Source: Patescibacteria group bacterium
GTDB lineage: Bacteria > Patescibacteriota > Patescibacteriia > JAXHNJ01
Length of the DNA: 64,000 nucleotides
Assembly: GCA_034520665.1 (NCBI GenBank)
Contig: JAXHNJ010000002.1
Coordinates: 480,660-544,659, forward strand
Direction of reading: 5' to 3'
Shown: positions 1 to 64,000 of the stretch, piece after piece
Position numbering within the stretch: the stretch's first letter is position 1
Layout: each line of letters opens with the position of its first letter
Notes under the pieces: generated by a model
The model's database searches: none
What the model was told of the DNA's origin: nothing
Seen by the model: the letters and a program-made list of their open reading frames with translations, nothing else
Program-made: the position numbers and the translations under genes

Positions 1-337
1 ATTTTATTTGTCCATCCTCTTTGTAAACTTCATTTTGTATTAAAACAGGAGTATAATCACCTTCAGAAATTTCAAAAGGATTACCTTCAGGGGCTAGAGT
101 AGAATAAGTATAGAACTTAAATCCGCTGGCAAAGGCCGGATTAAGATGATAATAAACGCCCAGCAAAATCACGGCAAAACCAATAAAAGCAAAAAAACCA
201 GCCATAATCATAGTTACTTTTTTTACTAATGAGCCTTTTATTTTAGTGAGATACCAAATAATTACTCCGGCGACTATTAATAAAACCGGAAAAATAACCA
301 GCCAGGTGATTAAATTTGTGCCAAGATGTGATTCCAT
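1..337 (-). CDS. hypothetical membrane protein, N-terminal part only (C-terminus beyond window start)
   Basis: Minus-strand ATG at 335-337 opens frame MESHLGTNLITWLVIFPVLLIVAGVIIWYLTK... that runs off the window edge. Hydrophobic helices. Absent from the ORF track because truncated. Confidence 0.45.
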   Translation of the reverse strand, partial: MESHLGTNLITWLVIFPVLLIVAGVIIWYLTKIKGSLVKKVTMIMAGFFAFIGFAVILLGVYYHLNPAFASGFKFYTYSTLAPEGNPFEISEGDYTPVLIQNEVYKEDGQIK

Positions 338-522
338 ACGTTTTTTATTTAATTTTTAGTATTATCTATTATAGTATATCAAAAAATCTTTAAAAAAAGT
401 AGAGATACTTTTTAAATTATTTTTTCTATAAAATTTTATTTTTTTTGAAAAACATAAAATATTTTTCCAGCGAACATGATTTTTCTATGGGAGACGACCT
501 CCGCAGTGTCCCGATAAAATCA

Positions 523-598
523 GGTGGACCCAACAGGAGTCGAACCTGCGACCTCCGCAGTGCAAATGCGGCGCTCTAGCCAACTGAGCTATGGGCCC
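523..598 (-). tRNA. tRNA-Ala (anticodon TGC)
   Basis: Cloverleaf GGGCCCA/TGGGTCC acceptor stem with the G3:U70 Ala identity pair. Anticodon loop TTTGCAC. T-loop TTCGACT. Discriminator A then CC (terminal A not encoded). Confidence 0.9.
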
Positions 599-631
599 AC
601 CTGATTTTATCGCGGATCCACGATGCGCAAT

Positions 632-898
632 TTATTTTTTAATTAATTTTTCAATAGCTTTTCGCTTTTTCCAAGATTTTATTTGTTTTTCTCGTTTTCT
701 TGCCTTTGATAAATATTTAAATGTTTCAGTATAAACTATTTTCCATGGAATATATCTTTTTGTAGATTTTACCTTACCTTTGTTATGCTGGTTTAATCTT
801 TTTGTTAAGTCTTCACAACTGCCAATATAATAAGAATTATTAATAGTTGATTTTAATATATATAAATAATACATTACATAATATTTATTTGTGCGCAT
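632..898 (-). CDS. GIY-YIG nuclease family protein (88 aa)
   Basis: N-terminal motif YVMYYLYILKS...YYIGSCEDL...R..QHN matches the GIY-YIG core. Start codon lies 5 nt after a duplicated tRNA-Ala 5-prime half. Stop lies 12 nt before the leader of the intact tRNA-Ala. Confidence 0.8.
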   Translation of the reverse strand: MRTNKYYVMYYLYILKSTINNSYYIGSCEDLTKRLNQHNKGKVKSTKRYIPWKIVYTETFKYLSKARKREKQIKSWKKRKAIEKLIKK

Positions 899-903
899 CG
901 GGA

Positions 904-959
904 CAAATGCGGCGCTCTAGCCAACTGAGCTATGGGCCCACCTGATTTTATCGCGGATC
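904..959 (-). repeat. direct repeat: 21-bp tRNA-Ala leader plus tRNA-Ala positions 1-35 (copy of 563-620)
   Basis: 56/56 identity to 563-618. The copy ends inside the anticodon loop (..GCATTTG then diverges). It forms the 5-prime UTR of the GIY-YIG ORF. Confidence 0.9.
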
Positions 960-985
960 TTTTAAATTATTGGATTATTGAAGAA

Positions 986-1076
986 CAAATGCGGTGCTTT
1001 ACCAAAATGAGTCCCGACCTTTTAGGTCGTGGATCCTCGACTCGCGCCTAAGGCGGAGTCGGGACTAAGGAGCCCA
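986..1076 (-). repeat. degenerate tRNA-Ala 5-prime copy interrupted by a 53-nt IR-bounded mini-element (1012-1064)
   Basis: Minus-strand reading GGGCTCCTTAG-[TCCCG...GGATCCTCGAC...CGGGA]-CTCATTTTGGTAAAGCACCGCATTTG resembles tRNA-Ala 1-35 with an insertion between positions 10 and 11. Element has terminal inverted repeats TCCCGAC/GTCGGGA. Confidence 0.7.
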
Positions 1077-1083
1077 TATTATT

Positions 1084-1326
1084 TTATCCTAAGGCACTAA
1101 TATTGAATATTTTTCCTAAAAGTCCTTGTAAAATACCAGTTAGAATTAAGAAAGTTCCAATAATAACAATTAAACCAAGTATTTTAATTAACATTCTAGT
1201 ACCACCTTCAGCTGATAAATGCTCTTCAGCCCAGGGAATACGACCGGTCCAGTTGAGAAACCACTCGGTTTTAATTAACATAAGAGAGCCGATGATTAAG
1301 GCAATAATGCCGACAAAATATTTCAT
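1084..1326 (-). CDS. small hypothetical membrane protein (80 aa)
   Basis: ORF track. Two predicted hydrophobic helices. No recognisable family. Confidence 0.5.
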   Translation of the reverse strand: MKYFVGIIALIIGSLMLIKTEWFLNWTGRIPWAEEHLSAEGGTRMLIKILGLIVIIGTFLILTGILQGLLGKIFNISALG

Positions 1327-1390
1327 ATTTTAAAGTTAATTTATTAGTCGTTATTTACCAAAGTTAAGAATGATACTCTGGCGGATGAAA

Positions 1391-1467
1391 TGGTGGGCGA
1401 CTGAGGACTCGAACCTCAGACCTTCTCGGTGTAAACGAGACGCTCTAGCCAACTGAGCTAGTCGCCC
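1391..1467 (-). tRNA. tRNA-Val (anticodon TAC)
   Basis: GGGCGAC acceptor stem, anticodon loop TTTACAC, T-loop TTCGAGT, CCA encoded. Confidence 0.9.
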
Positions 1468-1471
1468 TTTA

Positions 1472-1555
1472 TGCGGACGGTGGGACTTGAACCCACACGG
1501 CCCAAAGGACCCTAGGCCCTCAACCTAGTGCGTATACCAATTCCGCCACGTCCGC
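1472..1555 (-). tRNA. tRNA-Leu (anticodon GAG), long variable arm
   Basis: GCGGACG acceptor stem, anticodon loop TTGAGGG, 14-nt variable arm, T-loop TTCAAGT, discriminator A, no CCA. Confidence 0.85.
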
Positions 1556-1825
1556 TCAATTAAAAGTATTTTTAAGCATAGCCCTTAAGGAAGATTTGCC
1601 TTTACTAGTTTTAAAATATCTTTCTCTTTTTTTAGCGTCTATTTTATTATTAAAAACTTCGTAAAAAATAAGTTTTAGGGGTAAATAACTTTTTGTAAAT
1701 GGGCTTTTTCCTTGTTTATGCTCTTTAATCCTTCTACTAATATTAGTTGTAAAGCCGGTGTATAATTTCTTATTTGAGAGTAATAGGATATAAACATAAT
1801 ACATAAATTGTTCGTTATATACCAT
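1556..1825 (-). CDS. GIY-YIG nuclease family protein (89 aa)
   Basis: Motif MYYVYILLLSNKKLYTGFTTNISRRIKEH. The stop codon abuts nucleotide +1 of tRNA-Leu with 0 bp gap. Confidence 0.8.
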   Translation of the reverse strand: MVYNEQFMYYVYILLLSNKKLYTGFTTNISRRIKEHKQGKSPFTKSYLPLKLIFYEVFNNKIDAKKRERYFKTSKGKSSLRAMLKNTFN

Positions 1826-1896
1826 TCTGTACCACTAAAGGGTACAGGATTAGCCGCGAACCCTTTAGTGGTTCACGGCAGTTCCACCACGTTTGC
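1826..1896 (-). repeat. leader of GIY-YIG ORF: degenerate tRNA-Leu 5-prime fragment plus 11-bp-stem hairpin
   Basis: Minus strand GCAAACGTGGTGGAACTG resembles tRNA-Leu GCGGACGTGGCGGAATTG. It is followed by inverted repeat CCACTAAAGGG...CCCTTTAGTGG enclosing a T-loop-like GGTTCGCGGCTAATCC. Confidence 0.6.
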
Positions 1897-1917
1897 TTAT
1901 TTTAAAATGATATATTA

Positions 1918-2286
1918 CTAAGCTGGTTTTTTAGGTTGAAGATTTTCTTTAATTTTAATTTTTTCTTTAAGCTTTTTGGCTCTTCTATTCCGAAGATAAT
2001 AACCTTTTGATTTTCTGATGTTAAATTTTTTGACTATTTCAATTTTTTCAATAGTCGGCGAATAAATAGGAAATATTTTTTCGACCCCCACGCCTTCTGA
2101 TATTTTTCTAACCGTAATAGTTTTAGTTTGTCCGCGTCCTTTAATTTTTAACACGATACCTTCAAAAATTTGAATTCTTTCTTTATCTCCTTCTTTAATT
2201 TTTTGGTGAATACGCACCTTATAGCCAGCTTTTAAATTTTTGGCTTTATTTTTTTTTGATTCTTTTTTTTCTTTTGCTTCGGTCAT
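1918..2286 (-). CDS. rplS: 50S ribosomal protein L19 with Lys-rich N- and C-terminal extensions
   Basis: Core YKVRIHQKIKEGDKERIQIFEGIVLKIKGRG is typical of L19. Confidence 0.9.
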   Translation of the reverse strand: MTEAKEKKESKKNKAKNLKAGYKVRIHQKIKEGDKERIQIFEGIVLKIKGRGQTKTITVRKISEGVGVEKIFPIYSPTIEKIEIVKKFNIRKSKGYYLRNRRAKKLKEKIKIKENLQPKKPA

Positions 2287-2343
2287 ATTTTTAATTTTAT
2301 TAATAAAAAGGTGTATGAATTATAAGTGGAAAAAGTCTAAAAG

Positions 2344-3255
2344 TCAAGACTTTAAATTGTTGAGTGGGTTTTGAAAATTTTGAGGGGGTTTAACCTCATA
2401 CTCTTGCCATTTGTTATTTAAATTATAAAAGCCGATTTTTTGAGCATGTAACATAAGTCTTGGCCAAGATTGATTATCAAATTTTTTTATATTATATTTT
2501 TTATCACCAATAACTGGATGGCCCAAAGCTTTAAAGTGAACTCTGATTTGATTAGTTCTTCCAGTGAGTGTATTTATTTTTATTAAGGAATATTTTTTTA
2601 TTTTCTCTATTAATTTATATCTAGTGATAGCTTTCCTCCCTTTTTTATTTTTTGGTTTAGAAACTATTATTCCTTTTTTTGAACGAGCGATGGGAAAATT
2701 TATCTCTCCTTCATATTTTTCTAAAAGTCCGTGAACCAGCGCCAAATATTCTTTTTTTATCTGGTGGTCTTTAAATTGATTTTTTAAATTTTCAAACATG
2801 GCTTGATTTTTAGCCACGATCATAATTCCGGAAACATTTTTATCTAGACGATGAACAATACCTGGTCTTAGATTATCTTCTCCTACTTTTTTAATGGTTG
2901 AATTATAATTAATTAGTCGGCCAGCCAAAGTATCTTTTTCACTTTTTAAAGTGGGGTGAACCAACAAACCAACCGGTTTATTTATAATTAAGTAATTTTT
3001 TTCTTCTTTGAAAAGTGGCAGCTTTTTTTCTGATAATTTTAATTCTGGCTCGGGTGGTCTTTTGTAATCAATTTTAATAATATCATCTTTTTTTAAAAAA
3101 TAATGAACAGAAATTAGCTTCTTATTAACTTTTACTCGGCCCTGTTTAATCAATTTTTGAATATAAGAGCGCGAGCAATTTGGGAATTCTTGAGCTAAAA
3201 ATTTATCCAGTCTTTCTTTTTCTGCTTTCTGATTTACTTTTATTTTTTTTAGCAT
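2344..3255 (-). CDS. rluD: RluA-family 23S rRNA pseudouridine synthase with N-terminal S4 domain
   Basis: HRLDKNVSGIMIVAKNQ catalytic motif. S4-like N-terminus LDKFLAQEF. Confidence 0.8.
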   Translation of the reverse strand: MLKKIKVNQKAEKERLDKFLAQEFPNCSRSYIQKLIKQGRVKVNKKLISVHYFLKKDDIIKIDYKRPPEPELKLSEKKLPLFKEEKNYLIINKPVGLLVHPTLKSEKDTLAGRLINYNSTIKKVGEDNLRPGIVHRLDKNVSGIMIVAKNQAMFENLKNQFKDHQIKKEYLALVHGLLEKYEGEINFPIARSKKGIIVSKPKNKKGRKAITRYKLIEKIKKYSLIKINTLTGRTNQIRVHFKALGHPVIGDKKYNIKKFDNQSWPRLMLHAQKIGFYNLNNKWQEYEVKPPQNFQNPLNNLKS

Positions 3256-4735
3256 AAAGATAATTTTTTAAAAATTCGAGAGCTTGCTTCTTATTTTTAA
3301 TTTGTGAATTAAGTTGCTGTTCTCTGGCTATGGATAAAAGTTCGCCAATTAAAGGACCTCTTTTTATATTAAGATTTTTTATAATATCATGCCCGTTTAT
3401 CAAAGGTTTGGGTAGTGCTTTTCTTTTTTTGTCCATATTCTTCATTTCCTTAATCCGTTTAAGCATTTTTTCTAAACTTTTTGTATTTGCTTTACCCTTA
3501 GCTGGTAAGCTGCCCAATGTATCAGCCAGTATAATTTTCAATAATTTTTCTCCCGGTACTCTAGGGTTAAAAAATATTTTTTCTACTGTGCTAGCTCTTA
3601 AATTATAAGGGTCATCAACAATAAGAAGCATATGTCTTTTTACCAACCAGATAATATTTTCTTTTTTCACTTTACCCGTACTTTCCAGCTTCAATCTATC
3701 AATAATATCACTGGTCATTTCTGCTCCAATAGTATCATGAGCGTCAAAACGAATTCGATTAGTGCCATCTTTTTTGGGAGTCCTGATAGTTTTAGCTTTA
3801 CCGATATCATGAAAAATAATAGCTAATATTACTTCCGGGTCTTTAGTTCTTCCGGGCATTATTTTTTTATAAAGAGGTGAATTTAATTTTTCTAGAGCTA
3901 AGCGGGTATGCACAAAAACATCTCCTTCAGAATGGTATCTAACAGGTTGCGGTACACCTTTTAGATTTTCAATTTCCGGAATTAAGTGCTTAAAAATATT
4001 CATCTCATCAAAAATATCAAAAGCTCTTAAAGGATTAGCTTCAAAAGTATTAAGCAGTTCTTTAGCCATAACTTCCCGAGCCAAGCTTTTACTTTTTAAT
4101 TTCAGTGAGAAATTTTTGATGGCCTTGGCTGTTTTTTCTTCCAGTTCAAAGCTAAGCTGGCAGCAAAAGCGCAAAGCCCTTAAGATTCTAGTATAATCTT
4201 CTTTAAATCTTTTTTCAGCCTGGCCGACAGCCCGGATTTGTTTACTAGCCAAATCAGATAAGCCATTAAATTTATCAATTAATTTTTTATTTTTTATATC
4301 ATAAGCCAAGGCATTGATAGTAAAATCTCTTCTTTTTAAGTCTTTTTCAATGGGTAGCCGAGCCTTTGACTGAACTTTAAAATCCCGATAACCTCCGGTC
4401 ATTTTTAAGGAATGTTCTGTTCTTGGCAAAGCTATATCAATAGCTTCAATTTTTGAATTTTTAGGGACAAACTTAAAAACACCAAAAGATTTACCAACCA
4501 GGTTTACTTTACCCGATTTTTTTAAAAAGTTTTCTAATTTTTTAGCTGATAAATTACGAACCACAAAATCAAAATCTTTAGTTTTTCTTTTCAATATTAT
4601 ATCACGGACAGCACCACCGACTAGGTAGATTTCAGCCTGGGAGAATTTTTTTAATACTTTGTTAATAAATGATAAAGCCGGCTCTGTTTTAAGAGCCTTT
4701 TGGAATATTTTGATATTTATATCTTTCTTCTTCAT
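3203..4735 (-). CDS. cca: CCA-adding tRNA nucleotidyltransferase / polyA polymerase family with C-terminal HD domain
   Basis: GGAVRD..DFDFVV nucleotidyltransferase head motif. HDIGK HD motif. The true stop may be earlier than the overlap with rluD suggests. Confidence 0.8.
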   Translation of the reverse strand: MKKKDINIKIFQKALKTEPALSFINKVLKKFSQAEIYLVGGAVRDIILKRKTKDFDFVVRNLSAKKLENFLKKSGKVNLVGKSFGVFKFVPKNSKIEAIDIALPRTEHSLKMTGGYRDFKVQSKARLPIEKDLKRRDFTINALAYDIKNKKLIDKFNGLSDLASKQIRAVGQAEKRFKEDYTRILRALRFCCQLSFELEEKTAKAIKNFSLKLKSKSLAREVMAKELLNTFEANPLRAFDIFDEMNIFKHLIPEIENLKGVPQPVRYHSEGDVFVHTRLALEKLNSPLYKKIMPGRTKDPEVILAIIFHDIGKAKTIRTPKKDGTNRIRFDAHDTIGAEMTSDIIDRLKLESTGKVKKENIIWLVKRHMLLIVDDPYNLRASTVEKIFFNPRVPGEKLLKIILADTLGSLPAKGKANTKSLEKMLKRIKEMKNMDKKRKALPKPLINGHDIIKNLNIKRGPLIGELLSIAREQQLNSQIKNKKQALEFLKNYLYAKKNKSKSESRKRKTG

Positions 4736-4780
4736 TAGTTATAATTTTACCATAAATAAAAAAATCTTGAAAAAGATTAA

Positions 4781-4857
4781 TGGTGGGCGGTAGAAGAGTT
4801 GAACTTCTGACCTCTTGCGTGTCGAGCAAGCGCTCTAACCAACTGAGCTAACCGCCC
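4781..4857 (-). tRNA. tRNA-Val (anticodon GAC) with C at position 33
   Basis: GGGCGGT acceptor stem, anticodon stem CTTGC/GCAAG, loop TCGACAC, CCA encoded. C33 instead of the near-universal U33. Confidence 0.8.
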
Positions 4858-4914
4858 ATAGACATAAAAAGTTTAACGAAAATATTAATATTAGTCAACT
4901 TTAATAAAAAAAAG

Positions 4915-4938
4915 AGCCCGCTCTATTTAAGAGCGGGC
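4915..4938 (-). terminator. intrinsic terminator hairpin (GAGCCCGCTCT...AGAGCGGGC) with flanking A/T runs
   Basis: 9-bp GC stem flanked by AAAAAAAA on plus and T-run on minus. Overlaps the stop of the small Zn-ribbon ORF. Confidence 0.6.
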
Positions 4939-5120
4939 AATGCTTTAGCAAAATACGCTTCCTTTATGAAAACACATGTGGGCTGGAGAGCTGAATTTAG
5001 CCGGACTAATTTTTTCTTCATATCCACAATTACAAGTAGCTAGGTAATAAAAACCTAGCATTTCTTTATCTGAAGGCTGGTATTTTATTTCCATTTGACA
5101 TTTACATTCTGGACATTTCA
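4935..5120 (-). CDS. small zinc-ribbon protein (58 aa, CxxC...CxC)
   Basis: Minus-strand ORF MKCPECKCQMEIKYQPSDKEMLGFYYLATCNCGYEEKISPAKFSSPAHMCFHKGSVFC preceded by AAGGAGGT at 8 nt spacing. Below the ORF-track size cutoff. Confidence 0.55.
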
Positions 5121-5291
5121 TATTTAACCTCCTTTTTACTATTAAAGAGCAAAAAATTTAAAAACTGACTATTTAGCTAGCCAGTTTTTATTTATCATTC
5201 TTAAAAGAATAAACAAAAATCAGCTAGCTAAAGCTAGATTTTTGCCACCAATTATTTTTTAAGATTATTTGATGCATAAGTTTAAAATTTA

Positions 5292-5312
5292 GGGAGATCA
5301 AAAAGATCTCCC
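5292..5312. terminator. perfect 8-bp palindrome GGGAGATC-AAAAA-GATCTCCC followed by T-run
   Basis: Hairpin plus TTTTT on the plus strand. Sits 10 nt downstream of minus-strand Zn-ribbon ORF 5322-5471. Confidence 0.55.
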
Positions 5313-5321
5313 CTTTTTAAT

Positions 5322-5471
5322 TTAATCTTTTTGCCCACAAAGAGGACAAACAAGTTCATAAGGAGGTTCGCCACAACTTGGGATTAATCCCTCTTTTTTC
5401 AGCCTGATTTCTAAAGGAATACCATGTTTAGGGCAAACTTCTTTTTTTCTTTTCACTGCTTGGCTAGTCAT
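5322..5471 (-). CDS. small zinc-ribbon protein (49 aa, CPxH...C...CPLC)
   Basis: Minus-strand ORF MTSQAVKRKKEVCPKHGIPLEIRLKKEGLIPSCGEPPYELVCPLCGQKD preceded by AAGGAGGT at 5 nt spacing. Confidence 0.55.
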   Translation of the reverse strand: MTSQAVKRKKEVCPKHGIPLEIRLKKEGLIPSCGEPPYELVCPLCGQKD

Positions 5472-5496
5472 CTCAAACCTCCTTGTTTAAGGTACA

Positions 5497-5731
5497 AAAA
5501 AAAGCTGATCCTTTTTGGAATCAGTCTCTTATTTTAAGCTAATTTATACTAATTTTTAAGCTATTATATCAAAAAAAGACTGATCCGAATCAGTAAAATA
5601 CCAAAAATAAGCAAAAAATTGGTGGCTATTATCGGCTGAATTGTGGTCGCGCTGAGCGCGATGATCAATCTTTTTCATAAACTTATTAACAGTTTATATT
5701 ATAGATAAATACTTGTCAAATTTTATAATGT
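5497..5731 (-). promoter_or_regulatory. structured leader upstream of Zn-ribbon ORF: promoter-like TTGACA-15-TATAAA, 39-codon mini-ORF with aromatic run, two intrinsic terminator hairpins
   Basis: Minus strand: TTGACA at 5719-5714. Mini-ORF ATG 5678 reads MKKIDHRAQRDHNSADNSHQFFAYFWYFTDSDQSFFDIIA. Hairpin ACTGAT-TCGG-ATCAGT plus T7 at 5594-5571. Then GATATAAT. Second hairpin CTGATTCC-AAAAA-GGATCAG plus T8 at 5524-5497, just before the SD of the 5471 ORF. Confidence 0.4.
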
Positions 5732-5775
5732 AGACAGAATATATTATTAGTTTTTAAATATTTATTATTTCTTGG

Positions 5776-5902
5776 CGTTCACACGCCCCCCGCCTTCTTC
5801 TTCAATGTAACTCAATAATTAAGAGGGTAAACTTCGCCCCTACCTCCTAATAGCTTATCTGCCGTAGTCCACTAGGATGCAGGCAGGAAGGCGTAGTGCG
5901 CC
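5776..5902. ncRNA. GC-rich candidate structured RNA (unassigned)
   Basis: About 55% GC island in roughly 30% GC surroundings. No ORF. Contains CAGGCAGGAAGGCG and GGCG-TTCACA-CGCC hairpins. Could not be matched to SRP, tmRNA or RNase P RNA by eye. Confidence 0.25.
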
Positions 5903-6072
5903 CGACCCCTCCACATTTTATCTCTCCGCTAAACTAAGCGTTTAGTTATTATTTTTAAATGATTGTTTTTCAATGCGCCTGGTCTCCCTGCGGGAGACGA
6001 CCCCCATTTTACCGGTCCGCTAAACTAAAGGTTTAGTCATTATTTTTAAGTGATTGTTTTTCAATGCGCCTG
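5903..6072 (-). repeat. two tandem 85-90 bp units, each a degenerate 3-prime fragment of tRNA-Ile(UAU) plus about 50 bp trailer
   Basis: Unit 1 (5903-5982) lacks the T-arm. Unit 2 (5983-6072) has the T-arm replaced by GTCTCCC-TGC-GGGAGAC. Both end in GCGCCTGG (the tRNA acceptor 3-prime strand) with conserved trailer CCGCTAAACTAA.GGTTTAGT.ATTATTTTTAA.TGATTGTTTTTCAATGCGCC. Confidence 0.8.
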
Positions 6073-6137
6073 GATGGACTTGAACCATCGACCCCCACTT
6101 TATAAGAGTGGTGCTCTAACCACTGAGCTACAGGCGC
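6065..6137 (-). tRNA. tRNA-Ile (anticodon TAT)
   Basis: GCGCCTG acceptor stem, anticodon stem CCACT/AGTGG, loop CTTATAA, T-loop TTCAAGT, discriminator A, no CCA. Confidence 0.8.
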
Positions 6138-6295
6138 GAGATATTATTTACTTATTAATTTATTAATATAATTTCTCTTCTTTCTTGATTTGAAGTATTT
6201 TTCTCTTTTTATGGATTTTATAAAAAATATAAACAAAAAAACTAAACCAAGTCAAAAATTAGTTTAGCAGAGATTTTTCCTAAAATCAAATTAGT

Positions 6296-7240
6296 TTACT
6301 CTGATATTTCTTTAGGTTTTTTTCTTTGGAAGATTCTCAGTATTTTTGATAAACCCTCGCCTTTAGAAATCGATTCAAAAAGATAAGTCCAAACGCTGAA
6401 GCGGAAAGTAGCAATTAAAGAGCCAACAAAAATTATAATAGCCATGAAAATAGCGTAGCCCCAAGCAGTAAAAGGCAGGCTTAAAAAGGTGAGAACAGAA
6501 ACTATAACAAAAGTAATAACAAAATTTATCACATAAAGCAGTATGGCATTTTCTAAAGTAATGAGCCAGTTTTTACGAAAGAGATGAAAACTTGTTTTAA
6601 TAGAAGCTTTAATTTTTTCTCCGTTTAAAATCACATTAATAGTGGCGTATCTGACCAAAAATGAGATAAAAATATTTAAGGGTATAAGAATAATAAAAGC
6701 AAATACACTTAAGGTGGTGAGAGTACCTGTGCTTCCGGAATTAACGTAAGAAATAGCCAAAGGAATGCCAATAACTAAGAGTAATCCGTAGATTATAGCT
6801 TTGGCAATAAGATTTATAATTAATATAGGCCAGAATTTTTTTGTGCCGATAAAAAATCCGTCTAAAAAAGCGACACTCTTTTTCTTTTTAAAACGATGAG
6901 CCGCACTGATTATAGCTACTTGTGAAATAGTTATTAAATAAACCGCAGCCGCAGCAATAATTATACCAACTAGTACAACCAAAATAGAAGAAAAAACATT
7001 TTTAGTAAAAAAAGTGTTTAAATTTTCCGAAACTATCGAAAAAACACCCTCATTTAAAGTGTTACGCAGATTTTTGATAACTCTTTCTAAATTAGTTACT
7101 GTATCAATATTTCTGATAATAATATCATACTCTTCTCCATTAGCGGTTAAAGAGGCAAAAATACCAAAAAACCAAAGAAACTTCAGCTTTTTAGTTGTTG
7201 TCCAGGCTTTTTTTATTATTTCACGGTAAAAAATTTTCAT
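6296..7240 (-). CDS. polytopic membrane protein, unknown function
   Basis: ORF track. Six or more hydrophobic segments. No recognised motif. Confidence 0.55.
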   Translation of the reverse strand: MKIFYREIIKKAWTTTKKLKFLWFFGIFASLTANGEEYDIIIRNIDTVTNLERVIKNLRNTLNEGVFSIVSENLNTFFTKNVFSSILVVLVGIIIAAAAVYLITISQVAIISAAHRFKKKKSVAFLDGFFIGTKKFWPILIINLIAKAIIYGLLLVIGIPLAISYVNSGSTGTLTTLSVFAFIILIPLNIFISFLVRYATINVILNGEKIKASIKTSFHLFRKNWLITLENAILLYVINFVITFVIVSVLTFLSLPFTAWGYAIFMAIIIFVGSLIATFRFSVWTYLFESISKGEGLSKILRIFQRKKPKEISE

Positions 7241-7281
7241 CTAATTTTCCCTCCGATTATTATGCTGTTATTATACAATAG

Positions 7282-9135
7282 TTATTTTTTTGAAGCAAGT
7301 TCCTTTTTTCTTTTTTTATCTTTGAAAAAAAATTCAAATTTTTTCTTTTCGATAGTTTCTTTTTCTAATAATTCCTTTACAATTTTATTAAGAGTCTTTT
7401 TTTCTTTACTTATAATTTTCCTGGCCTTTTTATAAGCCTCAGCAATAATTTTTGAAACTTCATTATCTATTTTTTCAGCAATTTTTTCTGAATAATCCTT
7501 TTGGTCGTGAATTTCTTTGCCTAAAAAAACCAATTCGTCTTTTTTACCAAAAGTGCGGGGCCCTAAGGCTTCACTCATACCAAATTGAGTGACTAATTTT
7601 TTGGCTAATTCAGTAGCTTTTTTTAAGTCATTACTGGCCCCGGTAGTAATTTCGTTAAAAGTTTCTTTTTCGCAGGTAAAACCAGCTAAAAGGACAGTAA
7701 TATCTTCAATAAATTCAGAACGACTGTGTAAATTTTTATCCTCTAGAGGTAGTTTTAAAGTATAGCCAGCAGCTCGGCCTCTGGAAATGATCGAAATTTT
7801 GTGAACGGGATCTGTATTTGGCAATAAATGGGCCACTAAAGCATGGCCAGCTTCGTGATAAGCAGTAATTTTTTTCTCTTTTTTAGACAAAATACGGCTT
7901 TTTCTTTCTGGCCCAAGCATTACCTTTTCAATGGATTCAAGACAATCTTCCATACTTATCTTTTTCTTATTTTTTTTAGCCGCTAAAATAGCAGATTCGT
8001 TTAAGAGATTAGCTAAATCAGCTCCGGAAAAACCAGGGGTCCTTTGGGCAATTTTTTTAAAGTCAACACTATCATCAAAGGGTTTTTTCTTAATGTGTAC
8101 TTTAAGAATAGCTTCACGACCTTTAATATCCGGCATATCAATAATTACCCGTCGATCAAAGCGACCCGGACGCAAAAGAGCTGGATCCAAAACATCAGGT
8201 CTATTGGTAGCCGCAATAACAATAACATTATCACCGGTTTCAAAACCGTCCATTTCTACTAAAATTTGATTTAAGGTTTGTTCTCTTTCATCATGTGATC
8301 CACCTAAGCCAGCTCCTCTTTGGCGGCCAACAGCGTCCATTTCGTCAATAAATATTATACAAGGAGAGTTTTTTTTGGCTTTTTTAAAAAGGTCTCGCAC
8401 TCTTGAGGCTCCGACGCCAACAAACATTTCTACAAATTCAGAACCTGATATATTAAAGAAAGGCACATTAGCTTCACCGGCTACCGCTTTAGCTAAAAGA
8501 GTTTTACCCGTGCCGGGTGGCCCGACAATAAGCATACCCTTGGGAATACTAGCTCCAATAGTTAAAAACTTTTTGGGATGTTTCAAAAAATCAACGATTT
8601 CTTCCAATTCATCCTTAGCTTCTTTGACGCCAGCTACATCCTTGAAAGTAGTTTTCTTTTTTTTATTTTTTAAATTTGCTTCGCGAGCAGTGCTTTTGCC
8701 AAAAGAAAGGGCTCTGTTATTGCCACCCTGTACTTTACGCATAGTAAACCAAATAAAGCCAACAATAAGCAAAAAAGGCAGTAAAAAAGGCAATAAAGTA
8801 GCCAGCCAAAAAGAGAGACCAGATTCATCTTTAATAGTCAATTTTATTTTTTCAAGCTTAGATTGTTCAACACCGAAATTTTGCATTAGTTCTGAAAATG
8901 ATTCAGTAGTTTCTTTTTGACTAGTATATTTTTTATCTTCCATAGTAGTAATTTCCAATTTGTTGCCACCGCTAACTACTATTTCTTTAACTCTCTCATT
9001 TTTTATTATTTCAACTAACTTTGAAATATCTATTTTTTCAGACTGGTCAAGACCTGGATTAAAAAGACTTAAGACAGCAGCAAAGGCCAGGAAAATAAAG
9101 ATAAATATTATTATTTTTTTACCAATGTCTTTCAT
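7282..9135 (-). CDS. ftsH: ATP-dependent zinc metalloprotease FtsH
   Basis: N-terminal TM anchor, Walker [12 protein letters not shown] region, HEAGHAL zinc-binding motif. Confidence 0.95.
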
Positions 9136-9196
9136 TTATTTTATTTATTACTTAATTTATTATAAATTTTTAAACTAGCTTAAGCAAGTCTTTTAT

Positions 9197-10450
9197 TTAT
9201 TTTATTTTTTTACTTTTTTCTTTCTTTGTCCTAGAGGATGATTTGCTTTTAGTGGATTTTTTTTCATCCTTTTTTCTTTTACTTTCTGTTTTTTCTTCTT
9301 TTTTCTCTTCCTCTTTTTTAGAAACCTTCTTTTTCTTCTGGTTTTTTTTCTTTGGTTTATCGCCAGCTGCTTTAAGAGAAAGACCGAGCCGGTGATTTTC
9401 CGGTTCAATAGAAAGTATTTTTAATTTATATTCTTCATTTTCTTTAACTACTTCAGAAGGATGGTTGATTTTCTTTTCTGATAATTCAGAAATATGAACT
9501 AATCCATGAATATCCTTATCTAGCTCGATAAAAGCGCCAAAAGGATTTATTTTTAATACTTTACCTTTAACAATATCACCAACTTTGTATTTTTCGACCA
9601 CTTCTTTCCAGGGGTCTTCTTCTAATTTTTTTATAGAAAGAGATATTTTTGTATCTTCAATACTAATAATTTTTGCTTTAATTTTATCGCTCACCTCAAA
9701 TTTATTTCTTGGATTTTCTATTCTTTGCCAGGCTAGTTCTGATATATGAATTAAGCCTTCTAAACCATCGCCGAATTCTATAAATATACCAAAGTCAACT
9801 ACGCCAGTTATTTTACCCTCTATTATATCGCCGACATTGTATTTTGATATTACTTTTTTTCTCTCTTTTTTCCAGGCTGCTTTTTCTGATAAAATGAGTT
9901 TGCTTTCTGATTCGTCAACATCAATAATTTTAGCTTTGATTTTTTGGCCGACAAACTCTTTTAGCTTATTTAATATTTTATTTTTATCACCGCCTTCAAC
10001 TCTTGGGTAGTGTTCAGGTATAAGTTGTGAAACAGGCATAAATCCCTCTATTTTTCCTACTTTAACCATTAAGCCGCCACGATTAGCGTCGGTAATGCTG
10101 GTATCAATTATTTCTTCTTTTTCCATCATTTTTTGAAGATTATTCCAAGCTTTTTGATGCCCAGCTGCCCGGAATGATAGCTCTATTTCCCCGTTTTCAT
10201 TTTCTAATTCAAGTACAGTGGCTTGTACTTTATCTCCGGACTTAACATCAGAAAATTCTCCTGATTCATCAATAATTTCTTTACCTCGAACCACTCCAGT
10301 AGCAATACCGTCAATATCTAAATAAACAGCGCCCCGGGAAATATATATTACCTTGGCTTTTATTAAATCACCAACCTTAGGTAGGATGGGTTGGTCTTCT
10401 TTTTGTAAAAGCTTCTCCATTTTAGAAGCTTTTTGGCTAGTGTCAGTCAT
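9197..10450 (-). CDS. rpsA: ribosomal protein S1-like protein (four S1 domains) with Lys-rich C-terminal tail
   Basis: Repeated S1 OB-fold signatures (GxVxxIxxFGAFI, HISE), about 70 aa each. Confidence 0.8.
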   Translation of the reverse strand: MTDTSQKASKMEKLLQKEDQPILPKVGDLIKAKVIYISRGAVYLDIDGIATGVVRGKEIIDESGEFSDVKSGDKVQATVLELENENGEIELSFRAAGHQKAWNNLQKMMEKEEIIDTSITDANRGGLMVKVGKIEGFMPVSQLIPEHYPRVEGGDKNKILNKLKEFVGQKIKAKIIDVDESESKLILSEKAAWKKERKKVISKYNVGDIIEGKITGVVDFGIFIEFGDGLEGLIHISELAWQRIENPRNKFEVSDKIKAKIISIEDTKISLSIKKLEEDPWKEVVEKYKVGDIVKGKVLKINPFGAFIELDKDIHGLVHISELSEKKINHPSEVVKENEEYKLKILSIEPENHRLGLSLKAAGDKPKKKNQKKKKVSKKEEEKKEEKTESKRKKDEKKSTKSKSSSRTKKEKSKKIK

Positions 10451-10572
10451 ATTTGTTTTTTTTAACCAATCTCTGAAAGAGAGTTTAGTCCCTGTTTGTC
10501 CTTTATTAAAAAACAGGGTTATTTATTACTTAAGAGGACAAGTATAAGCATTATAAGGGAATATGCTATTTT

Positions 10573-10604
10573 TGACAAGGCTTATTAAGCTTATGTAAAA
10601 AAAA
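10573..10604 (+). promoter_or_regulatory. sigma70-like promoter (TTGACA ... extended -10 TGATATAAT)
   Basis: TTGACA at 10573-10578 and TGATATAAT at 10596-10604, upstream of ORF 10647. Confidence 0.45.
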
Positions 10605-10646
10605 TGATATAATAAAGGCAGGCAATAATATAATAAACTTAAATTT

Positions 10647-11423
10647 ATGGCTCAACGAATTAACATATCAAGAGCTAAAAAACATCTCTCGGGTCTGGTT
10701 ACCCGTGGGGGGCGAGGTATTGGTGATAAAAGATTTGGACAAATATTAAAATCAAATAAAAATATTAAGTCTAATCCAACTTTAAGAAAAGCAGCTGATG
10801 AAATCGCCCGAAATAAAAGTAAAAAATCTACGGTTAGCCGAAATACTTTTAAACGTTTAAGTAAGGCTATTGTTAAACACGGAAGAGAGGGATTTGAGGG
10901 CTCAGGAGTGAAAAGAGCGAGCTTATCAAAAAAAGGCCGTGAAGTAACTAAAGCACATAAATCATTTATTAAAAAAGTGGTTAATGAACAAAAAGAAGCA
11001 GAAAAACCACAAGGGCCGACTCCGCAAGAACTGGAAAAACAGAAAAAAAGAGAACAAGCTTTAAAAAACCTTAATATTTATCGCCAGCGTAAGGAAATTG
11101 AAAAAGAACAGGGGAGATTTAATCCCCGAAAAAGCGGACAAAGTTCAAATGAAGAAAAACAAGAAGAAAATAAAGAAAATACTATAGACCAGCCCTCTAG
11201 CGTTCCTCTTTCTTCTGGCGGCATACCACAGCCAAATGAAATTTCTACTGAAAATAGAGAATATTTTTCACCCGACACAAACGATGAAAATTTAGGAAAT
11301 ACAGATAAAAAATCCGATAAAATAAGTTCTTTAGAAGAAAAAAGGAAGAGCTTTTCGGATAGTGATGATGATTCAGATGAGAATCTGGAAGAACCACCAG
11401 ATGAAGGGCTTTTTGCTGCTTAA
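10647..11423 (+). CDS. hypothetical charged low-complexity protein with acidic C-terminus
   Basis: ORF track. K/R-rich N-half, D/E/S-rich C-half. No recognised domain. Confidence 0.5.
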   Translation: MAQRINISRAKKHLSGLVTRGGRGIGDKRFGQILKSNKNIKSNPTLRKAADEIARNKSKKSTVSRNTFKRLSKAIVKHGREGFEGSGVKRASLSKKGREVTKAHKSFIKKVVNEQKEAEKPQGPTPQELEKQKKREQALKNLNIYRQRKEIEKEQGRFNPRKSGQSSNEEKQEENKENTIDQPSSVPLSSGGIPQPNEISTENREYFSPDTNDENLGNTDKKSDKISSLEEKRKSFSDSDDDSDENLEEPPDEGLFAA

Positions 11424-11534
11424 TATTAAGCTAATATTAGTTTAATAATCAACTATGAAAATAGGGAATAAAAAGCTTTACTTTTCCCCTATATTTTGCT
11501 AAAATCAAGGGAGAAATCCTTATTTTTTTATATT

Positions 11535-12167
11535 ATGAAAATAAAATGGTATGGTCTTTCTTGCTTTAATGTGAAGACCAAAAAAGCAAATATTTTAATT
11601 GATCCCTTTAATTCAAAGGTGGGACTTAAACCGCCTCGTCTTAAAGTAGATTTACTTTTAATTAGCCGGGATGACAAGGAGCATAATAATAAAAAGTCAG
11701 CTACAGGTAAGCCTTATGTTATTGATTCTCCAGGAGAATATGAATTACACAATGTTTTCGTTTTTGGTATTAGAGGCTTTACAGATGAAAAGAAAAAAAG
11801 TAAGCAACCTTTGACTATGTTTTTAATTCAAAGTGAAGGAATAACTATTGGACATTTATCCAATATAAATTGTGTACCTTCAGAAAAATATCTTGAACGT
11901 CTGGAAAATGTGGATATTTTATTTGTACCGGTAGGAGGAAAAAATACTTTAGAAGCGGAGCAGGCTACTAAAATTATTTCAGAAATAGAGCCCAGAATTG
12001 TAGTGCCAATGTATTACAAAACACCAAAATTAAAAGTTGATCTAGAAAGTGCTGATAAATTTGTTCGTGAAATGGGATTAAAAGAAAGAGAAGTTATTGA
12101 CAGCTTAAATATTAAGAAAAAAGATTTACCTCAGGAAGAAACAAAAGTATTTTTACTAAAACCTTAA
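11535..12167 (+). CDS. MBL-fold metal-dependent hydrolase (UPF0173-like)
   Basis: MKIKWYGLSCFNV start with AGGGAGA SD upstream. Track ORF begins 11496, but the Met at 11535 has the RBS. Confidence 0.65.
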   Translation: MKIKWYGLSCFNVKTKKANILIDPFNSKVGLKPPRLKVDLLLISRDDKEHNNKKSATGKPYVIDSPGEYELHNVFVFGIRGFTDEKKKSKQPLTMFLIQSEGITIGHLSNINCVPSEKYLERLENVDILFVPVGGKNTLEAEQATKIISEIEPRIVVPMYYKTPKLKVDLESADKFVREMGLKEREVIDSLNIKKKDLPQEETKVFLLKP

Positions 12168-12179
12168 TATTTAAATGAA

Positions 12180-12566
12180 ATGCCTGAGAAAAAATCAGAA
12201 AAATTGAAAGTTAGAGTAACTAAAGACAAAAAAAAGAAAAAACCTAAAAAAAGTTTTATACCGCAAAAGAAAAAGAAAAAATCTAGAGAAAGTAATAATC
12301 AGAAGAACGAAAAAAAGAAGTTGATGATTATTGTTGGTGTGATAATGTTAGTAATATTTATTGTTTGGCTTTCTTTTTTAGGGACTAGCTTAGAAAGAGT
12401 AGAAAATCGAGGAAGATCTTTTTTTAGTAATGTCTTGAGTGGCTTAAAAAATGACTTTTCAGATATAAAAAAAGAATTCAATAATGCTAAGGATGATATT
12501 TCCGGGGCTTTGGATAAAACAAAAGAAGAGCAATTAGAAAATAATATTTTTCCAGAAACTAAATAA
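12180..12566 (+). CDS. hypothetical membrane-anchored protein with Lys-rich N-terminus
   Basis: ORF track. One TM helix. Confidence 0.4.
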
Positions 12567-12570
12567 AATT

Positions 12571-15135
12571 ATGCCAAGAAAAAAAAGCAAGAAAAAGTCC
12601 GCAAAAAATAAACCAGGCGGCCAAAAGAAAAAAACTAGTAAAAAAAATACTCAAAATAAGAAAAAGAAAAAAAGCCTCCCAGAAGAAAAGATTAATCAAA
12701 TCGGTAAATTAAAAGAACAGTCAATTGTTGAAGAGATGCAGACTTGTTATTTAGATTATGCTATGTCGGTTATTGTAGCCAGGGCCTTGCCAGATGTACG
12801 CGACGGTTTAAAACCGGTTCACCGCCGTATTTTATACGCTATGTGGAAAATCGGTTTACACGCTGGAGCAAAGTTTAGAAAATCAGCCACTGTGGTCGGT
12901 GAAGTTTTAGGTAAATATCATCCTCATGGTGATGTGGCTGTTTATGATACTTTAGTGCGTCTGGCCCAGCCTTTTTCTATGAGATATCCTTTGGTAAACG
13001 GCCAGGGTAATTTTGGTTCAATTGACGGAGATAATGCGGCTGCTATGCGTTATACAGAGTCAAAACTGCAGAAGATAGCGGGAAAAATGTTGGTTGACAT
13101 TGAAAAAGAAACAGTGGATTTTGTCCCTAATTATGACGGTACTCATAAAGAACCGGTAGTTTTACCGGCTAAGCTGCCTAATTTTTTATTAAATGGCACT
13201 ATTGGTATCGCCGTGGGTATGGCTACTAATGTACCACCGCATAATTTAACAGAAATAATTAATGCTACTATTCATCTTATTGAAAAGCCAAAAGCAGATG
13301 TAGAAGACTTAATGGAATTTGTTAAAGGACCGGATTTTCCCACTGGCGGTATTATTTATAACTTTGAAGATATTAAACAGACCTATGCGACTGGTAAGGG
13401 CGGAATTGTAGTCAGAGCCAAGGCTGAAATTGTTGAGGATAAAATAAATAAATTTAAAATAATAGTAACAGAAATCCCCTACCAAGTTAATAAATCTACT
13501 TTGTTGGAAAAAATAGCTGATTTAGTTAAGGACAAAAAGCTAGGGGGTATTAGCGATTTGCGTGATGAATCTGATAAAGACGGCATCCGTATTGTAATAG
13601 AGTTGAAAAAAGATGCTTATCCCAAAAAGGTTTTGAACCAACTTTTTAAACAAACTCAGCTTCAAACTAAGTTCCATGTTAATATGTTAGCCTTAGTTGA
13701 TCGGATACAACCGAGAGTGCTGAGCCTGAAAATGGTTTTAGAAGAGTATATTAAACATCGCCGAGAAATAGTAAAAAGACGAACTGAATATGAATTAAAG
13801 CAGGCCAAGGCACGAGCTCATATTTTAGAAGGTTTAAAAATTTGTCTGGCTAAAATTGACGCTGTTATTAAATTAATTAAAAAATCAAAAGACAAAGAAA
13901 AAGCGGCCAAAGCTCTGATTAAAAAGTATAAACTAACTGAAATTCAAGCTAATGCTATTTTAGAAATGAAACTGCAGCAATTATCCGGACTGGAAAGAAA
14001 AAAGATTCTGGACGAATTAAAAGAAAAGAAAAAATTAATTAAAGACTTAAAAGGTATTCTAACTTCCAAAAATAAAAAAATGAATATCATTAAGAAAGAA
14101 TTGGAAGAAGTTAAGGAAAAATATGGTGATGAGAGAAAAACTAAGGTTGTCTCCAGTGCTATTGATAAATTTAGCCAGGAAGATCTTATTCCTAAAGAAG
14201 CTATCATGGTTATGGCTACTCGTGACGGGTATATTAAAAGAATTGCTCCCACTTCTTTTAAAAAACAGAGCCGGGGCGGCAAAGGAGTAATTGGTTTGAC
14301 TACCAAAGAAAAGGATACAGTTTCAACATTTTTTTCCACTAATACTCACGCTGACCTCCTCTTCTTTACCAGTAAAGGAAAGGTTTTTCAGCTCAAAGCT
14401 TATGACTTACCAGTAGCCTCTCGCCAAGCTAAAGGTCAATCTATAGTTAATTTTTTACAACTAGATTCAACTGAAAAAGTATCATCTATTTTACCCTTGG
14501 ATGAATTACAAGGTTATAAATATTTAATGATGGCTACAAGAAAAGGAGTAATTAAAAAAGTTAATATTGAATCCTTTGCTAAAATACGACGTTCTGGTCT
14601 TATTGCTATTCGATTGAAAGAAAAAGACCAACTAGAGTGGGTCAAGCCTTCAACTGGCAAAGATGAAATAATTTTGGCCAGTGAAAAAGGCCAAGCTATA
14701 AGATTTAAAGAAAAAGATGTGCGTGCCATGGGCCGTTCAGCGGCTGGTGTTAGAGCTATTAAATTAAAAGAAGAAGATGAAGTTTCCGGCATGGATATGA
14801 TTAATCAAAAAAGTAAAGTTACTGATTTGCAGTTGATTACAGTTATGGGTAAGGGTTATGGCAAGCGTACTAATTTAAGCAGTTATAAAGTGCAAAGACG
14901 AGGTGGAGTGGGTATAAAAACATCTAAGGTAAGTGATAAAACCGGTAAAATTATTGCTGCTTTTATAGTTGATAAAAATTTGGAAAAAGAAGATTTGATT
15001 ATAGTCTCTGAAAAAGGGCAGGTTATTCGCCTGGCTTTAAAAGAAGTGCCAGCACTTAACCGAGCCACCCAAGGGGTTAAGTTAATGCGTTTTTCAGACC
15101 AAAGCGACCGGGTGGCTTCAGTTACTTTTATTTAA
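12571..15135 (+). CDS. gyrA: DNA gyrase subunit A with Lys-rich N-terminal extension
   Basis: [17 protein letters not shown], catalytic Tyr region, GyrA-box-like QSRGGKG in the C-terminal beta-pinwheel. Confidence 0.92.
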
Positions 15136-15152
15136 TAAATAATTATAATAAT

Positions 15153-15377
15153 ATGTCTGTTCCGAAAAAAAGAAAATCAAAAAGTTCAGTTAGAAAAAAA
15201 AGAAGCCACCAGGCTTTAAAAAGCAAACAATTAATAGTTTGCTCACACTGTAATAAAAAGATTATGCCTCACCAAATTTGTCCTTACTGTGGCTATTATA
15301 AAGGCAAAGAGGTCATCAATATAAAGCTAAAAAAAGAAAGAAAAGAAAAAAGGAAGAAAAAAAGAGAATCTAAATAA
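15153..15377 (+). CDS. rpmF: 50S ribosomal protein L32 with Lys-rich C-terminal extension
   Basis: MSVPKKRKSKSSVRKKRSH and CxxC..CxxC zinc ribbon. Confidence 0.85.
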   Translation: MSVPKKRKSKSSVRKKRSHQALKSKQLIVCSHCNKKIMPHQICPYCGYYKGKEVINIKLKKERKEKRKKKRESK

Positions 15378-15393
15378 TTAATTATTTAGTTTT

Positions 15394-16593
15394 TTGAAAA
15401 ATTTATTGAAAGTTAATCAAAAAATACTCTATTTTTTACTTTTTTTTCTGACTTTGGCATTTTTACTGATAAATTTAGATAATTTTGCTGGTATTGATTA
15501 TAGTTACTGGTCCAAGCAGATATTTGGTTATTATAAGCAAATAAAGACCGGTCAGATTTTTCCTGCTTTTTTTCTTTCTCATCCGGCGGCTACAGTTTTA
15601 CATATTGGTAGTTTCTCAATTTTTATCCAGTCATGGTTCAAAAATGTAAAATTAGATCAAATATATCTGGCTATTAAAATTCCCTTTGTATTAATAGTCA
15701 GTTTTTTTATCCCCTTAATTTACTATTTATTAAAAAAAATAAATTTTTCTAAAAAAGTTAGTTTCTTAACTGCTTTATTAATTTCTCTGAATACTTTGAT
15801 TTGGCGTAGTAATCCGGCTGATATTCTTTTTGGTATTTTTTCAACTACCTCTATTTTAATTTTTATAATTTATCTTAAAGAAAAGAAGAATTCTTTTTTA
15901 TATTTATCGGCTTTTTTATGTGGTCTAAGTATTCTCAGTAGATTTAGTGGAGTTTTGATTTTACCGGTAATACTTTTTTTAATTATAGTTTTTAAGCATA
16001 GATATGACGTCAATTATAGAAATATTTTTAAAAAATTATTAATTTATATTCTAATAATTTTAATTATATTTTTAATTTTTTGGCCTAATTTATGGTTTTC
16101 GGGTATTGATCCCTTAATTAATAAGTGGCAGGGCAATCAAAATGCTCTGATAATCCAAACAAACCATACTAACAGCAAAGCTATCAATATTATAAATAAT
16201 TTCTGCGACACAATTGAAGCTTTGCCAGGCCTGGAACTTATTTTTTCTTCTTTATTTTTATTATTTTCTATAAACTTTTTTCTAAAAAAGAAAAGAACTG
16301 TCCAGGAATTTTTAAGCATAATTTTATTTATAATAGTTATATTTTTCTTTACGGCTGCTTTATTTATAAAACCAAAAATTTGGTCTATTCGTTATTCAAT
16401 ACCGGCTTTAATAATTCTTGATATTATTGTTAGTTATACAATATTTAGGGGCTATAAATGGTTAAAACAAAAAATGTCAAAAAAGATAGTAATTATTCCT
16501 TATATTTTAATAATTATTATTTTATATATTTTTTCTAACCTGGAAACTTTTATTCAATTCAAAGTATTTAGGTTTTTGTTGAAAATCTTTTAA
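15394..16593 (+). CDS. polytopic membrane protein, GT-C-like glycosyltransferase fold suspected
   Basis: At least ten TM segments. Resembles ArnT/PMT-like topology only loosely. Confidence 0.45.
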   Translation: MKNLLKVNQKILYFLLFFLTLAFLLINLDNFAGIDYSYWSKQIFGYYKQIKTGQIFPAFFLSHPAATVLHIGSFSIFIQSWFKNVKLDQIYLAIKIPFVLIVSFFIPLIYYLLKKINFSKKVSFLTALLISLNTLIWRSNPADILFGIFSTTSILIFIIYLKEKKNSFLYLSAFLCGLSILSRFSGVLILPVILFLIIVFKHRYDVNYRNIFKKLLIYILIILIIFLIFWPNLWFSGIDPLINKWQGNQNALIIQTNHTNSKAINIINNFCDTIEALPGLELIFSSLFLLFSINFFLKKKRTVQEFLSIILFIIVIFFFTAALFIKPKIWSIRYSIPALIILDIIVSYTIFRGYKWLKQKMSKKIVIIPYILIIIILYIFSNLETFIQFKVFRFLLKIF

Positions 16594-16631
16594 AAATATT
16601 GTATTCTTTAAGTACTAAATAATATTTATTT

Positions 16632-17072
16632 ATGTCCAATCGACACTTATCCAGAACTATTGCCTTACAGACTTTATATGAATGGGATTTTAATGAAAAA
16701 GATGAGAAAAATTTACTGAAAAATTTAAAAACAAATGCCCATGAATTTGCGCCTGATTTTAATGATAAAGGTTTTTCTCAGTCAATAGTTAGGGAAGTAA
16801 TCAAAAAATCAGAGGAGATTGATAAGATTATTGAAAAATACGCTCCGGACTGGCCTATAGACCAAATAACCATAGTTGACCGGAATGTCTTGCGTATGGG
16901 TATTTATGAACTTAAATACAATCCTGAAATTCCGCCTAAAGTGGCTATAAATGAAGCTATTGAACTGGCCAAGGGTTTTGGTGGCCAATCCTCAGGCAAG
17001 TTTGTTAATGGGGTTTTAGGGGCTGTTTTTAGAGATATGAATAAAAGCCAAGACAGTAAAAATAAAAAATAG
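16632..17072 (+). CDS. nusB: transcription antitermination factor NusB
   Basis: [20 protein letters not shown] and conserved Arg-rich helix. Confidence 0.85.
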
Positions 17073-17765
17073 ATGAGAAATTTTGCCAAGCTTGAAAAAA
17101 AAATAGATTATAGATTTAAAAATAAAGAGCTTCTTAAACAGGCTCTTGTTCACCGCTCTTATCTTAATGAAAATCCAGACTTTCCTCTACCTCATAATGA
17201 ACGTCTGGAATTTTTAGGTGATGCGGTTATTGAATTAGTGGTCACTGTTTTTTTATTTAAAAATTATCCCAATCCTGAGGGAGATTTAACCAACTTTAGA
17301 GCTAGTTTAGTTAATACCAAAATGCTGGCCCAGAGAGCTCGGGAGCTTGATCTGGAAAAATATCTTTATTTAAGTAAGGGTGAAGCCAAAGACAAAAATC
17401 AAAAAGCCCGTCAGAGTATTTTAGCCAATACTTTTGAATCAATGGTCGGAGCTATTTATCTCGATCAGGGGTTTAAAAAGGCTAATAAATTTATTACCGA
17501 AAATTTATTACAAGAATTTCCTAATATCTTAAAGGAAAGATTATATATTGATGCTAAGAGCCGATTACAAGAAATTGTTCAGGATAAGGTGGGAGTGACC
17601 CCGGAATATAAAGTTTTAAAGGAATGGGGTCCGGATCATAGCCGAAAATTTAATATTGGCGTGTTTTTTGGTAAGGAATTAGTAGCTGAAGGAGTGGGCA
17701 GCTCGAAACAGGAGGGCCAGATGAAAGCCGCTGAAAAAGCTTTAATTAAAAAAGGATGGCAATAA
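17073..17765 (+). CDS. rnc: ribonuclease III
   Basis: ERLEFLGDAVIEL signature plus C-terminal dsRBD. Confidence 0.93.
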   Translation: MRNFAKLEKKIDYRFKNKELLKQALVHRSYLNENPDFPLPHNERLEFLGDAVIELVVTVFLFKNYPNPEGDLTNFRASLVNTKMLAQRARELDLEKYLYLSKGEAKDKNQKARQSILANTFESMVGAIYLDQGFKKANKFITENLLQEFPNILKERLYIDAKSRLQEIVQDKVGVTPEYKVLKEWGPDHSRKFNIGVFFGKELVAEGVGSSKQEGQMKAAEKALIKKGWQ

Positions 17766-17769
17766 GGAT

Positions 17770-18261
17770 ATGGACTATGGCCTGATCATAGTAACTATTA
17801 TTTGTTTGGCTATTATGCTGGCCGGTCTGATCAGTATAATTTTTCCCTTTTTACCGAGTATTCCTTTTATCTGGCTCGGTATTTTTTTATACGCTGTTGC
17901 TACTCATTTTGCTAAAGTAGACGAAAAATTTATTCTTATTATCACTATTATGCTTTTGGCAGTGATATTAATGGATTATATGACCGAGTTTTGGGGCCTG
18001 AAAAAATGGCGCTTTAGTTTTTGGGCTGTTTTCGGCGCGATTTTAGGGGGTATTATTGGTTCCTTTTTTAATCTAGTTTTAGGCTTGCTTCTAGGAGCCT
18101 TAGTCGGGGCTTTAATCGCTGAAGTACTTTCTGGCCAAGATATAACCTTTGCTATTAAAACCAAAAAATATACTATTATTTGTTATGTGGCTGGCACTAT
18201 TATTAAATTAGCCGTCGGGGTTTCTATGATTGGCATGTTTATTTATAAACTTATTCAATAG
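17770..18261 (+). CDS. DUF456-like small membrane protein
   Basis: Four TM helices, Gly-rich segments. Confidence 0.55.
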   Translation: MDYGLIIVTIICLAIMLAGLISIIFPFLPSIPFIWLGIFLYAVATHFAKVDEKFILIITIMLLAVILMDYMTEFWGLKKWRFSFWAVFGAILGGIIGSFFNLVLGLLLGALVGALIAEVLSGQDITFAIKTKKYTIICYVAGTIIKLAVGVSMIGMFIYKLIQ

Positions 18262-18285
18262 TTTATAATTTTTACCAAAAAGAAA

Positions 18286-18309
18286 CCCCCATTTTAATAA
18301 AAAAGGGGG
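18286..18309. terminator. bidirectional terminator-like hairpin CCCCC...GGGGG between convergent genes
   Basis: AAACCCCC-loop-GGGGGT flanked by A/T runs. Confidence 0.4.
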
Positions 18310-18312
18310 TGT

Positions 18313-18528
18313 TTAGGTTATTAATATTTTATTAATTTTTTCTTTGAGGAGCTTCTCTATTCTCTGGCCAAAATTATTAAAAAGAATTAAACAGCCAGCC
18401 AAAATTTCCTTATCGGAATACCCCCTTTTTCTTAGTATTTGCTCACATTCAACCATAGGAATATCAGGTCGGTTTTCAGCCAGGCAACGAAGTTGATGGT
18501 AAACTTCTTCAGCACGGTTAATATTCAT
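18313..18528 (-). CDS. hypothetical protein (71 aa)
   Basis: GGAGGT RBS 7 nt upstream. Own TTGACA-17-TAATAT promoter. Confidence 0.5.
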   Translation of the reverse strand: MNINRAEEVYHQLRCLAENRPDIPMVECEQILRKRGYSDKEILAGCLILFNNFGQRIEKLLKEKINKILIT

Positions 18529-18563
18529 TAATTACCTCCATTTTAAAAAAAGAACAACAAGGT

Positions 18564-18614
18564 ATATTAGTTTTTTAAATATTATTTGTCAAGTTTGTTA
18601 TTTCCTGATAAGAT
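18564..18614. promoter_or_regulatory. divergent promoter pair sharing a palindromic -35 (TTGTCAAG)
   Basis: Plus: TTGTCA 18586-18591, 17 bp, TAAGAT 18609-18614. Minus: TTGACA (RC of 18587-18592), 17 bp, TAATAT (RC of 18564-18569). Confidence 0.5.
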
Positions 18615-18653
18615 TACACACTTTGTACATTACATAAAAAAGAGGTGAAAATC

Positions 18654-18851
18654 ATGAAATCTAAATTCAAAGAAAGGGTTAGTATTTGGAAAATTCTAAT
18701 CTGGGCTCGTTGGTTAGTTTTTAAAGAGACAGTTAAATACTGGTTTCGCTGGCTTAAAAGGAGGTTGTCTAGAAAGATTTGGACTTGGCAGTTAAAAGGT
18801 AAATTCAAAAAATCGGATAAAGATGACTACACTCATTATATTATTCGGTAG
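18654..18851 (+). CDS. small Trp-rich cationic protein (65 aa, 8 Trp), first gene of pyrF-pyrE transcription unit
   Basis: AAGAGGTG SD 9 nt upstream of ATG 18654. Sequence MKSKFKERVSIWKILIWARWLVFKETVKYWFRWLKRRLSRKIWTWQLKG. Confidence 0.45.
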   Translation: MKSKFKERVSIWKILIWARWLVFKETVKYWFRWLKRRLSRKIWTWQLKGKFKKSDKDDYTHYIIR

Positions 18852-18860
18852 AAAGGAAAA

Positions 18861-19565
18861 ATGAAAATGAATGAAGGAAGAATTATTTTGGCTTTAGATA
18901 ACAAGAACAGGGATGAAATAATGGATCTCGTTGAGAAATTAAAAAGCGTTGTCTATGGCTTTAAGTTTAACGATGCTCTGGATAAGGAGGCAAAAAAAGT
19001 AATAGGCTTTGTTCGGGAAAATGCTCCTGATTGTATTATTATGGCTGATCCTAAACTTCACGATATTCCGAATACAGTGGGTAACAGAGCGGCTAATTTT
19101 GAAGAAATGGGAGTAAACTGGCTGACAGTTCATGCTTCAGGTGGGATAAAGATGATGGAAAAAGCAGTTGAACGGGCGCCCACCGTTCGCATTTTAGGCG
19201 TTACCATTCTTACCTCGCTTTCCAATCAGGACTGTAATTTAACTTATGGTCTGCCAGCCATGGAAAAAGTTATTCAGTTTGCTCGCTGGTCTAAATCAGC
19301 CGGCTGTAGTGGAATAGTCTGTTCGGCAAAAGAATTGCTTTTTCTCGGAAAATATGATGATGAGTTTGATGACTTGATGAAAGTAGTTCCTGGTATCCGG
19401 CCAAAAGGGTATGGCCAGTCAGATGATCAAAAAAGAAAAATGACGCCTGGTGAAGCTATTAAAACCGGAGCTGACTATCTAGTTATTGGCCGGCCAATAA
19501 CTACCGCCGATGATCCGGTTGAAGCGGCTGAAAGAATTAACCGAGAAATTAAAGAAGCCCTGTAA
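18861..19565 (+). CDS. pyrF: orotidine 5-prime-phosphate decarboxylase
   Basis: ILALD motif, DPKLHDIPNT motif, IGRPI C-terminal motif. Confidence 0.85.
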   Translation: MKMNEGRIILALDNKNRDEIMDLVEKLKSVVYGFKFNDALDKEAKKVIGFVRENAPDCIIMADPKLHDIPNTVGNRAANFEEMGVNWLTVHASGGIKMMEKAVERAPTVRILGVTILTSLSNQDCNLTYGLPAMEKVIQFARWSKSAGCSGIVCSAKELLFLGKYDDEFDDLMKVVPGIRPKGYGQSDDQKRKMTPGEAIKTGADYLVIGRPITTADDPVEAAERINREIKEAL

Positions 19566-19598
19566 GTTATGCTGAAAGCTAAAAAGAGGTGAAAAGAT

Positions 19599-20342
19599 AT
19601 GTCAGATTTATCTTCAAAAGAAGTCTTGAAAATTTTTCAGGAATGCCAAGCACTGATAAATAATACTCATGTAGTATTAACCCGTAAACCCCATCCAGAA
19701 AAACCTGATAAATTAGCCTGGTTTCATTCTTCAGAGTATGTCAATAAAGACGCTTTATTTACCAATCCCCATGCTTTGATGAAATTATGCAAAGCCATTG
19801 CTGATTATTGGTGGGGGGAAGATGTAGAAGTTATAGCTTCTCCGGCCATAGGCGCTGTTTCTTTGGCTCTTCTTACAGCTTATTGGTATCGGCCTAATGA
19901 AACTATAGCGAAAGTAGGGCCGGTAATTCCAGTTTATGCGGAAAAAGAAGGGGATGTCTTTGTTTTCAAACGTGGCTTTGATAAATTTATTCCGGATAAA
20001 AGAGTGTTAGTGGTTGAAGATATTGCTTCTTCTGGTGGTTCAGCCAAGAGAGTAGTGGAAGCGGTTAGAAAACTAGGAGGAGAAGTTTTAGGTGTTAGTC
20101 TGCTTTGGAACCGCGGTAATATTACCGCTGAAGATCTTGGAGTGCCTCAACTTCATTCTCTTATTCAATCCAAAATACATATGTATTTAGCGGAGAAAGA
20201 TAATCAGTGCTCTCTTTGTCAGAAAAGAATTCCTATTAATAAGGAGGTCGGCAAGTGGCGGGAATTCTTAGAAGAGAAAGCCGAGGGGAATACCGATTTT
20301 GCTACTTGGTGTATCTCCCAACTGGATCAAGCTCTTTTTTGA
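19599..20342 (+). CDS. pyrE: phosphoribosyltransferase, probably orotate phosphoribosyltransferase
   Basis: PRPP-binding motif VLVVEDIASSGGS. Adjacent to pyrF. AAGAGGTGAAAAG SD. Confidence 0.65.
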   Translation: MSDLSSKEVLKIFQECQALINNTHVVLTRKPHPEKPDKLAWFHSSEYVNKDALFTNPHALMKLCKAIADYWWGEDVEVIASPAIGAVSLALLTAYWYRPNETIAKVGPVIPVYAEKEGDVFVFKRGFDKFIPDKRVLVVEDIASSGGSAKRVVEAVRKLGGEVLGVSLLWNRGNITAEDLGVPQLHSLIQSKIHMYLAEKDNQCSLCQKRIPINKEVGKWREFLEEKAEGNTDFATWCISQLDQALF

Positions 20343-20350
20343 TTCTTATA

Positions 20351-20377
20351 ACCCCTCAATCACGAGGGGTTTTTTTA
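20351..20377 (+). terminator. intrinsic terminator ACCCCTC-AATCAC-GAGGGGT plus T7
   Basis: 7-bp GC stem followed by TTTTTTT immediately after the pyrE stop. Confidence 0.8.
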
Positions 20378-20424
20378 TTGTGAAAAAAGTCAATAAATTG
20401 TAAACTAATATAAAAGAAGTCTTT

Positions 20425-21138
20425 ATGAGCCAAGATTATAATAGTTACACTTATAATGATCCCAATCCCATAAAAAGGCATTTACATCGCCAGCGTTTTG
20501 ATTATGCTTTAAAATTATTGAATTTAAATAAAAGAAAAAATATTCTGGATTATGGCTGTGGTGATGGTCATTTTTTGTATTTATCATATAAAAACTATCC
20601 TGATAATTACTATTTTGGCTATGAACCTTATCCAGGCATGTATCAGCAAGCAGAAAAAAAATTAGTTAGCACGCCAGTTAAAATTTATTCAGATTTAAAT
20701 GATTTAAAAGAAAAAAAATATGATAAAATAACTTGTTTAGAAACGGCTGAACATCTGGATAAAAAAGATTTAGACATACTTTTTAATAATATTATTTTAT
20801 TACTAAAAGAAAAGGGTCAGGTAATTATTTCAGTTCCCATAGAAACCGGTCTGCCGGCTCTTTTTAAAAATTTATATCGTTTTTTAAAAAATAAAAAATA
20901 TGAAGGGTTAAATTTTATAAATTTTATTAAATCAATATTGGGTTTGATTATTAAAAGAAAAAAAATCGAAATATCGCCGGGAATTGAATATTATTTTTCC
21001 CATATTGGCTTTAATCATCGAAAATTCGAGAATTTATTAAAAAAATATTTTAAAATAACTAAGAAAAAATATTTACCCTGTAATTTTTTTAAAGGATTAT
21101 TAAATAATACCGTCTATTTTCTTGTTCAGAAAAAATAA
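20425..21138 (+). CDS. class I SAM-dependent methyltransferase
   Basis: Motif I LDYGCGDGHF. Confidence 0.75.
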   Translation: MSQDYNSYTYNDPNPIKRHLHRQRFDYALKLLNLNKRKNILDYGCGDGHFLYLSYKNYPDNYYFGYEPYPGMYQQAEKKLVSTPVKIYSDLNDLKEKKYDKITCLETAEHLDKKDLDILFNNIILLLKEKGQVIISVPIETGLPALFKNLYRFLKNKKYEGLNFINFIKSILGLIIKRKKIEISPGIEYYFSHIGFNHRKFENLLKKYFKITKKKYLPCNFFKGLLNNTVYFLVQKK

Positions 21139-21211
21139 TTTAATTTATTATTTACATCAGGTCTAAAAATATGTATAATAAAGGTGGATTTAAGCCATTT
21201 TTTTATATTAA

Positions 21212-21781
21212 ATGAATAAAAAAGGATTTACTTTAATAGAACTTTTAGTAGTTATTGCCATTATTGGTGTTCTTTCTTCAATTGGACTGGTAGCTTTAAA
21301 CGGAGCTCGGGAAAAGGCTCGGGATGCTAAAAGAAAGAATGATTTAACCCAATACAGAAATGCTTTAATGATGTATATAAATAATGAAACTATGAAGTAC
21401 CCTCCTTTGCCTTCAGGTACTGATGACAGTACTAATGTTTGTATTAATGATAAAGGGAATAAATTTAATTTTGATGGCAGTAACTTTGATTCTGACACAA
21501 ATGATAGTATTTTTGTAGAAAACGGTGAAATAATTTCTGAATATTTAGCTATTCCTCTTTTGCCACCAGAGTCAAGTGATAATAGTACGGGAGCCGCTTA
21601 TTACTGTTATGACACTAATGGTGATTCTGATAGTGAAGATTGTAATAATTTTATATTATATACTCAACTGGAAAGCGGCGAGGGTCAATGGTATTGGATA
21701 GACGGAGAAGCTAATGTCGGCACTTCAAGTGCCCCACATACTTTATCTAATTGCACTCATGGGTCAGACTGCGAGTGGTAA
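21212..21781 (+). CDS. type IV pilin / pseudopilin-like protein with prepilin N-terminal methylation motif
   Basis: [21 protein letters not shown] class III signal peptide, Cys-rich C-terminus. Confidence 0.8.
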
Positions 21782-21795
21782 GATTTTAAGTTAAT

Positions 21796-24441
21796 ATGTA
21801 TTTAAAAAAAATAGAAATTCAGGGCTTTAAGTCATTTGCCCGCAAATCAACCTTAGAATTCAACCCTGGTATTACCTGTGTGGTTGGACCCAATGGTTCT
21901 GGCAAATCAAACGTGGCTGACGCGGTGCGCTGGGTGATGGGTGAGCAGAGTATGAAAGCTTTGCGCAGTAAAAAGTCAGAAGATATTATTTTTGCCGGTT
22001 CAGATAAGAAAACTCAGCTAGGCAGTGCTGAAGTTTCTTTGTATATCGATAATCAGGACGGAGCCATGCCCATTGATTATTCCGAAGTAGTTATTACTCG
22101 TCGGGTTTATCGCAATGGCGAGGGGGTATATTTTATTAATAAAAATTCAGTCCGCCTGCAGGATATACAAATGCTCTTGGCCCGTTCAAATTTTGGCCAG
22201 CGCACTTATTCAGTGATTGCCCAGGGCATGATTGACTCTTTTATTATGGCTTCGCCTAAAGAACGCAAGGAACTTTTTGATGAAGCCGCCGGGGTCAGGC
22301 AATACCAAATGAAAAGGGACCAGTCTGTTTTAAAACTGGAGAGAACCAAGGAAAATTTAGGGCAAGTTGAAGTTCTTTTGCAGGAAATTGCTCCTCGTTT
22401 GCGCTCACTTACTCGCCAGGTTAAGCGCTGGGAAAGACGGGAAGAAGTGGAAAAAAAATTGAGAGAAAAGCAAACTCACTATTATTCTTACATTTATCAG
22501 GATATTTATCAAAAACATCAAGATTCATTTCAGGAGTTTAAGAAATTCGAAGAAAAAAGAAATATGATTCAAAAAGAAATTGATAATCTTCAAAAAAACC
22601 TGGAAGATATGGAAAAAGAAAGTTCTCGTGGCGAAATATTTAGTCAGTTACAAAAGAAACATCAGGAATTTTTAGACATAAAAAACAGTCTTTTGCAGGA
22701 GAAGGTAGTATTAGAGGGTCGAATGCAAGCAGACCAGGTAGCTAATGGCCAGAGTGATTTAACTTATATTAATAACAAAAAAAAGAGCTTAGAACACAAA
22801 CTTCAAGAAATTAATAAAAGCACAGAAAATTTAAAAAATGAAATAAATAATAAAGAAAAAGAATTATCAGACAAAACTGAAAAACAAAAAGATATATTAG
22901 ATGAATACGAAAAAATTGAAAACCAGCTGGAAATAACCCGGCAAAAATTAGAAACAAAAGAACCTTTAGAATTCGAGGAAATAAAAAAAGAAGTAGGCCA
23001 GCTTTATACCCTTCAAGATGAGTTTATCGAAAAAATATCACAGGTAAAAGAAGTGAATGAAATAAAACTTATAAAAAAAGAAGCTAATAAGATTAAAGAT
23101 AGGTTAGCTGTTTTCTTAGATAAGGTAAAATCTTCAGCTTCAACTTCACCCAAAGAAATTTTTTCTCTGCAGAAAAATTTAAAAGAAATTATTGAAAAAC
23201 GAGACTACTCAGTTAACACCATAAATGAAGTAAAAACGGATCTTAGCTTAAAAACAGAAAGACTTGAGTATTTTTTGGAAAATAAAAATAATATTGAACA
23301 AGAATTAGAACAGATAAAACGGCAAATAGAAAGAGCGTCTACTGGTTCAAAACAGGAAGTTGAAAGTAAGCTAAAAAAACAAAAAGAGGAACTAGAAAAC
23401 AAGATAGAAAAGACAGAAAAGGAATTAGAAGAAACACAAAATAGAATAGAAAGCTTTAATGAAGAAGAACAAGTCAAAAAAGAGAGTCTTTTTTCTATTC
23501 AAAAACAATTTCGTCAGACCCAAGATAAACTTAATCTGATTAATAATAAAATTAATAATATAAAAGTTAAACTGGCTAAACTGGAAACAAAAAAAGAAGA
23601 TTTAGAGCATGAGGTTAAAGAGGAAATGCCAGAAAAATTTTGGTCAGAAATATTTAAAGAAAAAGAAGAGAGGCCTGAGCCTTTAAATAAAGAAGAGGTT
23701 TCAAATGAAATACTAAAATTAAAACACAAGATTGACTTAATCGGTGGTATTGATGAAAATACTAGAAAAGAGTATGAAGAAACCAAAGAAAGGCATGATT
23801 TTCTTTCGGAACAATCAGAGGACTTAAATAAAAGTATTAGAGATTTGGAAAAAGTTATTGAGAATCTAGATAAAACAATTGAGACTAAATTTAATAAATC
23901 ATTTAAGAAAATAGACAAGCAATTTTCTAAATATTTTAAAATGTTATTTAATGGTGGCCAGGCCAGACTAAAATTAGTTCGCGAAGAAGAAAAAACAGAA
24001 AAAAATGACGAGGAGAATGAAGAAGAAAAAGAAGAGGCAGAAGAAAATAAAACTACTAAAAAATTTATTGCCGGTGTTGAAATAAAAGCTACTCCGCCCG
24101 GGAAAAAATTAAAAAATATAAATATGCTTTCCGGAGGGGAAAGAGCTCTTTCCTCTATAGCTTTGGTCTGTGCTATTTTAGCTAATAATCCCTCTCCTTT
24201 TGTAGTTTTAGACGAAGTAGACGCTGCTTTAGATGAAGCTAATTCCCTAAAATTTTCCAGTATATTAGAAGAATTAAGTCAAAAAAGTCAGTTTATTGTT
24301 ATAACCCATAACCGCACTACTATGGAAAAAGCACAAATCTTATATGGAGTAACTATGGGTGAGGATAGTATTTCTAAAGTTATTTCAGTTAAAATGGATG
24401 AAGCAGAAGAAGTAATAAAACAACACGGCAATCGTCAGTAG
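21796..24441 (+). CDS. smc: SMC-family chromosome segregation ATPase (short, 881 aa)
   Basis: N-terminal Walker A GPNGSGKSN, long coiled coil, C-terminal LSGGE signature and VLDEVDAALD Walker B/D-loop. Confidence 0.8.
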   Translation: MYLKKIEIQGFKSFARKSTLEFNPGITCVVGPNGSGKSNVADAVRWVMGEQSMKALRSKKSEDIIFAGSDKKTQLGSAEVSLYIDNQDGAMPIDYSEVVITRRVYRNGEGVYFINKNSVRLQDIQMLLARSNFGQRTYSVIAQGMIDSFIMASPKERKELFDEAAGVRQYQMKRDQSVLKLERTKENLGQVEVLLQEIAPRLRSLTRQVKRWERREEVEKKLREKQTHYYSYIYQDIYQKHQDSFQEFKKFEEKRNMIQKEIDNLQKNLEDMEKESSRGEIFSQLQKKHQEFLDIKNSLLQEKVVLEGRMQADQVANGQSDLTYINNKKKSLEHKLQEINKSTENLKNEINNKEKELSDKTEKQKDILDEYEKIENQLEITRQKLETKEPLEFEEIKKEVGQLYTLQDEFIEKISQVKEVNEIKLIKKEANKIKDRLAVFLDKVKSSASTSPKEIFSLQKNLKEIIEKRDYSVNTINEVKTDLSLKTERLEYFLENKNNIEQELEQIKRQIERASTGSKQEVESKLKKQKEELENKIEKTEKELEETQNRIESFNEEEQVKKESLFSIQKQFRQTQDKLNLINNKINNIKVKLAKLETKKEDLEHEVKEEMPEKFWSEIFKEKEERPEPLNKEEVSNEILKLKHKIDLIGGIDENTRKEYEETKERHDFLSEQSEDLNKSIRDLEKVIENLDKTIETKFNKSFKKIDKQFSKYFKMLFNGGQARLKLVREEEKTEKNDEENEEEKEEAEENKTTKKFIAGVEIKATPPGKKLKNINMLSGGERALSSIALVCAILANNPSPFVVLDEVDAALDEANSLKFSSILEELSQKSQFIVITHNRTTMEKAQILYGVTMGEDSISKVISVKMDEAEEVIKQHGNRQ

Positions 24442-24501
24442 ACTTGACAAGATTAAATATTTCAGTTAATATCTATTTAAATAATTAATTAATTTTATAG
24501 A

Positions 24502-25005
24502 ATGTTAGTTATTCGTTTATCACGTCGAGGCAAGAAAAAACAGCCGATTTTTCGGTTTATTATTTCAGAAAAAACTAAAGATACTCAAGCCGATTATCTG
24601 GAAGCTTTAGGTTTTTATAATCCTCATTCTAAAGAAATAAAGCTTAAGGAAGAAAGAATCAAATATTGGATAGATAAAGGAGCCACTCTTTCAGACAGTG
24701 TCAATAATCTTTTGATTAAAGAAGGAGTTATTAAAGGAAAAAAAAGAGTCAAGGGAACTCGAAAGAAAAAAGAAATAAAATCTGAATCTGATTCTGCTAA
24801 AGCAACACCTGATAAAGATGATAAAGCGAAATCCTCTAGTCCTGATAATAAAGAAAAAACTGAGCAAGAAGATAAAGAAAAAGAAAAATCAAAGGAAGCA
24901 AAAGAGGAAGAAAAAAAGAAAGAAAAAAAACCAGAAGAAAAAGAAGGCAACAAAGAAAAGAATAAAGAAGATAAATCAGGCCAAGAAGAAAAAAAAGATA
25001 GATAA
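24502..25005 (+). CDS. rpsP: 30S ribosomal protein S16 with 85-aa Lys/Glu-rich C-terminal tail
   Basis: MLVIRLSRRGKKKQPIFRFIISEKTKDTQADYLEALGFYNP. Confidence 0.9.
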   Translation: MLVIRLSRRGKKKQPIFRFIISEKTKDTQADYLEALGFYNPHSKEIKLKEERIKYWIDKGATLSDSVNNLLIKEGVIKGKKRVKGTRKKKEIKSESDSAKATPDKDDKAKSSSPDNKEKTEQEDKEKEKSKEAKEEEKKKEKKPEEKEGNKEKNKEDKSGQEEKKDR

Positions 25006-25139
25006 AATTTTCAGGCTTGACAGAAAAAATAGTATTATTTACATTAAAGATATAGTTTAACAGGTCCAGGACTGGATTTATTCAAAAATGAAGAAAGGTC
25101 GACAGTACTGGCATAACCAAAAAGGAATGAAAAAGAATC

Positions 25140-25454
25140 ATGGCACAAGAAAAAGATCAAGAATTTGTTGAATACGTCGTCAAGGCTCTCGTTGATAACC
25201 CTAAAGATGTTAAAACCGAGAGAACTGTCGACGAAATGGGTGTTTTAATCACCCTGCACGTTAATCAGGAAGATTTAGGTCAGGTTATTGGTCGTCAGGG
25301 CCAAACTGCCAAATCTATCCGAACACTTTTGCGTGTAGTGGGAGCTAAAAATCAAGCTCGGGTCAATCTAAAAATTCATGAACCCGAAGGCAATCGTAAA
25401 AGCTCTCGCCGATCTTCAGCTGACACTTCAGCTGTTGATGACTTAAAACTGTAA
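25140..25454 (+). CDS. KH-domain RNA-binding protein (YlqC/UPF0109 family)
   Basis: GxxG KH motif VIGRQGQTAKSIRTL. Conserved position between rpsP and trmD. Confidence 0.8.
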   Translation: MAQEKDQEFVEYVVKALVDNPKDVKTERTVDEMGVLITLHVNQEDLGQVIGRQGQTAKSIRTLLRVVGAKNQARVNLKIHEPEGNRKSSRRSSADTSAVDDLKL

Positions 25455-25472
25455 AGTTACAAATAAAAAGAC

Positions 25473-25518
25473 AAAAACCGTGATTCATGTTAAAATATGA
25501 TTGCGGTTTTTGTTTTTT
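25473..25518 (+). terminator. terminator-like hairpin plus T-run after KH gene
   Basis: CAAAAACCG...CGGTTTTTG stem followed by TTTTTT. Confidence 0.5.
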
Positions 25519-25548
25519 ATACTTATTTTTTTTCTGTATTAAATAAAT

Positions 25549-26196
25549 ATGCGTTTTGATATTCTAACAATTTTTCCGGGTCTTTTTAAATCATTTTTAA
25601 AAGAAAGTCTTATAGCTAAGGCTATTAAAAATGATAAAATATCTCTGAATATACATAATATCAGAGATTTTTCTCGGGATAAACATAATACTGTAGATGA
25701 TAAGCCTTACGGTGGAGGCCCGGGTATGGTTTTAATGGTTGAGCCGATTTATAAATGTTTAAAATCTATTAAAAGATTAAAAGAGAGTAAGACAATAATA
25801 CTAACTCCTAAAGGCAGAAATTATAAGCAAAAAACAGCTTTTAAATACAGTCAATTAGACCAATTAATACTAATTTGTGGCCGTTATGAAGGCTTTGATG
25901 AGAGAATAAAAGAATTTGTTGATGGAGAACTTTCTATTGGAAATTATATAACCATGGGTGGAGAAATTCCTTCCATGGTTATTGTTGAATCAGTAGCCAG
26001 ATTAATTCCCGGTGTTTTGGGGGATAAAGAGTCAGTAATTGAAGAAAGTTTTGCCCAGAAAAAAGATTACTTAGAATATCCCCAATACACTCGACCGGCT
26101 GAATACAAAGGCTTAAAAGTACCGAAAATTCTACTTAGTGGGGATCATAAAAAAATTAGAATATGGCGCCAGAATAACTCAAGAACAAAAAAATGA
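25549..26196 (+). CDS. trmD: tRNA (guanine37-N1)-methyltransferase
   Basis: MRFDILTIFPGLF N-terminus. SPOUT knot motifs. Confidence 0.9.
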   Translation: MRFDILTIFPGLFKSFLKESLIAKAIKNDKISLNIHNIRDFSRDKHNTVDDKPYGGGPGMVLMVEPIYKCLKSIKRLKESKTIILTPKGRNYKQKTAFKYSQLDQLILICGRYEGFDERIKEFVDGELSIGNYITMGGEIPSMVIVESVARLIPGVLGDKESVIEESFAQKKDYLEYPQYTRPAEYKGLKVPKILLSGDHKKIRIWRQNNSRTKK

Positions 26197-27455
26197 AAAT
26201 ACCAACTAGTTTTTCTAATATATTAAAAAACAGAAATTTTTTGAAACTTTGGGTTTCTCAAATTTTTTCTATGTCAGCTACTAATATGCTGACTTTTTTG
26301 TTAGCTATAAGAATATACCAATTAACCGGCAATAATTTTATAGTTAGTGTCTATGTAGCTTTAATGAGTATTCCGCCGGTTTTATTCTCTATTATTGCTG
26401 GTGCTTTTGCTGATAATAACAATAGAAAAAAAATACTAACTACTTCGAATATTTTAAGGATGAGTATTTTAGTAATTTTTCTTTTTGTTAATGAAAATCC
26501 ATATATTCTTATGGTTTTAGCTTTTTTTGTCAGTACTATATCGCAATTCTTTGGACCAGCCCAAAGCGCTAGCATTCCTAATCTGGTTAGCCGCAAACAG
26601 CTTTTTCTGGCTAATTCCATGTTTATGTTTACCACCTATACAGCCTTTTTAATCGGATATTCCCTGGCTGGCCCCCTACTTTTTTATTTAAATGATCGGC
26701 CTGTATTTATAATTTTATTAATAATGTATTCGATAGCTATGATCGCTAATATTTTTCTGCCAAATTTAAAACATCACTTAAAAATAGGAGAAAAAACTAT
26801 TGAATACAGTAATGCTCTTAAAAAATTATTTCATGACATATTAGTGGGTTGGAAAGCTATTAAAAATAATAAACCAGTACTTTATTCTATTCTACAAATG
26901 ACTATTGTTCTAGCGGCTGAAAGAGGAGTGATCGCTTTATTGCCAGCTTTAGCTGATCGATTTTTTAAATATAGCACTGATGAAATGAGCTATTACTTAT
27001 TAATCCCGGTTGGTTTAGGGGCCTTTATTGGGGCTATTTTGATTAATAAAGTAAAAAAATATCTTCCCAAACGTAAAATAATTTACTGGTCATTAATTGT
27101 TGATGGTTTTGTTTTACTAGCCATTCCTTTTTATTATGTAGTTTTGCCTTGGGGAAAAGTTTGGCTAAAAATGGCTACCTCTTTAATGGCATTTGCTTCA
27201 GGTATGGCCGATGTTTTTATTGTCATAACTGCTCAAACATTAATTCATGAAACTTCAGCTGATGAAAACCGTGGGCGTATTTTTGGCAACTTAATGGCCT
27301 TTGTTAATATTGTCAGTTTACCTTTGATTCTAATTGTCGGATATTTAGCTAATATTTTTGTACCGACTGAAATTATCGGTGTTATGGGGGTGGTAGTCAC
27401 TGTTTTTGGCCTTATCAGCCGCTTTTTTTATAAAAGAAGCCTAGTAAAAGTCTAA
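26193..27455 (+). CDS. MFS transporter
   Basis: Twelve TM segments. 4-bp overlap with trmD. Confidence 0.7.
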   Translation: MKIPTSFSNILKNRNFLKLWVSQIFSMSATNMLTFLLAIRIYQLTGNNFIVSVYVALMSIPPVLFSIIAGAFADNNNRKKILTTSNILRMSILVIFLFVNENPYILMVLAFFVSTISQFFGPAQSASIPNLVSRKQLFLANSMFMFTTYTAFLIGYSLAGPLLFYLNDRPVFIILLIMYSIAMIANIFLPNLKHHLKIGEKTIEYSNALKKLFHDILVGWKAIKNNKPVLYSILQMTIVLAAERGVIALLPALADRFFKYSTDEMSYYLLIPVGLGAFIGAILINKVKKYLPKRKIIYWSLIVDGFVLLAIPFYYVVLPWGKVWLKMATSLMAFASGMADVFIVITAQTLIHETSADENRGRIFGNLMAFVNIVSLPLILIVGYLANIFVPTEIIGVMGVVVTVFGLISRFFYKRSLVKV

Positions 27456-27471
27456 GGTCTATAAAAAGCAC

Positions 27472-27500
27472 TTGACAAGATATCCTGACTAGTTTATTAT
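27472..27500 (+). promoter_or_regulatory. candidate rRNA promoter TTGACA-17-TATTAT
   Basis: Consensus -35 at 27472-27477, exact 17-bp spacer, TATTAT at 27495-27500, about 380 bp upstream of 16S. Confidence 0.5.
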
Positions 27501-27882
27501 ATATACACTAGTTTAAATAGGTCGAAATTAGACTAAAATTAAATAAAAAGGAACAAAAAATTCATCAAATTTAACCAAGTACATTTAAACAAATAGGAGA
27601 AAAAACAGTGATCTCTAAGTTGTATTTGGAGCTCTCTGTTTTTTCTTCAAATTTTAAAAGGAAAAAAAGAACTTTGACAACTAAAATGTGACAGAAAAAT
27701 GGGTTTTTTGAAATTCCTTTTTAGGAAAAGTAAGTGGTGGAAATTAAGAGGATAAGATTAGGATCAAATATAATCTTAAATATAGATTTTTTTTGATGCA
27801 TCTTGTTTTAGCCTTTCAATTTCCACCACTTGCCAACAAAAAAATATTTTTTTCGAGGATTTATTTTAAAATCCTCAATCCA

Positions 27883-29459
<1,577 letters not shown>

Positions 29460-29552
29460 TAGGGAGTAAAATTATTGGGCTTAAAAACCCAAAATTAAGT
29501 CGGACCCATTATATTCTGTCACTTTTTAGTTGTTAAAGGTATAAAATCACGG

Positions 29553-29579
29553 CCGGACTTGAAAAATCCGGTCTTTTTT
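29553..29579 (+). terminator. hairpin CCGGA-cttgaaaaa-TCCGG plus T6 downstream of 16S
   Basis: Stem-loop followed by TCTTTTTT. Confidence 0.5.
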
Positions 29580-29679
29580 GGTAAATTATATTATATTATT
29601 AGCTAAAAATAGACGGCTATTTCCGATGTTTTGACAAAGTCAAATATCGTAACTCAACACTTATTAACAATCAAAAATT

Positions 29680-29881
29680 TTTTAAAAGTAAATAATAATA
29701 TAATAAAATTTTGGGCGGCTAGTCCCGTTCCGTCGCTTGGCGACAGAACGCGGATCCTCGACCCATAGGGTCGGGACTCAGCTCTTGTAAAACCAAATAT
29801 CTTTTTAAAAGTAAATAATAATATAATAAAATTTTGGGCGGCTAGCTAAGCTGGTTAGAGCGTCTCACTGACCCGCCTGCC
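29680..29881 (+). repeat. two direct units: 43-bp tRNA-Ile leader plus tRNA-Ile 5-prime fragment
   Basis: TTTAAAAGTAAATAATAATATAATAAAATTTTGGGCGGCTAG at 29680-29722 and 29803-29845. Unit 1 carries a 54-nt insertion after position 10. Unit 2 carries tRNA positions 1-36 and then CCCGCCTGCC. Confidence 0.85.
29723..29776 (+). mobile_element. 54-nt mini-element with terminal inverted repeats TCCCG/CGGGA and core GGATCCTCGAC, inserted at position 10/11 of a tRNA-Ile pseudo-copy
   Basis: Second copy at 1012-1064 in opposite orientation relative to its host tRNA-Ala pseudo-copy. Same insertion point TAG^CTCAG. Confidence 0.55.
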
Positions 29882-29950
29882 AAAGTACGAAACCTTATAA
29901 ATTCTTGTTCTTATTTATATAATTACATAGCATTATTTTCCTTTGATGGT

Positions 29951-30027
29951 GGGCGGCTAGCTCAGCTGGTTAGAGCGTCTCACTGATAATGAGGAGGTCG
30001 AAGGTTCGAGTCCTTCGCCGCCCACCA
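29951..30027 (+). tRNA. tRNA-Ile (anticodon GAT)
   Basis: GGGCGGC acceptor stem, anticodon loop CTGATAA, T-loop TTCGAGT, CCA encoded. Confidence 0.92.
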
Positions 30028-30065
30028 TCAGTTGATAATTAAAAAATACTTAGTACGGCGGGTAG

Positions 30066-30107
30066 ATAATGAGGAGGTCGTCTCCAGAAGGGAGACCGTG
30101 CCACCAA
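30066..30107 (+). repeat. tRNA-Ile(GAU) 3-prime fragment copy with T-arm replaced by GTCTCC-AGAA-GGGAGAC hairpin
   Basis: GATAATGAGGAGGTCG-hairpin-CCGTGCCACCA. Confidence 0.75.
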
Positions 30108-30306
30108 GTCGTTTCCGAGTAACCTGGCTCACCAATATTTTAAAAATATCGCAAAGGACATTACATATTTATTTTCCCAGTTGCCGAGACCTAAAAAAGC
30201 CGAGATAGCTCCCCGTCATTCCACGGGGTAAGCAGTGGTAGACCTGCCCGCAATGCCGAGCAAATATAAAGTATATTAAAATATAAAGATAGAGTCTGTC
30301 TCTGGG

Positions 30307-30381
30307 GCCTGGGTAGCTCAGTGGTAGAGCGAAGGACTGAAAATCCTTGCGTCACCAGTTCGATTCTGGTCCCAGGCACCA
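30307..30381 (+). tRNA. tRNA-Phe (anticodon GAA)
   Basis: GCCTGGG acceptor stem, anticodon loop CTGAAAA, T-loop TTCGATT, CCA encoded. Leader TCTGTCTCTGG pairs with trailer CCAGAGGCAGA. Confidence 0.92.
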
Positions 30382-30413
30382 GAGGCAGATTATATTGTTA
30401 ATTGTTTAAGCGT

Positions 30414-30510
30414 TGCTTGGCGGGTGGAGCGAAGGACTGAAAATTTTACCCCGCCCTTGAGTGAAAACGAATAGTGCGAGGCCTTGCGTCACCAGTTCTG
30501 CGACTTTGGC
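30414..30510 (+). pseudogene. degenerate tRNA-Phe copy with 37-nt insertion in the anticodon loop and truncated D-arm
   Basis: GGAGCGAAGGACTGAAAAT + [TTTACCCCGCCCTTGAGTGAAAACGAATAGTGCGAGG] + CCTTGCGTCACCAGTTC, then diverges. Confidence 0.7.
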
Positions 30511-30525
30511 TGAGGTTAGTTTAGT

Positions 30526-30573
30526 CCCGGATGTAGCTCAGTCGGCTAGAGCGCTTGCTTTGGCCCGCCTGCC
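30526..30573 (+). repeat. orphan tRNA 5-prime half (ends in anticodon loop TTTGG) joined to CCCGCCTGCC
   Basis: CCCGGATGTAGCTCAGTCGGCTAGAGCGCTTGCTTTGG then CCCGCCTGCC. The same 10-mer follows the tRNA-Ile 5-prime half at 29872-29881. Confidence 0.7.
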
Positions 30574-30581
30574 TTGACTGA

Positions 30582-30655
30582 CGGGGTATAGCGAAGTTGG
30601 CTATCGCGCCTGCTTTGGGAGCAGGAGATCGTCGGTTCAAGTCCGACTACCCCGA
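30582..30655 (+). tRNA. tRNA-Pro (anticodon TGG)
   Basis: C1:G72 acceptor stem CGGGGTA/TACCCCG, anticodon loop TTTGGGA, T-loop TTCAAGT, discriminator A, no CCA. Confidence 0.85.
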
Positions 30656-30666
30656 TAGCTAAGGCA

Positions 30667-30760
30667 GTCGGGCGGGGAGCAGGAAATCGCGAGTTTGAGT
30701 CTCACATTCCCGACTTAGAGAGAAAAGGTTGTCTCCCAAAGGGAGACGGCCACGACCAAG
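30667..30760 (+). repeat. D-armless tRNA-Pro-like 3-prime fragment followed by GTCTCCC-AAA-GGGAGAC hairpin
   Basis: GTCGGGCGGGGAGCAGGAAATCGCGAGTTTGAGTCTCACATTCCCGAC, then AGGTTGTCTCCCAAAGGGAGAC at 30727-30747. Confidence 0.6.
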
Positions 30761-30790
30761 CGGGTATAGTATAGTGGATTATTATACTAC
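30760..30790 (+). repeat. partial tRNA-Gly(UCC) 5-prime copy (positions 1-30)
   Basis: GCGGGTATAGTATAGTGGATTATTATACTAC versus the gene GCGGGCGTCGTATAGTGGCTATTATGCTAC. Confidence 0.7.
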
Positions 30791-30811
30791 TAAATATTTC
30801 TTAACGAGTAA

Positions 30812-30883
30812 GCGGGCGTCGTATAGTGGCTATTATGCTACCCTTCCAAGGTAGAAACGCCGGTTCGATTCCGGTCGCCCGCT
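30812..30883 (+). tRNA. tRNA-Gly (anticodon TCC)
   Basis: GCGGGCG acceptor stem, anticodon loop CTTCCAA, T-loop TTCGATT, discriminator U, no CCA. Flanked by 13/14 inverted repeat TTCTTAACGAGTAA / TTATTCGTTAAGAA. Confidence 0.88.
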
Positions 30884-30951
30884 TATTCGTTAAGAAGCCA
30901 ATAAATAAATTTGTAGATATTAAGAAAAGGTTCTGCGCCCAAGGTGCATTT

Positions 30952-30982
30952 GTCTCTGACGGAGACTCCGGTCGCCCGCTCC
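30952..30982 (+). repeat. GTCTC-TGAC-GGAGAC hairpin fused to copy of tRNA-Gly 3-prime end (TCCGGTCGCCCGCT)
   Basis: Same architecture as the Ile-UAU and Ile-GAU fragment copies. Confidence 0.7.
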
Positions 30983-31043
30983 AAATTTTATTTAGAAGTA
31001 GGCTATTAAATACTAACTTTAATAAAGTATATTAAAAATTAAA

Positions 31044-31132
31044 GCCGGGATGGCGGAATTGGTATACGCGCTGGACTTAAAATCCAGTGGTGCTCATACA
31101 CCTTGTGGGTTCGAGTCCCACTCCCGGCACCA
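31044..31132 (+). tRNA. tRNA-Leu (anticodon TAA), long variable arm
   Basis: GCCGGGA acceptor stem, anticodon loop CTTAAAA, 16-nt variable arm, T-loop TTCGAGT, CCA encoded. Confidence 0.9.
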
Positions 31133-31241
31133 TTTCTTCGCTCCTCTAGAACTTCGGAGGGTAAACGGCTAACTTGTTCTACGTAGTCTTGGCCCAGTAA
31201 GATTACCGGCATCAAATAATTTTAAAAAATAAAATATAAAA

Positions 31242-31460
31242 ATGAAAAAAATAATAAAAGGTATTTTATTTTCTAGCCTTTTTTTTCTTATTCTACCCAA
31301 AGTTAGTTTAGCTTATTTAGACGCTGGCTCTGGTAGTTATGTAATTCAGATAGTAATTGCTATTTTGGCCGGTGGCGCTTTTGCTATAAAAATATTTTTT
31401 CGTCAGATAAAAAGATTTTTTACTAAAGTTTTTTCTCGGAAGGATAAAAATGATAAATAA
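31242..31460 (+). CDS. small secreted/membrane protein (72 aa)
   Basis: Signal-peptide-like N-terminus and a second hydrophobic helix. Confidence 0.4.
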   Translation: MKKIIKGILFSSLFFLILPKVSLAYLDAGSGSYVIQIVIAILAGGAFAIKIFFRQIKRFFTKVFSRKDKNDK

Positions 31461-32835
31461 GGAAAATAAAATAAAAATAGCCACTAGTTCATTTCGTGAC
31501 CCTAGTGGTTTTGTTTTTTTTGAGGATAAAAAAGTTTATCGTCAAGTAAATCAGTCATATAAAAATATTTATGACTCTATCAAAGAATCGGGGTTATATG
31601 AAGAGTTAATAAAAGAAAATTTATTAATAAATTTTCAAGAAGTTGATGGACCAGTAGCTGAAAAATCACCAGTTTATAAAATTCTTAAAGTAAACAAAGT
31701 TCCCTTTATTTCCTATCCTTATGAATGGTGCTTTAGCCAATTAAAAGAAGCCGCTTTATTAACCTTAAAAATACAAAAAAAAGCTTTAAAGCAGGGTTTT
31801 TCTTTAAAGGATGCTAGCGCTTACAATATCCAGTTTTATCAAGGGAGGCCCATTTTTATTGATATTCTGTCTTTTGAAAAATATGAAGAAAAACCCTGGA
31901 TAGCCTACAGACAATTTTGTCAGCACTTTCTAGCTCCTCTTTCTTTAATGTCTTTAAAAGATCATCGGCTAAATTTTTTAACCAAGGAATTTATTGATGG
32001 TATTCCTTTAGATTTGGCTAGTTCAATTTTACCCAAAAAAAGTTACTTTAAATTTTTACTATTAAGTCATATTCACTTTCATGCTCGTGGCCAAAAATAT
32101 TATGCTGACAAAGAAATTAAAAATCAGCAGAGGAAAATGAGTAAAAAATCATTAATGAACCTATTAAAGAGTTTAGAATCAGCGGTTACTTCGTTAAATT
32201 GGAAGAATCAAGATACGGAATGGGCTGCTTATTATAAGAATACTAATTATACAAAAAAAGCCTTTGACCATAAGAAAGAAATTGTAAAAGAATTTATTAA
32301 AAAAATAAACCCAAAAAATATCTGGGATTTAGGCGCTAATAACGGTATTTTTAGTTTATTGGCTTCGAAAAATAATGTCTATACAATAGCTATTGATAAT
32401 GACGCAGCCGCCATTGAAAGTGCTTATAATTATATAAAAAAGAAAAATATTAACAATATTTTGCCCTTAGTTATTGATTTAACTAATCCTAGCAGCAGTA
32501 TCGGCTGGCAAAACAAAGAAAGACAAACTTTGATCGAAAGGGGGCCATCTGATTTAATTATGGCTTTAGCTTTAGTTCATCACTTAGCTATATCTAACAA
32601 TACTCCTTTTATTATGATAGCCCAATTTTTTAGTTCTATGGGGAAAAATTTAATTGTGGAATTTGTGCCGAAAAAAGACACAAAAGTCAAAAAATTATTA
32701 AGTACTAGAAAAGATATTTTTTCTGAATATAATCAAGATAAATTTGAAGAATCTTTTAAAAAATATTTTTCTATTATACAAAAAGATAAAGTGAAAGAAT
32801 CGGAAAGAATACTTTATTTAATGAAAAGAATATGA
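31450..32835 (+). CDS. hypothetical protein with C-terminal class I SAM-dependent methyltransferase domain
   Basis: DLGANNGIFSLLA motif I and later acidic motif II. N-terminal 250 aa unassigned. Confidence 0.55.
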   Translation: MINKENKIKIATSSFRDPSGFVFFEDKKVYRQVNQSYKNIYDSIKESGLYEELIKENLLINFQEVDGPVAEKSPVYKILKVNKVPFISYPYEWCFSQLKEAALLTLKIQKKALKQGFSLKDASAYNIQFYQGRPIFIDILSFEKYEEKPWIAYRQFCQHFLAPLSLMSLKDHRLNFLTKEFIDGIPLDLASSILPKKSYFKFLLLSHIHFHARGQKYYADKEIKNQQRKMSKKSLMNLLKSLESAVTSLNWKNQDTEWAAYYKNTNYTKKAFDHKKEIVKEFIKKINPKNIWDLGANNGIFSLLASKNNVYTIAIDNDAAAIESAYNYIKKKNINNILPLVIDLTNPSSSIGWQNKERQTLIERGPSDLIMALALVHHLAISNNTPFIMIAQFFSSMGKNLIVEFVPKKDTKVKKLLSTRKDIFSEYNQDKFEESFKKYFSIIQKDKVKESERILYLMKRI

Positions 32836-34379
32836 ATTTAAAGAAAATAATCCCCTGGCATACAATTCTGTTTTCTTTTTACCCAGTTATTTACTTATAT
32901 GAAAGAAATATACAGGAGACTTTTTTAAGAGAAATTATTTTTTTACCATTAGTAGTTATGATATTAGCTTTAATATTCTTTTTTATTATAAACTTTATAA
33001 TTGAAAATATATATAAAAGTGGTTTAATTGTTACGGTTTTATTATTTTTTACTTTTTCTTATGGTCCTTTATATTATACTGGTTTTAAAAATATATTTAA
33101 TAAAAGCATCTTTTTAATTATATGGCTATTTTTTATGTTATTGGTAATAGGCTTGATTTTTTGTATAAAAAAAGATTTTATTAAAATAAATAAAATAATA
33201 AATTTTTCCGTAATAATTTTGCTTTTGATTAGTCTGAGTAATATATTTATTTATAATATAAAGAATCAAAATATAGGGCATGCATTGGTATCAAATAAAG
33301 ATTTTGAAAAGTTTGAAATAGATAATAGGGAATTGCCAGATATTTATTATTTAATTTTTGATCGCTATGGGCGAGATGATGTTTTAGAAGATTATTTTAA
33401 TTTTGATAATAATTATTTTACTACTACTCTTGAAAAAAGAGGCTTTTATATAGCCGATAAAAGTCATTCAAATTATTTAAAAACAGCCCATTCTCTTAAC
33501 TCTTCTCTAAATATGAAATATCTTAATGAAATGGCTAAGAAAGTTAGCAAAGAAAAAAGTGATTGGATGCCTCTTTATTTAAGCTTACGGGGTGAATCAG
33601 AAGTTTCAAAAAGATTGAAAAATAATAATTATTATTATATACATTCTGGATCCTGGTGGGGGGCTACTGCCATTAATGAAACAGCTGATAAAAATATAAA
33701 TAACCTAAAAAAAGGCCCAATTTTTTTTGCCAGACAGCTTTATGATATGACTATTTTTTCTACCTTAAATAAAAAATTAAGCATCAAATTTCCTTTTTTA
33801 AACCGTTTTGATTTTTATTATAAAAACACTTTAGAACAGTTTAATAACCTTAACAAAATCCCTAATATCAAACAACCGACTTATTCATTTTTTCATTTTC
33901 TTCTTCCTCATGACCCTTATGTTTTTGATGAAAAAGGAAATTATGTTTCAAAAGATGAATCATCAAAAAATTCTGAAAGAGAAAATTATATTAAACAATT
34001 AAAATTTACTAATAGTCAGATATTGAAATTTATAGAAAAGGCTCTTTCAAAAGAAGGTCAAAAGCCAATAATAATTTTACAAGCTGATGAAGGCCCTTAT
34101 CCTGAAAGATGGTGGCCTGAAGATTCATATAAAAAAATGAGTTGGGAAACAGCTAGTAATAAAGAATTTAAAGTAAAAAATAGTATATTAAATGCTTATT
34201 ATTTACCCAATGTTGACACTAGCGATTTATATCCGGAAATTACTCCGGTTAATACCTTTCGTTATATTTTTAATAAATATTTTAATACGGATTATGAATA
34301 TTTACCTGATAAATTATACTCCCATACTGATTGGTATCATCCTTATGATTTTTTTGAAATAACAGAAAGAATAAAGTAA
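32832..34379 (+). CDS. membrane-anchored sulfatase/LTA-synthase-like (alkaline phosphatase superfamily) enzyme
   Basis: Five N-terminal TM helices. Extracytoplasmic domain with FHFLLPHDPY motif typical of the sulfatase / phosphoglycerol transferase family. Confidence 0.55.
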   Translation: MNLKKIIPWHTILFSFYPVIYLYERNIQETFLREIIFLPLVVMILALIFFFIINFIIENIYKSGLIVTVLLFFTFSYGPLYYTGFKNIFNKSIFLIIWLFFMLLVIGLIFCIKKDFIKINKIINFSVIILLLISLSNIFIYNIKNQNIGHALVSNKDFEKFEIDNRELPDIYYLIFDRYGRDDVLEDYFNFDNNYFTTTLEKRGFYIADKSHSNYLKTAHSLNSSLNMKYLNEMAKKVSKEKSDWMPLYLSLRGESEVSKRLKNNNYYYIHSGSWWGATAINETADKNINNLKKGPIFFARQLYDMTIFSTLNKKLSIKFPFLNRFDFYYKNTLEQFNNLNKIPNIKQPTYSFFHFLLPHDPYVFDEKGNYVSKDESSKNSERENYIKQLKFTNSQILKFIEKALSKEGQKPIIILQADEGPYPERWWPEDSYKKMSWETASNKEFKVKNSILNAYYLPNVDTSDLYPEITPVNTFRYIFNKYFNTDYEYLPDKLYSHTDWYHPYDFFEITERIK

Positions 34380-34447
34380 AATAGCGGATATATTAGAGAC
34401 AAAATTAGATTGTATTATTCATCTAAATGTTAATAATTAATAAATTT

Positions 34448-34879
34448 TTACCAGCCAAGAGAAATTAAAATTGCAGCTAAGGGAAATAAAATCCAGTAAA
34501 AGGTAGGTAAGCCCAAAAACCAGCTTTGATGCCACCAAAGCTTTTTATTTTTTTTATTAAAGTTTTTTAAACCAAAATGAGGATTAAAAATAAACCAGAG
34601 AAAATCCTCCAAACTCCAAACAAAAATCCAGGAGCCAATAATCAATAATTCTTTTTCTAAACTCCAGCTTGTAAAAAATAAAGGAAAATGAATTAATAAA
34701 AAGGTAAAACTAAGAAAATAAATATGGTAGCCAGTAATCGGTTTTAAACCGATTTTTTGCTTTAATTTAAAAGTTGGTAGTTTTTTAGCCCAGCCGTACT
34801 GGCCCTCAATTTGAATTTCCAGCAGAGCCAAAATAAAAGCACAAATGATAAGATAGAATAAATATAATGGTAGTTTCAT
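34448..34879 (-). CDS. small polytopic membrane protein
   Basis: ORF track. Four hydrophobic segments. Trp-rich. Confidence 0.45.
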   Translation of the reverse strand: MKLPLYLFYLIICAFILALLEIQIEGQYGWAKKLPTFKLKQKIGLKPITGYHIYFLSFTFLLIHFPLFFTSWSLEKELLIIGSWIFVWSLEDFLWFIFNPHFGLKNFNKKNKKLWWHQSWFLGLPTFYWILFPLAAILISLGW

Positions 34880-34898
34880 AATTTATATTTTAATTTTT

Positions 34899-35558
34899 TT
34901 ATAAGTTATTATCCACTAACTTAGCTTTAACGGCTTTTAACAGACTAAAATGAGATTCTACGGTTTTAATAATTTCGAAACCTTTATTTTGTAATATTTC
35001 TTCCAAGTTTGTCATTTTAATTTGGTTGACATGAGTATTATTCCAAACTTTACCTCTTCCCAATTTTGTCCAAAAAAACCAAATTATTTCAAAAAGAAGA
35101 TTTTCGTTCGGTACTAATATAATTAATTCTCCTTCCTTTTTTAAACATCTTTGCATTTCGCCAATTACTTTTTTTGGATTAATAACGTGTTCAATAACCT
35201 CAAAACAAGTAATAAAATCAAAAAAATTATTTTTATAAGGGAGATTATGGCAGTCAGCCACTTGGGTTTTAAAATGAGGATATTTCTTTTTAGCATATTC
35301 TATACTTGGCTTTGATATATCAACGCCGTAAGCTTCTACATTTCCCATTTTTTTCGCCACTTTTTCCATAAAGAGACAGCCATTACAGCCGACATCTAAG
35401 TAACGTTTTCCCTTAAAATTTTTCGGTATCATGTCTAATATTAATTTAAATCTTTTATTGTGCCACCAGCGTTGATACCGATTCTTTTTTATACTTTTTT
35501 CATAGTAGTGAGGCGGAACTTCTGAATGTATTTTATCAATTTTATTTCTACTAATCAT
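34899..35558 (-). CDS. class I SAM-dependent methyltransferase
   Basis: LDVGCNGCLFMEKVAKKMG motif I. UbiE/COQ5-like. Confidence 0.78.
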   Translation of the reverse strand: MISRNKIDKIHSEVPPHYYEKSIKKNRYQRWWHNKRFKLILDMIPKNFKGKRYLDVGCNGCLFMEKVAKKMGNVEAYGVDISKPSIEYAKKKYPHFKTQVADCHNLPYKNNFFDFITCFEVIEHVINPKKVIGEMQRCLKKEGELIILVPNENLLFEIIWFFWTKLGRGKVWNNTHVNQIKMTNLEEILQNKGFEIIKTVESHFSLLKAVKAKLVDNNL

Positions 35559-35584
35559 TTTTTATTATTTTATTTGGTAATAAA

Positions 35585-36877
35585 TTAAAATTTAGTTATA
35601 TATTTTTTTGTTGTAACTTTATTTTCTCCAAAAGTCCAAGCTAACACTAAAAGTAAACTAAATAATCCGATAAAACTATCATTAAAAAAACGAGAAAAAA
35701 CAAAGAAAGTAAAGGTAAATAAAGTATAAAACAAAGTAATATTTTTTACAGTATTATTACATTTTAATTTTTTTATAAGCCATAAAAATAAAGGCAAGCT
35801 AATAAGTATTTGTAAAATATAAGTTATAGAAAAACCGTGCATTGATTTAATTATACCCGACTTAACTAAAATTCCTCCCCAACCAACACCAGAAGCAGGA
35901 AAGCTAGTTTTTAATCCACCAATACCAAATAAGAAAACATCTTTGATAAAATTAGAGGCAGACCAAAATAAAAATGGACTAATAAAAATAATAAAAACAA
36001 TTAATCCAGGTAGTAGTTTTTTAAAGGAATATTTTATTCTGGGCCAATTTTTTTTATTTTTAGGTATGTAATAAAAATGGAAAAAATAGAATAAGGTTAA
36101 AAACCAGGCATATTGTTTAGAAGCACAAGCTAAACCAAGGAAAATAATAGACCAAAAATCTTTATTTTTATTAAGAAAAAATAATGAAATTAAAATTAGA
36201 AAAAAAGTAAATATATCATTTTGCCCGTGAATAAGACTAATTAAAAAATAAGGATTTAAGGCGGCAATTAATATAATACTAAGCTTTTTTTCCTTATTTT
36301 TGGGAATTAAATATAATAAAATTAAACTTAAAAAATAAAAAATAATCAATATTATTAAAGAATCAGCAAAACCGAAGTAATGATAAGTAATTATTTGAAC
36401 AAAAGTATTGGATAATAAAAAGAATGGCAGATAAACATAATGCATAAATTCACCTTCATATCTTTTACTATATTTATTAGAATATATATGACCAAAAGGA
36501 GTAGAGGAAAAATTAACGGCATAGGGATTTTTGCCTCTGATAAGAAGATTGGAGGCATTTAAAGTTTTGGCGCCACTGTCATTCAAATTATATTCTGGAT
36601 AGGTTTCTTGTCTAAGTTGAATTCTTGGTAGAGTTGCTGTTAGTAAAATGGTTAATATAGTTATAGAAATTATTATTAATTTTGTATAATGATATGATTT
36701 ATTTTTGGATTTTTTAATATCAAAGATAATCAAAAAAATAAGGCCGATAAAAGTCATAAGATAAAAAACAGAATTATCAAAAAGTACTTTTCCCCCACTA
36801 ATATAAGTATTGACATATCTTACAACAAAAGGCGCTAGTATAGCGTAGAGAACAGTGCTTAGTGAAATTTTTTTCAT
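35585..36877 (-). CDS. polytopic membrane protein, GT-C-like glycosyltransferase suspected
   Basis: At least eleven TM helices. Periplasmic loop after TM1. Confidence 0.45.
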   Translation of the reverse strand: MKKISLSTVLYAILAPFVVRYVNTYISGGKVLFDNSVFYLMTFIGLIFLIIFDIKKSKNKSYHYTKLIIISITILTILLTATLPRIQLRQETYPEYNLNDSGAKTLNASNLLIRGKNPYAVNFSSTPFGHIYSNKYSKRYEGEFMHYVYLPFFLLSNTFVQIITYHYFGFADSLIILIIFYFLSLILLYLIPKNKEKKLSIILIAALNPYFLISLIHGQNDIFTFFLILISLFFLNKNKDFWSIIFLGLACASKQYAWFLTLFYFFHFYYIPKNKKNWPRIKYSFKKLLPGLIVFIIFISPFLFWSASNFIKDVFLFGIGGLKTSFPASGVGWGGILVKSGIIKSMHGFSITYILQILISLPLFLWLIKKLKCNNTVKNITLFYTLFTFTFFVFSRFFNDSFIGLFSLLLVLAWTFGENKVTTKKYITKF

Positions 36878-36947
36878 ATACTAATTTTACCACAAAAAAA
36901 GAAAGCCTTAAATATCAGCCTTCTTTTTTAATATAATTTTGATTTAA

Positions 36948-37442
36948 TTACAATATTTCCATTTTCAAAATTTTTACGCCCCAGTTTTTAGCTTCCTGCT
37001 TGGAGGGCATCCAGATGTCAGCAATGTATTTACCTTTGTAAGAAGCCATGCGATCGGTAACTGTAAAAATTTTATCACCATAAGCCTCCGGGAATCTGAC
37101 CTTAGTGCCAAAAGGGAGATAATTGTAAGCTAGAGTCCCGTCTTCGACTCTCTGACCGGAAGCAGTGATAAAAGGATCGCCAGAACATTCATCCGGACTG
37201 GAAGAATAAGCGGTGATGGTTAGGTGAATCTGACTTCTGGCCGGTCTGTTTTTAACTTTTGGCAAACCTGGCATTTTTTGAATTTGCTCAAAAGTAGCGT
37301 AATTTTGGTATTGATCTTTGGTTAAAAAGTTATTTTCAATTACTTGTTTAGCTGAAGTTTGGGGAATACCTAAATTTATCAAACTTAAAATGGAGATAAA
37401 AGTAATAATATTTTGTTTAGAAAAGACCTTTCTGGTCTTCAT
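36948..37442 (-). CDS. secreted 3D-domain protein (MltA/YabE-like cell-wall binding)
   Basis: Signal peptide. ITAYSSSPDECSGDPFITASG...YIADIW 3D-domain signature. Confidence 0.7.
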   Translation of the reverse strand: MKTRKVFSKQNIITFISILSLINLGIPQTSAKQVIENNFLTKDQYQNYATFEQIQKMPGLPKVKNRPARSQIHLTITAYSSSPDECSGDPFITASGQRVEDGTLAYNYLPFGTKVRFPEAYGDKIFTVTDRMASYKGKYIADIWMPSKQEAKNWGVKILKMEIL

Positions 37443-37559
37443 AAGTTTTATAAATTAATGATAATCTATTAAAAAACTGCTAATATTAGCTAAATAAAGC
37501 AGTTTTCACTTGATAGATTACCTTAGCATAATGACAATCTTTGTCAAGGGGATATTTTG

Positions 37560-37584
37560 TGTAAAAAAACCCTGTTTCAAAAAA
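37560..37584 (-). terminator. intrinsic terminator CCCTGTTTCA-AAAAA-TGAAACAGGG
   Basis: 10-bp perfect stem. T-run on minus strand (A7 on plus at 37552-37558). Confidence 0.65.
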
Positions 37585-37740
37585 TGAAACAGGGAATAAG
37601 AACTCTACTTAAGAGTAATATACATTTTGTCAGAGTATCCGTCCCACTTAATTAACACAAGAATATTTACCCCCTCATCATAATAGCGAGTGAAAGAGTC
37701 TTCACCGTGATGACCAAGATTTAAGGTGTTGCCCCTTCTT

Positions 37741-37977
37741 TTATTTACTTGTATTTACTTGTGAATCATTTATAATGAAACGAAAAGAGCCTCCGCTAGA
37801 ATTGGAATTTTTTGCTGTCATAGTATGAGTATTCCAGTCCCAAGTAAATTTTACACCCTCATATTCAAAATGAATTTTGCCTTCAGAATCAGGCTCAAAA
37901 ACATTCTTTGAGCAAGAAATGAAAATAAAAAGAATTAATATAGTTACGATGACTGGATAAAACCTCTTCATTTTCAA
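37741..37977 (-). CDS. small lipoprotein-like protein (78 aa)
   Basis: Signal peptide ending ISCSKN lipobox-like. Confidence 0.4.
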   Translation of the reverse strand: MKMKRFYPVIVTILILFIFISCSKNVFEPDSEGKIHFEYEGVKFTWDWNTHTMTAKNSNSSGGSFRFIINDSQVNTSK

Positions 37978-38338
37978 TCACCTCTTTTGTAAAAAAGATT
38001 AAAAAGAACAATAAATTACTTATTTGGGAAGCACTTAAATTTATCAGATAATTATTTTTTTGTCAAGGGAAAAAATAAAAAACCTCTCTTTGAAAGTAAA
38101 GAAAGGCTAATTAAAGGGTAAATAATGGATTACTCTTTTTAATTATTTCATTTTTAAGACGTCACTATCTATTAGCCTTAAAGCTTATTAAAAAAGTTAA
38201 ATTCTGTCAATTTTAAAAATAACCCAAATAAAACCAGGTTATTTTGTTTGAAGCGGCAGATATTTATTGGGAAGACGACCCTTTTTTCCGCCGGCCGGAG
38301 CCGCTATGATATGTATTTATTGCGCTAATATTATATTT

Positions 38339-38415
38339 TGGAGCGAGAGAGGGGACTCGAACCCCCGACCTTCTCCTTGGCAAGGAGATGTTCTAGCCAA
38401 CTGAACTACTCTCGC
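38339..38415 (-). tRNA. tRNA-Gly (anticodon GCC)
   Basis: GCGAGAG acceptor stem, anticodon loop TTGCCAA, T-loop TTCGAGT, discriminator U, CCA encoded. Confidence 0.9.
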
Positions 38416-38634
38416 ATATTTATTAATACTGTAATATTTATTATAAACGGCGGCGGGCCGGTTGGCAAGGAATATATTTTTAACAACTGTCAGCCAGAGG
38501 CCGATCCGCTTTGTCTGCCACAGGCAGGCTTTGGTGGAGACTACTGCCGTAAAAATCTAAGTCTACGGGTGGGACCTCCCGCTCCTTGATTTATTATTTC
38601 GCAAGGAATGGCGGGATCTCGCCATTAAGACAGG

Positions 38635-38657
38635 AGAACCGGCGAATAGAGGTTTTG
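38635..38657 (-). repeat. partial duplicate of tRNA-Cys 3-prime half (GAACCGGCGAATAGAGGTTTTG)
   Basis: 22/22 identity to 38711-38732. Copy begins immediately 3-prime of the anticodon. Confidence 0.8.
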
Positions 38658-38687
38658 TCCCGATTTCTCCAAAATTTTGAAGTTAAG

Positions 38688-38762
<75 letters not shown>

Positions 38763-39066
38763 ATGGCTTCAAAATTTTGTTGAGAAATCGAGGATCCTCG
38801 CAAAAGTACTAGTATATAAAATATTTATTTCATCATTGCGGGACAGACCCCCGCCTAGACTTTACTCCGTCAAATGACGGAGATTTGCTTGCCCCACGAA
38901 GCTTAAAAGCGAAGTGGGGGCTTATGTGGCCGTGAAAATTATAACTGGCGGAGCCGACTCTGTTGCCTAACGGAATGGCCGCGAAAAAATTGGTGGAGAC
39001 TATTTTATATAGAAGACATAAATAACTTTTTAAATATTAACAAATTTTGATTATTTTTTCAAGAGT

Positions 39067-40449
39067 TTATTTATCGATTTGCCAAAGCCAGGTATTATTG
39101 TATTTTTTAATAATTTTGTAATTATTTTCTATATATTGGTCAATAATATTTTTTTGGTAATTAAATCTCTCCCCAATTTTATAATTAGTAATAATATAAC
39201 TTGGTTTTTCATTTATTAATATATTATAATTTTTATCTAAAAAAAACTGATTACCCTGAATTGTTTCTATAACATTTGTATAATAGGGATTATATTTTTT
39301 TAATTCAAAATATAAACCTGGCAAAAAAGGATGAGCAAATATTGATTCCTTTTTAACTGTATTTTTTATATCCTTAATCATATTTTTGGTATAATTACTT
39401 GTCTCAAGACGTTCAGTAAATTTAAGAAAAAGAGAGGCATAGATTATAAAAATAATTAATATAACAAAAACACTCAGTAGTTTTTTTGAAAAATATTTAC
39501 GAAAAACATTATACTTTTCTCTTATTAGAAGTGCCGACAAAATTATCAGAGGGAAAGAATTAAGGAGTAGATGATAAATATCTGGAAGATTTAAAATTGA
39601 TATAAATAGAGCAAGCTGGAGCCCGAAAAGCCAGCAATATTTGTCTTTTAGTCTATCATTTTTTTTATATAGTATAAGAAGCCCCAACCAAATAATTATA
39701 AACAGAAGAATAAAAGTATAGCTTATTTTATTCACATCATGATAAATACGAACTATCCGTAGAAGTGCTGTAAAAACAAAAATTCCCCACGTCATCAAAC
39801 CAATAGCAAAAATTAGCAGTATTCCGCTTAATGAATAAATAATATGTTTTAAAGAAATTTTATTTTTTTTATATAAATATACTAAAAATATTCCAAGCCA
39901 GATAATAAGAGCTATACCTTTATTTTGAAGAAAGTAAAATGTTAAAGCGCTCAAAATACCAGAGAGAAAAATATATAATACCTTTTTTTCCGAAAGGTAT
40001 TTAAAAAGAAAGTAGGTGAGAATAATAGTAAGAAAAAGACTGTAAGTATTATGATTAATTAGAGGATAGGAAAGGCTAGTTATAATAAAAAAAACAAAAG
40101 TAGCAATCAAGCCGGCTGTTTTATAAGGACTTAAAATAAGAAAAATTTTGTATATTAACCAGGTACTAAGAACAAGACATAAAAATGAAAATATTTTGAC
40201 TATTAAATAAGAAGCTCCGAATAAACTAAAAATTCCATAAATTAGATAAAAAGATCCCGGGCTTATATATTCAAAAAAATCATGATAAAGCATCCGGCCA
40301 TTATAAATATTCCAAGCTCCATTTAAGGCAATTCCCTCGTCGGAACTTAAACCATACCAAAAATGTAACAAAAAAGCAGATATTAAAAATAAAGATAAGA
40401 CTAAACTTACCCGGCTTATTTTTTTATTATTTATAATTTTATTTATCAA
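39067..40449 (-). CDS. polytopic membrane protein, GT-C-like glycosyltransferase suspected
   Basis: At least twelve TM helices. Similar architecture to 15394-16593 and 35585-36877. Confidence 0.45.
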   Translation of the reverse strand: MINKIINNKKISRVSLVLSLFLISAFLLHFWYGLSSDEGIALNGAWNIYNGRMLYHDFFEYISPGSFYLIYGIFSLFGASYLIVKIFSFLCLVLSTWLIYKIFLILSPYKTAGLIATFVFFIITSLSYPLINHNTYSLFLTIILTYFLFKYLSEKKVLYIFLSGILSALTFYFLQNKGIALIIWLGIFLVYLYKKNKISLKHIIYSLSGILLIFAIGLMTWGIFVFTALLRIVRIYHDVNKISYTFILLFIIIWLGLLILYKKNDRLKDKYCWLFGLQLALFISILNLPDIYHLLLNSFPLIILSALLIREKYNVFRKYFSKKLLSVFVILIIFIIYASLFLKFTERLETSNYTKNMIKDIKNTVKKESIFAHPFLPGLYFELKKYNPYYTNVIETIQGNQFFLDKNYNILINEKPSYIITNYKIGERFNYQKNIIDQYIENNYKIIKKYNNTWLWQIDK

Positions 40450-40807
40450 GATAATTAAGTAAAATTTCTTTATTTTTTTTAATATCTTTTTTAACTTGTT
40501 GATAAAGTTTTCTTTTAGAATAAAATTTTATTAAAGGCCTTATTTTTTTAATAATTTTCACTTTTATTTTTTGTCCATAGATATCAGGGCAATTTTTTAG
40601 AAAAAAAACTTCTAGTTTTGAACAATTATTTTTGTCTAGAGCACCAAAAATTAGTATGGCCGGGTATTTTTCTTTTTTCAAAAAAGCAAAGCAAGCATAA
40701 ACTCCCGGCTCAATATTTTTAGCTAAATTAGGGTTAAGATTAGCCGTGGGAAAGCCTTGTTTTTTACCTTGTCCGTCGCCTTTAATAACCGGCCCCTGAA
40801 TAATCAT
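40439..40807 (-). CDS. ribF: riboflavin kinase (monofunctional flavokinase domain)
   Basis: GDGQGKKQGFPTANL motif and conserved C-terminal E..H..DF region. Confidence 0.78.
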   Translation of the reverse strand: MIIQGPVIKGDGQGKKQGFPTANLNPNLAKNIEPGVYACFAFLKKEKYPAILIFGALDKNNCSKLEVFFLKNCPDIYGQKIKVKIIKKIRPLIKFYSKRKLYQQVKKDIKKNKEILLNYLDK

Positions 40808-41568
40808 TTTATGAATTTCATAAATTTCTGGTGAATAACTCCGTTAGAACAAATCATATCTTTTGATTTTAAGTTCCAGTCTTTGCCATTAAAATCTGTA
40901 GCTTGGCCGCCGGCTTCTCTGACTAGCAAAATTCCGGGCGCAATATCCCAAGCCTTACCTCCAGGAATGACAAAGCCTTCGGCTCGGCCAGAAGCCACCC
41001 AAGCGGTTTCAATACCCCCGGCTCCTAGTTGCCTGATATCTAAAGCTTTCATTTTTAGTTTAGAATAAATTTTTAAGGCTTTTTTAACCTGTTTTTTCTG
41101 ATAACCATGACAAAAATAAAAGATTGATTTGTTAACGGCTCTTTTCTGACTGACCTGAATTTTTTTATTGTTTAAATAAGCACCTTGACCTTTTTCAGCC
41201 CAGTATAATTCTTTCATATAGGGAGCATAAATAACTCCTAAAATAACTTCATTTTTATAAGTTAAAGCAATAGCCGTGCAAAATAAGGGATTACCCATTA
41301 AATAATTATGAGTGCCATCCAAGGGATCAATAACCCAGGTGTAATCGGATTTTTTATGAGTTTGGCCTGATTCCTCGCCTAAAATATTATGATCCGGAAA
41401 TTTTTCAGTAATAATTTTCTTAATAATTTTTTCCGCTTTTTCATCCACTTTAGTAGCCAGGCCACTAAAACCGCCTTTGTTTTTTATATCCTTACTTTTT
41501 ACCTGGTGAAAATTTTTTAAAATGTATTGACCGGCCTTTTTAGCGGCCTTTAGGGCTGTTTTTTTCAT
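40804..41568 (-). CDS. suhB: inositol monophosphatase family protein
   Basis: WVIDPLDGT and GxxDxxxxxxG motifs. Confidence 0.82.
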   Translation of the reverse strand: MKKTALKAAKKAGQYILKNFHQVKSKDIKNKGGFSGLATKVDEKAEKIIKKIITEKFPDHNILGEESGQTHKKSDYTWVIDPLDGTHNYLMGNPLFCTAIALTYKNEVILGVIYAPYMKELYWAEKGQGAYLNNKKIQVSQKRAVNKSIFYFCHGYQKKQVKKALKIYSKLKMKALDIRQLGAGGIETAWVASGRAEGFVIPGGKAWDIAPGILLVREAGGQATDFNGKDWNLKSKDMICSNGVIHQKFMKFIK

Positions 41569-42059
41569 AAAGTAATATCTTTAAATTTATTAGTCATATT
41601 TTCCAGGTCAAAAATAGCGAAAGAGGGATATTGGAACATACCGCCGGCGGTGCCAGGGTTCAAAAGATAAGTATCACCATTTTTTTCAAAAGATTTAGCG
41701 TGATTATGACCAAAGCAAACTAAATCATATTTGTGACTACTAGCTAATTCCTTAGCTTTGTCCGAGAAATGGATCATAGCTATTTTTTTACCATTTAGTT
41801 CAAATTCAGCCAAATCCCCGTAATGATTAACTTTATCAGATTTATCAGCCAATTCTTTTTCAGTTTCTTGGTCAGCTACGTTGCCATAAACCATATAAAT
41901 TTTTCCTTCAAATTCCTCTATCATTTTTTTTAACATAGAAGGGGCGGCTAGGTCACCACAGAAAAAAATAGTTTTAATCTCTCCTTCTTTTAAATTTTTA
42001 TTAATAATTTGCCAGCTTTTATAATTATCATGTAAATCTGACAAAATAGCGATTTTCAT
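41565..42059 (-). CDS. YfcE-like metallophosphoesterase
   Basis: MKIAILSDLHDN, GDL, GNxD and GHxH motifs of the calcineurin-like superfamily. Confidence 0.78.
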   Translation of the reverse strand: MKIAILSDLHDNYKSWQIINKNLKEGEIKTIFFCGDLAAPSMLKKMIEEFEGKIYMVYGNVADQETEKELADKSDKVNHYGDLAEFELNGKKIAMIHFSDKAKELASSHKYDLVCFGHNHAKSFEKNGDTYLLNPGTAGGMFQYPSFAIFDLENMTNKFKDITL

Positions 42060-42063
42060 AATA

Positions 42064-42504
42064 TTAAATTTCCTTTTTATACCAGATTTTATCTAGTTTC
42101 TGGTATTTTAATCGGTTATATAATTTAATCGCTTTAGGGCGGTAGTCTTCAGTGTATAAAACTAATGTTTTTACTTTTTTCTTTTTGGCAATTTTTTTAA
42201 TTTCCTTCATCATTTTGTCAGCCAGGCCCTGTCCTCGGTAGTCTTTGTCAATAACTACATCATCAATCAGGCCCATTTTGTCTTTAAGCCAAAATTCGGG
42301 GATAATACGCAGAGTTACATGGCCGATAAGTTTATTATTTTTTTCTAGAACTAATTCATAGTCATAATTAGCCTTAATAATTTTATGCCAGGCTTTTTTT
42401 AGTTTTTTCATATTTTTTGGCACTATTTTTCCGGGACTCCAAAGCTGCTCATACAAACGCATGATTTCAGAGAAGTCCGATTTTTTGGCCGGTCGGAATT
42501 TCAT
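42064..42504 (-). CDS. GNAT family N-acetyltransferase
   Basis: RGQGLADKMM acetyl-CoA binding motif. Confidence 0.78.
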   Translation of the reverse strand: MKFRPAKKSDFSEIMRLYEQLWSPGKIVPKNMKKLKKAWHKIIKANYDYELVLEKNNKLIGHVTLRIIPEFWLKDKMGLIDDVVIDKDYRGQGLADKMMKEIKKIAKKKKVKTLVLYTEDYRPKAIKLYNRLKYQKLDKIWYKKEI

Positions 42505-42887
42505 AGGTTTATTATAGAATATTTAATTATATTGGGCTAATTTGTTTTAAATATTTATCTTATCAATCTGAAATTAATCTATCATTATCCTAGTAATAAT
42601 TTCGGTAACTGGAATATTTATAATTTTCTGGGTTTTTAACTAAATTAGCTCGGACAGGATTATGATGAATCTAATCTAATTTTTGTTTTAAAAAATTTAT
42701 AGAAAAAATATTTTTTATCCAGCCTTGACTCGGCCAGAGTTTATGAGTTTATTTTTTGGTATTAACCGTAAACGTTTTTAATAACTTTTGAGAAATTCGA
42801 AACTATCTTTTTTTGGTTTTGAGGAAGTTGGATTTCTTAATTATATTTTTAAATTTTATTTCGAGAAGATCCAACCGGATAGAGCCA

Positions 42888-43178
42888 CGCGGATCAGGAG
42901 ATCCGCGCTTTTCGGGTAATTTTAAGGGTTTCCTTGGCAGTTTGTTTTATACTAGGTAGATGAGGGCCATGACCCTCATCTAGGCCTGGTTTACTAATTA
43001 ATAATTCTATGTAAATAATCAGGCATAATTTAGATAGCAGAGATAAATCTTTTGCTTTCGCGAAAACAAATATTCCTATCCGCGTAGCTGGAGATTTATC
43101 TCCAGGAGTTAGAATAATTCGGGTAGAGGCGAGCCCTTGCTCGCCTCTAAAATAAGGCCAAAGCGAGGGCTTTGGCCG
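42888..43178. repeat. cluster of five different perfect GC-rich hairpins in an 815-bp non-coding gap
   Basis: 42888-42907 CGCGGATC-AGGA-GATCCGCG. 42957-42982 TAGATGAGGG-CCATGA-CCCTCATCTA. 43088-43105 CTGGAGAT-TT-ATCTCCAG. 43124-43149 TAGAGGCGAGC-CCTT-GCTCGCCTCTA. 43156-43177 GGCCAAAGC-GAGG-GCTTTGGCC (this one plus T-runs acts as a terminator). Confidence 0.7.
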
Positions 43179-43319
43179 ACCCTTTTTATTATAAATACTA
43201 AAATAATTTTCAAAAAGCTAAATTCTCTAAAATTATTAATCTATCTTCATTACAGAATTATTTAAATAATAATTACGATAACCTGAATATTTATAATCTT
43301 TGAGGTTTTCAAAAACATT

Positions 43320-44086
43320 TTATATCTCAATCTGCATCAAATCTTTGGCTAAAACAATTGGGCCTTTATAGGTTTTCTGGGCTTGTTTTTTAAGATCGTA
43401 TTTTTCACATTCCGGATAAAAATGTGTTAAAACTAATTTTTTTACTTTTGCTTTGGAAGCAATTTTGCCAGCTTGGGAAGGAGTTAAATGGCTTTTAACT
43501 TTATTTTGATTGGGCATGCTACTTTCAATTAATAGTAAGTCCGTATTTTTTGAAATTTCCAATAGGCTTTTCGGATAGTCAAAACATATATCTCCGGCGT
43601 AAACCATTGATTTTCCTTTATATTCAATACGATAAGCGACGGCGTAAGGAGAAAAAGTATGGCCTTGTTTCCAGGTATAGACTGATTTTACTTGGAAATT
43701 CTTCGCTTTGTAGGTTAAATTATGCATTTCTTTAATCTTTAACTTAAAACAAAAGTACTCCGTATATTTAGGAAAAAATGCCTCCCCATTTTTTTGATAA
43801 ATCCTTTTATTTTTTTAGGACCGAGTAAAACAATTTCACGATTGGTTTGTCTGACCCACCAATTCCAAAAAAGAGCCGGTAGATCGGCCACATGATCGAC
43901 ATGTGTGTGGGTAATTAAAATATAATTTATTTTTGTGTCATCATAGCCGGCATCTATAATATGCTCTTTGGTCCCGGAGCCAGCGTCCATTAAGATTAAA
44001 TCTCGGCCAATCTCCAGGAGATAACCGGGTTCATTTCTTTTGGTTGAAGGATCAGTTGTGCCCGATCCTAGAATGGTTAGTTTCAT
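43320..44086 (-). pseudogene. MBL-fold metallo-hydrolase (RNase Z-like) split into two ORFs by a frameshift near 43728-43740
   Basis: ORF 43739-44086 carries THTHVDHV (HxHxDH). ORF 43320-43727 carries the C-terminal half. Frames differ by 2 nt with an 11-nt gap. Confidence 0.6.
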
Positions 44087-44668
44087 TTAATAATATTCTT
44101 TAAATAATTTGATAAATTCTTGGTTATATTTTTTTAGTTTTTTTCTTATTTTTTGGCCGGTTTTTGTAAAAAATTTAGGCTTAAAATTTTTCAAATAATC
44201 AAGAAGTTTGTTGATAGCTTTTTCATGAGGGTATCCCTTTATTAATAAATCGCCATATTCTCGTATTATACCCACCGGACCATAACACTGCAGTTTACCA
44301 GCATCAAAAATAATTTTACCCTCTAAAGTTTTAATTTTATGGCTGTTTCTAGTATCGTGATATCTAATGGCTTCTCCGATTTTATAAATTACCTCTTTGT
44401 CTAGTCCAATTTTATTTAATAATTTATTGGCTATTTTCCGGCTATTTTCTCCGTGAGGCTGACTTCTTTTTTTTGGCGCTAAGTCATGAACCAGCCCAGC
44501 CACATAGCAGATATTCTTATCAGCTCCTTCTTTTTGAGCTATTTTTTTGGCTAATTCAGCGGTTTTCAAGGCATGATTATAATGATGAAAGGGGTCATTA
44601 TTTTTGTTATATATTTTAATAACTTCTTTTCTTATTTTTTCGATTTCTTTTTGTGAAAGCCTAGCCAT
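44087..44668 (-). CDS. HD-domain phosphohydrolase
   Basis: HHYNH...HDL HD motif. Confidence 0.72.
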   Translation of the reverse strand: MARLSQKEIEKIRKEVIKIYNKNNDPFHHYNHALKTAELAKKIAQKEGADKNICYVAGLVHDLAPKKRSQPHGENSRKIANKLLNKIGLDKEVIYKIGEAIRYHDTRNSHKIKTLEGKIIFDAGKLQCYGPVGIIREYGDLLIKGYPHEKAINKLLDYLKNFKPKFFTKTGQKIRKKLKKYNQEFIKLFKEYY

Positions 44669-44683
44669 AGATTTATTAGATTT

Positions 44684-47221
44684 TTAATTTTTAACATATT
44701 TTATCACTATTTTTGTGATACCTAAAGCGCTAAAATATCCGAAAACAGCACCGATTAAAATTACTAACCATTCATATAAGCCTAAAGCAGTGACATGAAA
44801 AAAACTATTCAAAGGTGAATAAATGATTATTATTTGCAGTAAAAATGAGAATACCAGAGCTAGTAAGAGCCATTTATTAGATAACCAATTTAATTTTTCC
44901 CTATATCTAATGCTGGCAATTCTAATAAATTCGTAAATAATAAAGCCAGTGAATAGAGCCGTTCTGGCTACCTCAAGTCCTCGGGGTAGAAGTATAAAAA
45001 AGGTAGCGAATAATATTATCATTTTTTTTAGGCCGATAGAGCCGATTAACCAAGCTAGAGTTTTATTAATAATTGATTCGTGGGCTTTTCGGGGCTTCTC
45101 TTTCATAATATCTGGTCGGGCCGGATCGACAGCCAAAGCCAAAGCGGGCAAACCGTCTGTTAAAAGATTAATCCAAAGAATTTGCACTGGCAAAAGAACC
45201 GGCTCCTTGGTAGTAATAAATAAAGTAGCTAGAAGAATAACCCCAACTTCAGCTAAATTACAAACAAGAAGATAATTAATAGCTTTTCTAATATTATCAA
45301 ATATTTTCCGACCTTCTTTTATAGCCGTGACAATAGTTTTAAAATTATCATCGAGCAAAATCATGTCACTGGTTTCTTTAGCAATTTCCGTGCCATTAAT
45401 GCCCATAGCAATGCCAACATGAGCTTGCTTTAGAGCCAGAGAGTCATTAACTCCGTCTCCTGTCATGGCCACCCGATTATCTTTTTCCAGTATTTTTAAA
45501 ATACGCATTTTGTGAAAAGGGTTTATCCGGGCAAAAATATTAATTCCTTGATCTAATTTTTTTTGCAAAATATTCTTATCCATTTTTTCCAGTTCATGAC
45601 CCTCAATTAAGCCTTGGCTAGTCAAACCAATCTTATCGGCAATAGCTACGGCTGTATTTGGATTATCACCAGTTACCATGATTACTCTAATGCCGGCTGT
45701 TTTACATTTTTTCAAAACGGATTTTATTTCCGGATGGGGCGGATCTTCCATAGCCTGAAGACCCAGCCAAATTAATTCTGATTCCAGCTTATTTTTTGGG
45801 TCTTTGGTTTTTTTATAAGCAAAGCCTAAAACCCTCAAGGCCTGATTAGCAAATTCTTTATTACGGGCTAAAATTTCTTGCTTAATCTCTTTTTTTAGAG
45901 GAATTATTTTGCCATTTTTATAATATTTTTTACATTTTTTAATTAAAATTTCTGGCGCTCCTTTAGTATAGACTGTATAGTCTGGATTATTTAAATTTTT
46001 AACCACCACACTCATCATTTTTCTATCAGCAGTAAAGGGAATTTCGTTTATTCTTTTATTTTTTTCTAGTATCTTGGCCGTATCAACTATTTTATCAGCG
46101 GCTCGATAAAGAGCTACTTCAGTTTCATCGCCAATATATTTTTTTTCTTTTGACTTATTTTTTTGTTTTTTTGTATCATTGCATAAAACCCCGCAGACCA
46201 ACATTGGTTTTAATGGTTTAATATCGTTTACATTTAATTTATCGGCTTTGTAAATTTTACTAGCCATAAAAAGATCAGTAACCGTCATTTCATTTTTAGT
46301 AATAGTACCGGTTTTGTCAGTACAGATAATATTAACTGAACCAATTGATTCGGCTACCCCCAGTTTTCTTATTAAAGCCTTCTTTTTAACCATTAGTTTA
46401 GCGCCAAAAGCCAGAGTCAAAACAACAATAGCTGGCAAACCTTCAGGGATAGAAGCTACGGCTAAAGAAATGGCGGTTAAAACTGAGATATATAAGGAGT
46501 ATTTAAAAAGGCTGATTAAAAAAATTATAACCGTAATAACGCCAACTAGCCAGAATATTTTTTTACTGAATTTTGAAATTTCTTTTTCAAAAAGAGTTTT
46601 GTTCTTTTTTATATCTTGCAGTTTATCGGCAATTTTACCAATTTTTGTGCTCATACCAGTATTTATAATACGAGCCTTAGCTCGACCGATATAAACAAAA
46701 GTATTCATATATATTTTTTCTTCCCCTTTTTTACTTACGGCCCTGGATTCCCCGGTTAAACTGGACTCGTCAACTTTTAAATTATGAGATTCAATAATTT
46801 TGGCATCAGCCGGAATAATATCTCCCGATTCTAGAAAAATAATATCATTTTGTGCTAACTTGGTACTTGGTATTTCCTTTATTTTACCGTCTCTTAATAC
46901 TTTAGCCTTGGGAGTAGCCATTTTTTGCAAGGCTTCAATTGATTTTTCAGCCTTATACTCCTGAAAAAAACCAGAGATACCGGAAATAAGTACAATAATT
47001 AAAATAAGAACGGCATCAATAATATTGGGGTCAGTATTAGGTAAAAAACCGATAACTAGAGAAATAACAGCGGCGATAATTAAAATTATTATCAAAGGTG
47101 AAGTAAATTGAGATAATAAAATTTTGAACGGGCTCTCTTGCTTTTTCTTTTTAATTTGATTAAGCCCGTCTTTTTTAAGAATTTTTGCTGCTTGTTTGGT
47201 TGATAAACCTTTATACGGCAT
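44684..47221 (-). CDS. P-type cation-transporting ATPase (type IIA-like, Ca2+/Mg2+)
   Basis: DKTGTIT phosphorylation motif, TGDN, GDGVNDSLAL, ten TM segments. Confidence 0.9.
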   Translation of the reverse strand: MPYKGLSTKQAAKILKKDGLNQIKKKKQESPFKILLSQFTSPLIIILIIAAVISLVIGFLPNTDPNIIDAVLILIIVLISGISGFFQEYKAEKSIEALQKMATPKAKVLRDGKIKEIPSTKLAQNDIIFLESGDIIPADAKIIESHNLKVDESSLTGESRAVSKKGEEKIYMNTFVYIGRAKARIINTGMSTKIGKIADKLQDIKKNKTLFEKEISKFSKKIFWLVGVITVIIFLISLFKYSLYISVLTAISLAVASIPEGLPAIVVLTLAFGAKLMVKKKALIRKLGVAESIGSVNIICTDKTGTITKNEMTVTDLFMASKIYKADKLNVNDIKPLKPMLVCGVLCNDTKKQKNKSKEKKYIGDETEVALYRAADKIVDTAKILEKNKRINEIPFTADRKMMSVVVKNLNNPDYTVYTKGAPEILIKKCKKYYKNGKIIPLKKEIKQEILARNKEFANQALRVLGFAYKKTKDPKNKLESELIWLGLQAMEDPPHPEIKSVLKKCKTAGIRVIMVTGDNPNTAVAIADKIGLTSQGLIEGHELEKMDKNILQKKLDQGINIFARINPFHKMRILKILEKDNRVAMTGDGVNDSLALKQAHVGIAMGINGTEIAKETSDMILLDDNFKTIVTAIKEGRKIFDNIRKAINYLLVCNLAEVGVILLATLFITTKEPVLLPVQILWINLLTDGLPALALAVDPARPDIMKEKPRKAHESIINKTLAWLIGSIGLKKMIILFATFFILLPRGLEVARTALFTGFIIYEFIRIASIRYREKLNWLSNKWLLLALVFSFLLQIIIIYSPLNSFFHVTALGLYEWLVILIGAVFGYFSALGITKIVIKYVKN

Positions 47222-48377
47222 TTTTTTTAACTTTCCATTTTACTAATAAATTAGAAAATAAAATTGGTACAAGAAATTTAAAAACTATACTTGAGGCAAT
47301 AATTATGGAAAATAAATCACTTTTTATTAACCCATTATCAAATAAGATTTTTATTATAATAATACTGGTACTAAATCTTACAGAAAGACCAATACCAAGT
47401 AGAATAGATTTTTTTGTACCTAATGTATTTTTAGCAATAAGATAACTAGCTAAAAGTTTTCCTGTTTTTGCCACACTGACGACCAAAAGAATTAATAAAG
47501 GATATTTTATAAGATATCCCATATCCATCTCTACTCCTACTGACAAGAAAAATATTGGAGCAAAAAAACCATAACATAATGATTTAATTTCGCTTTCTAT
47601 TTTAAGTAATTTTTCTTTTGGAAGGAAATTTTTAAGAATAACTCCTGCTAATAAAGCAGTAATTATTTCAATTTGAATATATTTTCCAATTCCAATAAAA
47701 AGAAAAAAAATAGATAAAGTTAGGAGAAAAAGATTTTCTATAGATAGGTGAGTAAATTTTTGTATTTTTATTTTTAATCTTTTTATAATGAAAATTATAA
47801 TAAATAAAAAGGAAAAGGAAATAGTAATTGAAAATATATTTATTTGATGATTGCCAGTTGAGCCAGTTAAAAAAATTACAATAATAAGAAGAATAAATTC
47901 TATTATATCGTCTAGTGTGCCAATGCCAATAATACTTTGTCCTAATTTAGTATTTATTATTTTAAATTCATCTAAAATAGGAATTAATATTGCTTCGCCA
48001 ACTGTAGCAAAAGATAAAGCCACTAAAAATGCTATAAACCAACTATAACCAAAAACAAAATGAATAAGTAAAGAACCCATAACCCCTTCTAAAAAAATAA
48101 TAAAAAAAGTAGCTCTAAAGATAAAACTACCTATTTTTTTCAATTTTTTTAAATTTATTTCAAAACCGATAATAAAAAGTAAAAAATACATTCCGAGTTG
48201 AGACATAAATTCAAATGTCTCAGAAGAAGTAATAGATTTAAAAGGATTATATATAGCTAGTAATGTTCCAAGTAATAAAGAAGCAAAAATCCAAGGAACT
48301 CTAATTTTTTCAATTTGCTTGCCAATTACAAAAGTGAGAAGAAATAAGGCACCTAAAAATATAAAAATATTAATCAT
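47211..48377 (-). CDS. monovalent cation:proton antiporter (CPA family)
   Basis: Twelve or more TM helices. Na+/H+ exchanger-like. Confidence 0.65.
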   Translation of the reverse strand: MINIFIFLGALFLLTFVIGKQIEKIRVPWIFASLLLGTLLAIYNPFKSITSSETFEFMSQLGMYFLLFIIGFEINLKKLKKIGSFIFRATFFIIFLEGVMGSLLIHFVFGYSWFIAFLVALSFATVGEAILIPILDEFKIINTKLGQSIIGIGTLDDIIEFILLIIVIFLTGSTGNHQINIFSITISFSFLFIIIFIIKRLKIKIQKFTHLSIENLFLLTLSIFFLFIGIGKYIQIEIITALLAGVILKNFLPKEKLLKIESEIKSLCYGFFAPIFFLSVGVEMDMGYLIKYPLLILLVVSVAKTGKLLASYLIAKNTLGTKKSILLGIGLSVRFSTSIIIIKILFDNGLIKSDLFSIIIASSIVFKFLVPILFSNLLVKWKVKKNAV

Positions 48378-48469
48378 AAATATAATAGTTTATTTAAGTT
48401 TACAAAAAAATAAAAGAAATATTATAAATACATCTTTATTATAGCAAAAATAGTACAATTATTAAATTA

Positions 48470-49099
48470 TTTTTTGTATTTTTTTTTGAATTAATTTCTC
48501 TAATTGATTTATTTGAGGCTTAAGAGGCCTAGCTGTGTTAATGGTGTATAAAAATATTATTTTTTTGAGATTTTTTAAGTATAAATGTTTTCCTTGATGA
48601 TAGATATATTTATTAGAAATATATTCTTTGTTTATAGTTTTAAAATCAGTATTTTTATTTTTAAATCTTTTTAATATTATTTTTTCCGGACAAAAAATAT
48701 TCAGCCAAATTAAATGAGCTCTAAATTTACGAGCTATTTGTTTATGTTTCTTAATATCAGATAAAGTCTGATTGCCGGCATCTATAAGAAGGCTATATTT
48801 TTCTTTAAGTAATCTTTCTGAAGATTTGTATAGAATTTTTTTTATGGCTTTATTAAAATTCTTTTTTTATAAAGATTGATAAAAATTTGACGAATAGCGT
48901 CTGAACGAAGAATAACCAAAGGAAGTTTTTCAGCTATTCTTTTAGCGGTTGTGCTTTTACCAGCACCTACTTTGCCAAATAAACAAATATAAATTGGACT
49001 TTTTAATTTTTTTTTCGGAATTTTTAAAGAATCAAAAAACTGCTGATAAATTTTTTTCTCATCAGCAGTAAAATCCGTATTAAAGATTTTTTTTGTCAT
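48470..49099 (-). pseudogene. P-loop NTPase / predicted kinase interrupted by frameshift in a T8-9 homopolymer (48831-48841)
   Basis: ORF 48842-49099 has GKVGAGKST Walker A. The downstream frame 48470-48841 continues with LIDAGNQT and a kinase-like C-terminus and has no start of its own. Confidence 0.55.
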
Positions 49100-49102
49100 A
49101 AT

Positions 49103-50383
49103 TTATTTAACTAAACTTTTCAAAAACTTCATAGTTTTTTTGGAAGTGAGGAAATTCTTGAGGTACATTTTGTATTGAGGACTATCAAGCTGTTTAATAA
49201 TTTCCTGATTGTCTTGGTATTGTTTTTTAGCTTTTTTAACTTCTTCTTCCACTTCTTTATCACTAGCTTCAATATTTTCTTTTTGCGCAATGTGTTGCAT
49301 AACCAGAGCAGTTTTTATTCTCTGCTTGGCTTGTGGTCTTAATTCTTTTTTCAAGTCTTCTTGACTTTTTTTAATACTTTTTAAGTAATCATCAAATTTA
49401 AGTCCTTGCCGGGCGATATTTTGTTCCATTTCTTTAAGCATTTTATCCAGCTCTGAGTTGATTAATAATTCAGGTATCTCGGCAAATTTTGAATTTTTAA
49501 TAATATCTTTGAAAATTTTAGACTCAAACTTTCTTTCTTCTCGTAATTTTTTTTCTTTTTTTAGATTTTCTTCAATATTTTTTTGCAGTTGGGCAAAATT
49601 TTTAAATTTGCCTAAGGTCTTAGCAAATTCGTCATTTAATTCCGGTAATTCAATTTTATAAACTGCCAGCATTTTAACTTTAAACTCGGCTTCTTTGCCG
49701 GCTAGATCTTTTTTATGATAATCTTTGGGGAATTTTAGTTTAAACTCTTTGACTTTATTTTTAGTTAAGCCAATTAAGTTCTCTTCAAAACCAGGAATAA
49801 AACTGCCTTGGCCGATAACTAAAGGATGTTTTTTGGAAGAGCCGCCTTCAATCGGTACTTTATCGACAAAAACATCAAAGTTAACTTCGACTTTATCTCC
49901 TTTCTTAGCTGACCGGTCTACGGAGATTTCTTGGCCTCGCATTTGTTGGAGTTTTTTTAGAGCTTCATCAATTTCCTTTTTTTCTAGTTTTACTTCTTCT
50001 TTTTTTGCTTTTACGTTTTTGTAATCACCTAGAGTTATATCGGGCAAAAGAGCTACTTTAGCTTTATAAACCAAAGGGTTGCCCGGAGCTAGTTTTTCAA
50101 TTTCAATTTTTGGCTGACCTAAAGTTTTTAAATTATGATCAAGCACGGCTTTAGGAAAAGTTTTTTTAACAATATCTTCCACGGCTTCCTGATATATTTG
50201 GGCTTCACCGACTTGTTTTTTAACCAGGTCATAAGGAGCCTTGCCTGGCCTGAAACCGGATATTTTCATACCCTTAGACATACGGGCGGCCGCATTAGTT
50301 AAAAATGGTTTAAGTTCGTAATTTGAGACTTCAATGGTTAATTCAGCCTCTGATTGAGGTAATTTTTTAACATCAACTTTCAT
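49103..50383 (-). CDS. tig: trigger factor
   Basis: N-terminal ribosome-binding domain, FKBP-type PPIase domain (GFRPGKAP), C-terminal arm. Confidence 0.88.
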   Translation of the reverse strand: MKVDVKKLPQSEAELTIEVSNYELKPFLTNAAARMSKGMKISGFRPGKAPYDLVKKQVGEAQIYQEAVEDIVKKTFPKAVLDHNLKTLGQPKIEIEKLAPGNPLVYKAKVALLPDITLGDYKNVKAKKEEVKLEKKEIDEALKKLQQMRGQEISVDRSAKKGDKVEVNFDVFVDKVPIEGGSSKKHPLVIGQGSFIPGFEENLIGLTKNKVKEFKLKFPKDYHKKDLAGKEAEFKVKMLAVYKIELPELNDEFAKTLGKFKNFAQLQKNIEENLKKEKKLREERKFESKIFKDIIKNSKFAEIPELLINSELDKMLKEMEQNIARQGLKFDDYLKSIKKSQEDLKKELRPQAKQRIKTALVMQHIAQKENIEASDKEVEEEVKKAKKQYQDNQEIIKQLDSPQYKMYLKNFLTSKKTMKFLKSLVK

Positions 50384-50442
50384 AAAAATAATTTACTTTA
50401 ATTTTTAATAACGTTTTCTTATTTTAACTTATTTTTTGTTAT

Positions 50443-50475
50443 TTGACAAGAATTAATGATATGTTAAGGTTTTAA
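50443..50475 (+). promoter_or_regulatory. candidate promoter TTGACA ... TAAGGT for small RHH gene
   Basis: TTGACA at 50443-50448. AT-rich -10 region about 17 bp downstream. Confidence 0.4.
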
Positions 50476-50536
50476 AAGGCGCTCATTAATTAAAAGTTTT
50501 ATTTATAAGCTAAAATAAAACAAAAGGAGGTTCATC

Positions 50537-50725
50537 ATGTCCTTAGTGACGCTGAATATTCGTGTTCCCAGCGAACAGGCTGATAATGTTAAAGAGCTGA
50601 TTGAAGAACTAGAAAAAATCTGGTATCGTTCAGGTACTTTTGATGGACAAAAGGTAGCGGTTTTAATAAGAAGAATCAGAGAAGATAGCCAAAAAGACAA
50701 AATTTACATTATGTCTGATGAGTAA
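50537..50725 (+). CDS. small ribbon-helix-helix (CopG/Arc-like) DNA-binding protein (62 aa)
   Basis: AAAAGGAGGT SD 6 nt upstream. N-terminal beta-strand VTLNIRVPSE followed by two helices. Confidence 0.5.
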   Translation: MSLVTLNIRVPSEQADNVKELIEELEKIWYRSGTFDGQKVAVLIRRIREDSQKDKIYIMSDE

Positions 50726-50753
50726 ATGTCTGAGTAATTTTTTACAAAACAAA

Positions 50754-50783
50754 GGGAGCTTGCCCGGTCAAACTCCCTTTTTT
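50754..50783 (+). terminator. intrinsic terminator GGGAG...CTCCC plus T6
   Basis: AAAGGGAGCTTGCCCGGTCAAACTCCCTTTTTT. Confidence 0.7.
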
Positions 50784-50944
50784 ATTTTTAAAATTGGATC
50801 AGGAGATTATCTTTTTTATATCTTAAGAAAGAGTATTATTTAATCAATCTAATTTTTCAAAAATAAAGTAAGCGCAGACCCTTAGATCTGCGCTTCTCGC
50901 GGTTGAAATAAACTAAATTATCTAATCCTTAGTTTTTACAAATT

Positions 50945-52411
50945 TTAATCTTTTGGCCGATTATCAATAATTCTTTTTTCTTTGAGTTCTGATTCCATGC
51001 CAGTACGGTGAAGGATTTTTTTCATATCTTCTTTGATAATTTTCGGCGTTACCCCGACTTCATAACTGAATTTCTTTTTAAGTTGTTTTTCAAAAACTTC
51101 CCAATTATCTATTTTTTTCTTAGGACAAATATAAATAATCATTTCGTCAACTTCAAAAGGGTCATTATCTTTTTTCTTGATTTCCACCTGCCATTCGTCA
51201 ATCCCTTGATAACCGGATAAAAGCGGATAAATATTATTAAGGTTAATTAATTCTCCTTTAACTTTGGTTAGCTTAAACTCTTTCATCTGACTGGAACGCT
51301 GAATATCCGGAAAAATTTGCGGTACAGTCAAACCACAGTGTGGGCAAGGGTCATAGCTAATTCCCTTAACCATATCTCCAGTGCGATAGCGGGCTACTAT
51401 TGAACCGCGCCAGCCCAGTAAGGTTAAAACCAGTTCACCAGGTTGGCCTTCTTTGACTCTTTGACCGTCTTTGTCCACTACTTCAAAAAATTCCAAATCC
51501 GGATAGGTATGATAGCCAGTGGTTTCAGAGCACTGAATCCAGGCTGTTTTGCCCTCAGTCATAGCGTAAGTAGCGTATATCTGCGGCATTTTAGCCCCCA
51601 TTTTTTCTAAGAGTTCGCGAGTTTTGTCCCTTAAACCTTGACCAATTCTTTCACCGCCGGTAATGACATATTTAACCGAAGAAAAATCCCGATTTTGCTT
51701 AGTCGCTTCACGTAATATATGATAGCCATAACCCGGAATGTAAAGAATTAAGGAAGCTTTCATTTTTTCAATGGCATCAATAATTTTTTGAGTGCCTAGT
51801 ATTTTACCGCCACCAGTATGCAAGGACGTCATACCGAGTTTAGCTAAAGCGTAATGAGCGATCCAAAAAGCCAGATGTGGAGAAAAGGGGAAGGCGTTAA
51901 TAGCAATTTGATCTCGCGGCACTTTAATGACATTTAACATTCTTTCACCTGATTCTTTCATAATCTCCAAATCATAAGCTGAGTAAAGAAAAGGAGTGGC
52001 TAAAGCACTGCGACCAGTAGTAAAATGTATGTGAATCGGTTTATATTGCCACTCTAATTCTCTTTTTACGTCTTCACGTCTTATTTTTTTATAAATCATT
52101 TTCAGTATTTCAGACTTAGGAGCGTATTTTTTGATTAATTTTTCATCTGGTTGTAAAATAAAGTTTTTATAGCGGGCTGGATCGTTTTTTGACGGAGCCA
52201 AATCTTCCTTTGAAGAAAGAGGAATCTTTTGCAGATCTTCTGTATTTTTAATATCTGAAAATTTCAGATTATTTTTTTTAAAAAGATTACGGTAATAGGG
52301 GGAATAAGGCAGCTGGTGGCGCATAAAATATTCTACTTTTTTATCCTGCATTTTTTTTATTTCTTTTTTTGGCATGTGGGAAATTTTTTCCCAGTTTTCA
52401 TAGATTTTCAT
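50945..52411 (-). CDS. adenylate-forming enzyme of the PaaK / F390-synthetase / GH3-like superfamily (tentative)
   Basis: Size and degenerate HFTTGRSA P-loop-like motif. Followed by terminator hairpin 50871-50893. Confidence 0.5.
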   Translation of the reverse strand: MKIYENWEKISHMPKKEIKKMQDKKVEYFMRHQLPYSPYYRNLFKKNNLKFSDIKNTEDLQKIPLSSKEDLAPSKNDPARYKNFILQPDEKLIKKYAPKSEILKMIYKKIRREDVKRELEWQYKPIHIHFTTGRSALATPFLYSAYDLEIMKESGERMLNVIKVPRDQIAINAFPFSPHLAFWIAHYALAKLGMTSLHTGGGKILGTQKIIDAIEKMKASLILYIPGYGYHILREATKQNRDFSSVKYVITGGERIGQGLRDKTRELLEKMGAKMPQIYATYAMTEGKTAWIQCSETTGYHTYPDLEFFEVVDKDGQRVKEGQPGELVLTLLGWRGSIVARYRTGDMVKGISYDPCPHCGLTVPQIFPDIQRSSQMKEFKLTKVKGELINLNNIYPLLSGYQGIDEWQVEIKKKDNDPFEVDEMIIYICPKKKIDNWEVFEKQLKKKFSYEVGVTPKIIKEDMKKILHRTGMESELKEKRIIDNRPKD

Positions 52412-52432
52412 AGATTTTAAATTAATAGATTA

Positions 52433-53044
52433 TTAAAAAGAATAAGTTTTCTGACAGAGAGGAGAAATTTTTTGCATTACCTCATCAGTTAATTTATGAA
52501 AAGTTTTTTTATTAAGGTCTTGGCCGTAGTATTTTTTAAAGGTTATGGCTTCTCCGATATTTATAGTCACCTGATTATTGCTGGTCAGCATTTTTTTTAC
52601 TGAACGCATAAATGTTTTTTCCATGGGTCCCTTAATACCAATGGGTATAATAGGAATTTGGGCTTTTATAGCCATTCGCACACTACCGGTTTTTCCCCGA
52701 AGCAGATATTTTTTATAATTTCTTTTGCCTTCAATAAAATTACAGATAGTTTTACCTCTTTTTAAATATTTAACGGCAGTCTCAATACTTTGTAATTTAT
52801 TTTTTGGGTCAATTGGTAGAGTAGCTTTAGTCCACCAGTAATTCTTAGTTTTAGAAAGAAAGTAAATTAAATGTTTATTTATCATATAAAAACCAAAACA
52901 AACATAAAAACCATCTAAAAAATCAATATGATTGGAAGCAATTATATAAGGTCCCTTTTGAGGAATATTTTCTATACCATTAATAGAGTTAAATTTATTC
53001 CTAAAAATTGGTAAAAGCATTTTTCTAATTATCACATAAATCAT
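52433..53044 (-). CDS. lysophospholipid acyltransferase (PlsC family)
   Basis: IIASNHIDFLDG HX4D motif. Confidence 0.72.
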   Translation of the reverse strand: MIYVIIRKMLLPIFRNKFNSINGIENIPQKGPYIIASNHIDFLDGFYVCFGFYMINKHLIYFLSKTKNYWWTKATLPIDPKNKLQSIETAVKYLKRGKTICNFIEGKRNYKKYLLRGKTGSVRMAIKAQIPIIPIGIKGPMEKTFMRSVKKMLTSNNQVTINIGEAITFKKYYGQDLNKKTFHKLTDEVMQKISPLCQKTYSF

Positions 53045-53047
53045 ACA

Positions 53048-53689
53048 TTAATAAGGATAGCTTTTTCGGCAAAGTTTGCCAATAGCAAGCATTATTTTTT
53101 TAGTTAAATTATTAAGAGTATTTTTATCAATTTTTTTATCATAATACTTTGAAAAGTAGATTGCTTGGCCGATATGTATCTCTAGTTTTCTGCCGGGAAA
53201 AAGAAAATTTTTAATTAATTGAAAAACTTTTTTACCTTTGGGCATAATCAGACCAATAGGAATAACGGGTACCTTAGTTTTTAAAGCTAGTCTAACAGCC
53301 CCAGTTTTACCTTTTAAAAGTTTGTTAGGATTATAATTGCGTTTGGCTTCGGGAAAAATAACTAAAATTTTATTGTTACGCAAACACTTGATACAAGTAT
53401 TAATTATCTTTTTTTTATTATTTTTATCTATATAAAGCATCCCCAGATATTTATGACCAAACTGGCCGTAAGTTTTTTTCAATTCTTGTTTACTGATAGA
53501 ATAGATAAATCTTTTTGTATAGGAAACAATAACAGCATGCATAAAAATAGCGTCAAGAAAACTTTGATGATTGGAGACAATAATAAAAGCACCGCCTGAA
53601 GGTAAATTTTTTAAACCAGTAACTGTTTTTATTTTACCTTTTATTAAGTAAACAGCTATTTTAATAAACCAGGGAATTTTTTGAGACAT
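53048..53689 (-). CDS. plsC: 1-acyl-sn-glycerol-3-phosphate acyltransferase (PlsC family)
   Basis: [14 protein letters not shown]4D motif. PEAKR motif III-like FPEAKRN. Confidence 0.78.
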
Positions 53690-53771
53690 ATTTTTATTAT
53701 ATAGCAGCCAGAGCCTTAAGGCTCTGGCTGCATAAATATCTAATTTATTTATTATCTAATTCTAGCATTTT

Positions 53772-55745
53772 TTACATGAACAAGGGGGCTAAGACTAAGG
53801 AAACCACAGCCATCAGCTTAATAAGAATATTCATAGAAGGACCAGAAGTATCTTTGAAGGGGTCACCAACTGTATCACCGACTACAGCTGCTTTGTGAGC
53901 CCTTGAACCTTTACCGCCAAGGTGCCCTTCTTCAATGTATTTTTTAGCGTTATCCCAGGCACCGCCGCCATTAGACATCATCAGAGCCAGAAAAACACCG
54001 ACCAGAGTAGCTCCGGCCAAAAGACCGCCTAAAGCCTCTTTACCCAGTAATAATCCAATGACAATCGGACTGCTAATGGCAATTAAGCCAGGTACAATCA
54101 TTTCTTTTATAGAGCCTTTAACGGCAATAGCTACACATTTATCTGAATCAGCTTTAGCTTTGCCTTCCATCAAGCCGACAATTTCTTTAAACTGTCTTCG
54201 AACTTCCTTAACCATTTTAAAAGCCGTACGTCCAACAGCCGTCATAGTTAAAGAAGCAATTAGAAAGGGCAATATGCCACCAATAAATAAACCAGCCACT
54301 ACTTCGGCTTTGGTTAAATCAATAGAATCTAGATTAACAGCTGTAGTATAAGCTGAGAATAAAGCCAGAGCCGTTAAAGCAGCTGAGCCAATAGCAAAAC
54401 CTTTACCCATAGCAGCCGTGGTGTTACCGAGGGAATCAAGTTCATCAGTAATTTTTCTTGTCTCTTTGCCTAAGCCAGCCATTTCACTAATACCACCGGC
54501 GTTATCAGCAATTGGGCCGTAAGCATCAACCGACATAGTCACGCCAATAGTAGCCAGCATACTCACAGCTGACATAGCAATGCCATAGAGACCAGAGAGT
54601 TTAAAAGCGGCAAAAATAGCAATAGCGATGATTAAAACGGGCAGAGCCGTACTTTCCATAGCCACAGCTAAACCAGTAATAATATTAGTAGCCGCGCCAG
54701 TTTCTGATGATTTAGCAATTTTTCTAATTGGACTTGATGAAGTATAAAACTCGGTTAAAAGGCCGATAATAATACCGACACCAGTGCCCAAAACAACCGT
54801 CCAAAATACGCCCATAGGTAAGCCTAATTTACTAACTATAAAATAAGTAGAACCGAGTAGTAATATAGCGGCTACATAAAAAACATATCTAAGTACGGCC
54901 TGAGGATTAAGCTTACTAAAAAATTTAACTGAAAAGACACCGAGAATGGAGGCAATTAATCCGGCAAAAACAATCCATAAAGGCAGAGCCATATAGGCCG
55001 CTCGACTAACTGCGTAAGCGGCTCCGGTAGCACCGATGGCCACAGCGGCAATAACTGAGCCAACATAAGATTCAAATAAATCAGCTCCCATTCCAGCGAC
55101 ATCACCGACATTATCACCGACATTATCGGCAATGACGGCTGGATTACGGGGATCATCTTCAGGAATACCGGCTTCTAATTTACCGACTAAATCAGCGCCG
55201 ACATCAGCTGACTTGGTATAAATACCACCGCCGACACGGGCAAACAAAGCAATTGAAGAAGCACCCATAGCAAAGCCAGACAAAACCGTATGGTCAACAT
55301 CATGAAAAAAGTAATAAAAAACACCCAGACCAATTAAGCCCAAAGAAGCAATCGAAAGCCCCATAACTGAACCGCCGATAAATGCTATATTCAAAGCTTG
55401 AGCTCGGCCCTGTTTATTGGCCGCATTAGCGGTTCTGACATTAGCGTGGGTAGCGGCTGACATACCAAAATAGCCGGCTAACATAGAAGAAAGCCCGCCA
55501 ACCAGGTAAGCCATAGCTGAATTAAAACTAATTTGCCAGGCTAACAAGGCAAAAACAACTACGATAAAGATAATAATTACCTTGTATTCTTTTTTTAGAA
55601 AGACCATAGCGCCGTTGTGGATTCTTTTTTCCAGATCTTGCATCTGATCAGAGCCTGGATCTTTTTTCTTGACGCTAAAGTAAAGACCAATAGCCGTGAT
55701 AAAACCGACTAAGCCTAAGATGAGAGAATAAATACCTACATTCAT
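53772..55745 (-). CDS. hppA: membrane-bound proton-translocating pyrophosphatase
   Basis: [17 protein letters not shown] and [20 protein letters not shown] signatures. Sixteen TM helices. Confidence 0.9.
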
Positions 55746-55779
55746 AGTTTTTAGTTAATTATTTATTAATTGATTAATT

Positions 55780-57369
55780 TTATTTTTCTTCTTTTTTCTT
55801 ACTTTCTTCAGATTTATTTTCTTCCTTATCTTTATCTTCTTTATCATTTTCTTTTTTTTCTGAATCCTTTTTTTCATCAGTATTATTTTCTTGAGATTCT
55901 ACTTTTTTATCTTCAGACTCTTTTTCTTCCTTGTCTTGGTCTTTCTTTTTAGCCTCTCCAGTTTTATCTGATTTTTTCTCTGTATTTTCTTTATTTTCTT
56001 CCTTATCTTTATCTTCTTTATCATTTTCTTTTTTTTCTGAATCCTTTTTTTCATCAGTATTATTTTCTTGAGATTCTTCTTTTCCGCCTTTGGCAAATTT
56101 TTCTTCCTTATCCTTATCTTCAACTTTTTCTTTGCTTTCGGAAACAATATCTATTTTCCATCCCGTCAGACGAGCAGCTAGACGAACATTCTGGCCGGCT
56201 TTGCCAATAGCTAAAGAAAGCTGATCTTCTTTAACTTCCGCCACGGTTGTTTTTTCTTCTTTATTTAAAGTTATTTTTAATATTTTAGCCGGCGAAAGAG
56301 CGTTGGCAATGTATTCTATTGGGTCATCTGAATATTCCACAATATCAATCTTTTCACCACCAAGCTCAGAAATAATAGTTTGCACCCGGGAACCTCTTTG
56401 TCCGACACAAGAACCAACTGGATCAATATTTTCCTGATTAGATTTAACAGAAATTTTACTTCTAGAGCCAGCTTCACGGCTGACTGACATTATTTCTACA
56501 GTACCACTGCTGATTTCCGGTACTTCCATAGTAAATAAACGTTTGACCATACCGGGGTGGGCCCGTGAAATGACTATTTCTGGTCCCTTGGTAGTTTGAT
56601 TAACAGAAACTACAAAGACTTTGATACGCATACCCGGGCGGTAATTTTCTCCGGGAATTTGCTCACTTGGGGGAATGATACCGGTAGTTTGGCCTAAGTC
56701 AACCAAGATAAGTCTTCTTTCTTGTCGTTGGACAATCCCGCTAATTATTTCGCCTTCCTTACCCTTAAATTCTTTGTAAAGGTTTTCTCTTTCAGCCTCT
56801 CTTAGGCGTTGAATAATAACTTGTTTAGCCGTTTGAGCGGCCATGCGGCCGTAAGAAGCTGGCGGAAACAATTCAGTTTTTATTTCGTCACCTTCCTTGA
56901 TCTCTTTTTTATCTTTTTTAGCTTCTGATAAAGTGATATGTTTTTTAGGATCAAATTTTTCGAAGTCGTCTTTTTCAGCTTCTTTATCCGACGGTGTTTT
57001 TTTACCCGCGGTAGATTTATCGGAAGCGGATTCTCCCTCCTCTTTTTTATTAGAAGTGGACTTTTCTTTATTCTTTTTATCAGTTTTTTCTTGATCAGTT
57101 TCGTTATTTTCAGCTTCTTTTTCTTTTTTCTCTTTCCAGGCCATAGTTTTTTCATACATTTCATCAGAGACTACTGTTTTAACGTCAAAAACCCGGGCTG
57201 AAGTTGTTTTTGGGTCAAAATCTACTTTTATATTTTGGTTTTTTTCACCAAAATCTTTGCGGTAAGCCACTGCTAAAGCAGCCTCGATGGTTTCTAAGAC
57301 TGACTCATAAGATATATTTTTTTCCTCGCAAATTTGTTTTATTGCTTGTTCTATCGGGTTTTTTGCCAT
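55780..57369 (-). CDS. nusA: transcription termination/antitermination factor NusA with long acidic/Lys-rich repetitive C-terminal tail
   Basis: N-terminal domain, S1 domain, two KH domains (IGKAGQNVRLAARLTGWKIDI). Confidence 0.9.
   Translation of the reverse strand: MAKNPIEQAIKQICEEKNISYESVLETIEAALAVAYRKDFGEKNQNIKVDFDPKTTSARVFDVKTVVSDEMYEKTMAWKEKKEKEAENNETDQEKTDKKNKEKSTSNKKEEGESASDKSTAGKKTPSDKEAEKDDFEKFDPKKHITLSEAKKDKKEIKEGDEIKTELFPPASYGRMAAQTAKQVIIQRLREAERENLYKEFKGKEGEIISGIVQRQERRLILVDLGQTTGIIPPSEQIPGENYRPGMRIKVFVVSVNQTTKGPEIVISRAHPGMVKRLFTMEVPEISSGTVEIMSVSREAGSRSKISVKSNQENIDPVGSCVGQRGSRVQTIISELGGEKIDIVEYSDDPIEYIANALSPAKILKITLNKEEKTTVAEVKEDQLSLAIGKAGQNVRLAARLTGWKIDIVSESKEKVEDKDKEEKFAKGGKEESQENNTDEKKDSEKKENDKEDKDKEENKENTEKKSDKTGEAKKKDQDKEEKESEDKKVESQENNTDEKKDSEKKENDKEDKDKEENKSEESKKKEEK
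55816..56078. repeat. about 85-bp perfect direct repeat (2 copies, 178-bp period) inside nusA 3-prime region
   Basis: 55816-55900 is identical to 55994-56078. Encodes duplicated peptide ESQENNTDEKKDSEKKENDKEDKDKEENK. Confidence 0.85.
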
Positions 57370-57459
57370 TTTTATAAAAATTTAATTTTTTAAAAAAAAT
57401 AGACTAGTTATAACACTAGTCTTATGTCAAGAGTATAATAAAAATAAAAATAATGCAAG

Positions 57460-57822
57460 TTAAATTTCTTTAAGATGATTTATTTTAGCTTTATTTTTTT
57501 TATTATTAAGCGTAATAGCCAGGACTTCCACTCGCCATTTTTTATCGTTTAAGTTATTTTCTATGATGTATTTTTCAATAGTATTTTTAAAATTTTCCAA
57601 CTTTTTATCATTAATTGATTCTTCAGGCCGACCAAAAGAATAATTAGTTCTGGTTTTTACTTCGACAAAGACATACCATTCATCTTTTTGGCAGATAATA
57701 TCAATTTCTCCATGGCGGCTGTGATAATTTGTTTCTATTATTTGATAATTATTTTTTTCCAAATAATTTTTTGCCAACTTCTCTCCTTTTTCTCCAATTT
57801 CTTTTTGATAATTTTTTTTCAT
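57460..57822 (-). CDS. YraN/UPF0102 family predicted endonuclease
   Basis: GEIDIICQKDEWYVFVEVKTR PD-(D/E)xK-like core. Typical neighbour of rnhB. Confidence 0.72.
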   Translation of the reverse strand: MKKNYQKEIGEKGEKLAKNYLEKNNYQIIETNYHSRHGEIDIICQKDEWYVFVEVKTRTNYSFGRPEESINDKKLENFKNTIEKYIIENNLNDKKWRVEVLAITLNNKKNKAKINHLKEI

Positions 57823-57865
57823 AAAAAAAGACTTAAATTATAAAAAAATTAAGCCACCATTTTTT

Positions 57866-58432
57866 TTAAGCTGTTTTAGTCATAATCAAACCCCAGTGAT
57901 AAGGCCCAGCCTTAAAATCTTCCATCGGCGCTAAATTAACTTCTGAAGCCAGCTGAATAACTTGGGGTTTTTCAATTATTTCTTTTTTCTGAGGTCCAAA
58001 CATAAGCTTGCTTGAGGAAGACCACTCAACAATTAAAATGCGCCCTTCTTTTTTTATCATACGGGTGCATTCTTTTAGTATTTCTTTTTGTTTTTCTGAC
58101 TGATGAAGCACATTAACTAAAATACCTCGATCCAATGATTCGTCTTTAATTTTTTTGGTAGCTCCGTAGATTTCTAGATCAGACCAAATACAGCGGACAA
58201 AACTGCTATAGCCACGCATTTTTACGTTTCTCCAGACAGCTGATAAATTAGGCTTAAAAATATCAACAGCAAAGACCTGTCCTTGATCCCCAACCATTTC
58301 AGCGGTCTGAATAGTAAAATAACCCGAACCACCGCACCCAAAATCCCCCACTTTCATACCAGGTTTAACTTCTAGTTTCTCAAGCAGGGAAACGGGGTCT
58401 AAATAGCTTTTTCCTGAAGGCATTTTATCCAT
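57866..58432 (-). CDS. class I SAM-dependent methyltransferase
   Basis: VGDFGCGGSGYFT motif I. Confidence 0.75.
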   Translation of the reverse strand: MDKMPSGKSYLDPVSLLEKLEVKPGMKVGDFGCGGSGYFTIQTAEMVGDQGQVFAVDIFKPNLSAVWRNVKMRGYSSFVRCIWSDLEIYGATKKIKDESLDRGILVNVLHQSEKQKEILKECTRMIKKEGRILIVEWSSSSKLMFGPQKKEIIEKPQVIQLASEVNLAPMEDFKAGPYHWGLIMTKTA

Positions 58433-58444
58433 ATTTGTATTATA

Positions 58445-59053
58445 TCACTTATAGAAAATATTGAAAGGTTTAAATGATTTTCTGTGGATACTTGAAGGGC
58501 CATACTTTTTTAAAGCTTGTAGATGTTTTTTTGTGCCATAACCCATATTGTTTATAAAATCGTAATTATTATATTTTTGGTGATACCCGGTCATAATTCT
58601 GTCTCTTTCTACTTTTGCTAAAATTGAAGCAGCCGCAATAGAAAAAATCTTTTCGTCCCCTTTAATTATTGATTTATTTGGTATTTTAATATTTATTTTA
58701 AAATAATCAATTAAAAGAAAATCTGGTTTCTTTTTTAAAGATCTAACGGCTTTTATAATAACTTTTTCATTAGCTTTTTGAAGACCTAATTTATCTATTT
58801 GCCTAGCTGAAATTTTTTCTATGGAAAAAGCATAAGCTTTTTCGGTTATTTTTTTATAGAGCAATTCTCTTTGTTTTGCCGATAATTTTTTTGAATCGTT
58901 AATACCTTTAATTCTTACGCCTTTTTTAAAAATAACCGCGGCTGCCACTATTGGTCCGGCTAAGGGGCCTCGGCCGGCTTCATCTACTCCGGCGATATAT
59001 TTAAAACCTTTTTTAAAAAGTCTATTTTCTTGTTTTTGGTTTGGTTTGTTCAT
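58445..59053 (-). CDS. rnhB: ribonuclease HII
   Basis: GVDEAGRGPLAGPIVAAAV catalytic motif. Confidence 0.9.
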   Translation of the reverse strand: MNKPNQKQENRLFKKGFKYIAGVDEAGRGPLAGPIVAAAVIFKKGVRIKGINDSKKLSAKQRELLYKKITEKAYAFSIEKISARQIDKLGLQKANEKVIIKAVRSLKKKPDFLLIDYFKINIKIPNKSIIKGDEKIFSIAAASILAKVERDRIMTGYHQKYNNYDFINNMGYGTKKHLQALKKYGPSSIHRKSFKPFNIFYK

Positions 59054-59084
59054 TAATTTTATTATAACTTATATTTTAGGTAAA

Positions 59085-59274
59085 TAAAAAACGGGGCTCA
59101 CTCTGACGGATCAGAGGTATTGCCCCACGAAAGGTACTCCCTAGTTTTACTAGGGCGGATGAGCGAATCGGAAGATCATGGGTCCTCCATTTGGCTCGGG
59201 CGAGCGTCGCCAGAAAGTGCTTATCCGGCGACAAAGTACCCTAAAATATTAGCAAGGGGGTTATTATTTGTCAA
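59085..59274 (-). ncRNA. candidate small RNA (about 150 nt) with own promoter and intrinsic terminator
   Basis: Minus strand: TTGACA (RC of 59269-59274), 17 bp, TAATAT (RC of 59246-59251). About 55% GC body with at least five hairpins. Terminator GGGGC...[CTCTGA-TCCG-TCAGAG]...GCCCC plus T6 at 59125-59085. No ORF. Confidence 0.5.
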
Positions 59275-60529
59275 GAGATTTTTTAATCTTTTTTAGAGCT
59301 AAAATATAACTGGCTGTTTTCAAATCAGTCTGATATTTTTTTGATAAAGTCAAAACTTCTTGAGCCGCTTTAGTTATTTTATCTTTTAATTTTTTATTGA
59401 TTTTTTCTTTTGGCCAGTATTTATCAGAGAGGTTTTGTTGCCATTCAAAATAAGAAACGATTACGCCGCCGGCGTTAGCTAGGATATCCGGAATAACTAT
59501 GATATTTTTTTTCTTTAATATTTCTAAAGCTTCAGTGGTAATGGCACCGTTAGCCATTTCCAGAATTATTTTTGCTTTTATTTTGTGAGCGTTATCTTTG
59601 GTAATGGCTTTTTCCAAAGCGGCCGGGATGAGAATATTACAGGGTTGTTCTAAAATTTTATTATTTTCAAAGTGTTCGTGTTTTTCTTCGTCATGGTCAC
59701 AGACACTGCCTTTTTGATAAATACCATCAACCAAGCCTTCTTTCTTTTTAAACTCCCAGATATGTTGAGGGGTAAAACCTTCTTGAGAAAAAATCTCAGC
59801 CTTAGAATCAGAAAGACCAGTAATTTTAAAACCCTGGTTATAAAGTATTTCGGAAATAATATGACCAACATTGCCAAAGCCCTGAACAATAGTTTTTAAG
59901 CCTTTTTTGTTTATATTTAAATTATTTAATATTTCCTCCAGTACAAAAACTCCGCCCAAGGCCGTCGCTTCCTCGCGCCCTTGGCTGCCGCCCATAGCCA
60001 AGGGTTTGCCGGTAGTAACGGCTAAAGCTTTTTTATCATCTTTAATAATTTTAGCGTATTCACTAACAATCCAAGACATGACCGTAGCGTTAGTGTAAAC
60101 ATCAGGAGCCAGAATATCTTTTTGTGGGCCGATATATTTGGCTATAGCCTGGGTGTATTTTCGGGTTAGTTTTTCTAATTCTTCAAGGCTTAATTTCCGT
60201 GGATCAACTTTTATACCTCCCTTACCGCCGCCATAAGGTAAGTCAGTAACAGCGCATTTTAAGCTCATCCAAAAAGATAAACTAACTACTTCGTCTTGGG
60301 TAACACCTGGATGATATCTTAAGCCGCCTTTGTAAGGGCCTCGTATATTATTATATTGAGAGCGAAAAGCTAAAAAAGTCTTTTCTCCTTTTGATGTTTT
60401 TAATTTTAAGTCAGCTTCAATAACTCGATCAGGTTTTTTTAAAATTTTATATACTTTTTCTAAACTAGCCATCTTAGCCGCTTTTTTGAGCTCTTCTAAG
60501 CTATCAGAGAGAATAGTATTATTTTTCAT
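59264..60529 (-). CDS. gdhA: Glu/Leu/Phe/Val-family amino acid dehydrogenase (glutamate dehydrogenase-like)
   Basis: LPYGGGKGGIKVDP catalytic Lys motif. C-terminal Rossmann GFGNVG. Confidence 0.88.
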   Translation of the reverse strand: MKNNTILSDSLEELKKAAKMASLEKVYKILKKPDRVIEADLKLKTSKGEKTFLAFRSQYNNIRGPYKGGLRYHPGVTQDEVVSLSFWMSLKCAVTDLPYGGGKGGIKVDPRKLSLEELEKLTRKYTQAIAKYIGPQKDILAPDVYTNATVMSWIVSEYAKIIKDDKKALAVTTGKPLAMGGSQGREEATALGGVFVLEEILNNLNINKKGLKTIVQGFGNVGHIISEILYNQGFKITGLSDSKAEIFSQEGFTPQHIWEFKKKEGLVDGIYQKGSVCDHDEEKHEHFENNKILEQPCNILIPAALEKAITKDNAHKIKAKIILEMANGAITTEALEILKKKNIIVIPDILANAGGVIVSYFEWQQNLSDKYWPKEKINKKLKDKITKAAQEVLTLSKKYQTDLKTASYILALKKIKKSLDK

Positions 60530-61712
60530 TTTTATATTTTTTTAAAGCAATTTTCAATATTTGCATCGCTTCTTTTAAAATTTTGGCTTGGTAGACAAAA
60601 GCCAAACGCACCTCATTTTTTCCTTGATCAGGCGAAGCATAAAACCCGCAGGCCGGAGCCAGAAGCAGAGTTTTATTTTTATATTCAAAGTTTGTTAAAA
60701 GCCACTGGCAGAATTTTTCTGAATTATCAACTGGTAAACCAATGATAATATAAAAAGATCCTTCAGGAAAACGATAAGTTAAATTAGGTATTTTTTTAAG
60801 TTCTTCTTTAACTGTTTCTCTTCTTTTTTTATATTCAAGTATTAAATTATTAATGTATTCTTTTGAGTTTTTTAAGAGAGGAATAAAAATCTCCTGTTCT
60901 ATAGTCGGTGAGGAAAGTCGGGCTTGGGCGAACTTAGTTACGTTTTCAATTATTTTTTTATTATAGCTAGCTAAACAGCCAAGTCGGGCCCCGCAGGCGT
61001 TAAATCTCTTGGAAACACTATCAGCTAAAATAATATTTTTTTTAATATTTTTAAAATTAAAAAGACTGTAAAATTTAGAATCACCAAAAACAAATTCTCG
61101 ATAAACTTCGTCATTAATAATAAAAAGATCATACTTTTCTGCCAGTAAAGCTAAAATATTTAATTCTTCTTTAGTGTAAACAGTACCGGTGGGATTATTA
61201 GGATTAGTAATGATGATACCTTTAGTTTTTTTATTTATTCTTTTTTCTATTTCTTCTCTTGGAGGCAGATGAAAACCCTTCTCAATTTTTAAAGTTATAG
61301 GATTTAATTTAACATCAATCAAAGAAGCAAAACCGTTGTAATTAGTATAAAAAGGTTCAAAAACAATTATCTCCTCGCCAGCATCGGCAATAGCAGCCAT
61401 GGCAAAAATAATAGCTTCGGAACCGCCGGTAGTAACAACAATCTCATCATTTTTAAAATCAAGTCCTGAATCTATTAAATATTTCTGCCAGGCCTTAATC
61501 ACCTGAGGTAGGCCTTGAGAAGGAGCATAACAAATTACCTCTCTTTTATAATTTTTTATTTCTTGGCGCACTATTTTTGGTAATTCAATATCAGGCTGGC
61601 CAATATTTAGTTTTATTACCTCTCGCCCTTTTTTTTCGGTCTGGTTAGCCAGAGGATAGAGTTTACGAATAGGCGAGGCTTGAATATTTAAACCTCTTTT
61701 TGAAAGTTTCAT
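60519..61712 (-). CDS. class I/II PLP-dependent aminotransferase
   Basis: SVSKRFNACGARLG PLP-Lys motif. Fold type I. Confidence 0.82.
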   Translation of the reverse strand: MKLSKRGLNIQASPIRKLYPLANQTEKKGREVIKLNIGQPDIELPKIVRQEIKNYKREVICYAPSQGLPQVIKAWQKYLIDSGLDFKNDEIVVTTGGSEAIIFAMAAIADAGEEIIVFEPFYTNYNGFASLIDVKLNPITLKIEKGFHLPPREEIEKRINKKTKGIIITNPNNPTGTVYTKEELNILALLAEKYDLFIINDEVYREFVFGDSKFYSLFNFKNIKKNIILADSVSKRFNACGARLGCLASYNKKIIENVTKFAQARLSSPTIEQEIFIPLLKNSKEYINNLILEYKKRRETVKEELKKIPNLTYRFPEGSFYIIIGLPVDNSEKFCQWLLTNFEYKNKTLLLAPACGFYASPDQGKNEVRLAFVYQAKILKEAMQILKIALKKYKNEK

Positions 61713-62665
61713 GAATTCCCCTTTCTTTTTCCCCAGTCAATAAAACCGCCTTTAGCTAAACCTTTTTGTTGGAGATATTTATGAGCTGACAGAGCGGCTT
61801 TAGCTCCCTGGCCGGCTGAAATAACTATTTGTTTATAAGAGGTATTAGTGACATCACCAGCCGCAAAAATTCCTTCTTCACTGGTGCGACAGTCTTGGTC
61901 AATAACAATTTGATTTTTTTTATCTAGTTTGACTATATCTTTAATAAAATCAGCCTTAACCTCAAAACCAATTTCTATAAAAACCCCTTCTACTTCTATT
62001 TCTTTTTCCTTATTTTCTTGATTAATAATTAGTTTATTAACGCTGTCATTGCCTTTAATTTCTTTAGCTTGGGCCTTATAAATTACTTCAATTTTTTTAT
62101 TATCCAAAACTTGTTTGGCTAGTACGTTTTCACCCCGAAATTTATCACGCCGGTGTATTAAGTATACTTTTGGAGAATTTTTAGCTAAAAGTAAGGCAGC
62201 TTCTAAAGCTGAATTACCGCCGCCAATAACTGACACAATTTTTTCTTTATAAAGCGGAGCGTCACAGGTAGCACAGTAAACTACGCCTTTACCCATATAT
62301 TTATCTTCACCGGGTACATTTAAATGGCGATGTGAAAGCCCAAAAGCTAAAATAACAGCATGTCCCTGATAGGATTCATGGCTGCTGGTTTTAAGATTAA
62401 ATTTTTCTTTATCCTTTTTAATTTTTTTTACTTCAGCTATTTTTATCTCGGCTCCAAACTTTTTAGCTTGATTCATAAAGTTAAGCATCAGATTCGGTCC
62501 TTCAATTTTATTGATACCAGGATAATTTTCGACAATATGAGTAGTGGCTGTTTGGCCGCCAATATCTTGGGAAAGAACCAGTGGGTTAAGACTGCGCCGG
62601 GAAGCATAAAGAGCGGCGGTTAAACCAGCTGAACCAGCGCCAACAATAATTACGTCATAGATCAT
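61709..62665 (-). CDS. trxB: thioredoxin reductase
   Basis: GAGSAG FAD motif. CATCDA redox-active disulfide. NADPH GGGNSA motif. Confidence 0.9.
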   Translation of the reverse strand: MIYDVIIVGAGSAGLTAALYASRRSLNPLVLSQDIGGQTATTHIVENYPGINKIEGPNLMLNFMNQAKKFGAEIKIAEVKKIKKDKEKFNLKTSSHESYQGHAVILAFGLSHRHLNVPGEDKYMGKGVVYCATCDAPLYKEKIVSVIGGGNSALEAALLLAKNSPKVYLIHRRDKFRGENVLAKQVLDNKKIEVIYKAQAKEIKGNDSVNKLIINQENKEKEIEVEGVFIEIGFEVKADFIKDIVKLDKKNQIVIDQDCRTSEEGIFAAGDVTNTSYKQIVISAGQGAKAALSAHKYLQQKGLAKGGFIDWGKRKGNS

Positions 62666-62680
62666 AATCTTTATATGAGT

Positions 62681-63004
62681 TTAGATATATTTATTTAGCT
62701 GTTCAATTAAATTTTCTTTTTGCTGAAGACCAACTCCTTGCCAGACTGCTTCACCTTCTTTGAAAATAATTAAAGTAGGAATACTTTTAATTTGGAATTT
62801 TTCTGCTATTTTTGGATTTTTATCAATTTCTATTTTGGTAATTTTGGCTTTGTCTTTTATTTCTTCAGCCATTTCTTCTAAAATCGGACCCTGCATTTTA
62901 CAGGGACCACACCACTGGGCCCAAAAATCAACTAGGACTGGCTTATCTTTTTCTTTTAAAACCTCCTCTTCAAAATTTTGATCGTTTAATTCGATTTCTG
63001 ACAT
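62681..63004 (-). CDS. trxA: thioredoxin
   Basis: WAQWCGPCKM active site. Confidence 0.92.
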   Translation of the reverse strand: MSEIELNDQNFEEEVLKEKDKPVLVDFWAQWCGPCKMQGPILEEMAEEIKDKAKITKIEIDKNPKIAEKFQIKSIPTLIIFKEGEAVWQGVGLQQKENLIEQLNKYI

Positions 63005-63023
63005 AATAAAATCTCCTTTATTA

Positions 63024-63281
63024 TTATTTTATCTTAAATAAATGACTAGTGATTTTTTCAAGATTATTCAGCTTTTTATGGCAATTGCTTTTTTTACCAG
63101 TAAAACAACTAGAAGTTTCATCCTGCAAAATAGTTAAACAAATTTTTTCAATAGAAGAACGGGCGGCTAAAAGCTGTTGAAGTATTTCCTGGCAGTCTCT
63201 TTTATTTTTAACCATTTTTTCTATGCCTTGAATTTGCCCTGAAGTCCGGTGCAATCTTGAAATAATTGGTTGCTGTTTCAT
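63024..63281 (-). CDS. CsoR/RcnR/CstR-family (DUF156) sensing transcriptional repressor
   Basis: RLHRTSGQIQGIEKMVKNKRDCQEILQQLLAARSSIEKI matches the four-helix-bundle family signature. Conserved Cys30 and Cys59 spaced as in CstR. Confidence 0.78.
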   Translation of the reverse strand: MKQQPIISRLHRTSGQIQGIEKMVKNKRDCQEILQQLLAARSSIEKICLTILQDETSSCFTGKKSNCHKKLNNLEKITSHLFKIK

Positions 63282-63325
63282 AATTTTAACTTATTTTTAT
63301 TAATAAATAAAGAATTAATTATTAA

Positions 63326-63378
63326 TATACTAGGGGGGAGTATATTAAAATAATAATAAAATTTAAATAATTAGTCAA
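63326..63378 (-). promoter_or_regulatory. promoter TTGACT-17-TATTAT with overlapping G-tract operator TACT-A-GGGGGG-AGTA
   Basis: -35 is the RC of 63373-63378, -10 the RC of 63350-63355. Palindrome AATATACTAGGGGGGAGTATATT at 63324-63346 resembles RcnR/CsoR type-1 operators (TACT-G6-N-AGTA). Confidence 0.6.
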
Positions 63379-63497
63379 GTAATAGAAATAATTGTGAATA
63401 AAGGTTGTAAGTAGGACTGGTTTTGAAAAAATATAATTAGCATTTTTATAATTTTAGTTTAATAAAAAAGACTCCACTATTTTGGTGAAGTCTTTTT

Positions 63498-63574
63498 TGG
63501 TGGACCCAACAGGAATCGAACCTGCGACCTCCTCCATGCCATGGAGGCGCTCTAGCCAACTGAGCTATGGGCCC
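63498..63574 (-). tRNA. tRNA-Ala (anticodon GGC)
   Basis: Same body as tRNA-Ala(UGC) with G3:U70. Anticodon stem CCTCC/GGAGG, loop ATGGCAT, CCA encoded. Terminator hairpin 63468-63497 follows on the minus strand. Confidence 0.9.
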
Positions 63575-63595
63575 AAATATTAATTATTTACCGTG

Positions 63596-63797
63596 AGCCT
63601 ATTCTAGCCTCAGCCAAAGGCTCATCCGTTCTTTAGTGGAGATCCGCCTCGGGCGGAAACTGAGCTATTGACTCAAAGATAGAAACGGGCCGTCTAGCTC
63701 TCGTTTTGCCAAGAAAGAAACGGATTCTCAAAGTTTAAGTTGAACTTTATTTCGCCCCTCCTCTGAGAGGCGTAACAGAACTATTATTTATGGGCCC
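63596..63797 (-). repeat. GC-rich structured segment upstream of tRNA-Ala(GGC) containing dispersed tRNA-Ala 5-prime fragments
   Basis: Minus strand: GGGCCCATA (RC of 63789-63797), then about 120 nt, ATAGCTCAGTT, then about 85 nt, then the intact tRNA. Hairpins GTGAGCCT...AGGCTCAT and GGAGATCCGCCTCGGGCGGA. Confidence 0.5.
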
Positions 63798-63885
63798 GTC
63801 TTTATAAAATTATAGATTATTAAATAAAATAAATCAATATCAAACATACTTGGTCTGATATTGATTTATATAAATATTATCTTTT

Positions 63886-64000
63886 AAACCTCTCCAGTAT
63901 ATCTCTGGCAAATTCCTTTCCTCCAAGACCAAAAGCCAGACCACCAGCTAGAGCGATCATTACTATAAAACCCTGGAAAAGGATAGTGATTAGATTTTGA
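63886..64000 (-). CDS. hypothetical small membrane protein, C-terminal part only (N-terminus beyond window end)
   Basis: Minus frame ...IVMIALAGGLAFGLGGKEFARDILERFKR stop at 63886-63888. Preceded downstream by AT-rich hairpin 63836-63872. Confidence 0.3.

Follow-up and report, generated by a model that had tools for sequence, protein, structure and literature searches.

Broken tRNA copies downstream of a Patescibacteria 16S rRNA gene are best read as nested scars of homing-type elements bearing replacement tRNAs

Downstream of a 16S rRNA gene of a Patescibacteria group bacterium, intact tRNA genes alternate with pieces of tRNA genes, and two different 5' halves are joined to the same 10-mer. 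What broke these copies, and why mostly in or beside the anticodon loop? The original prediction, made on the same 64,000-nt stretch of DNA (hereafter the window), proposed that the junctions were not random and that tRNA-targeting integrases, group I introns and split-tRNA systems did not fit cleanly; both points stood, but the likely agent, a GIY-YIG nuclease, had not been reached. We propose that the array is probably a layered record of repeated tRNA-gene invasions by one small mobile-element family. The broken copies are most likely scars of elements with a GIY-YIG nuclease gene and paired hairpins, and the best reading of the whole is that of nested scars of homing-type elements bearing replacement tRNAs.

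Five intact tRNA genes follow the 16S gene, as had been predicted; they were located with ARAGORN and Rfam.

27882-29458, plus strand, 16S rRNA gene (Rfam SSU_rRNA_bacteria, 1399 bits)
29951-30027, plus strand, intact tRNA-Ile(GAU)
30307-30381, plus strand, intact tRNA-Phe(GAA), enclosed by a leader/trailer helix
30582-30655, plus strand, intact tRNA-Pro(UGG)
30798-30896, plus strand, leader/trailer inverted repeat with intact tRNA-Gly(UCC) at 30811-30884
31044-31132, plus strand, intact tRNA-Leu(UAA)

No 23S gene was found anywhere in the 64-kb window. The window also encodes RNase III (17073-17765). Helices formed by leader and trailer surround the Phe, Pro and Gly genes of the array (z -3.6 to -6.4) and were absent around debris-free tRNAs in the same duplex test. 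The Phe duplex has an energy of -16.9 kcal/mol (z -4.3), and the Gly inverted repeat, I2, is 21 nt long and 95% complementary (duplex z -6.4). The GC content of the debris is 0.40, in a genome of about 30% GC.

The partial copies listed in the original prediction are all present where it placed them, and more exist: it had missed 29723-29776, 30152-30246 and 30726-30758. The Ile and Phe side of the array is composed as follows.

29679-29722, plus strand, dead Ile copy A, a 34-nt leader and tRNA-Ile nt 1-10 (direct repeat)
29723-29776, strand not assigned, ORF-less double-hairpin element, TCCCG-hairpin-GGATCC-hairpin-CGGGA (fold)
29802-29871, plus strand, dead Ile copy B, the leader of copy A and tRNA-Ile nt 1-36 (sequence alignment)
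29872-29950, plus strand, left part of the Ile insert, with CCCGCCTGCCaaaGTAC at its start, then AT-rich filler, and at its end the intact tRNA's leader
30028-30062, plus strand, trailer of the Ile insert, with 3' end GTACGGCGGG (30053-30062)
30065-30106, plus strand, old Ile 3' half (nt 35-50 exact)
30152-30246, plus strand, old tRNA-Phe 5' pieces of ancestral type (acceptor GCCGAGA), ending in CTG
30247-30306, plus strand, left part of the Phe insert, which starts with CCCGCAATG, followed by an AT-rich stretch and the leader (alignment with the Ala and Cys element starts)
30414-30510, plus strand, tRNA-Phe pseudogene with a 37-nt insert (30445-30481)

The two dead Ile copies share a 44-nt direct repeat (29679-29722 and 29802-29845, 100% identical). 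Copy B breaks after the second anticodon base, and its tRNA part (29836-29871) matches intact Ile at 35 of 36 positions. The 54-nt double hairpin lies exactly between Ile nt 10 and 11, without target duplication; it folds as two adjacent hairpins (z -4.5), is about 80% identical to copies in the relative L083, and matches in design and tRNA position both the element at 1012-1064 and many loci in other genomes. The Ile insert is bounded by inverted ends, GTACGGCGGG being the inverted repeat of the CCCGCC...GTAC at its start. Its junction was found in two relatives, as cactga followed by CCCGTCCTGAG in L089 and as cactga, with cttg before TCCCGCACC, in L088. In the old Ile 3' half a 17-nt hairpin, GTCTCCagaaGGGAGAC, takes the place of the 17-nt T arm and is followed by a decayed acceptor strand and CCA.

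The old Phe 5' pieces contain a D-loop hairpin (30212-30228) and are identical to intact Phe of L083 at 12 of 12 positions, versus 6 of 6 aligned to the window's own Phe; the block as a whole is about 84% conserved in L083. The AT-rich part of the Phe insert resembles the 5' end of a GIY-YIG gene, which is suggestive only, and a GIY-YIG profile found nothing significant at 30247-30306. In the Phe pseudogene, nt 21-38 (30427-30444) and nt 39-55 (30482-30498) are both exact and are separated by the 37 nt; the insertion, predicted to lie exactly in the anticodon loop, is real but lies at the loop's 3' edge, at the loop/stem boundary, with a junction ambiguous by 1 nt. It folds no better than shuffled sequences (z +0.7), and L083 has a homologous insert (14637-14688, 83% identical).

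The Pro, Gly and Leu side has a similar composition.

30527-30563, plus strand, old tRNA-Pro 5' half of ancestral type, with its break after the anticodon (alignment to relatives)
30564-30581, plus strand, left arm of the Pro insert, CCCGCCTGCCTTGACTGA, which pairs with 30656-30672
30656-30672, plus strand, right arm of the Pro insert, TAGCTAAGGCAGTCGGG, the pairing partner of the left arm
30675-30714, plus strand, old tRNA-Pro 3' half, from anticodon to acceptor end
30726-30758, plus strand, a further, older Pro-like 3' end, with GTCTCCCaaaGGGAGAC in place of the T arm, ending in CGACCA
30760-30790, plus strand, old tRNA-Gly 5' piece of ancestral type (alignment to relatives)
30933-30983, plus strand, old Gly 3' part, with the piece 30952-30983 within it
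31022-31044, plus strand, AT-rich 23-mer (repeat D12), 91% identical to 30266-30288 of the Phe insert

The arms of the Pro insert form a helix coaxial with the acceptor stem (duplex -35.1 kcal/mol, fold z -4.9). The old Pro 5' half matches intact Pro of L083 at 29 of 31 positions and the window's intact Pro at 27 of 35; for the old 3' half the scores are 34/40 with L086 and 30/38 with the window's own gene. The homologue of the older Pro-like 3' end in L083 has a TCCCGCCttcgGCAGGA hairpin at the corresponding place. The old Gly 5' piece (28/31 with L086 intact Gly, 25/30 with the window's own) breaks in the anticodon stem and not in the loop; over the array, breaks concentrate in or beside the anticodon loop, in line with the predicted clustering. 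The old Gly 3' part consists of a decayed anticodon arm, a hairpin, GTCTCtgacGGAGAC, replacing the 5' side of the T arm, and the acceptor 3' strand with CCA. The AT-rich 23-mer may be what is left of the first codons of a GIY-YIG gene; at the syntenic spot in L083, upstream of tRNA-Leu, a recognisable GIY-YIG N-terminal remnant is found, MFIVYILKSLKDNRSYVGYSKNL.

The shared 10-mer, CCCGCCTGCC, occurs exactly twice in 64 kb (29872-29881 and 30564-30573), each time directly after a tRNA 5' half, as had been noticed. With one mismatch allowed there are three matches versus 0.61 expected, and none of 100 shuffles reached three. The third, at 30663-30672 on the minus strand, forms an inverted pair with the Pro copy: in the Pro insert, CCCGCCTGCC pairs with GGCAGTCGGG beyond the intact tRNA. 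The 10-mer appears to be the conserved 5' end of one sub-family of inserts with inverted ends, CCCGCC.../...GGCGGG, which bears out the view that the junctions did not arise by random decay. The Ile and Pro inserts start with CCCGCC, not with the TCCCGA found elsewhere, and have no GGATCC; their membership in the element family is by resemblance. In this anatomy the intact tRNAs lie inside the inserts, so that the halves are remains of older resident genes.

Relatives that share the gene order TrmD, MFS transporter, 16S, Ile-Phe-Pro-Gly-Leu (16S identity 91%) have kept the tRNA order with very different amounts of debris. In L086 and L090 the array has short AT-rich spacers (GC 0.25-0.29), and in the window, L083, L088 and L089 the debris is GC-rich. 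Fixed, identical debris with no associated elements, which would have spoken against the original prediction, was not what the relatives contained, since their debris differs strongly and associated elements exist. L083 and L084, assembled from independent samples, differ by 1 nt over a debris-laden array. The presence/absence differences among relatives are direct observations, as are replacement alleles: the old Pro, Gly and Phe pieces resemble working genes of the relatives more closely than do the working genes of the window itself, the opposite of what simple duplication and decay predicts. The window's intact Pro shares only 81-82% identity with its counterparts in L083 and L086 and appears to be a divergent replacement allele. 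The intact Ile and its immediate flanks are orthologous to those of L086 (89%), and here internal duplication would explain the data as well as import. For the Phe pseudogene with its insert and for the block 30152-30211, conservation is about 84% in a relative whose 16S identity is 91%, a hint of selection or lateral co-conversion and not of plain junk.

The focal array contains no recognisable GIY-YIG ORF, and a profile search of it found nothing significant; the link to GIY-YIG therefore rests on architecture, end motifs, the remnant in a relative and other loci of the window. The broken-tRNA pattern is also present at four other tRNA loci of the window, of which that at tRNA-Ala(UGC) serves as reference.

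489-1064, minus strand, reference element at tRNA-Ala(UGC) (repeats, Pfam match)
1012-1064, minus strand, the oldest of the Ala copies, carrying a double hairpin at nt 10/11
904-959, minus strand, leader and Ala nt 1-36
892-903, minus strand, TCCCGATGCGCA
632-898, minus strand, intact GIY-YIG ORF, 88 aa
614-629, minus strand, TGCGCATCGTGGATCC
523-618, minus strand, second leader copy and intact tRNA-Ala
508-522, minus strand, trailer and GGGAC
489-507, minus strand, old 3' piece from nt 37
1559-1834, minus strand, second GIY-YIG gene, directly 5' of tRNA-Leu(GAG) (profile E 8e-20)
5896-6251, minus strand, tRNA-Ile(UAU) locus, with a GIY-YIG remnant (6147-6251, E 2e-4) and the intact tRNA (6065-6137)
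38339-38900, minus strand, tRNA-Cys(GCA) and tRNA-Gly(GCC), layout as at Ala (z -10.6)

The Ala locus reads, in order, old 5' half, TCCCGA, ORF-enclosing stem, GGATCC, and then leader, complete tRNA, complementary trailer, TCGGGA and old 3' half. Its ORF matches Pfam PF01541 (E 4e-17), has the family-conserved Y13, Y24, R34 and H38, and is flanked by two 56-nt copies of leader plus Ala nt 1-36 that are 100% identical. Only three GIY-YIG matches exist in the 64 kb, all directly 5' of tRNAs. The second GIY-YIG gene is preceded by an old Leu 5' piece carrying a D-loop insert. On the 3' side of tRNA-Ile(UAU) lie two tandem units of old 3' half and trailer (5974-6010 and 5896-5919), and in the first of them the T arm is swapped for GTCTCCCgcagGGAGAC. 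At Cys the order is old Cys 5' half, a segment beginning TCCCGCAATG, GGATCC, leader, tRNA-Cys, trailer, GGGAC and Cys nt 34-55 (38636-38657). Between Cys and Gly the window has a spacer of 272 nt, where L083 and L086 have 11 and 19 nt, respectively.

The anatomy recurs in other genomes. A same-strand tRNA lies within 200 nt of 64 of 80 related GIY-YIG loci, and partial tRNA copies are present at 51 of the 80. Breaks fall most often after anticodon base 2 (10 cases), with pieces starting at base 3 in 7 cases. TCCCG upstream and GGATCC downstream of the ORF are both present in 27 loci. The ORF-enclosing stem, which buries the start codon, varies in sequence and keeps its pairing (11.4 bp versus 6.8 bp for arms taken from different loci). 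Loci L029 and L036 have the order 5' half, GIY-YIG gene, full tRNA, 3' half; their 3' halves are 100% identical to the tRNA, and the 5' half of L029 is 94% identical. L036 also has a tRNA-Glu with hairpin sequence inside its anticodon loop, and both halves of this gene are 100% identical to the intact copy. ORF-less double hairpins, that at 29723-29776 among them, occupy the D, anticodon and T loops of dead tRNA copies, and some protein genes are targets as well. Two element copies in one MAG are 92% identical, with flanks of 60-67% identity overall and 72-80% in the nearest 100 nt, which suggests recent copying. Insertion into tRNA genes with a spare tRNA seems common across Patescibacteria, and we found no published description of elements that do so.

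The complete form, as at Ala, comprises two back-to-back hairpin modules, each closed by TCC...GGA: one enclosing the gene of a stand-alone GIY-YIG nuclease of about 85 aa, of Slx1/UPF0213 type, the other a complete tRNA gene whose leader pairs with its trailer. The element sits in the anticodon loop of a resident tRNA gene, mostly after the second anticodon base, and so splits it into a 5' and a 3' half on either side, while the tRNA it carries would take over the resident's function. We infer nuclease cleavage, mobility and a copying route as follows. The nuclease would cut the uninterrupted tRNA gene, and repair would copy element, spare tRNA and some flank from the occupied copy, that is, homing with co-conversion. 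As the incoming tRNA would itself be a target, the process could be repeated and yield nested halves. Old halves would then decay by losing segments and gaining MITE-like ORF-less hairpins in D, anticodon and T loops (MITEs are miniature ORF-less transposon derivatives), and the nuclease gene would usually be deleted; in the focal array the ORFs are gone, with only ends, hairpins and halves remaining. Several points count against this scheme. The GIY-YIG domain of about 85 aa has no obvious DNA-binding module, and bacterial Slx1-like proteins were earlier read as vertically inherited housekeeping genes (PMC1564403). Homing would give no account of ORF-less hairpins entering sites without flanking homology or target duplication, of a whole tRNA within the second hairpin, or of the length-for-length replacement of T arms by one common hairpin.

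Tandem duplication and decay, in which slippage or unequal recombination in a repetitive cluster made rotting partial copies, and hairpins and 10-mer are incidental or come from palindrome-forming repair at breaks, is unlikely. It is favoured by the tandem direct repeats of leader and 5' half, by the tandem units of 3' half and trailer after tRNA-Ile(UAU), and by the Ile locus, with its 35/36 match and its orthology to L086. However, break positions coincide across different tRNAs and many genomes, the junction families TCCCGA, GGATCC, TCGGGA and CCCGCC are conserved across genera, the freshest examples contain a nuclease gene, old pieces resemble relatives' working genes more than current genes do, and the debris is GC-rich (0.40) within a genome of about 30% GC. 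A mis-joined repetitive cluster would explain why an independent Logan contig (SRR26473340) breaks within tRNA-Leu near window position 31104, and why in L082, the closest relative, the contig stops 50 nt past the 16S gene; an artefact is nonetheless extremely improbable, as L083 and L084 agree but for 1 nt on an equally debris-laden array, the architecture recurs in dozens of MAGs from different projects, and the repeats are short (up to 56 nt), mostly diverged and within a 698-kb contig.

Integrase-borne islands are very unlikely. Phage-like or integrative elements with tyrosine or serine recombinases would have integrated repeatedly, each time restoring the tRNA and displacing a fragment, and lost their cargo later. 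As Williams reportedly described in 2002, anticodon-loop integrases leave attL/attR as an intact tRNA followed by a 3' fragment starting in the loop, and such fragments are present for Ile, Cys, Ala and Pro. Yet neither the 40 ORFs of the window scanned with Pfam nor the array-flanking ORFs with Pfam records yielded a domain of an integrase, recombinase or transposase, 5' halves with leaders are duplicated as often as 3' halves, inserts measure only 100-400 nt, and in fresh examples from many genomes the GIY-YIG gene is the only ORF between the halves. We also doubt a reading in which the hairpin inserts and halves are not scars but serve a function as RNA, be it that double hairpins are removed from precursor tRNAs, intron-like or via RNase III, or that leader/trailer helices and conserved debris are selected processing or expression signals. 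In favour of such a reading, stems covary, the stem around the ORF buries the start codon, an RNase III gene lies in the window, the interrupted tRNA-Glu of L036 has perfect halves, some debris is 84% conserved across genera, and in CPR rRNA genes there are insertions that encode GIY-YIG proteins and belong to neither group I nor group II introns (PMC11270868). Against this, each interrupted copy seen is accompanied by an adjacent intact partner, most interrupted copies are visibly decayed (arms missing, T arms swapped, acceptor strands mismatched), no Rfam family matched, and the 37-nt Phe insert has a z of +0.7 against shuffles. The original prediction had already judged integrases, group I introns and split-tRNA systems a poor fit, and we agree: there is no recombinase among the 40 scanned ORFs, no Rfam intron reached threshold in the search, and every broken tRNA has an intact partner.

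How do the proposed nested, tRNA-bearing elements compare with known systems? Archaeal split, permuted and multi-intron tRNAs are broken at or near 37/38 and in other loops and have complementary flanks. The breaks in the anticodon region and other loops and the complementary leaders and trailers are alike; unlike them, no bulge-helix-bulge was seen at the junctions here, the halves, for each of which an intact partner gene exists, are decayed, and we know of no splicing endonuclease in the bacterial host. MITEs and IS200/IS605-type elements insert precisely, without target-site duplication, and their ends are defined by hairpins and not by conserved terminal repeats. The double hairpins described here share these traits and resemble non-autonomous derivatives of the form that has the ORF, but there is no HUH or other transposase, the sole linked protein is the GIY-YIG nuclease, and the targets are tRNA loops. 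Tyrosine-integrase elements reportedly target tRNA genes, often in the anticodon loop, restoring the gene and leaving a fragment as direct repeat (Williams is said to have reported this in Nucleic Acids Res in 2002). Insertion within a tRNA gene, restoration by incoming DNA and a displaced fragment are shared, whereas here no recombinase was found, the inserts are 0.1-0.4 kb with hairpin ends and not att cores, and a whole tRNA or a 5' half with leader may be carried instead of a 3' part. Paquin, Laforest and Lang reportedly described, in 1994 and 2000, free-standing GIY-YIG/LAGLIDADG genes of fungal mitochondria that carry a replacement gene end (Allomyces atp6), and mobile double-hairpin elements in those mitochondrial DNAs. 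In both cases a nuclease gene enters an essential gene and does not kill it, as a duplicate brought along replaces the displaced part, a pseudo-fragment is left, and short double hairpins occur in the same genomes. The Allomyces-type targets are organelle protein genes, in contrast to bacterial tRNA genes and some protein genes; here a complete gene is nested in the element hairpin, and the GIY-YIG branch is different.

The GIY-YIG insertions of CPR rRNA genes, mostly at the top or base of stem-loops, were judged sparse and probably not spread by homing (PMC11270868). They share the phylum, GIY-YIG ORFs in structured-RNA genes and a nature that is neither group I nor group II intron, but were described for rRNA genes only, with no mention of tRNAs and no replacement-gene architecture (PMC11270868). 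The tRNA gene cluster of phage T4 encodes SegB, a homing endonuclease of the GIY-YIG family. It recognises a motif of the tRNA T loop and promotes its own spread, and that of adjacent tRNA genes, to related phages (PMC2330249). A free-standing GIY-YIG gene among tRNA genes, spread with neighbouring tRNAs by break repair, and a recognition site built on a conserved tRNA motif are the points of likeness (PMC2330249). SegB is a larger phage protein with a 27-bp T-loop-based site, unlike the minimal domain of about 85 aa, of Slx1/UPF0213 type, on bacterial chromosomes; particular to the latter are the break in the anticodon loop, the paired-hairpin bounds and the halves around a nested replacement gene.

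Downstream of the 16S gene, ARAGORN and Rfam both found the five intact tRNA genes of the original prediction. Partial copies were located by repeat finding and by BLAST of every window tRNA against the window; each copy claimed previously was found again, and the array contains more tRNA pieces than had been listed. Remains of earlier resident tRNA genes are hereafter called old or dead, and intact tRNAs working.

Features of the tRNA array
27882-29458, + strand, 16S gene (Rfam)
29679-29722 and 29802-29845, 44-nt unit of leader plus Ile nt 1-10, two copies, 100% identical
29836-29871, extension of the second Ile unit to Ile nt 36, 35/36 identical
29951-30027, + strand, intact tRNA-Ile-GAU (ARAGORN, Rfam)
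30065-30080, exact second copy of Ile nt 35-50
30307-30381, + strand, intact tRNA-Phe-GAA (ARAGORN, Rfam)
30427-30444 and 30482-30498, exact copies of Phe nt 21-38 and nt 39-55, with 37 nt between
30527-30563, Pro-type 5' half
30582-30655, + strand, intact tRNA-Pro-UGG (ARAGORN, Rfam)
30675-30714, Pro-type 3' piece
30760-30790 and 30952-30983, Gly pieces
30811-30884, + strand, intact tRNA-Gly-UCC (ARAGORN, Rfam)
31044-31132, + strand, intact tRNA-Leu-UAA (ARAGORN, Rfam)

The Phe pseudogene carries the expected 37-nt insertion, at the 3' edge of the anticodon loop and not exactly in the loop as had been proposed. Similarly, the Gly 5' piece is present and ends in the anticodon stem, not in the anticodon loop. 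The 37-nt Phe insert folded no better as a hairpin than shuffled sequences. The 10-mer CCCGCCTGCC, said to follow two different 5' halves, has exactly two copies in the 64 kb, directly 3' of the Ile and of the Pro-type halves (with one mismatch, three matches were found in the 64-kb window vs 0.61 expected). At gathering thresholds Rfam returned only the 16S gene and the intact tRNAs in the whole window; the fragments matched no intron, ribozyme or tRNA-like family, either in that search or at E values up to 10 (29400-31300).

Other features of this region were observed. The window has no 23S gene after the 16S gene (27882-29580 region). An extended AT-rich hairpin lies near the 16S 3' end (about 29338-29385), and the spacer from this gene to the tRNAs holds a terminator-like hairpin and its T run (29553-29579), conserved in the related loci L083 and L086 (L-numbers designate loci from other genomes). 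The motif CTTTGGCTGAGG(n)TAG, similar to the start of a Phe-type tRNA (GCYGAGGTAG), is present in the debris of three tRNA loci (30506-30517; 63606-63625, - strand; about 38495-38510, - strand).

At the tRNA-Ile gene the order is old 5' half (to nt 36), CCCGCCTGCCaaaGTAC, AT-rich filler, leader, intact tRNA-Ile and a trailer ending with GTACGGCGGG (30053-30062), the old 3' half starting at 30065. At the tRNA-Pro gene it is old 5' half, CCCGCCTGCCTTGACTGA, intact tRNA-Pro, TAGCTAAGGCAGTCGGG and old 3' half, and the arms CCCGCCTGCCTTGACTGA and TAGCTAAGGCAGTCGGG pair (-35.1 kcal/mol, z -4.9), the resulting helix being coaxial with the acceptor stem. Because of these two layouts, CCCGCCTGCC is identified as the conserved 5' end of one sub-family of inserts. 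Leader/trailer helices also enclose tRNA-Phe (z -4.3) and tRNA-Gly (z -6.4); none was found at debris-free tRNAs (such as Val-GAC, Val-UAC and the tRNAs of relatives with compact arrays). The Ile junction is common to more distant relatives, with related ends: L089 has cactga/CCCGTCCTGAG, and L088 has cactga/ with cttg ahead of TCCCGCACC (slashes mark junctions). The Phe insert starts with CCCGCAATG, similar to the start of the Cys element, TCCCGCAATG, and continues with an AT-rich stretch resembling the first codons of a GIY-YIG nuclease gene of the window; a 23-mer of this stretch is found again 5' of tRNA-Leu. Such AT-rich stretches of the array, too short for significance, are suggestive of GIY-YIG ORF remnants; a GIY-YIG profile run against the six-frame translation of the window gave nothing significant within the array. 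In old 3' halves the 17-nt T arm is swapped, length for length, for a common hairpin.

Hairpin GTCTCC-n4-GGGAGAC in place of the T arm
30080-30096
30731-30747
5982-5998

Old 5' and 3' halves of the array were also considered as parts of spliced working tRNAs; this was rejected, as their acceptor strands are unpaired, their T arms are replaced and intact copies exist.

Partial copies also adjoin several other tRNAs of the window (BLAST of window tRNAs). Nucleotides 34-55 of tRNA-Cys have an exact second copy just downstream of the gene, and tRNA-Ile(UAU) is followed by two tandem units of 3' half plus trailer. For tRNA-Ala-UGC, nt 1-36 have an exact second copy 340 nt upstream of the gene and nt 37-50 are found again just downstream; two identical 56-nt copies of leader plus nt 1-36 lie on either side of an 88-aa ORF, which encodes a GIY-YIG nuclease. 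A profile built from homologues gave three matches in the whole window, each directly 5' of a same-strand tRNA. GIY-YIG domains are thus found at the Ala, Leu-GAG and Ile-UAU loci, and the array downstream of the 16S gene has possible remnants only.

GIY-YIG sequences of the window
632-898, - strand, GIY-YIG nuclease ORF, 88 aa (PF01541, E 4e-17)
635-916, profile match
1559-1834, profile match
6147-6251, profile match, remnant

The tRNA-Ile with anticodon UAU (6065-6137, - strand; Rfam score 76.5 bits) is of an uncommon kind for bacteria, in which AUA is usually read by a lysidine-modified CAU tRNA and not by a tRNA whose UAU anticodon looks unmodified. The window also encodes RNase III and a CCA-adding enzyme (17073-17765 and 3203-4735), the former being a candidate cutter of the long leader/trailer helices around nested tRNAs. 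Elsewhere (43320-44086, - strand), each of two adjacent ORFs, 135 and 115 aa long, corresponds to one half of a metallo-beta-lactamase-fold domain, which suggests a split or frameshifted gene.

Residues Y13, Y24, R34 and H38 do not vary among 34 homologues of the protein encoded at 632-898, and at least 90% of them have E70; the homologues are mostly 78-118 aa long, without extra domain. The closest solved structures to the 34-homologue profile are the uncharacterised UPF0213 proteins 1zg2 (E 7e-13) and 1ywl (E 1e-10), followed by chains of the structure-specific nuclease SLX1 (E 2e-6). Because of this kinship with SLX1, sequence comparison suggests that the nuclease would recognise DNA shape, for example the hairpin or cruciform loops of tRNA genes. 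A 2006 survey described the bacterial members as minimal GIY-YIG domains that are inherited vertically (PMC1564403).

The anatomy of the element, a proposed small mobile insert made of a GIY-YIG nuclease gene, paired hairpins and a complete tRNA, was read from the window Ala locus together with L003, L024, L029 and L038. The order is nt 1-35/36 of the old tRNA, ending ..TTTG; TCCCGA; the 5' arm of a stem, the GIY-YIG ORF and the 3' arm of the stem; TCGAGGATCCTCGA, a leader and the complete tRNA; a trailer complementary to the leader, TCGGGA, and the old tRNA from nt 36/37, starting CAA... The junction reads TTG/TCCCGA...TCGGGA/CAA, and the complete tRNA sits within the second hairpin of the element. 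The stem that encloses the ORF covers the start codon; it varies in sequence from locus to locus with its pairing kept (mean 11.4 bp, vs 6.8 bp for cross-locus arms). The old 3' halves of L029 and L036 are 100% identical to the nested tRNA, and the old 5' halves 94% and 100% identical, respectively.

ORF-less versions, 42-90 nt in length, consist of two adjacent hairpins, each closed by TCC...GGA (z -4.5, -5.0). A search of the collected loci for this pattern gave 82 matches, most counted on both strands, flanked by tRNA D arms (..tag/../ctcag), T loops (ggtt/../cgaatcc), anticodon loops and some non-tRNA sites. These hairpins are found at sites without flanking homology and without target duplication.

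ORF-less double hairpins in dead tRNA copies of the window
29723-29776, in the first dead Ile copy, cleanly inserted after nt 10 and before nt 11
1012-1064, tRNA position as in the Ile copy, oldest dead Ala copy

The element recurs across genomes. A scan with the nuclease alignment, using one genome per species, gave 80 loci, mostly from Patescibacteria, with some from Chloroflexota, Acidobacteriota and Bacteroidota. A same-strand tRNA lies at most 200 nt from the GIY-YIG ORF in 64 of the 80 loci; a tRNA is just downstream of the ORF in 53 loci and just upstream in 16, and partial tRNA copies are present in 51. Breaks have preferred sites, the commonest being after the second anticodon base (10 piece ends, matched by seven starts at the third base), in Ala and Glu tRNAs of many genomes; lesser modes are nt 26/27, nt 44/45, and the D and T loops. 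In nine tRNA-free loci, a plain hairpin stands where the element otherwise has its tRNA; tRNA-free elements are mostly at TTG^CAA-like sites in or between protein genes, with a duplicated gene start 3' of the element in three cases. One pair of loci from a single MAG, L006 and L008, is a case of recent copying: the element is 92% identical, the flanks 72-80% over the nearest 100 nt and 60-67% over 300-600 nt, as expected when a copy is recent and its co-conversion tracts are short.

Several arrangements were observed among these loci. In L006, L008 and L069 (about 2440-2860), the same GIY-YIG element lies inside small zinc-ribbon protein genes, after TG of the second Cys codon in a C-x-N-C-K motif (..AATTG^), and a second, diverged gene start follows it; in silico removal of the element from L006 leaves an open reading frame. 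In L053, L060 and L072 (about 2470-2800), TTG^CAA-like sites close to the 3' ends of protein genes hold the element, and its precise in silico removal gives back a longer reading frame; such insertions look simple and recent, with no duplicate to heal the gene. A mirrored order, intact tRNA, GIY-YIG gene and tRNA 3' part from nt 37 or nt 45, was observed in L067, L065, L075, L027, L043, L051 and L081, labelled Chloroflexota, Acidobacteriota or Bacteroidota; it is sometimes tandem, L067 having two ORFs and two 3' parts.

Relatives of the window, with about 91% 16S identity to it, were found with TrmD as handle. The order TrmD, 16S, tRNA-Ile is common to five related loci, some with an MFS transporter between TrmD and 16S, and the full order Ile-Phe-Pro-Gly-Leu with the Cys-Gly pair is also present in L083/L084 and in L086.

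Spacer lengths (nt) in the window and in two relatives
Window: 16S to Ile 492; Ile-Phe 279; Phe-Pro 200; Pro-Gly 155; Gly-Leu 159
L083: 16S to Ile 201; Ile-Phe 316; Phe-Pro 255; Pro-Gly 86; Gly-Leu 133
L086: 16S to Ile 173; Ile-Phe 66; Phe-Pro 142; Pro-Gly 37; Gly-Leu 74

The relatives therefore differ in load. The Ile-Phe spacer of the relative L090 is 42 nt, and the Cys-Gly spacer is 272 nt in the window vs 11 nt in L083 and 19 nt in L086. Spacer GC is 0.25-0.29 in compact arrays vs 0.40-0.51 in loaded ones (window, 0.40). By these spacer differences, occupied and empty sites exist among relatives that are of genus level and are not strains. In L083, dead Phe copies contain double hairpins, and upstream of tRNA-Leu a remnant can be recognised as the N-terminal part of a GIY-YIG gene; some debris of the window array is about 84% conserved with L083, at 91% 16S identity.

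Other searches gave little. The downstream methyltransferase (31450-32835), used as handle, belongs to a family spread across phyla (best match 62%, no synteny); an exact look-up of the protein gave one Logan contig, which begins within tRNA-Leu. For the MFS transporter an exact look-up gave no match, and a metagenome scan with the conserved spacer terminator motif TTGAAAAATCCRGTCTTTTTTG gave one match, the unrelated locus L087, by chance. The closest relative by TrmD, L082 (87% identity), stops 50 nt after its 16S gene; its 16S match is 1721 nt long (5702-7422) vs 1577 nt in the window, and this gene probably carries an insertion. In L083, a run of N (about 17230-17246; masked or scaffold gap) adjoins the tRNA-Gly/Cys pair.

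Old and working tRNAs differ in their relation to these relatives. The old Pro 5' half matches the working Pro of L083 at 29/31 positions vs 27/35 for the window's own gene, the old Pro 3' half matches L086 Pro at 34/40 vs 30/38, and the old Gly 5' piece matches L086 Gly at 28/31 vs 25/30. The old Phe 5' piece has the acceptor GCCGAGA, as in relatives, and the working Phe of the window starts GCCTGGG. The working Pro and Gly are only 73-82% identical to the genes of relatives. Duplicates that simply decay would be expected to diverge from the genes of relatives, and working copies to remain similar to them; the reverse is observed. Because the old pieces, not the working copies, stay close to relatives, the working Pro, Gly and Phe genes may have arrived with the inserts, and the allele pattern fits this. 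The exception is Ile: the old half is nearly identical to the working gene, which, with its immediate flanks, is orthologous to that of L086.

These observations can be placed in one sequence of events. The nuclease would cut an uninterrupted tRNA gene, and repair from an occupied copy would bring in the element with its spare tRNA; the latter would be open to renewed attack, giving nested halves. Halves would then decay and gather ORF-less hairpins, presumably because insertions there are not selected against, and the ORF would usually be lost. A stronger reading, tentative and rather unlikely, takes the elements as selfish cassettes that replace tRNA genes, a tRNA 'gene drive': a minimal Slx1-like nuclease would read cloverleaf-forming DNA of a tRNA gene by its shape and cut in a loop, and the element would install its own tRNA allele within a hairpin. 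The ORF-less double hairpins, as derivatives of the element, would then be insertions of a new class, which seek out loops in the structured-RNA genes of bacteria and may be excised from the RNA in the manner of intervening sequences. On this reading, Patescibacteria would exchange tRNA alleles horizontally in this way and, to judge from the loci found, so would Chloroflexota, Acidobacteriota and Bacteroidota.

Plain duplication followed by decay accounts for the tandem units; it leaves over the conserved junction families, the recurrent tRNA positions and the allele pattern, and is highly improbable. That the interrupted copies are functional RNAs or intron-like is quite doubtful: the stems covary, RNase III is encoded nearby and the halves of the interrupted copy in L036 are still perfect, but an intact partner was seen for every interrupted copy, and most of these are visibly decayed. 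Misassembly, named with the original prediction as a possible source of such an array, is unlikely as a general cause since the arrays of L083 and L084, from separate samples, differ by 1 nt only.

Replacement by a nuclease-carrying element would account for the GC-rich 'junk' around tRNA genes in Patescibacteria, whose genomes are small and otherwise have little spare DNA. It also points to a likely role for the stand-alone GIY-YIG (UPF0213/Slx1-like) proteins, which are abundant and uncharacterised and which annotation pipelines label 'GIY-YIG nuclease family protein'. Usually, tRNA genes are seen as stable vertical markers and passive integrase landing sites; the present results suggest that an element driven by a nuclease could replace them laterally. 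A practical consequence of the debris is that short-read assemblies break beside rRNA and tRNA genes; it can also mislead tRNA annotation and pseudogene counts. A very small nuclease that finds a tRNA-gene loop would be a possible structure- or site-specific tool.

As previously anticipated, integrases, group I introns and split tRNAs fit poorly. An integrase origin was rejected, as no recombinase domain was found in the 40 Pfam-scanned window ORFs and the duplicated 5' halves would be left unexplained: tRNA-targeting integrase islands duplicate only the tRNA 3' part, whereas 5' halves with leaders are duplicated here (29802-29871, 904-959, 30527-30563), and the present inserts are 100-400 nt long with the GIY-YIG gene as only ORF. 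No group I intron core was found, the best Rfam Intron_gpI match scoring 13.1 bits vs a gathering score of 50. In contrast with archaeal-type intron-containing or split tRNAs, the helix at the insert ends is, by inspection, wholly insert sequence, with no bulge-helix-bulge, and every interrupted copy has an intact partner gene. Unlike in MITE or IS200/IS605 elements, the Pfam-scanned window ORFs showed no transposase, whether HUH Y1 or of another type.

The element resembles free-standing GIY-YIG homing elements in its conserved catalytic residues, defined insertion site, occupied and empty sites and co-conversion gradient (one pair), and its nuclease resembles stand-alone Slx1/UPF0213-type proteins in having a single domain, similar to those of UPF0213 and SLX1. 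T4 SegB, which recognises a tRNA motif as a homing enzyme of the GIY-YIG type and takes neighbouring tRNA genes along (PMC2330249), is by analogy a direct precedent for the proposed tRNA-carrying GIY-YIG homing, and CPR rRNA genes hold GIY-YIG insertions other than introns (PMC11270868). No description of GIY-YIG/double-hairpin elements nested in bacterial tRNA genes was found in the full-text literature searched, whose coverage leaves out most subscription journals. Nuclease elements of homing type that bring a duplicate to heal their target are an already known kind; what looks new is that four traits come together: the target is a tRNA, a whole gene is nested in the element, the frame is a double hairpin, and the enzyme is minimal and Slx1-like.

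Follow-up and report, generated by a model that had tools for sequence, protein, structure and literature searches.

The described systems closest to the locus studied here are the transcription attenuators of the trpL/pheL type and the arrest peptides TnaC, ErmCL and ErmBL on the one hand, and, on the other, dual-function small RNAs such as SgrS/SgrT, RNAIII/hld and SR1/SR1P, whose peptides are conserved and 26-43 aa or longer. Genomes of the Patescibacteria (candidate phyla radiation, CPR) are tiny, ~0.7 Mb, and contain hardly any non-coding DNA; to our knowledge, next to nothing has been described of the regulatory RNAs in this group. We analysed a stretch of 64,000 nucleotides from a Patescibacteria group bacterium (hereafter the window), in which a separate transcription unit of ~150 nt is predicted, from its promoter and terminator sequences, on the minus strand between gdh and rnhB. 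With the attenuators and arrest peptides the predicted RNA has in common a short promoter-proximal transcript ended by a terminator, a candidate ribosome-binding site, a frame in the range of 7-11 codons and a C-terminal context of the kind that stalls termination. The features shared with the dual-function RNAs are a stand-alone small RNA gene, a stable structure and a short frame embedded after the candidate ribosome-binding site, and those shared with 6S and SRP (4.5S) RNA are the size range, a high GC content in an AT-rich genome, and a promoter and terminator of its own.

The first-pass annotation of the window had described a TTGACA-17-TAATAT promoter overlapping the end of gdh, and this promoter is present at that place on the minus strand (Table 1). 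It is of the sigma-70 consensus type, scores 10/12, with TG directly before the -10 box, and is the top promoter-like site within 58400-60000; its -35 box falls in the last gdh codons (cTT GAC Aaa TAA, the gdh stop being 59266-59264), and transcription is predicted to start at ~59242-59239. Exact TTGACA-N16-18-TAnnnT sites occur 11 times in the 64 kb, and only the promoter of the window RNA precedes GC-rich sequence. The GC content of the RNA region is 0.52-0.54, compared with ~0.25-0.35 in the flanks and 0.326 across the whole window, in keeping with the island of ~55% GC that had been reported. The nested GC hairpin and T6 described for the end of the unit were also found, in the form of GGGGC..GCCCC followed by G and U6; the stem (59126-59093) has a predicted energy of -17.3 kcal/mol, and the U6 tract lies at 59091-59086. 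A simple terminator scan did not list this terminator because its stem carries an internal loop. A K-turn in the internal loop was considered and rejected by eye, as the GA/AG arrangement does not fit.

Table 1. Coordinates of the predicted RNA unit, its elements and the neighbouring features in the window
Feature	Position	Strand	Details
Promoter	59246..59274	-	TTGACA 59274-59269, 17-nt spacer, TG-extended TAATAT 59251-59246
Four-way-junction body closed by P1	59132..59241	-	GGGUACU 59241-59235 pairs with AGUACCU 59138-59132; minimum-free-energy and centroid folds agree
P2, 10-bp hairpin near the 5' end	59205..59233	-	UGUCGCCGGA/UCUGGCGACG, loop AUAAGCACU
P3 hairpin	59161..59197	-	GGAGGA 59188-59183 pairs with UCUUCC; ATG 59179-59177 in apical loop
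Mini-frame, 9 codons	59150..59179	-	ATG ATC TTC CGA TTC GCT CAT CCG CCC TAG (MIFRFAHPP, then stop)
P4 hairpin	59139..59155	-	CCCUAG(U)-AAA-(A)CUAGGG; 5' strand includes the mini-frame TAG stop
Intrinsic terminator	59086..59126	-	GGGGC-AA-UAC-C-UCUGA[UCCG]UCAGA-GUG-A-GCCCC, then G, then U6
rnhB -10 box and start codon	59051..59066	-	TATAAT 59066-59061, 7 nt, rnhB ATG 59053-59051; context, not in the RNA
ORF of 52 aa, TTG start	59076..59234	-	mechanical; passes through the terminator hairpin
ORF of 58 aa	59120..59296	+	mechanical

The body of the window RNA folds into a four-way junction of -64.8 kcal/mol, compared with a mean of -45.0 kcal/mol for shuffled sequences (z = -5.45), and none of 200 shuffles equalled it. 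All four hairpins named in the first-pass annotation appear in the minimum-free-energy fold, to which an 8-bp closing helix, P1 (AGGGUACU/AGUACCUU), is added to complete the junction; P1 was found in the window genome only and has no comparative support. The GGAGGA sequence of P3 is held inside a hairpin of -13.5 kcal/mol. The opposite (plus) strand folds well too (-62.1 kcal/mol, z = -3.7), and what assigns the RNA to the minus strand is therefore the promoter, together with the U-tract and the G-U pairs.

The comparison with Rfam that had been proposed for this region (6S, SRP_bact and other families) was carried out with Rfam 15 (4227 models), applied at gathering scores to the whole window and at E<=10 to 58950-59400, and no family matched the RNA at either threshold. 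The best hits had E>4 and lay outside the RNA body or just at its promoter-proximal edge; no riboswitch or cis-regulatory leader class among the models matched, and the relatives' units and intergenic regions upstream of rnhB gave no Rfam matches. 6S RNA (RF00013 and related) had no match at E<=10, and the window RNA has a four-way junction with a separate terminator, not the ~180-nt rod of paired 5' and 3' ends with a large central bubble that is typical of 6S. SRP RNA (RF00169, RF01854) was matched at E<=10 by neither the window unit nor the relatives' units, and no domain IV/GNAR-loop motif was seen on reading. The region had been described as a structural RNA that could be 6S-like, SRP-like or a lineage-specific small RNA; the Rfam result and the fold rule out the first two, while the third fits, given the comparable units with a significantly similar terminator at the same site in related Patescibacteria. 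ARAGORN detected no tRNA or tmRNA in 58000-60000, nor did Rfam, and the likeness of the junction to a cloverleaf is superficial only.

The RNA had also been called ORF-free, which holds at a cutoff of 60 aa but not below it, where there are ORFs of 52 and 58 aa and a 9-codon frame after GGAGGA. It is highly improbable that the 52-aa TTG-start ORF or the 58-aa plus-strand ORF is a missed small protein gene, the finding that had been named as evidence against an RNA: both exist mechanically, but a concatenated six-frame translation had no hit at E<=10 among 5.8 billion proteins, the public assembly has no gene call here, neither ORF has a ribosome-binding-site-like motif or -10 box before its start (by reading), the 52-aa ORF extends across the terminator hairpin, and stop-poor ORFs are expected in GC-rich stretches of a 33% GC genome. 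Since the six-frame search was empty, there are no spurious ORF calls on homologous loci either.

Directly upstream of rnhB, and oriented as it is, related Patescibacteria have one or two RNA units that run from a promoter to a terminator. Units with a TTGACA promoter and a terminator were found at this site in loci L083, L084, L085/L086, L089, L090 and L091, and L096 shows only the terminator of a unit, the contig ending there. An exact TTGACA heads the units in L083, L084 (two), L085 (two), L089uC, L090, L091 and L095, and where units occur in tandem each has its own consensus promoter and terminator. In total ~10 units from ~7 genomes were available; these are related, so that counts over them are not independent, and L085 and L086/L087, like L084 and L088, are identical over the units and add no variation. 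The gene upstream of the units varies by locus (gdh, trxB, a CoA-binding protein gene or a membrane protein gene), and the site also hosts RNAs that look unrelated across genomes, namely type A units, type B units and a hairpin RNA in L095. All three of the relatives' units that were shuffle-tested are strongly structured (z -5.3 to -5.8).

Two relatives, L003 and L093, have no RNA unit upstream of rnhB. L003 is the closest species (RnhB identity 68%) and has a plain terminator alone at the site; the RNA is therefore dispensable, and a synteny-anchored covariation analysis with the closest species is impossible. A scan of genome contigs with RnhB yielded L003 as the one close relative and 79 other loci from unrelated lineages, and the eight of these that were read (five Patescibacteria/CPR, three unclassified) had nothing comparable upstream of rnhB. 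A search of all 97 loci with nhmmer matched the window RNA in its own genome only. Within the window, blastn-short gave no further copies, only chance 9-12-mers, and neither phage blastn nor two viral-contig pattern scans returned relatives of the window RNA. A JGI metagenome scan with the terminator motif returned just two genomes already in the comparison set, indicating that the motif is very rare in JGI metagenomes. Together, the sequence comparisons suggest that the units upstream of rnhB form a fast-evolving group, restricted to one Patescibacteria clade and present in no catalogue.

The window RNA is probably the smallest member of this group, a miniature of the type B units, a class defined in this analysis from Patescibacteria genomes recovered from metagenomes and not in Rfam (L084:9710-9975, L085:6608-6910, L085:6918-7250, L089:3650-3975, L091:347-610 and L096:1-50). 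Type B units have the same genomic site, orientation and exact TTGACA promoter as the window RNA, and their elements follow in the same order: a 5' hairpin, a GGAGG hairpin with start codon and frame, a CCUAG/CUAGG hairpin, and a terminator of conserved sequence. The terminator module of type B (GGGGC-AA-YAY..GUG-A-GCCCC and a U-tract) is present in the window RNA. A profile HMM built from five type B units, with the window left out, matched the window only at 59131-59082 (E=4.2e-5), where the sequence corresponds to the type B form GGGGCAAyAyCU..AGUGAGCCCC-U6-8-AUUU; across units the inner terminator helix covaries and the middle one is YAY/GUG. In each of the related units a hairpin comes first, 2-5 nt from the predicted start, and the differences between these stems are compensating ones. 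The closest match to P2, in L085u1, covers 30/39 positions, a level that 21/300 shuffles reach and that is not significant alone. P4 has its counterpart in GCCUAG..CUAGGC of L084u2, L085u2 and L089uC and in UCCUAG..CUAGGA of L083, the closing pair being G-C, C-G or U-A. The helices of the window RNA and of type B are collinear, and changes that compensate each other occur in the 5' hairpin, at the closing pair of P4 and in the inner helix of the terminator. RNAalifold predicted 66 pairs for three type B units, and in 6 of these pairs both sides change; MAFFT/RNAalifold alignments of the unit 5' halves and of two type A units were unreliable, and helices were compared by hand in explicit register.

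The window unit also differs from type B. At ~150 nt it is half the size of those units (230-290 nt), it lacks their two extra hairpins between P3 and P4 and their long P4 extension, and it has the closing helix P1, which they do not. Its mini-frame ends in Pro-Pro-TAG, as in type A units and L083, whereas the frames of type B units end otherwise. Local alignment of the window body without the terminator against the other units gave no significant similarity (best z ~2, 21/300 shuffles), and a covariance model made from the window RNA alone found itself and no other unit.

The body is not simply non-coding: a GGAGGA-ATG mini-frame lies inside it, a feature that recurs across related units. The ATG is 4 nt past GGAGG (3 nt past GGAGGA), TAA directly follows the TAG stop, and the terminator begins 23 nt past the stop. 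When units were scored for a ribosome-binding-site motif followed at 3-12 nt by a start codon that opens a frame of 5-12 codons, 8/10 passed, compared with 0.9-3.6% of dinucleotide shuffles; the two that failed this strict test, L084u2 and L091, are type B units. The frames in the eight passing units have 7-11 codons and end in TAG in every case (8/8), a codon that stops 2/40 of the long ORFs in the window. Conservation of TAG may, however, reflect an RNA motif (CCUAG, UAGCG) and not a stop codon. A ribosome-binding-site-like motif was detected, by a loose test, for 6/40 window genes, and the 3' end of 16S rRNA retains CCUCC. The same GGAGGA had earlier been described as part of a hairpin, without being read as a ribosome-binding site followed by ATG.

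GGAGG, present in 8/10 units, is always on the 5' strand of a hairpin, and its 3' partner varies. That its sequence stays constant while the pairing partner shifts register between units points to a constraint on the sequence itself, and we infer that the ribosome-binding-site-like GGAGG and the start codon are the part under selection. The type A frames MFRRQKIIPP, MYKRQKTVPPD and VRRPQKVP (each followed by a stop) survive indels in multiples of three, with conservative residue changes (F/Y, R/K, I/V) and proline codons that differ at the third position. By inspection of the sequences, homologous CUUCCG nucleotides are read in different frames in the window and in L085u1, which means that the window and the type B units do not share a conserved peptide.

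We tentatively favor, on the basis of sequence, the view that the window RNA is a stand-alone, ribosome-engaging regulatory small RNA, like an orphan leader or a dual-function small RNA, and neither a housekeeping RNA nor a classical attenuator. The 30S subunit, whose 16S rRNA ends in CCUCC, would bind the RNA once P3 opens; the ribosome would then translate the nine codons and pause at Pro-Pro-UAG, and the paused ribosome would unfold P3, P4 and P1. UAG is read by RF1 alone, and the Pro-Pro context is EF-P-dependent. In E. coli, Pro-Pro at the C-terminus interfered with termination in all contexts tested (PMC3834316). The spacer of just 3-4 nt and the locking of GGAGGA in a hairpin both count against efficient initiation in the window RNA. 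A more specific version, which we consider rather doubtful, is that the units are "ribosome-sensor" RNAs in an organism that makes little use of ribosome-binding sites. Such a strongly transcribed RNA would present, protected in a hairpin, one of the few strong GGAGG sites of the genome; a ribosome that translated the few codons and parked at Pro-Pro-UAG would then signal how much free anti-Shine-Dalgarno sequence, RF1 or EF-P is available. The read-out could be the RNA's own stability or folding, or a coupling of the terminator to the abutting leaderless rnhB promoter.

The alternative that survives best, possible but clearly less probable than a ribosome-engaging RNA, is that the small RNA is structural or protein-binding and does not code at all; GGAGG would then be the purine strand of a conserved helix or a protein site, and the short frame a by-product of an ATG that happens to lie in a GC-rich hairpin. 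The very stable four-helix fold is consistent with this explanation, as are the sequestration of the ribosome-binding-site motif in a hairpin and the conserved internal loop of the terminator (AA/A with YAY/GUG); ordinary terminators seldom have such a loop, and it might be a site for binding. What is maintained between the window and type B, moreover, is the helices and not the peptide, the frame shifting on homologous nucleotides, and the frame test fails in L084u2 and L091. Against it stand the recurrence of motif, start codon and 5-12-codon frame at a frequency well above that in shuffles (8/10 units against 1-4%), the persistence of the type A frame across multiple-of-three indels with synonymous proline codons, and the retention of GGAGG despite the change in register of its partner.

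The unit might instead be a leader-peptide transcription attenuator of the rnhB-methyltransferase-yraN operon, with pausing on the mini-frame deciding whether the terminator forms 35 nt before rnhB. The layout is the classical one, with a promoter, a ~150-nt leader bearing a ribosome-binding site and an arrest-prone frame, a terminator, and the first gene 35-45 nt further on; at every locus having a unit, it adjoins rnhB and is co-oriented with it, and Pro-Pro-stop is a known pause site. An attenuator should have a short frame with a ribosome-binding site upstream of the terminator, which the window RNA has, together with a ribosome-dependent antiterminator/terminator switch and a downstream gene that depends on read-through. 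No such switch appeared in folds constrained as the nascent transcript or with a ribosome masked at Pro-Pro-UAG: the terminator was kept, the junction and the terminator folded as independent domains, and the two antiterminator candidates (GGAGG with CCUCU of the terminator arm, and the P1 5' strand with AAUACCUC) were weak, unconserved and unchosen. Because these predicted folds contain no antiterminator, a classical attenuator is unlikely.

The sequence upstream of rnhB gives no indication of dependence on read-through. In 13/13 loci, the RNA-less L003 and L093 among them, a -10-like hexamer precedes the rnhB ATG by 6-9 nt, so that rnhB mRNA is probably leaderless and rnhB probably transcribed separately from its own promoter; on a read-through mRNA the rnhB AUG would be internal and would lack a ribosome-binding site. 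The distance from stop codon to terminator, counted from the unit sequences, ranges from ~23 to ~130 nt, and the separate promoters and terminators of tandem units are likewise at odds with an attenuator. Two related candidates were rejected: autoregulation of nusA through these terminators, as nusA has its own TTGACA promoter at 57430, and an antibiotic attenuator, as the methyltransferase encoded downstream is of the generic class I type and not an Erm-type rRNA methylase.

Less probable still is that the unit is a 3'-UTR or insulator that ends gdh transcription and shields or feeds the weak leaderless rnhB promoter, with a body that does nothing by itself. Because the window has no terminator in the stretch from gdh to the RNA, transcription coming from gdh has to stop at the RNA's terminator, and the U-tract abuts the expected -35 region of rnhB; the unrelated-looking RNAs at this site in different genomes, and the plain terminator with which L003 manages, would also fit. 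That same terminator in L003 shows, however, that a bare terminator would suffice, and an insulator would need neither an exact consensus promoter before every unit nor a 110-nt junction with compensating helix changes. In L085, L089 and L090, furthermore, gdh has its own terminator upstream of the unit promoter.

A ribosome-engaging small RNA thus remains the reading we favor, and its interest lies in the setting. This site spends 150-700 nt on strongly promoted, highly structured RNAs that are described in no database; the units vary in number and form between close relatives and share a ribosome-binding-site-like hairpin and an arrest-type mini-frame, although such sites and TAG stops are rare in the genome. 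If expressed, the units would constitute a new clade-specific RNA family and a way into the monitoring or regulation of translation where mRNAs are largely leaderless, and structure probing and toeprinting would most naturally begin with the window RNA, the smallest of them. If the unit does no more than insulate as a terminator, its other features being incidental, the finding is an ordinary one.

Set against the known systems, the window RNA departs from each in a different respect. Dual-function small RNAs encode longer and conserved peptides, whereas the frames here have 7-11 codons, the peptide is poorly conserved, and no base-pairing seed or target is known. From attenuators and arrest peptides the window RNA differs in having no predicted antiterminator and a downstream gene with its own promoter, and the units as a group differ in their tandem arrangement with own promoters, their variable spacing between stop and terminator, and their lack of a regulatory codon run or known arrest motif. 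Compared with 6S and SRP RNA, it is a four-way junction, and its absence from the closest relative and a copy number of 0 to 2 do not suit a housekeeping RNA.

The candidate RNA of ~150 nt on the minus strand between gdh and rnhB is predicted to be a structured, lineage-specific small RNA; what the first-pass annotation had seen was confirmed, and its interpretation held in part. The consensus promoter claimed to overlap the gdh stop (59274-59246) is exact and is the best-scoring promoter-like site of the region; the 64 kb hold 11 exact matches to TTGACA-N16-18-TAnnnT, and only this one precedes GC-rich sequence (52-54% GC over ~150 nt vs 32.6% for the whole window, as the annotation had indicated). 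The RNA folded at −64.8 kcal/mol, whereas its dinucleotide shuffles gave −45.0 ± 3.6 (z = −5.45) and 0 of 200 folded as stably. Every hairpin named earlier was present in both the minimum-free-energy (MFE) and centroid folds, as was a further helix, P1, which closes the body so that it would form a four-way junction; the GC hairpin and T6 reported at the end were also found. Since the opposite (plus) strand folds stably too (z = −3.7), it is the promoter, the U-tract and G-U pairs that decide the strand assignment. No further copy of the RNA was found within the window.

Features of the window RNA, of related units (loci L083-L096) and of window genes
Feature	Sequence or members	Position	Strand	Remark
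−35 box	exact TTGACA	59274-59269	minus	inside last gdh codons
gdh stop		59266-59264	minus	
−10 box	TG-extended TAATAT	59251-59246	minus	17-nt spacer after −35
P1	AGGGUACU/AGUACCUU		minus	8-bp closing helix; MFE and centroid folds
P2	GUCGCCGG/CUGGCGAC		minus	MFE and centroid folds
P3	GAGC..UGGAGGA[CCCAUGA]UCUUCCG..GCUC		minus	MFE and centroid folds
P4	CCCUAG/CUAGGG		minus	MFE and centroid folds
GGAGGA		59188-59183	minus	3 nt before ATG
Window mini-frame	ATG ATC TTC CGA TTC GCT CAT CCG CCC TAG	59179-59150	minus	MIFRFAHPP-stop
Terminator	GGGGC..GCCCC, then G + U6		minus	−17.3 kcal/mol; separate from junction
L083 mini-frame	MQSFFRPP-stop			
L090 mini-frame	MFRRQKIIPP-stop			
L089uB mini-frame	MYKRQKTVPPD-stop			
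L084u1 mini-frame	VRRPQKVP-stop			
L085u1 mini-frame	MYNLPFQ-stop			
L085u2 mini-frame	MKYFARL-stop			
L089uC mini-frame	VKIFATY-stop			
Type A units	L084u1, L090, L089uB			terminator GGGGCCGAG...
Type B units	L084u2, L085u1, L085u2, L089uC, L091, L096			terminator GGGGCAAyAyCU..AGUGAGCCCC
L083 unit				intermediate between types A and B
TATAAT-like box before ATG (examples)		upstream of 39067-40293, 53048-53689, 57866-58432, 58445-59053		

At gathering scores, Rfam 15 detected the 16S rRNA and 13 tRNAs in the window, but neither these scores nor E≤10 gave a match in the window RNA, and ARAGORN found nothing there. 6S RNA, SRP RNA, tRNA-like RNA and known riboswitches were therefore rejected; the proposed "6S-like, SRP-like or lineage-specific sRNA" holds in its last part only.

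Other features of the window were recorded. The tRNA at 38691-38762 (minus strand) has GC-rich non-coding stretches on both flanks, a 22-nt piece of it (38708-38729) is exactly repeated at 38636-38657, and the 13-nt sequence TTGGTGGAGACTA occurs twice around it, at 38531 and 38990. Over 38430-39010, Rfam at E≤1 found only the tRNA; this stretch resembles what an element that had integrated at the tRNA would leave behind (a scar or attachment sites), or else an RNA that has escaped recognition. In the 16S rRNA gene region (27882-31129), ~39 nt are inserted near model position 80, and the gene is followed by five tRNA genes and no 23S gene, indicating that this genome does not have its rRNA genes linked. 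NusA (529 aa, 55780-57369, minus strand) contains long low-complexity segments rich in Lys, Glu and Asp, an internal one and a C-terminal one with a near-repeat, and nusA is served by a TTGACA promoter of its own at 57430.

The RnhB protein places the source genome among Patescibacteria metagenome-assembled genomes, in a thinly sampled lineage. Its closest species representative (L003, RnhB identity 68%) keeps gdh-rnhB with a plain terminator alone between them; the RNA is thus not conserved at L003 and is dispensable. All of the more distant relatives (L083, L084/L088, L085/L086, L089, L090, L091 and L096; RnhB identity 57-67%) have rnhB, followed by a methyltransferase gene, yraN and nusA wherever the contig is long enough. 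Directly upstream of rnhB, 335-710 nt of non-coding DNA (loci with complete flanks) hold one or two tandem units, themselves preceded by gdh, trxB, a CoA-binding protein gene or a membrane protein gene. Every unit ends in an intrinsic terminator and all except L089uB have an exact TTGACA promoter; the three units put through the shuffle test gave z of −5.3 to −5.8, and none of the relatives' units matches Rfam. L089uB is separated from the nearest upstream promoter by a 247-aa ORF (L089:2739-3482; no Pfam or NCBIfam match), which has a TTGACA promoter and structured leader before it (about 2463-2738) and a type A mini-frame and terminator after it, and which could be either a gene that entered a unit or one driven by the unit's promoter. 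Tandem pairs occur at L085:6608-7250, L084:9423-9975 and L089:3483-3975; in L085, the first unit's terminator and AUUUGAAAAAACCC tail are followed by TTGACA at just the place that TATAAT occupies behind the terminator of the second unit, suggesting that the whole terminator-plus-promoter module was duplicated. L093 has no unit upstream of rnhB, the gap in L092 is AT-rich, and the equivalent gdh-rnhB site of L095 (2822-2968) carries an RNA of another sort, ~115 nt long and headed by a TTGACA promoter (TTGACAAATA..TATTAT). It consists of a single long, irregular hairpin that the terminator stem AGCGGAA/UUCCGCU closes, with U7 after it. The site upstream of rnhB is apparently a hot spot for structured small RNAs. 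A metagenome scan with the terminator motif returned only two genomes, both among the relatives already compared, and the evidence throughout is sequence from about seven genomes.

A profile HMM trained on five type B units, with the window left out, gave exactly one match in the 64 kb, the terminator of the window RNA (59131-59082, minus strand, E = 4.2e-5). The window RNA and type B also share an order of elements: a 5' hairpin whose first base is no more than a few nucleotides from the predicted transcription start, a second hairpin that bears GGAGG in its 5' strand and has a start codon after it, a CCUAG..CUAGG hairpin, and the terminator; type B differs by two extra hairpins and a long P4 extension. 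With helices compared in explicit register, compensating changes were seen in P2 (GCCGG/CUGGC, UCCCAAA/UUUGGGA, CACGC/GCGUG, CCGUUUUU/AAAAACGG), in the P4 closing pair (G-C, U-A or, in the window, C-G), in the inner terminator helix (UCUG/CAGA, UUUU/AAAA, CUUG/CAAG or CUCA/UGAG) and in the middle one (YAY/GUG). P1 had no comparative support. The window body minus its terminator had no significant sequence similarity to any unit (best match, 30/39 positions in the L085u1 5' hairpin, z about 2), a covariance model from the window RNA alone found no other unit, and the 5' halves of the units could not be aligned by MAFFT. Given the terminator match, the common order and this limited similarity, we regard the window RNA as a probable miniaturised relative of type B, the membership being firm for terminator and position and architectural for the remainder.

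A mini-frame in the strict sense (ribosome-binding-site 5-mer, ATG or GTG at 3-12 nt, frame of 5-12 codons) was found in 8/10 units, L084u2 and L091 being the exceptions, and in 0.9-3.6% of dinucleotide shuffles per unit. All eight end in TAG, a stop used by 2 of the 40 long ORFs of the window (TAA 30, TGA 8), only 6 of which have even a loose ribosome-binding-site motif; the 16S rRNA 3' end still reads ..CACCUCCUUUCU. The TAG conservation could be part of CCUAG or UAGCG RNA motifs. In type A, insertions and deletions come in multiples of three and leave the three frames in phase, with conservative replacements and synonymous variation of the Pro-Pro codons, and look coding; a C-terminal Pro-Pro impedes termination in E. 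coli in all contexts tested (PMC3834316). On the opposite side, the window and L085u1 differ in the frame that their homologous CUUCCG nucleotides fall in, and the window GGAGGA is paired in a −13.5 kcal/mol hairpin with a spacer of 3-4 nt to the ATG. A purely structural or protein-binding window RNA is the foremost alternative, though an unlikely one. We conclude that the GGAGG-plus-start-codon module appears to be a feature selected across units, and infer that mini-frames would be translated. The 10-mer CUAGGGAGUA at 59135-59144 (P4 3' strand and start of P1 3' strand) is identical to 29459-29468, directly after the 16S rRNA 3' end (..CACCUCCUUUCUAGGGAGUAAAA); this may be chance at such length (blast E about 7.5) and is notable only since the window RNA also carries GGAGGA.

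In 13/13 loci the rnhB ATG is preceded, at 6-9 nt, by a −10-like hexamer (TATAAT, TATACT, TAAAAT or CATAAT); these loci include L003 and L093, both of which lack a unit, and at L003 this ATG comes only about 20 nt after the gdh terminator. Such proximity makes it most likely that rnhB has a promoter of its own and that its mRNA is leaderless. In many window genes a TATAAT-like box stands 6-9 nt ahead of the ATG and a ribosome-binding site is lacking, which suggests that leaderless mRNAs are widespread. The U-tract of the window RNA abuts the place where the −35 element of the rnhB promoter would lie. While the upstream gene changes, the units always remain next to rnhB and point the same way, so they may have a local role at rnhB.

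One such role, a leader-peptide attenuator of the rnhB operon, is rather improbable: constrained folding of the window RNA gave no antiterminator, either for the nascent transcript or with a ribosome masked at Pro-Pro-UAG, and junction and terminator behaved as independent domains; moreover, units differ in their stop-to-terminator distance, which spans about 23 nt to about 130 nt (our own count), and tandem units each have their own promoter. Still less probable is a terminator, insulator or 3'-UTR element whose other features are incidental. A missed short protein gene, which the annotation had named as the contrary case, can be dismissed almost entirely: the body described as ORF-free does hold mechanical ORFs of 52 and 58 aa, but a six-frame query covering both returned nothing at E≤10 from 5.8 billion proteins, and the public assembly calls no gene there. 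Our tentative preference is that the window RNA would be a stand-alone ribosome-engaging small RNA, the smallest member of a new clade-restricted family. What would be new is the RNA family; its general kind is known from small RNAs and orphan leaders with mini-frames.
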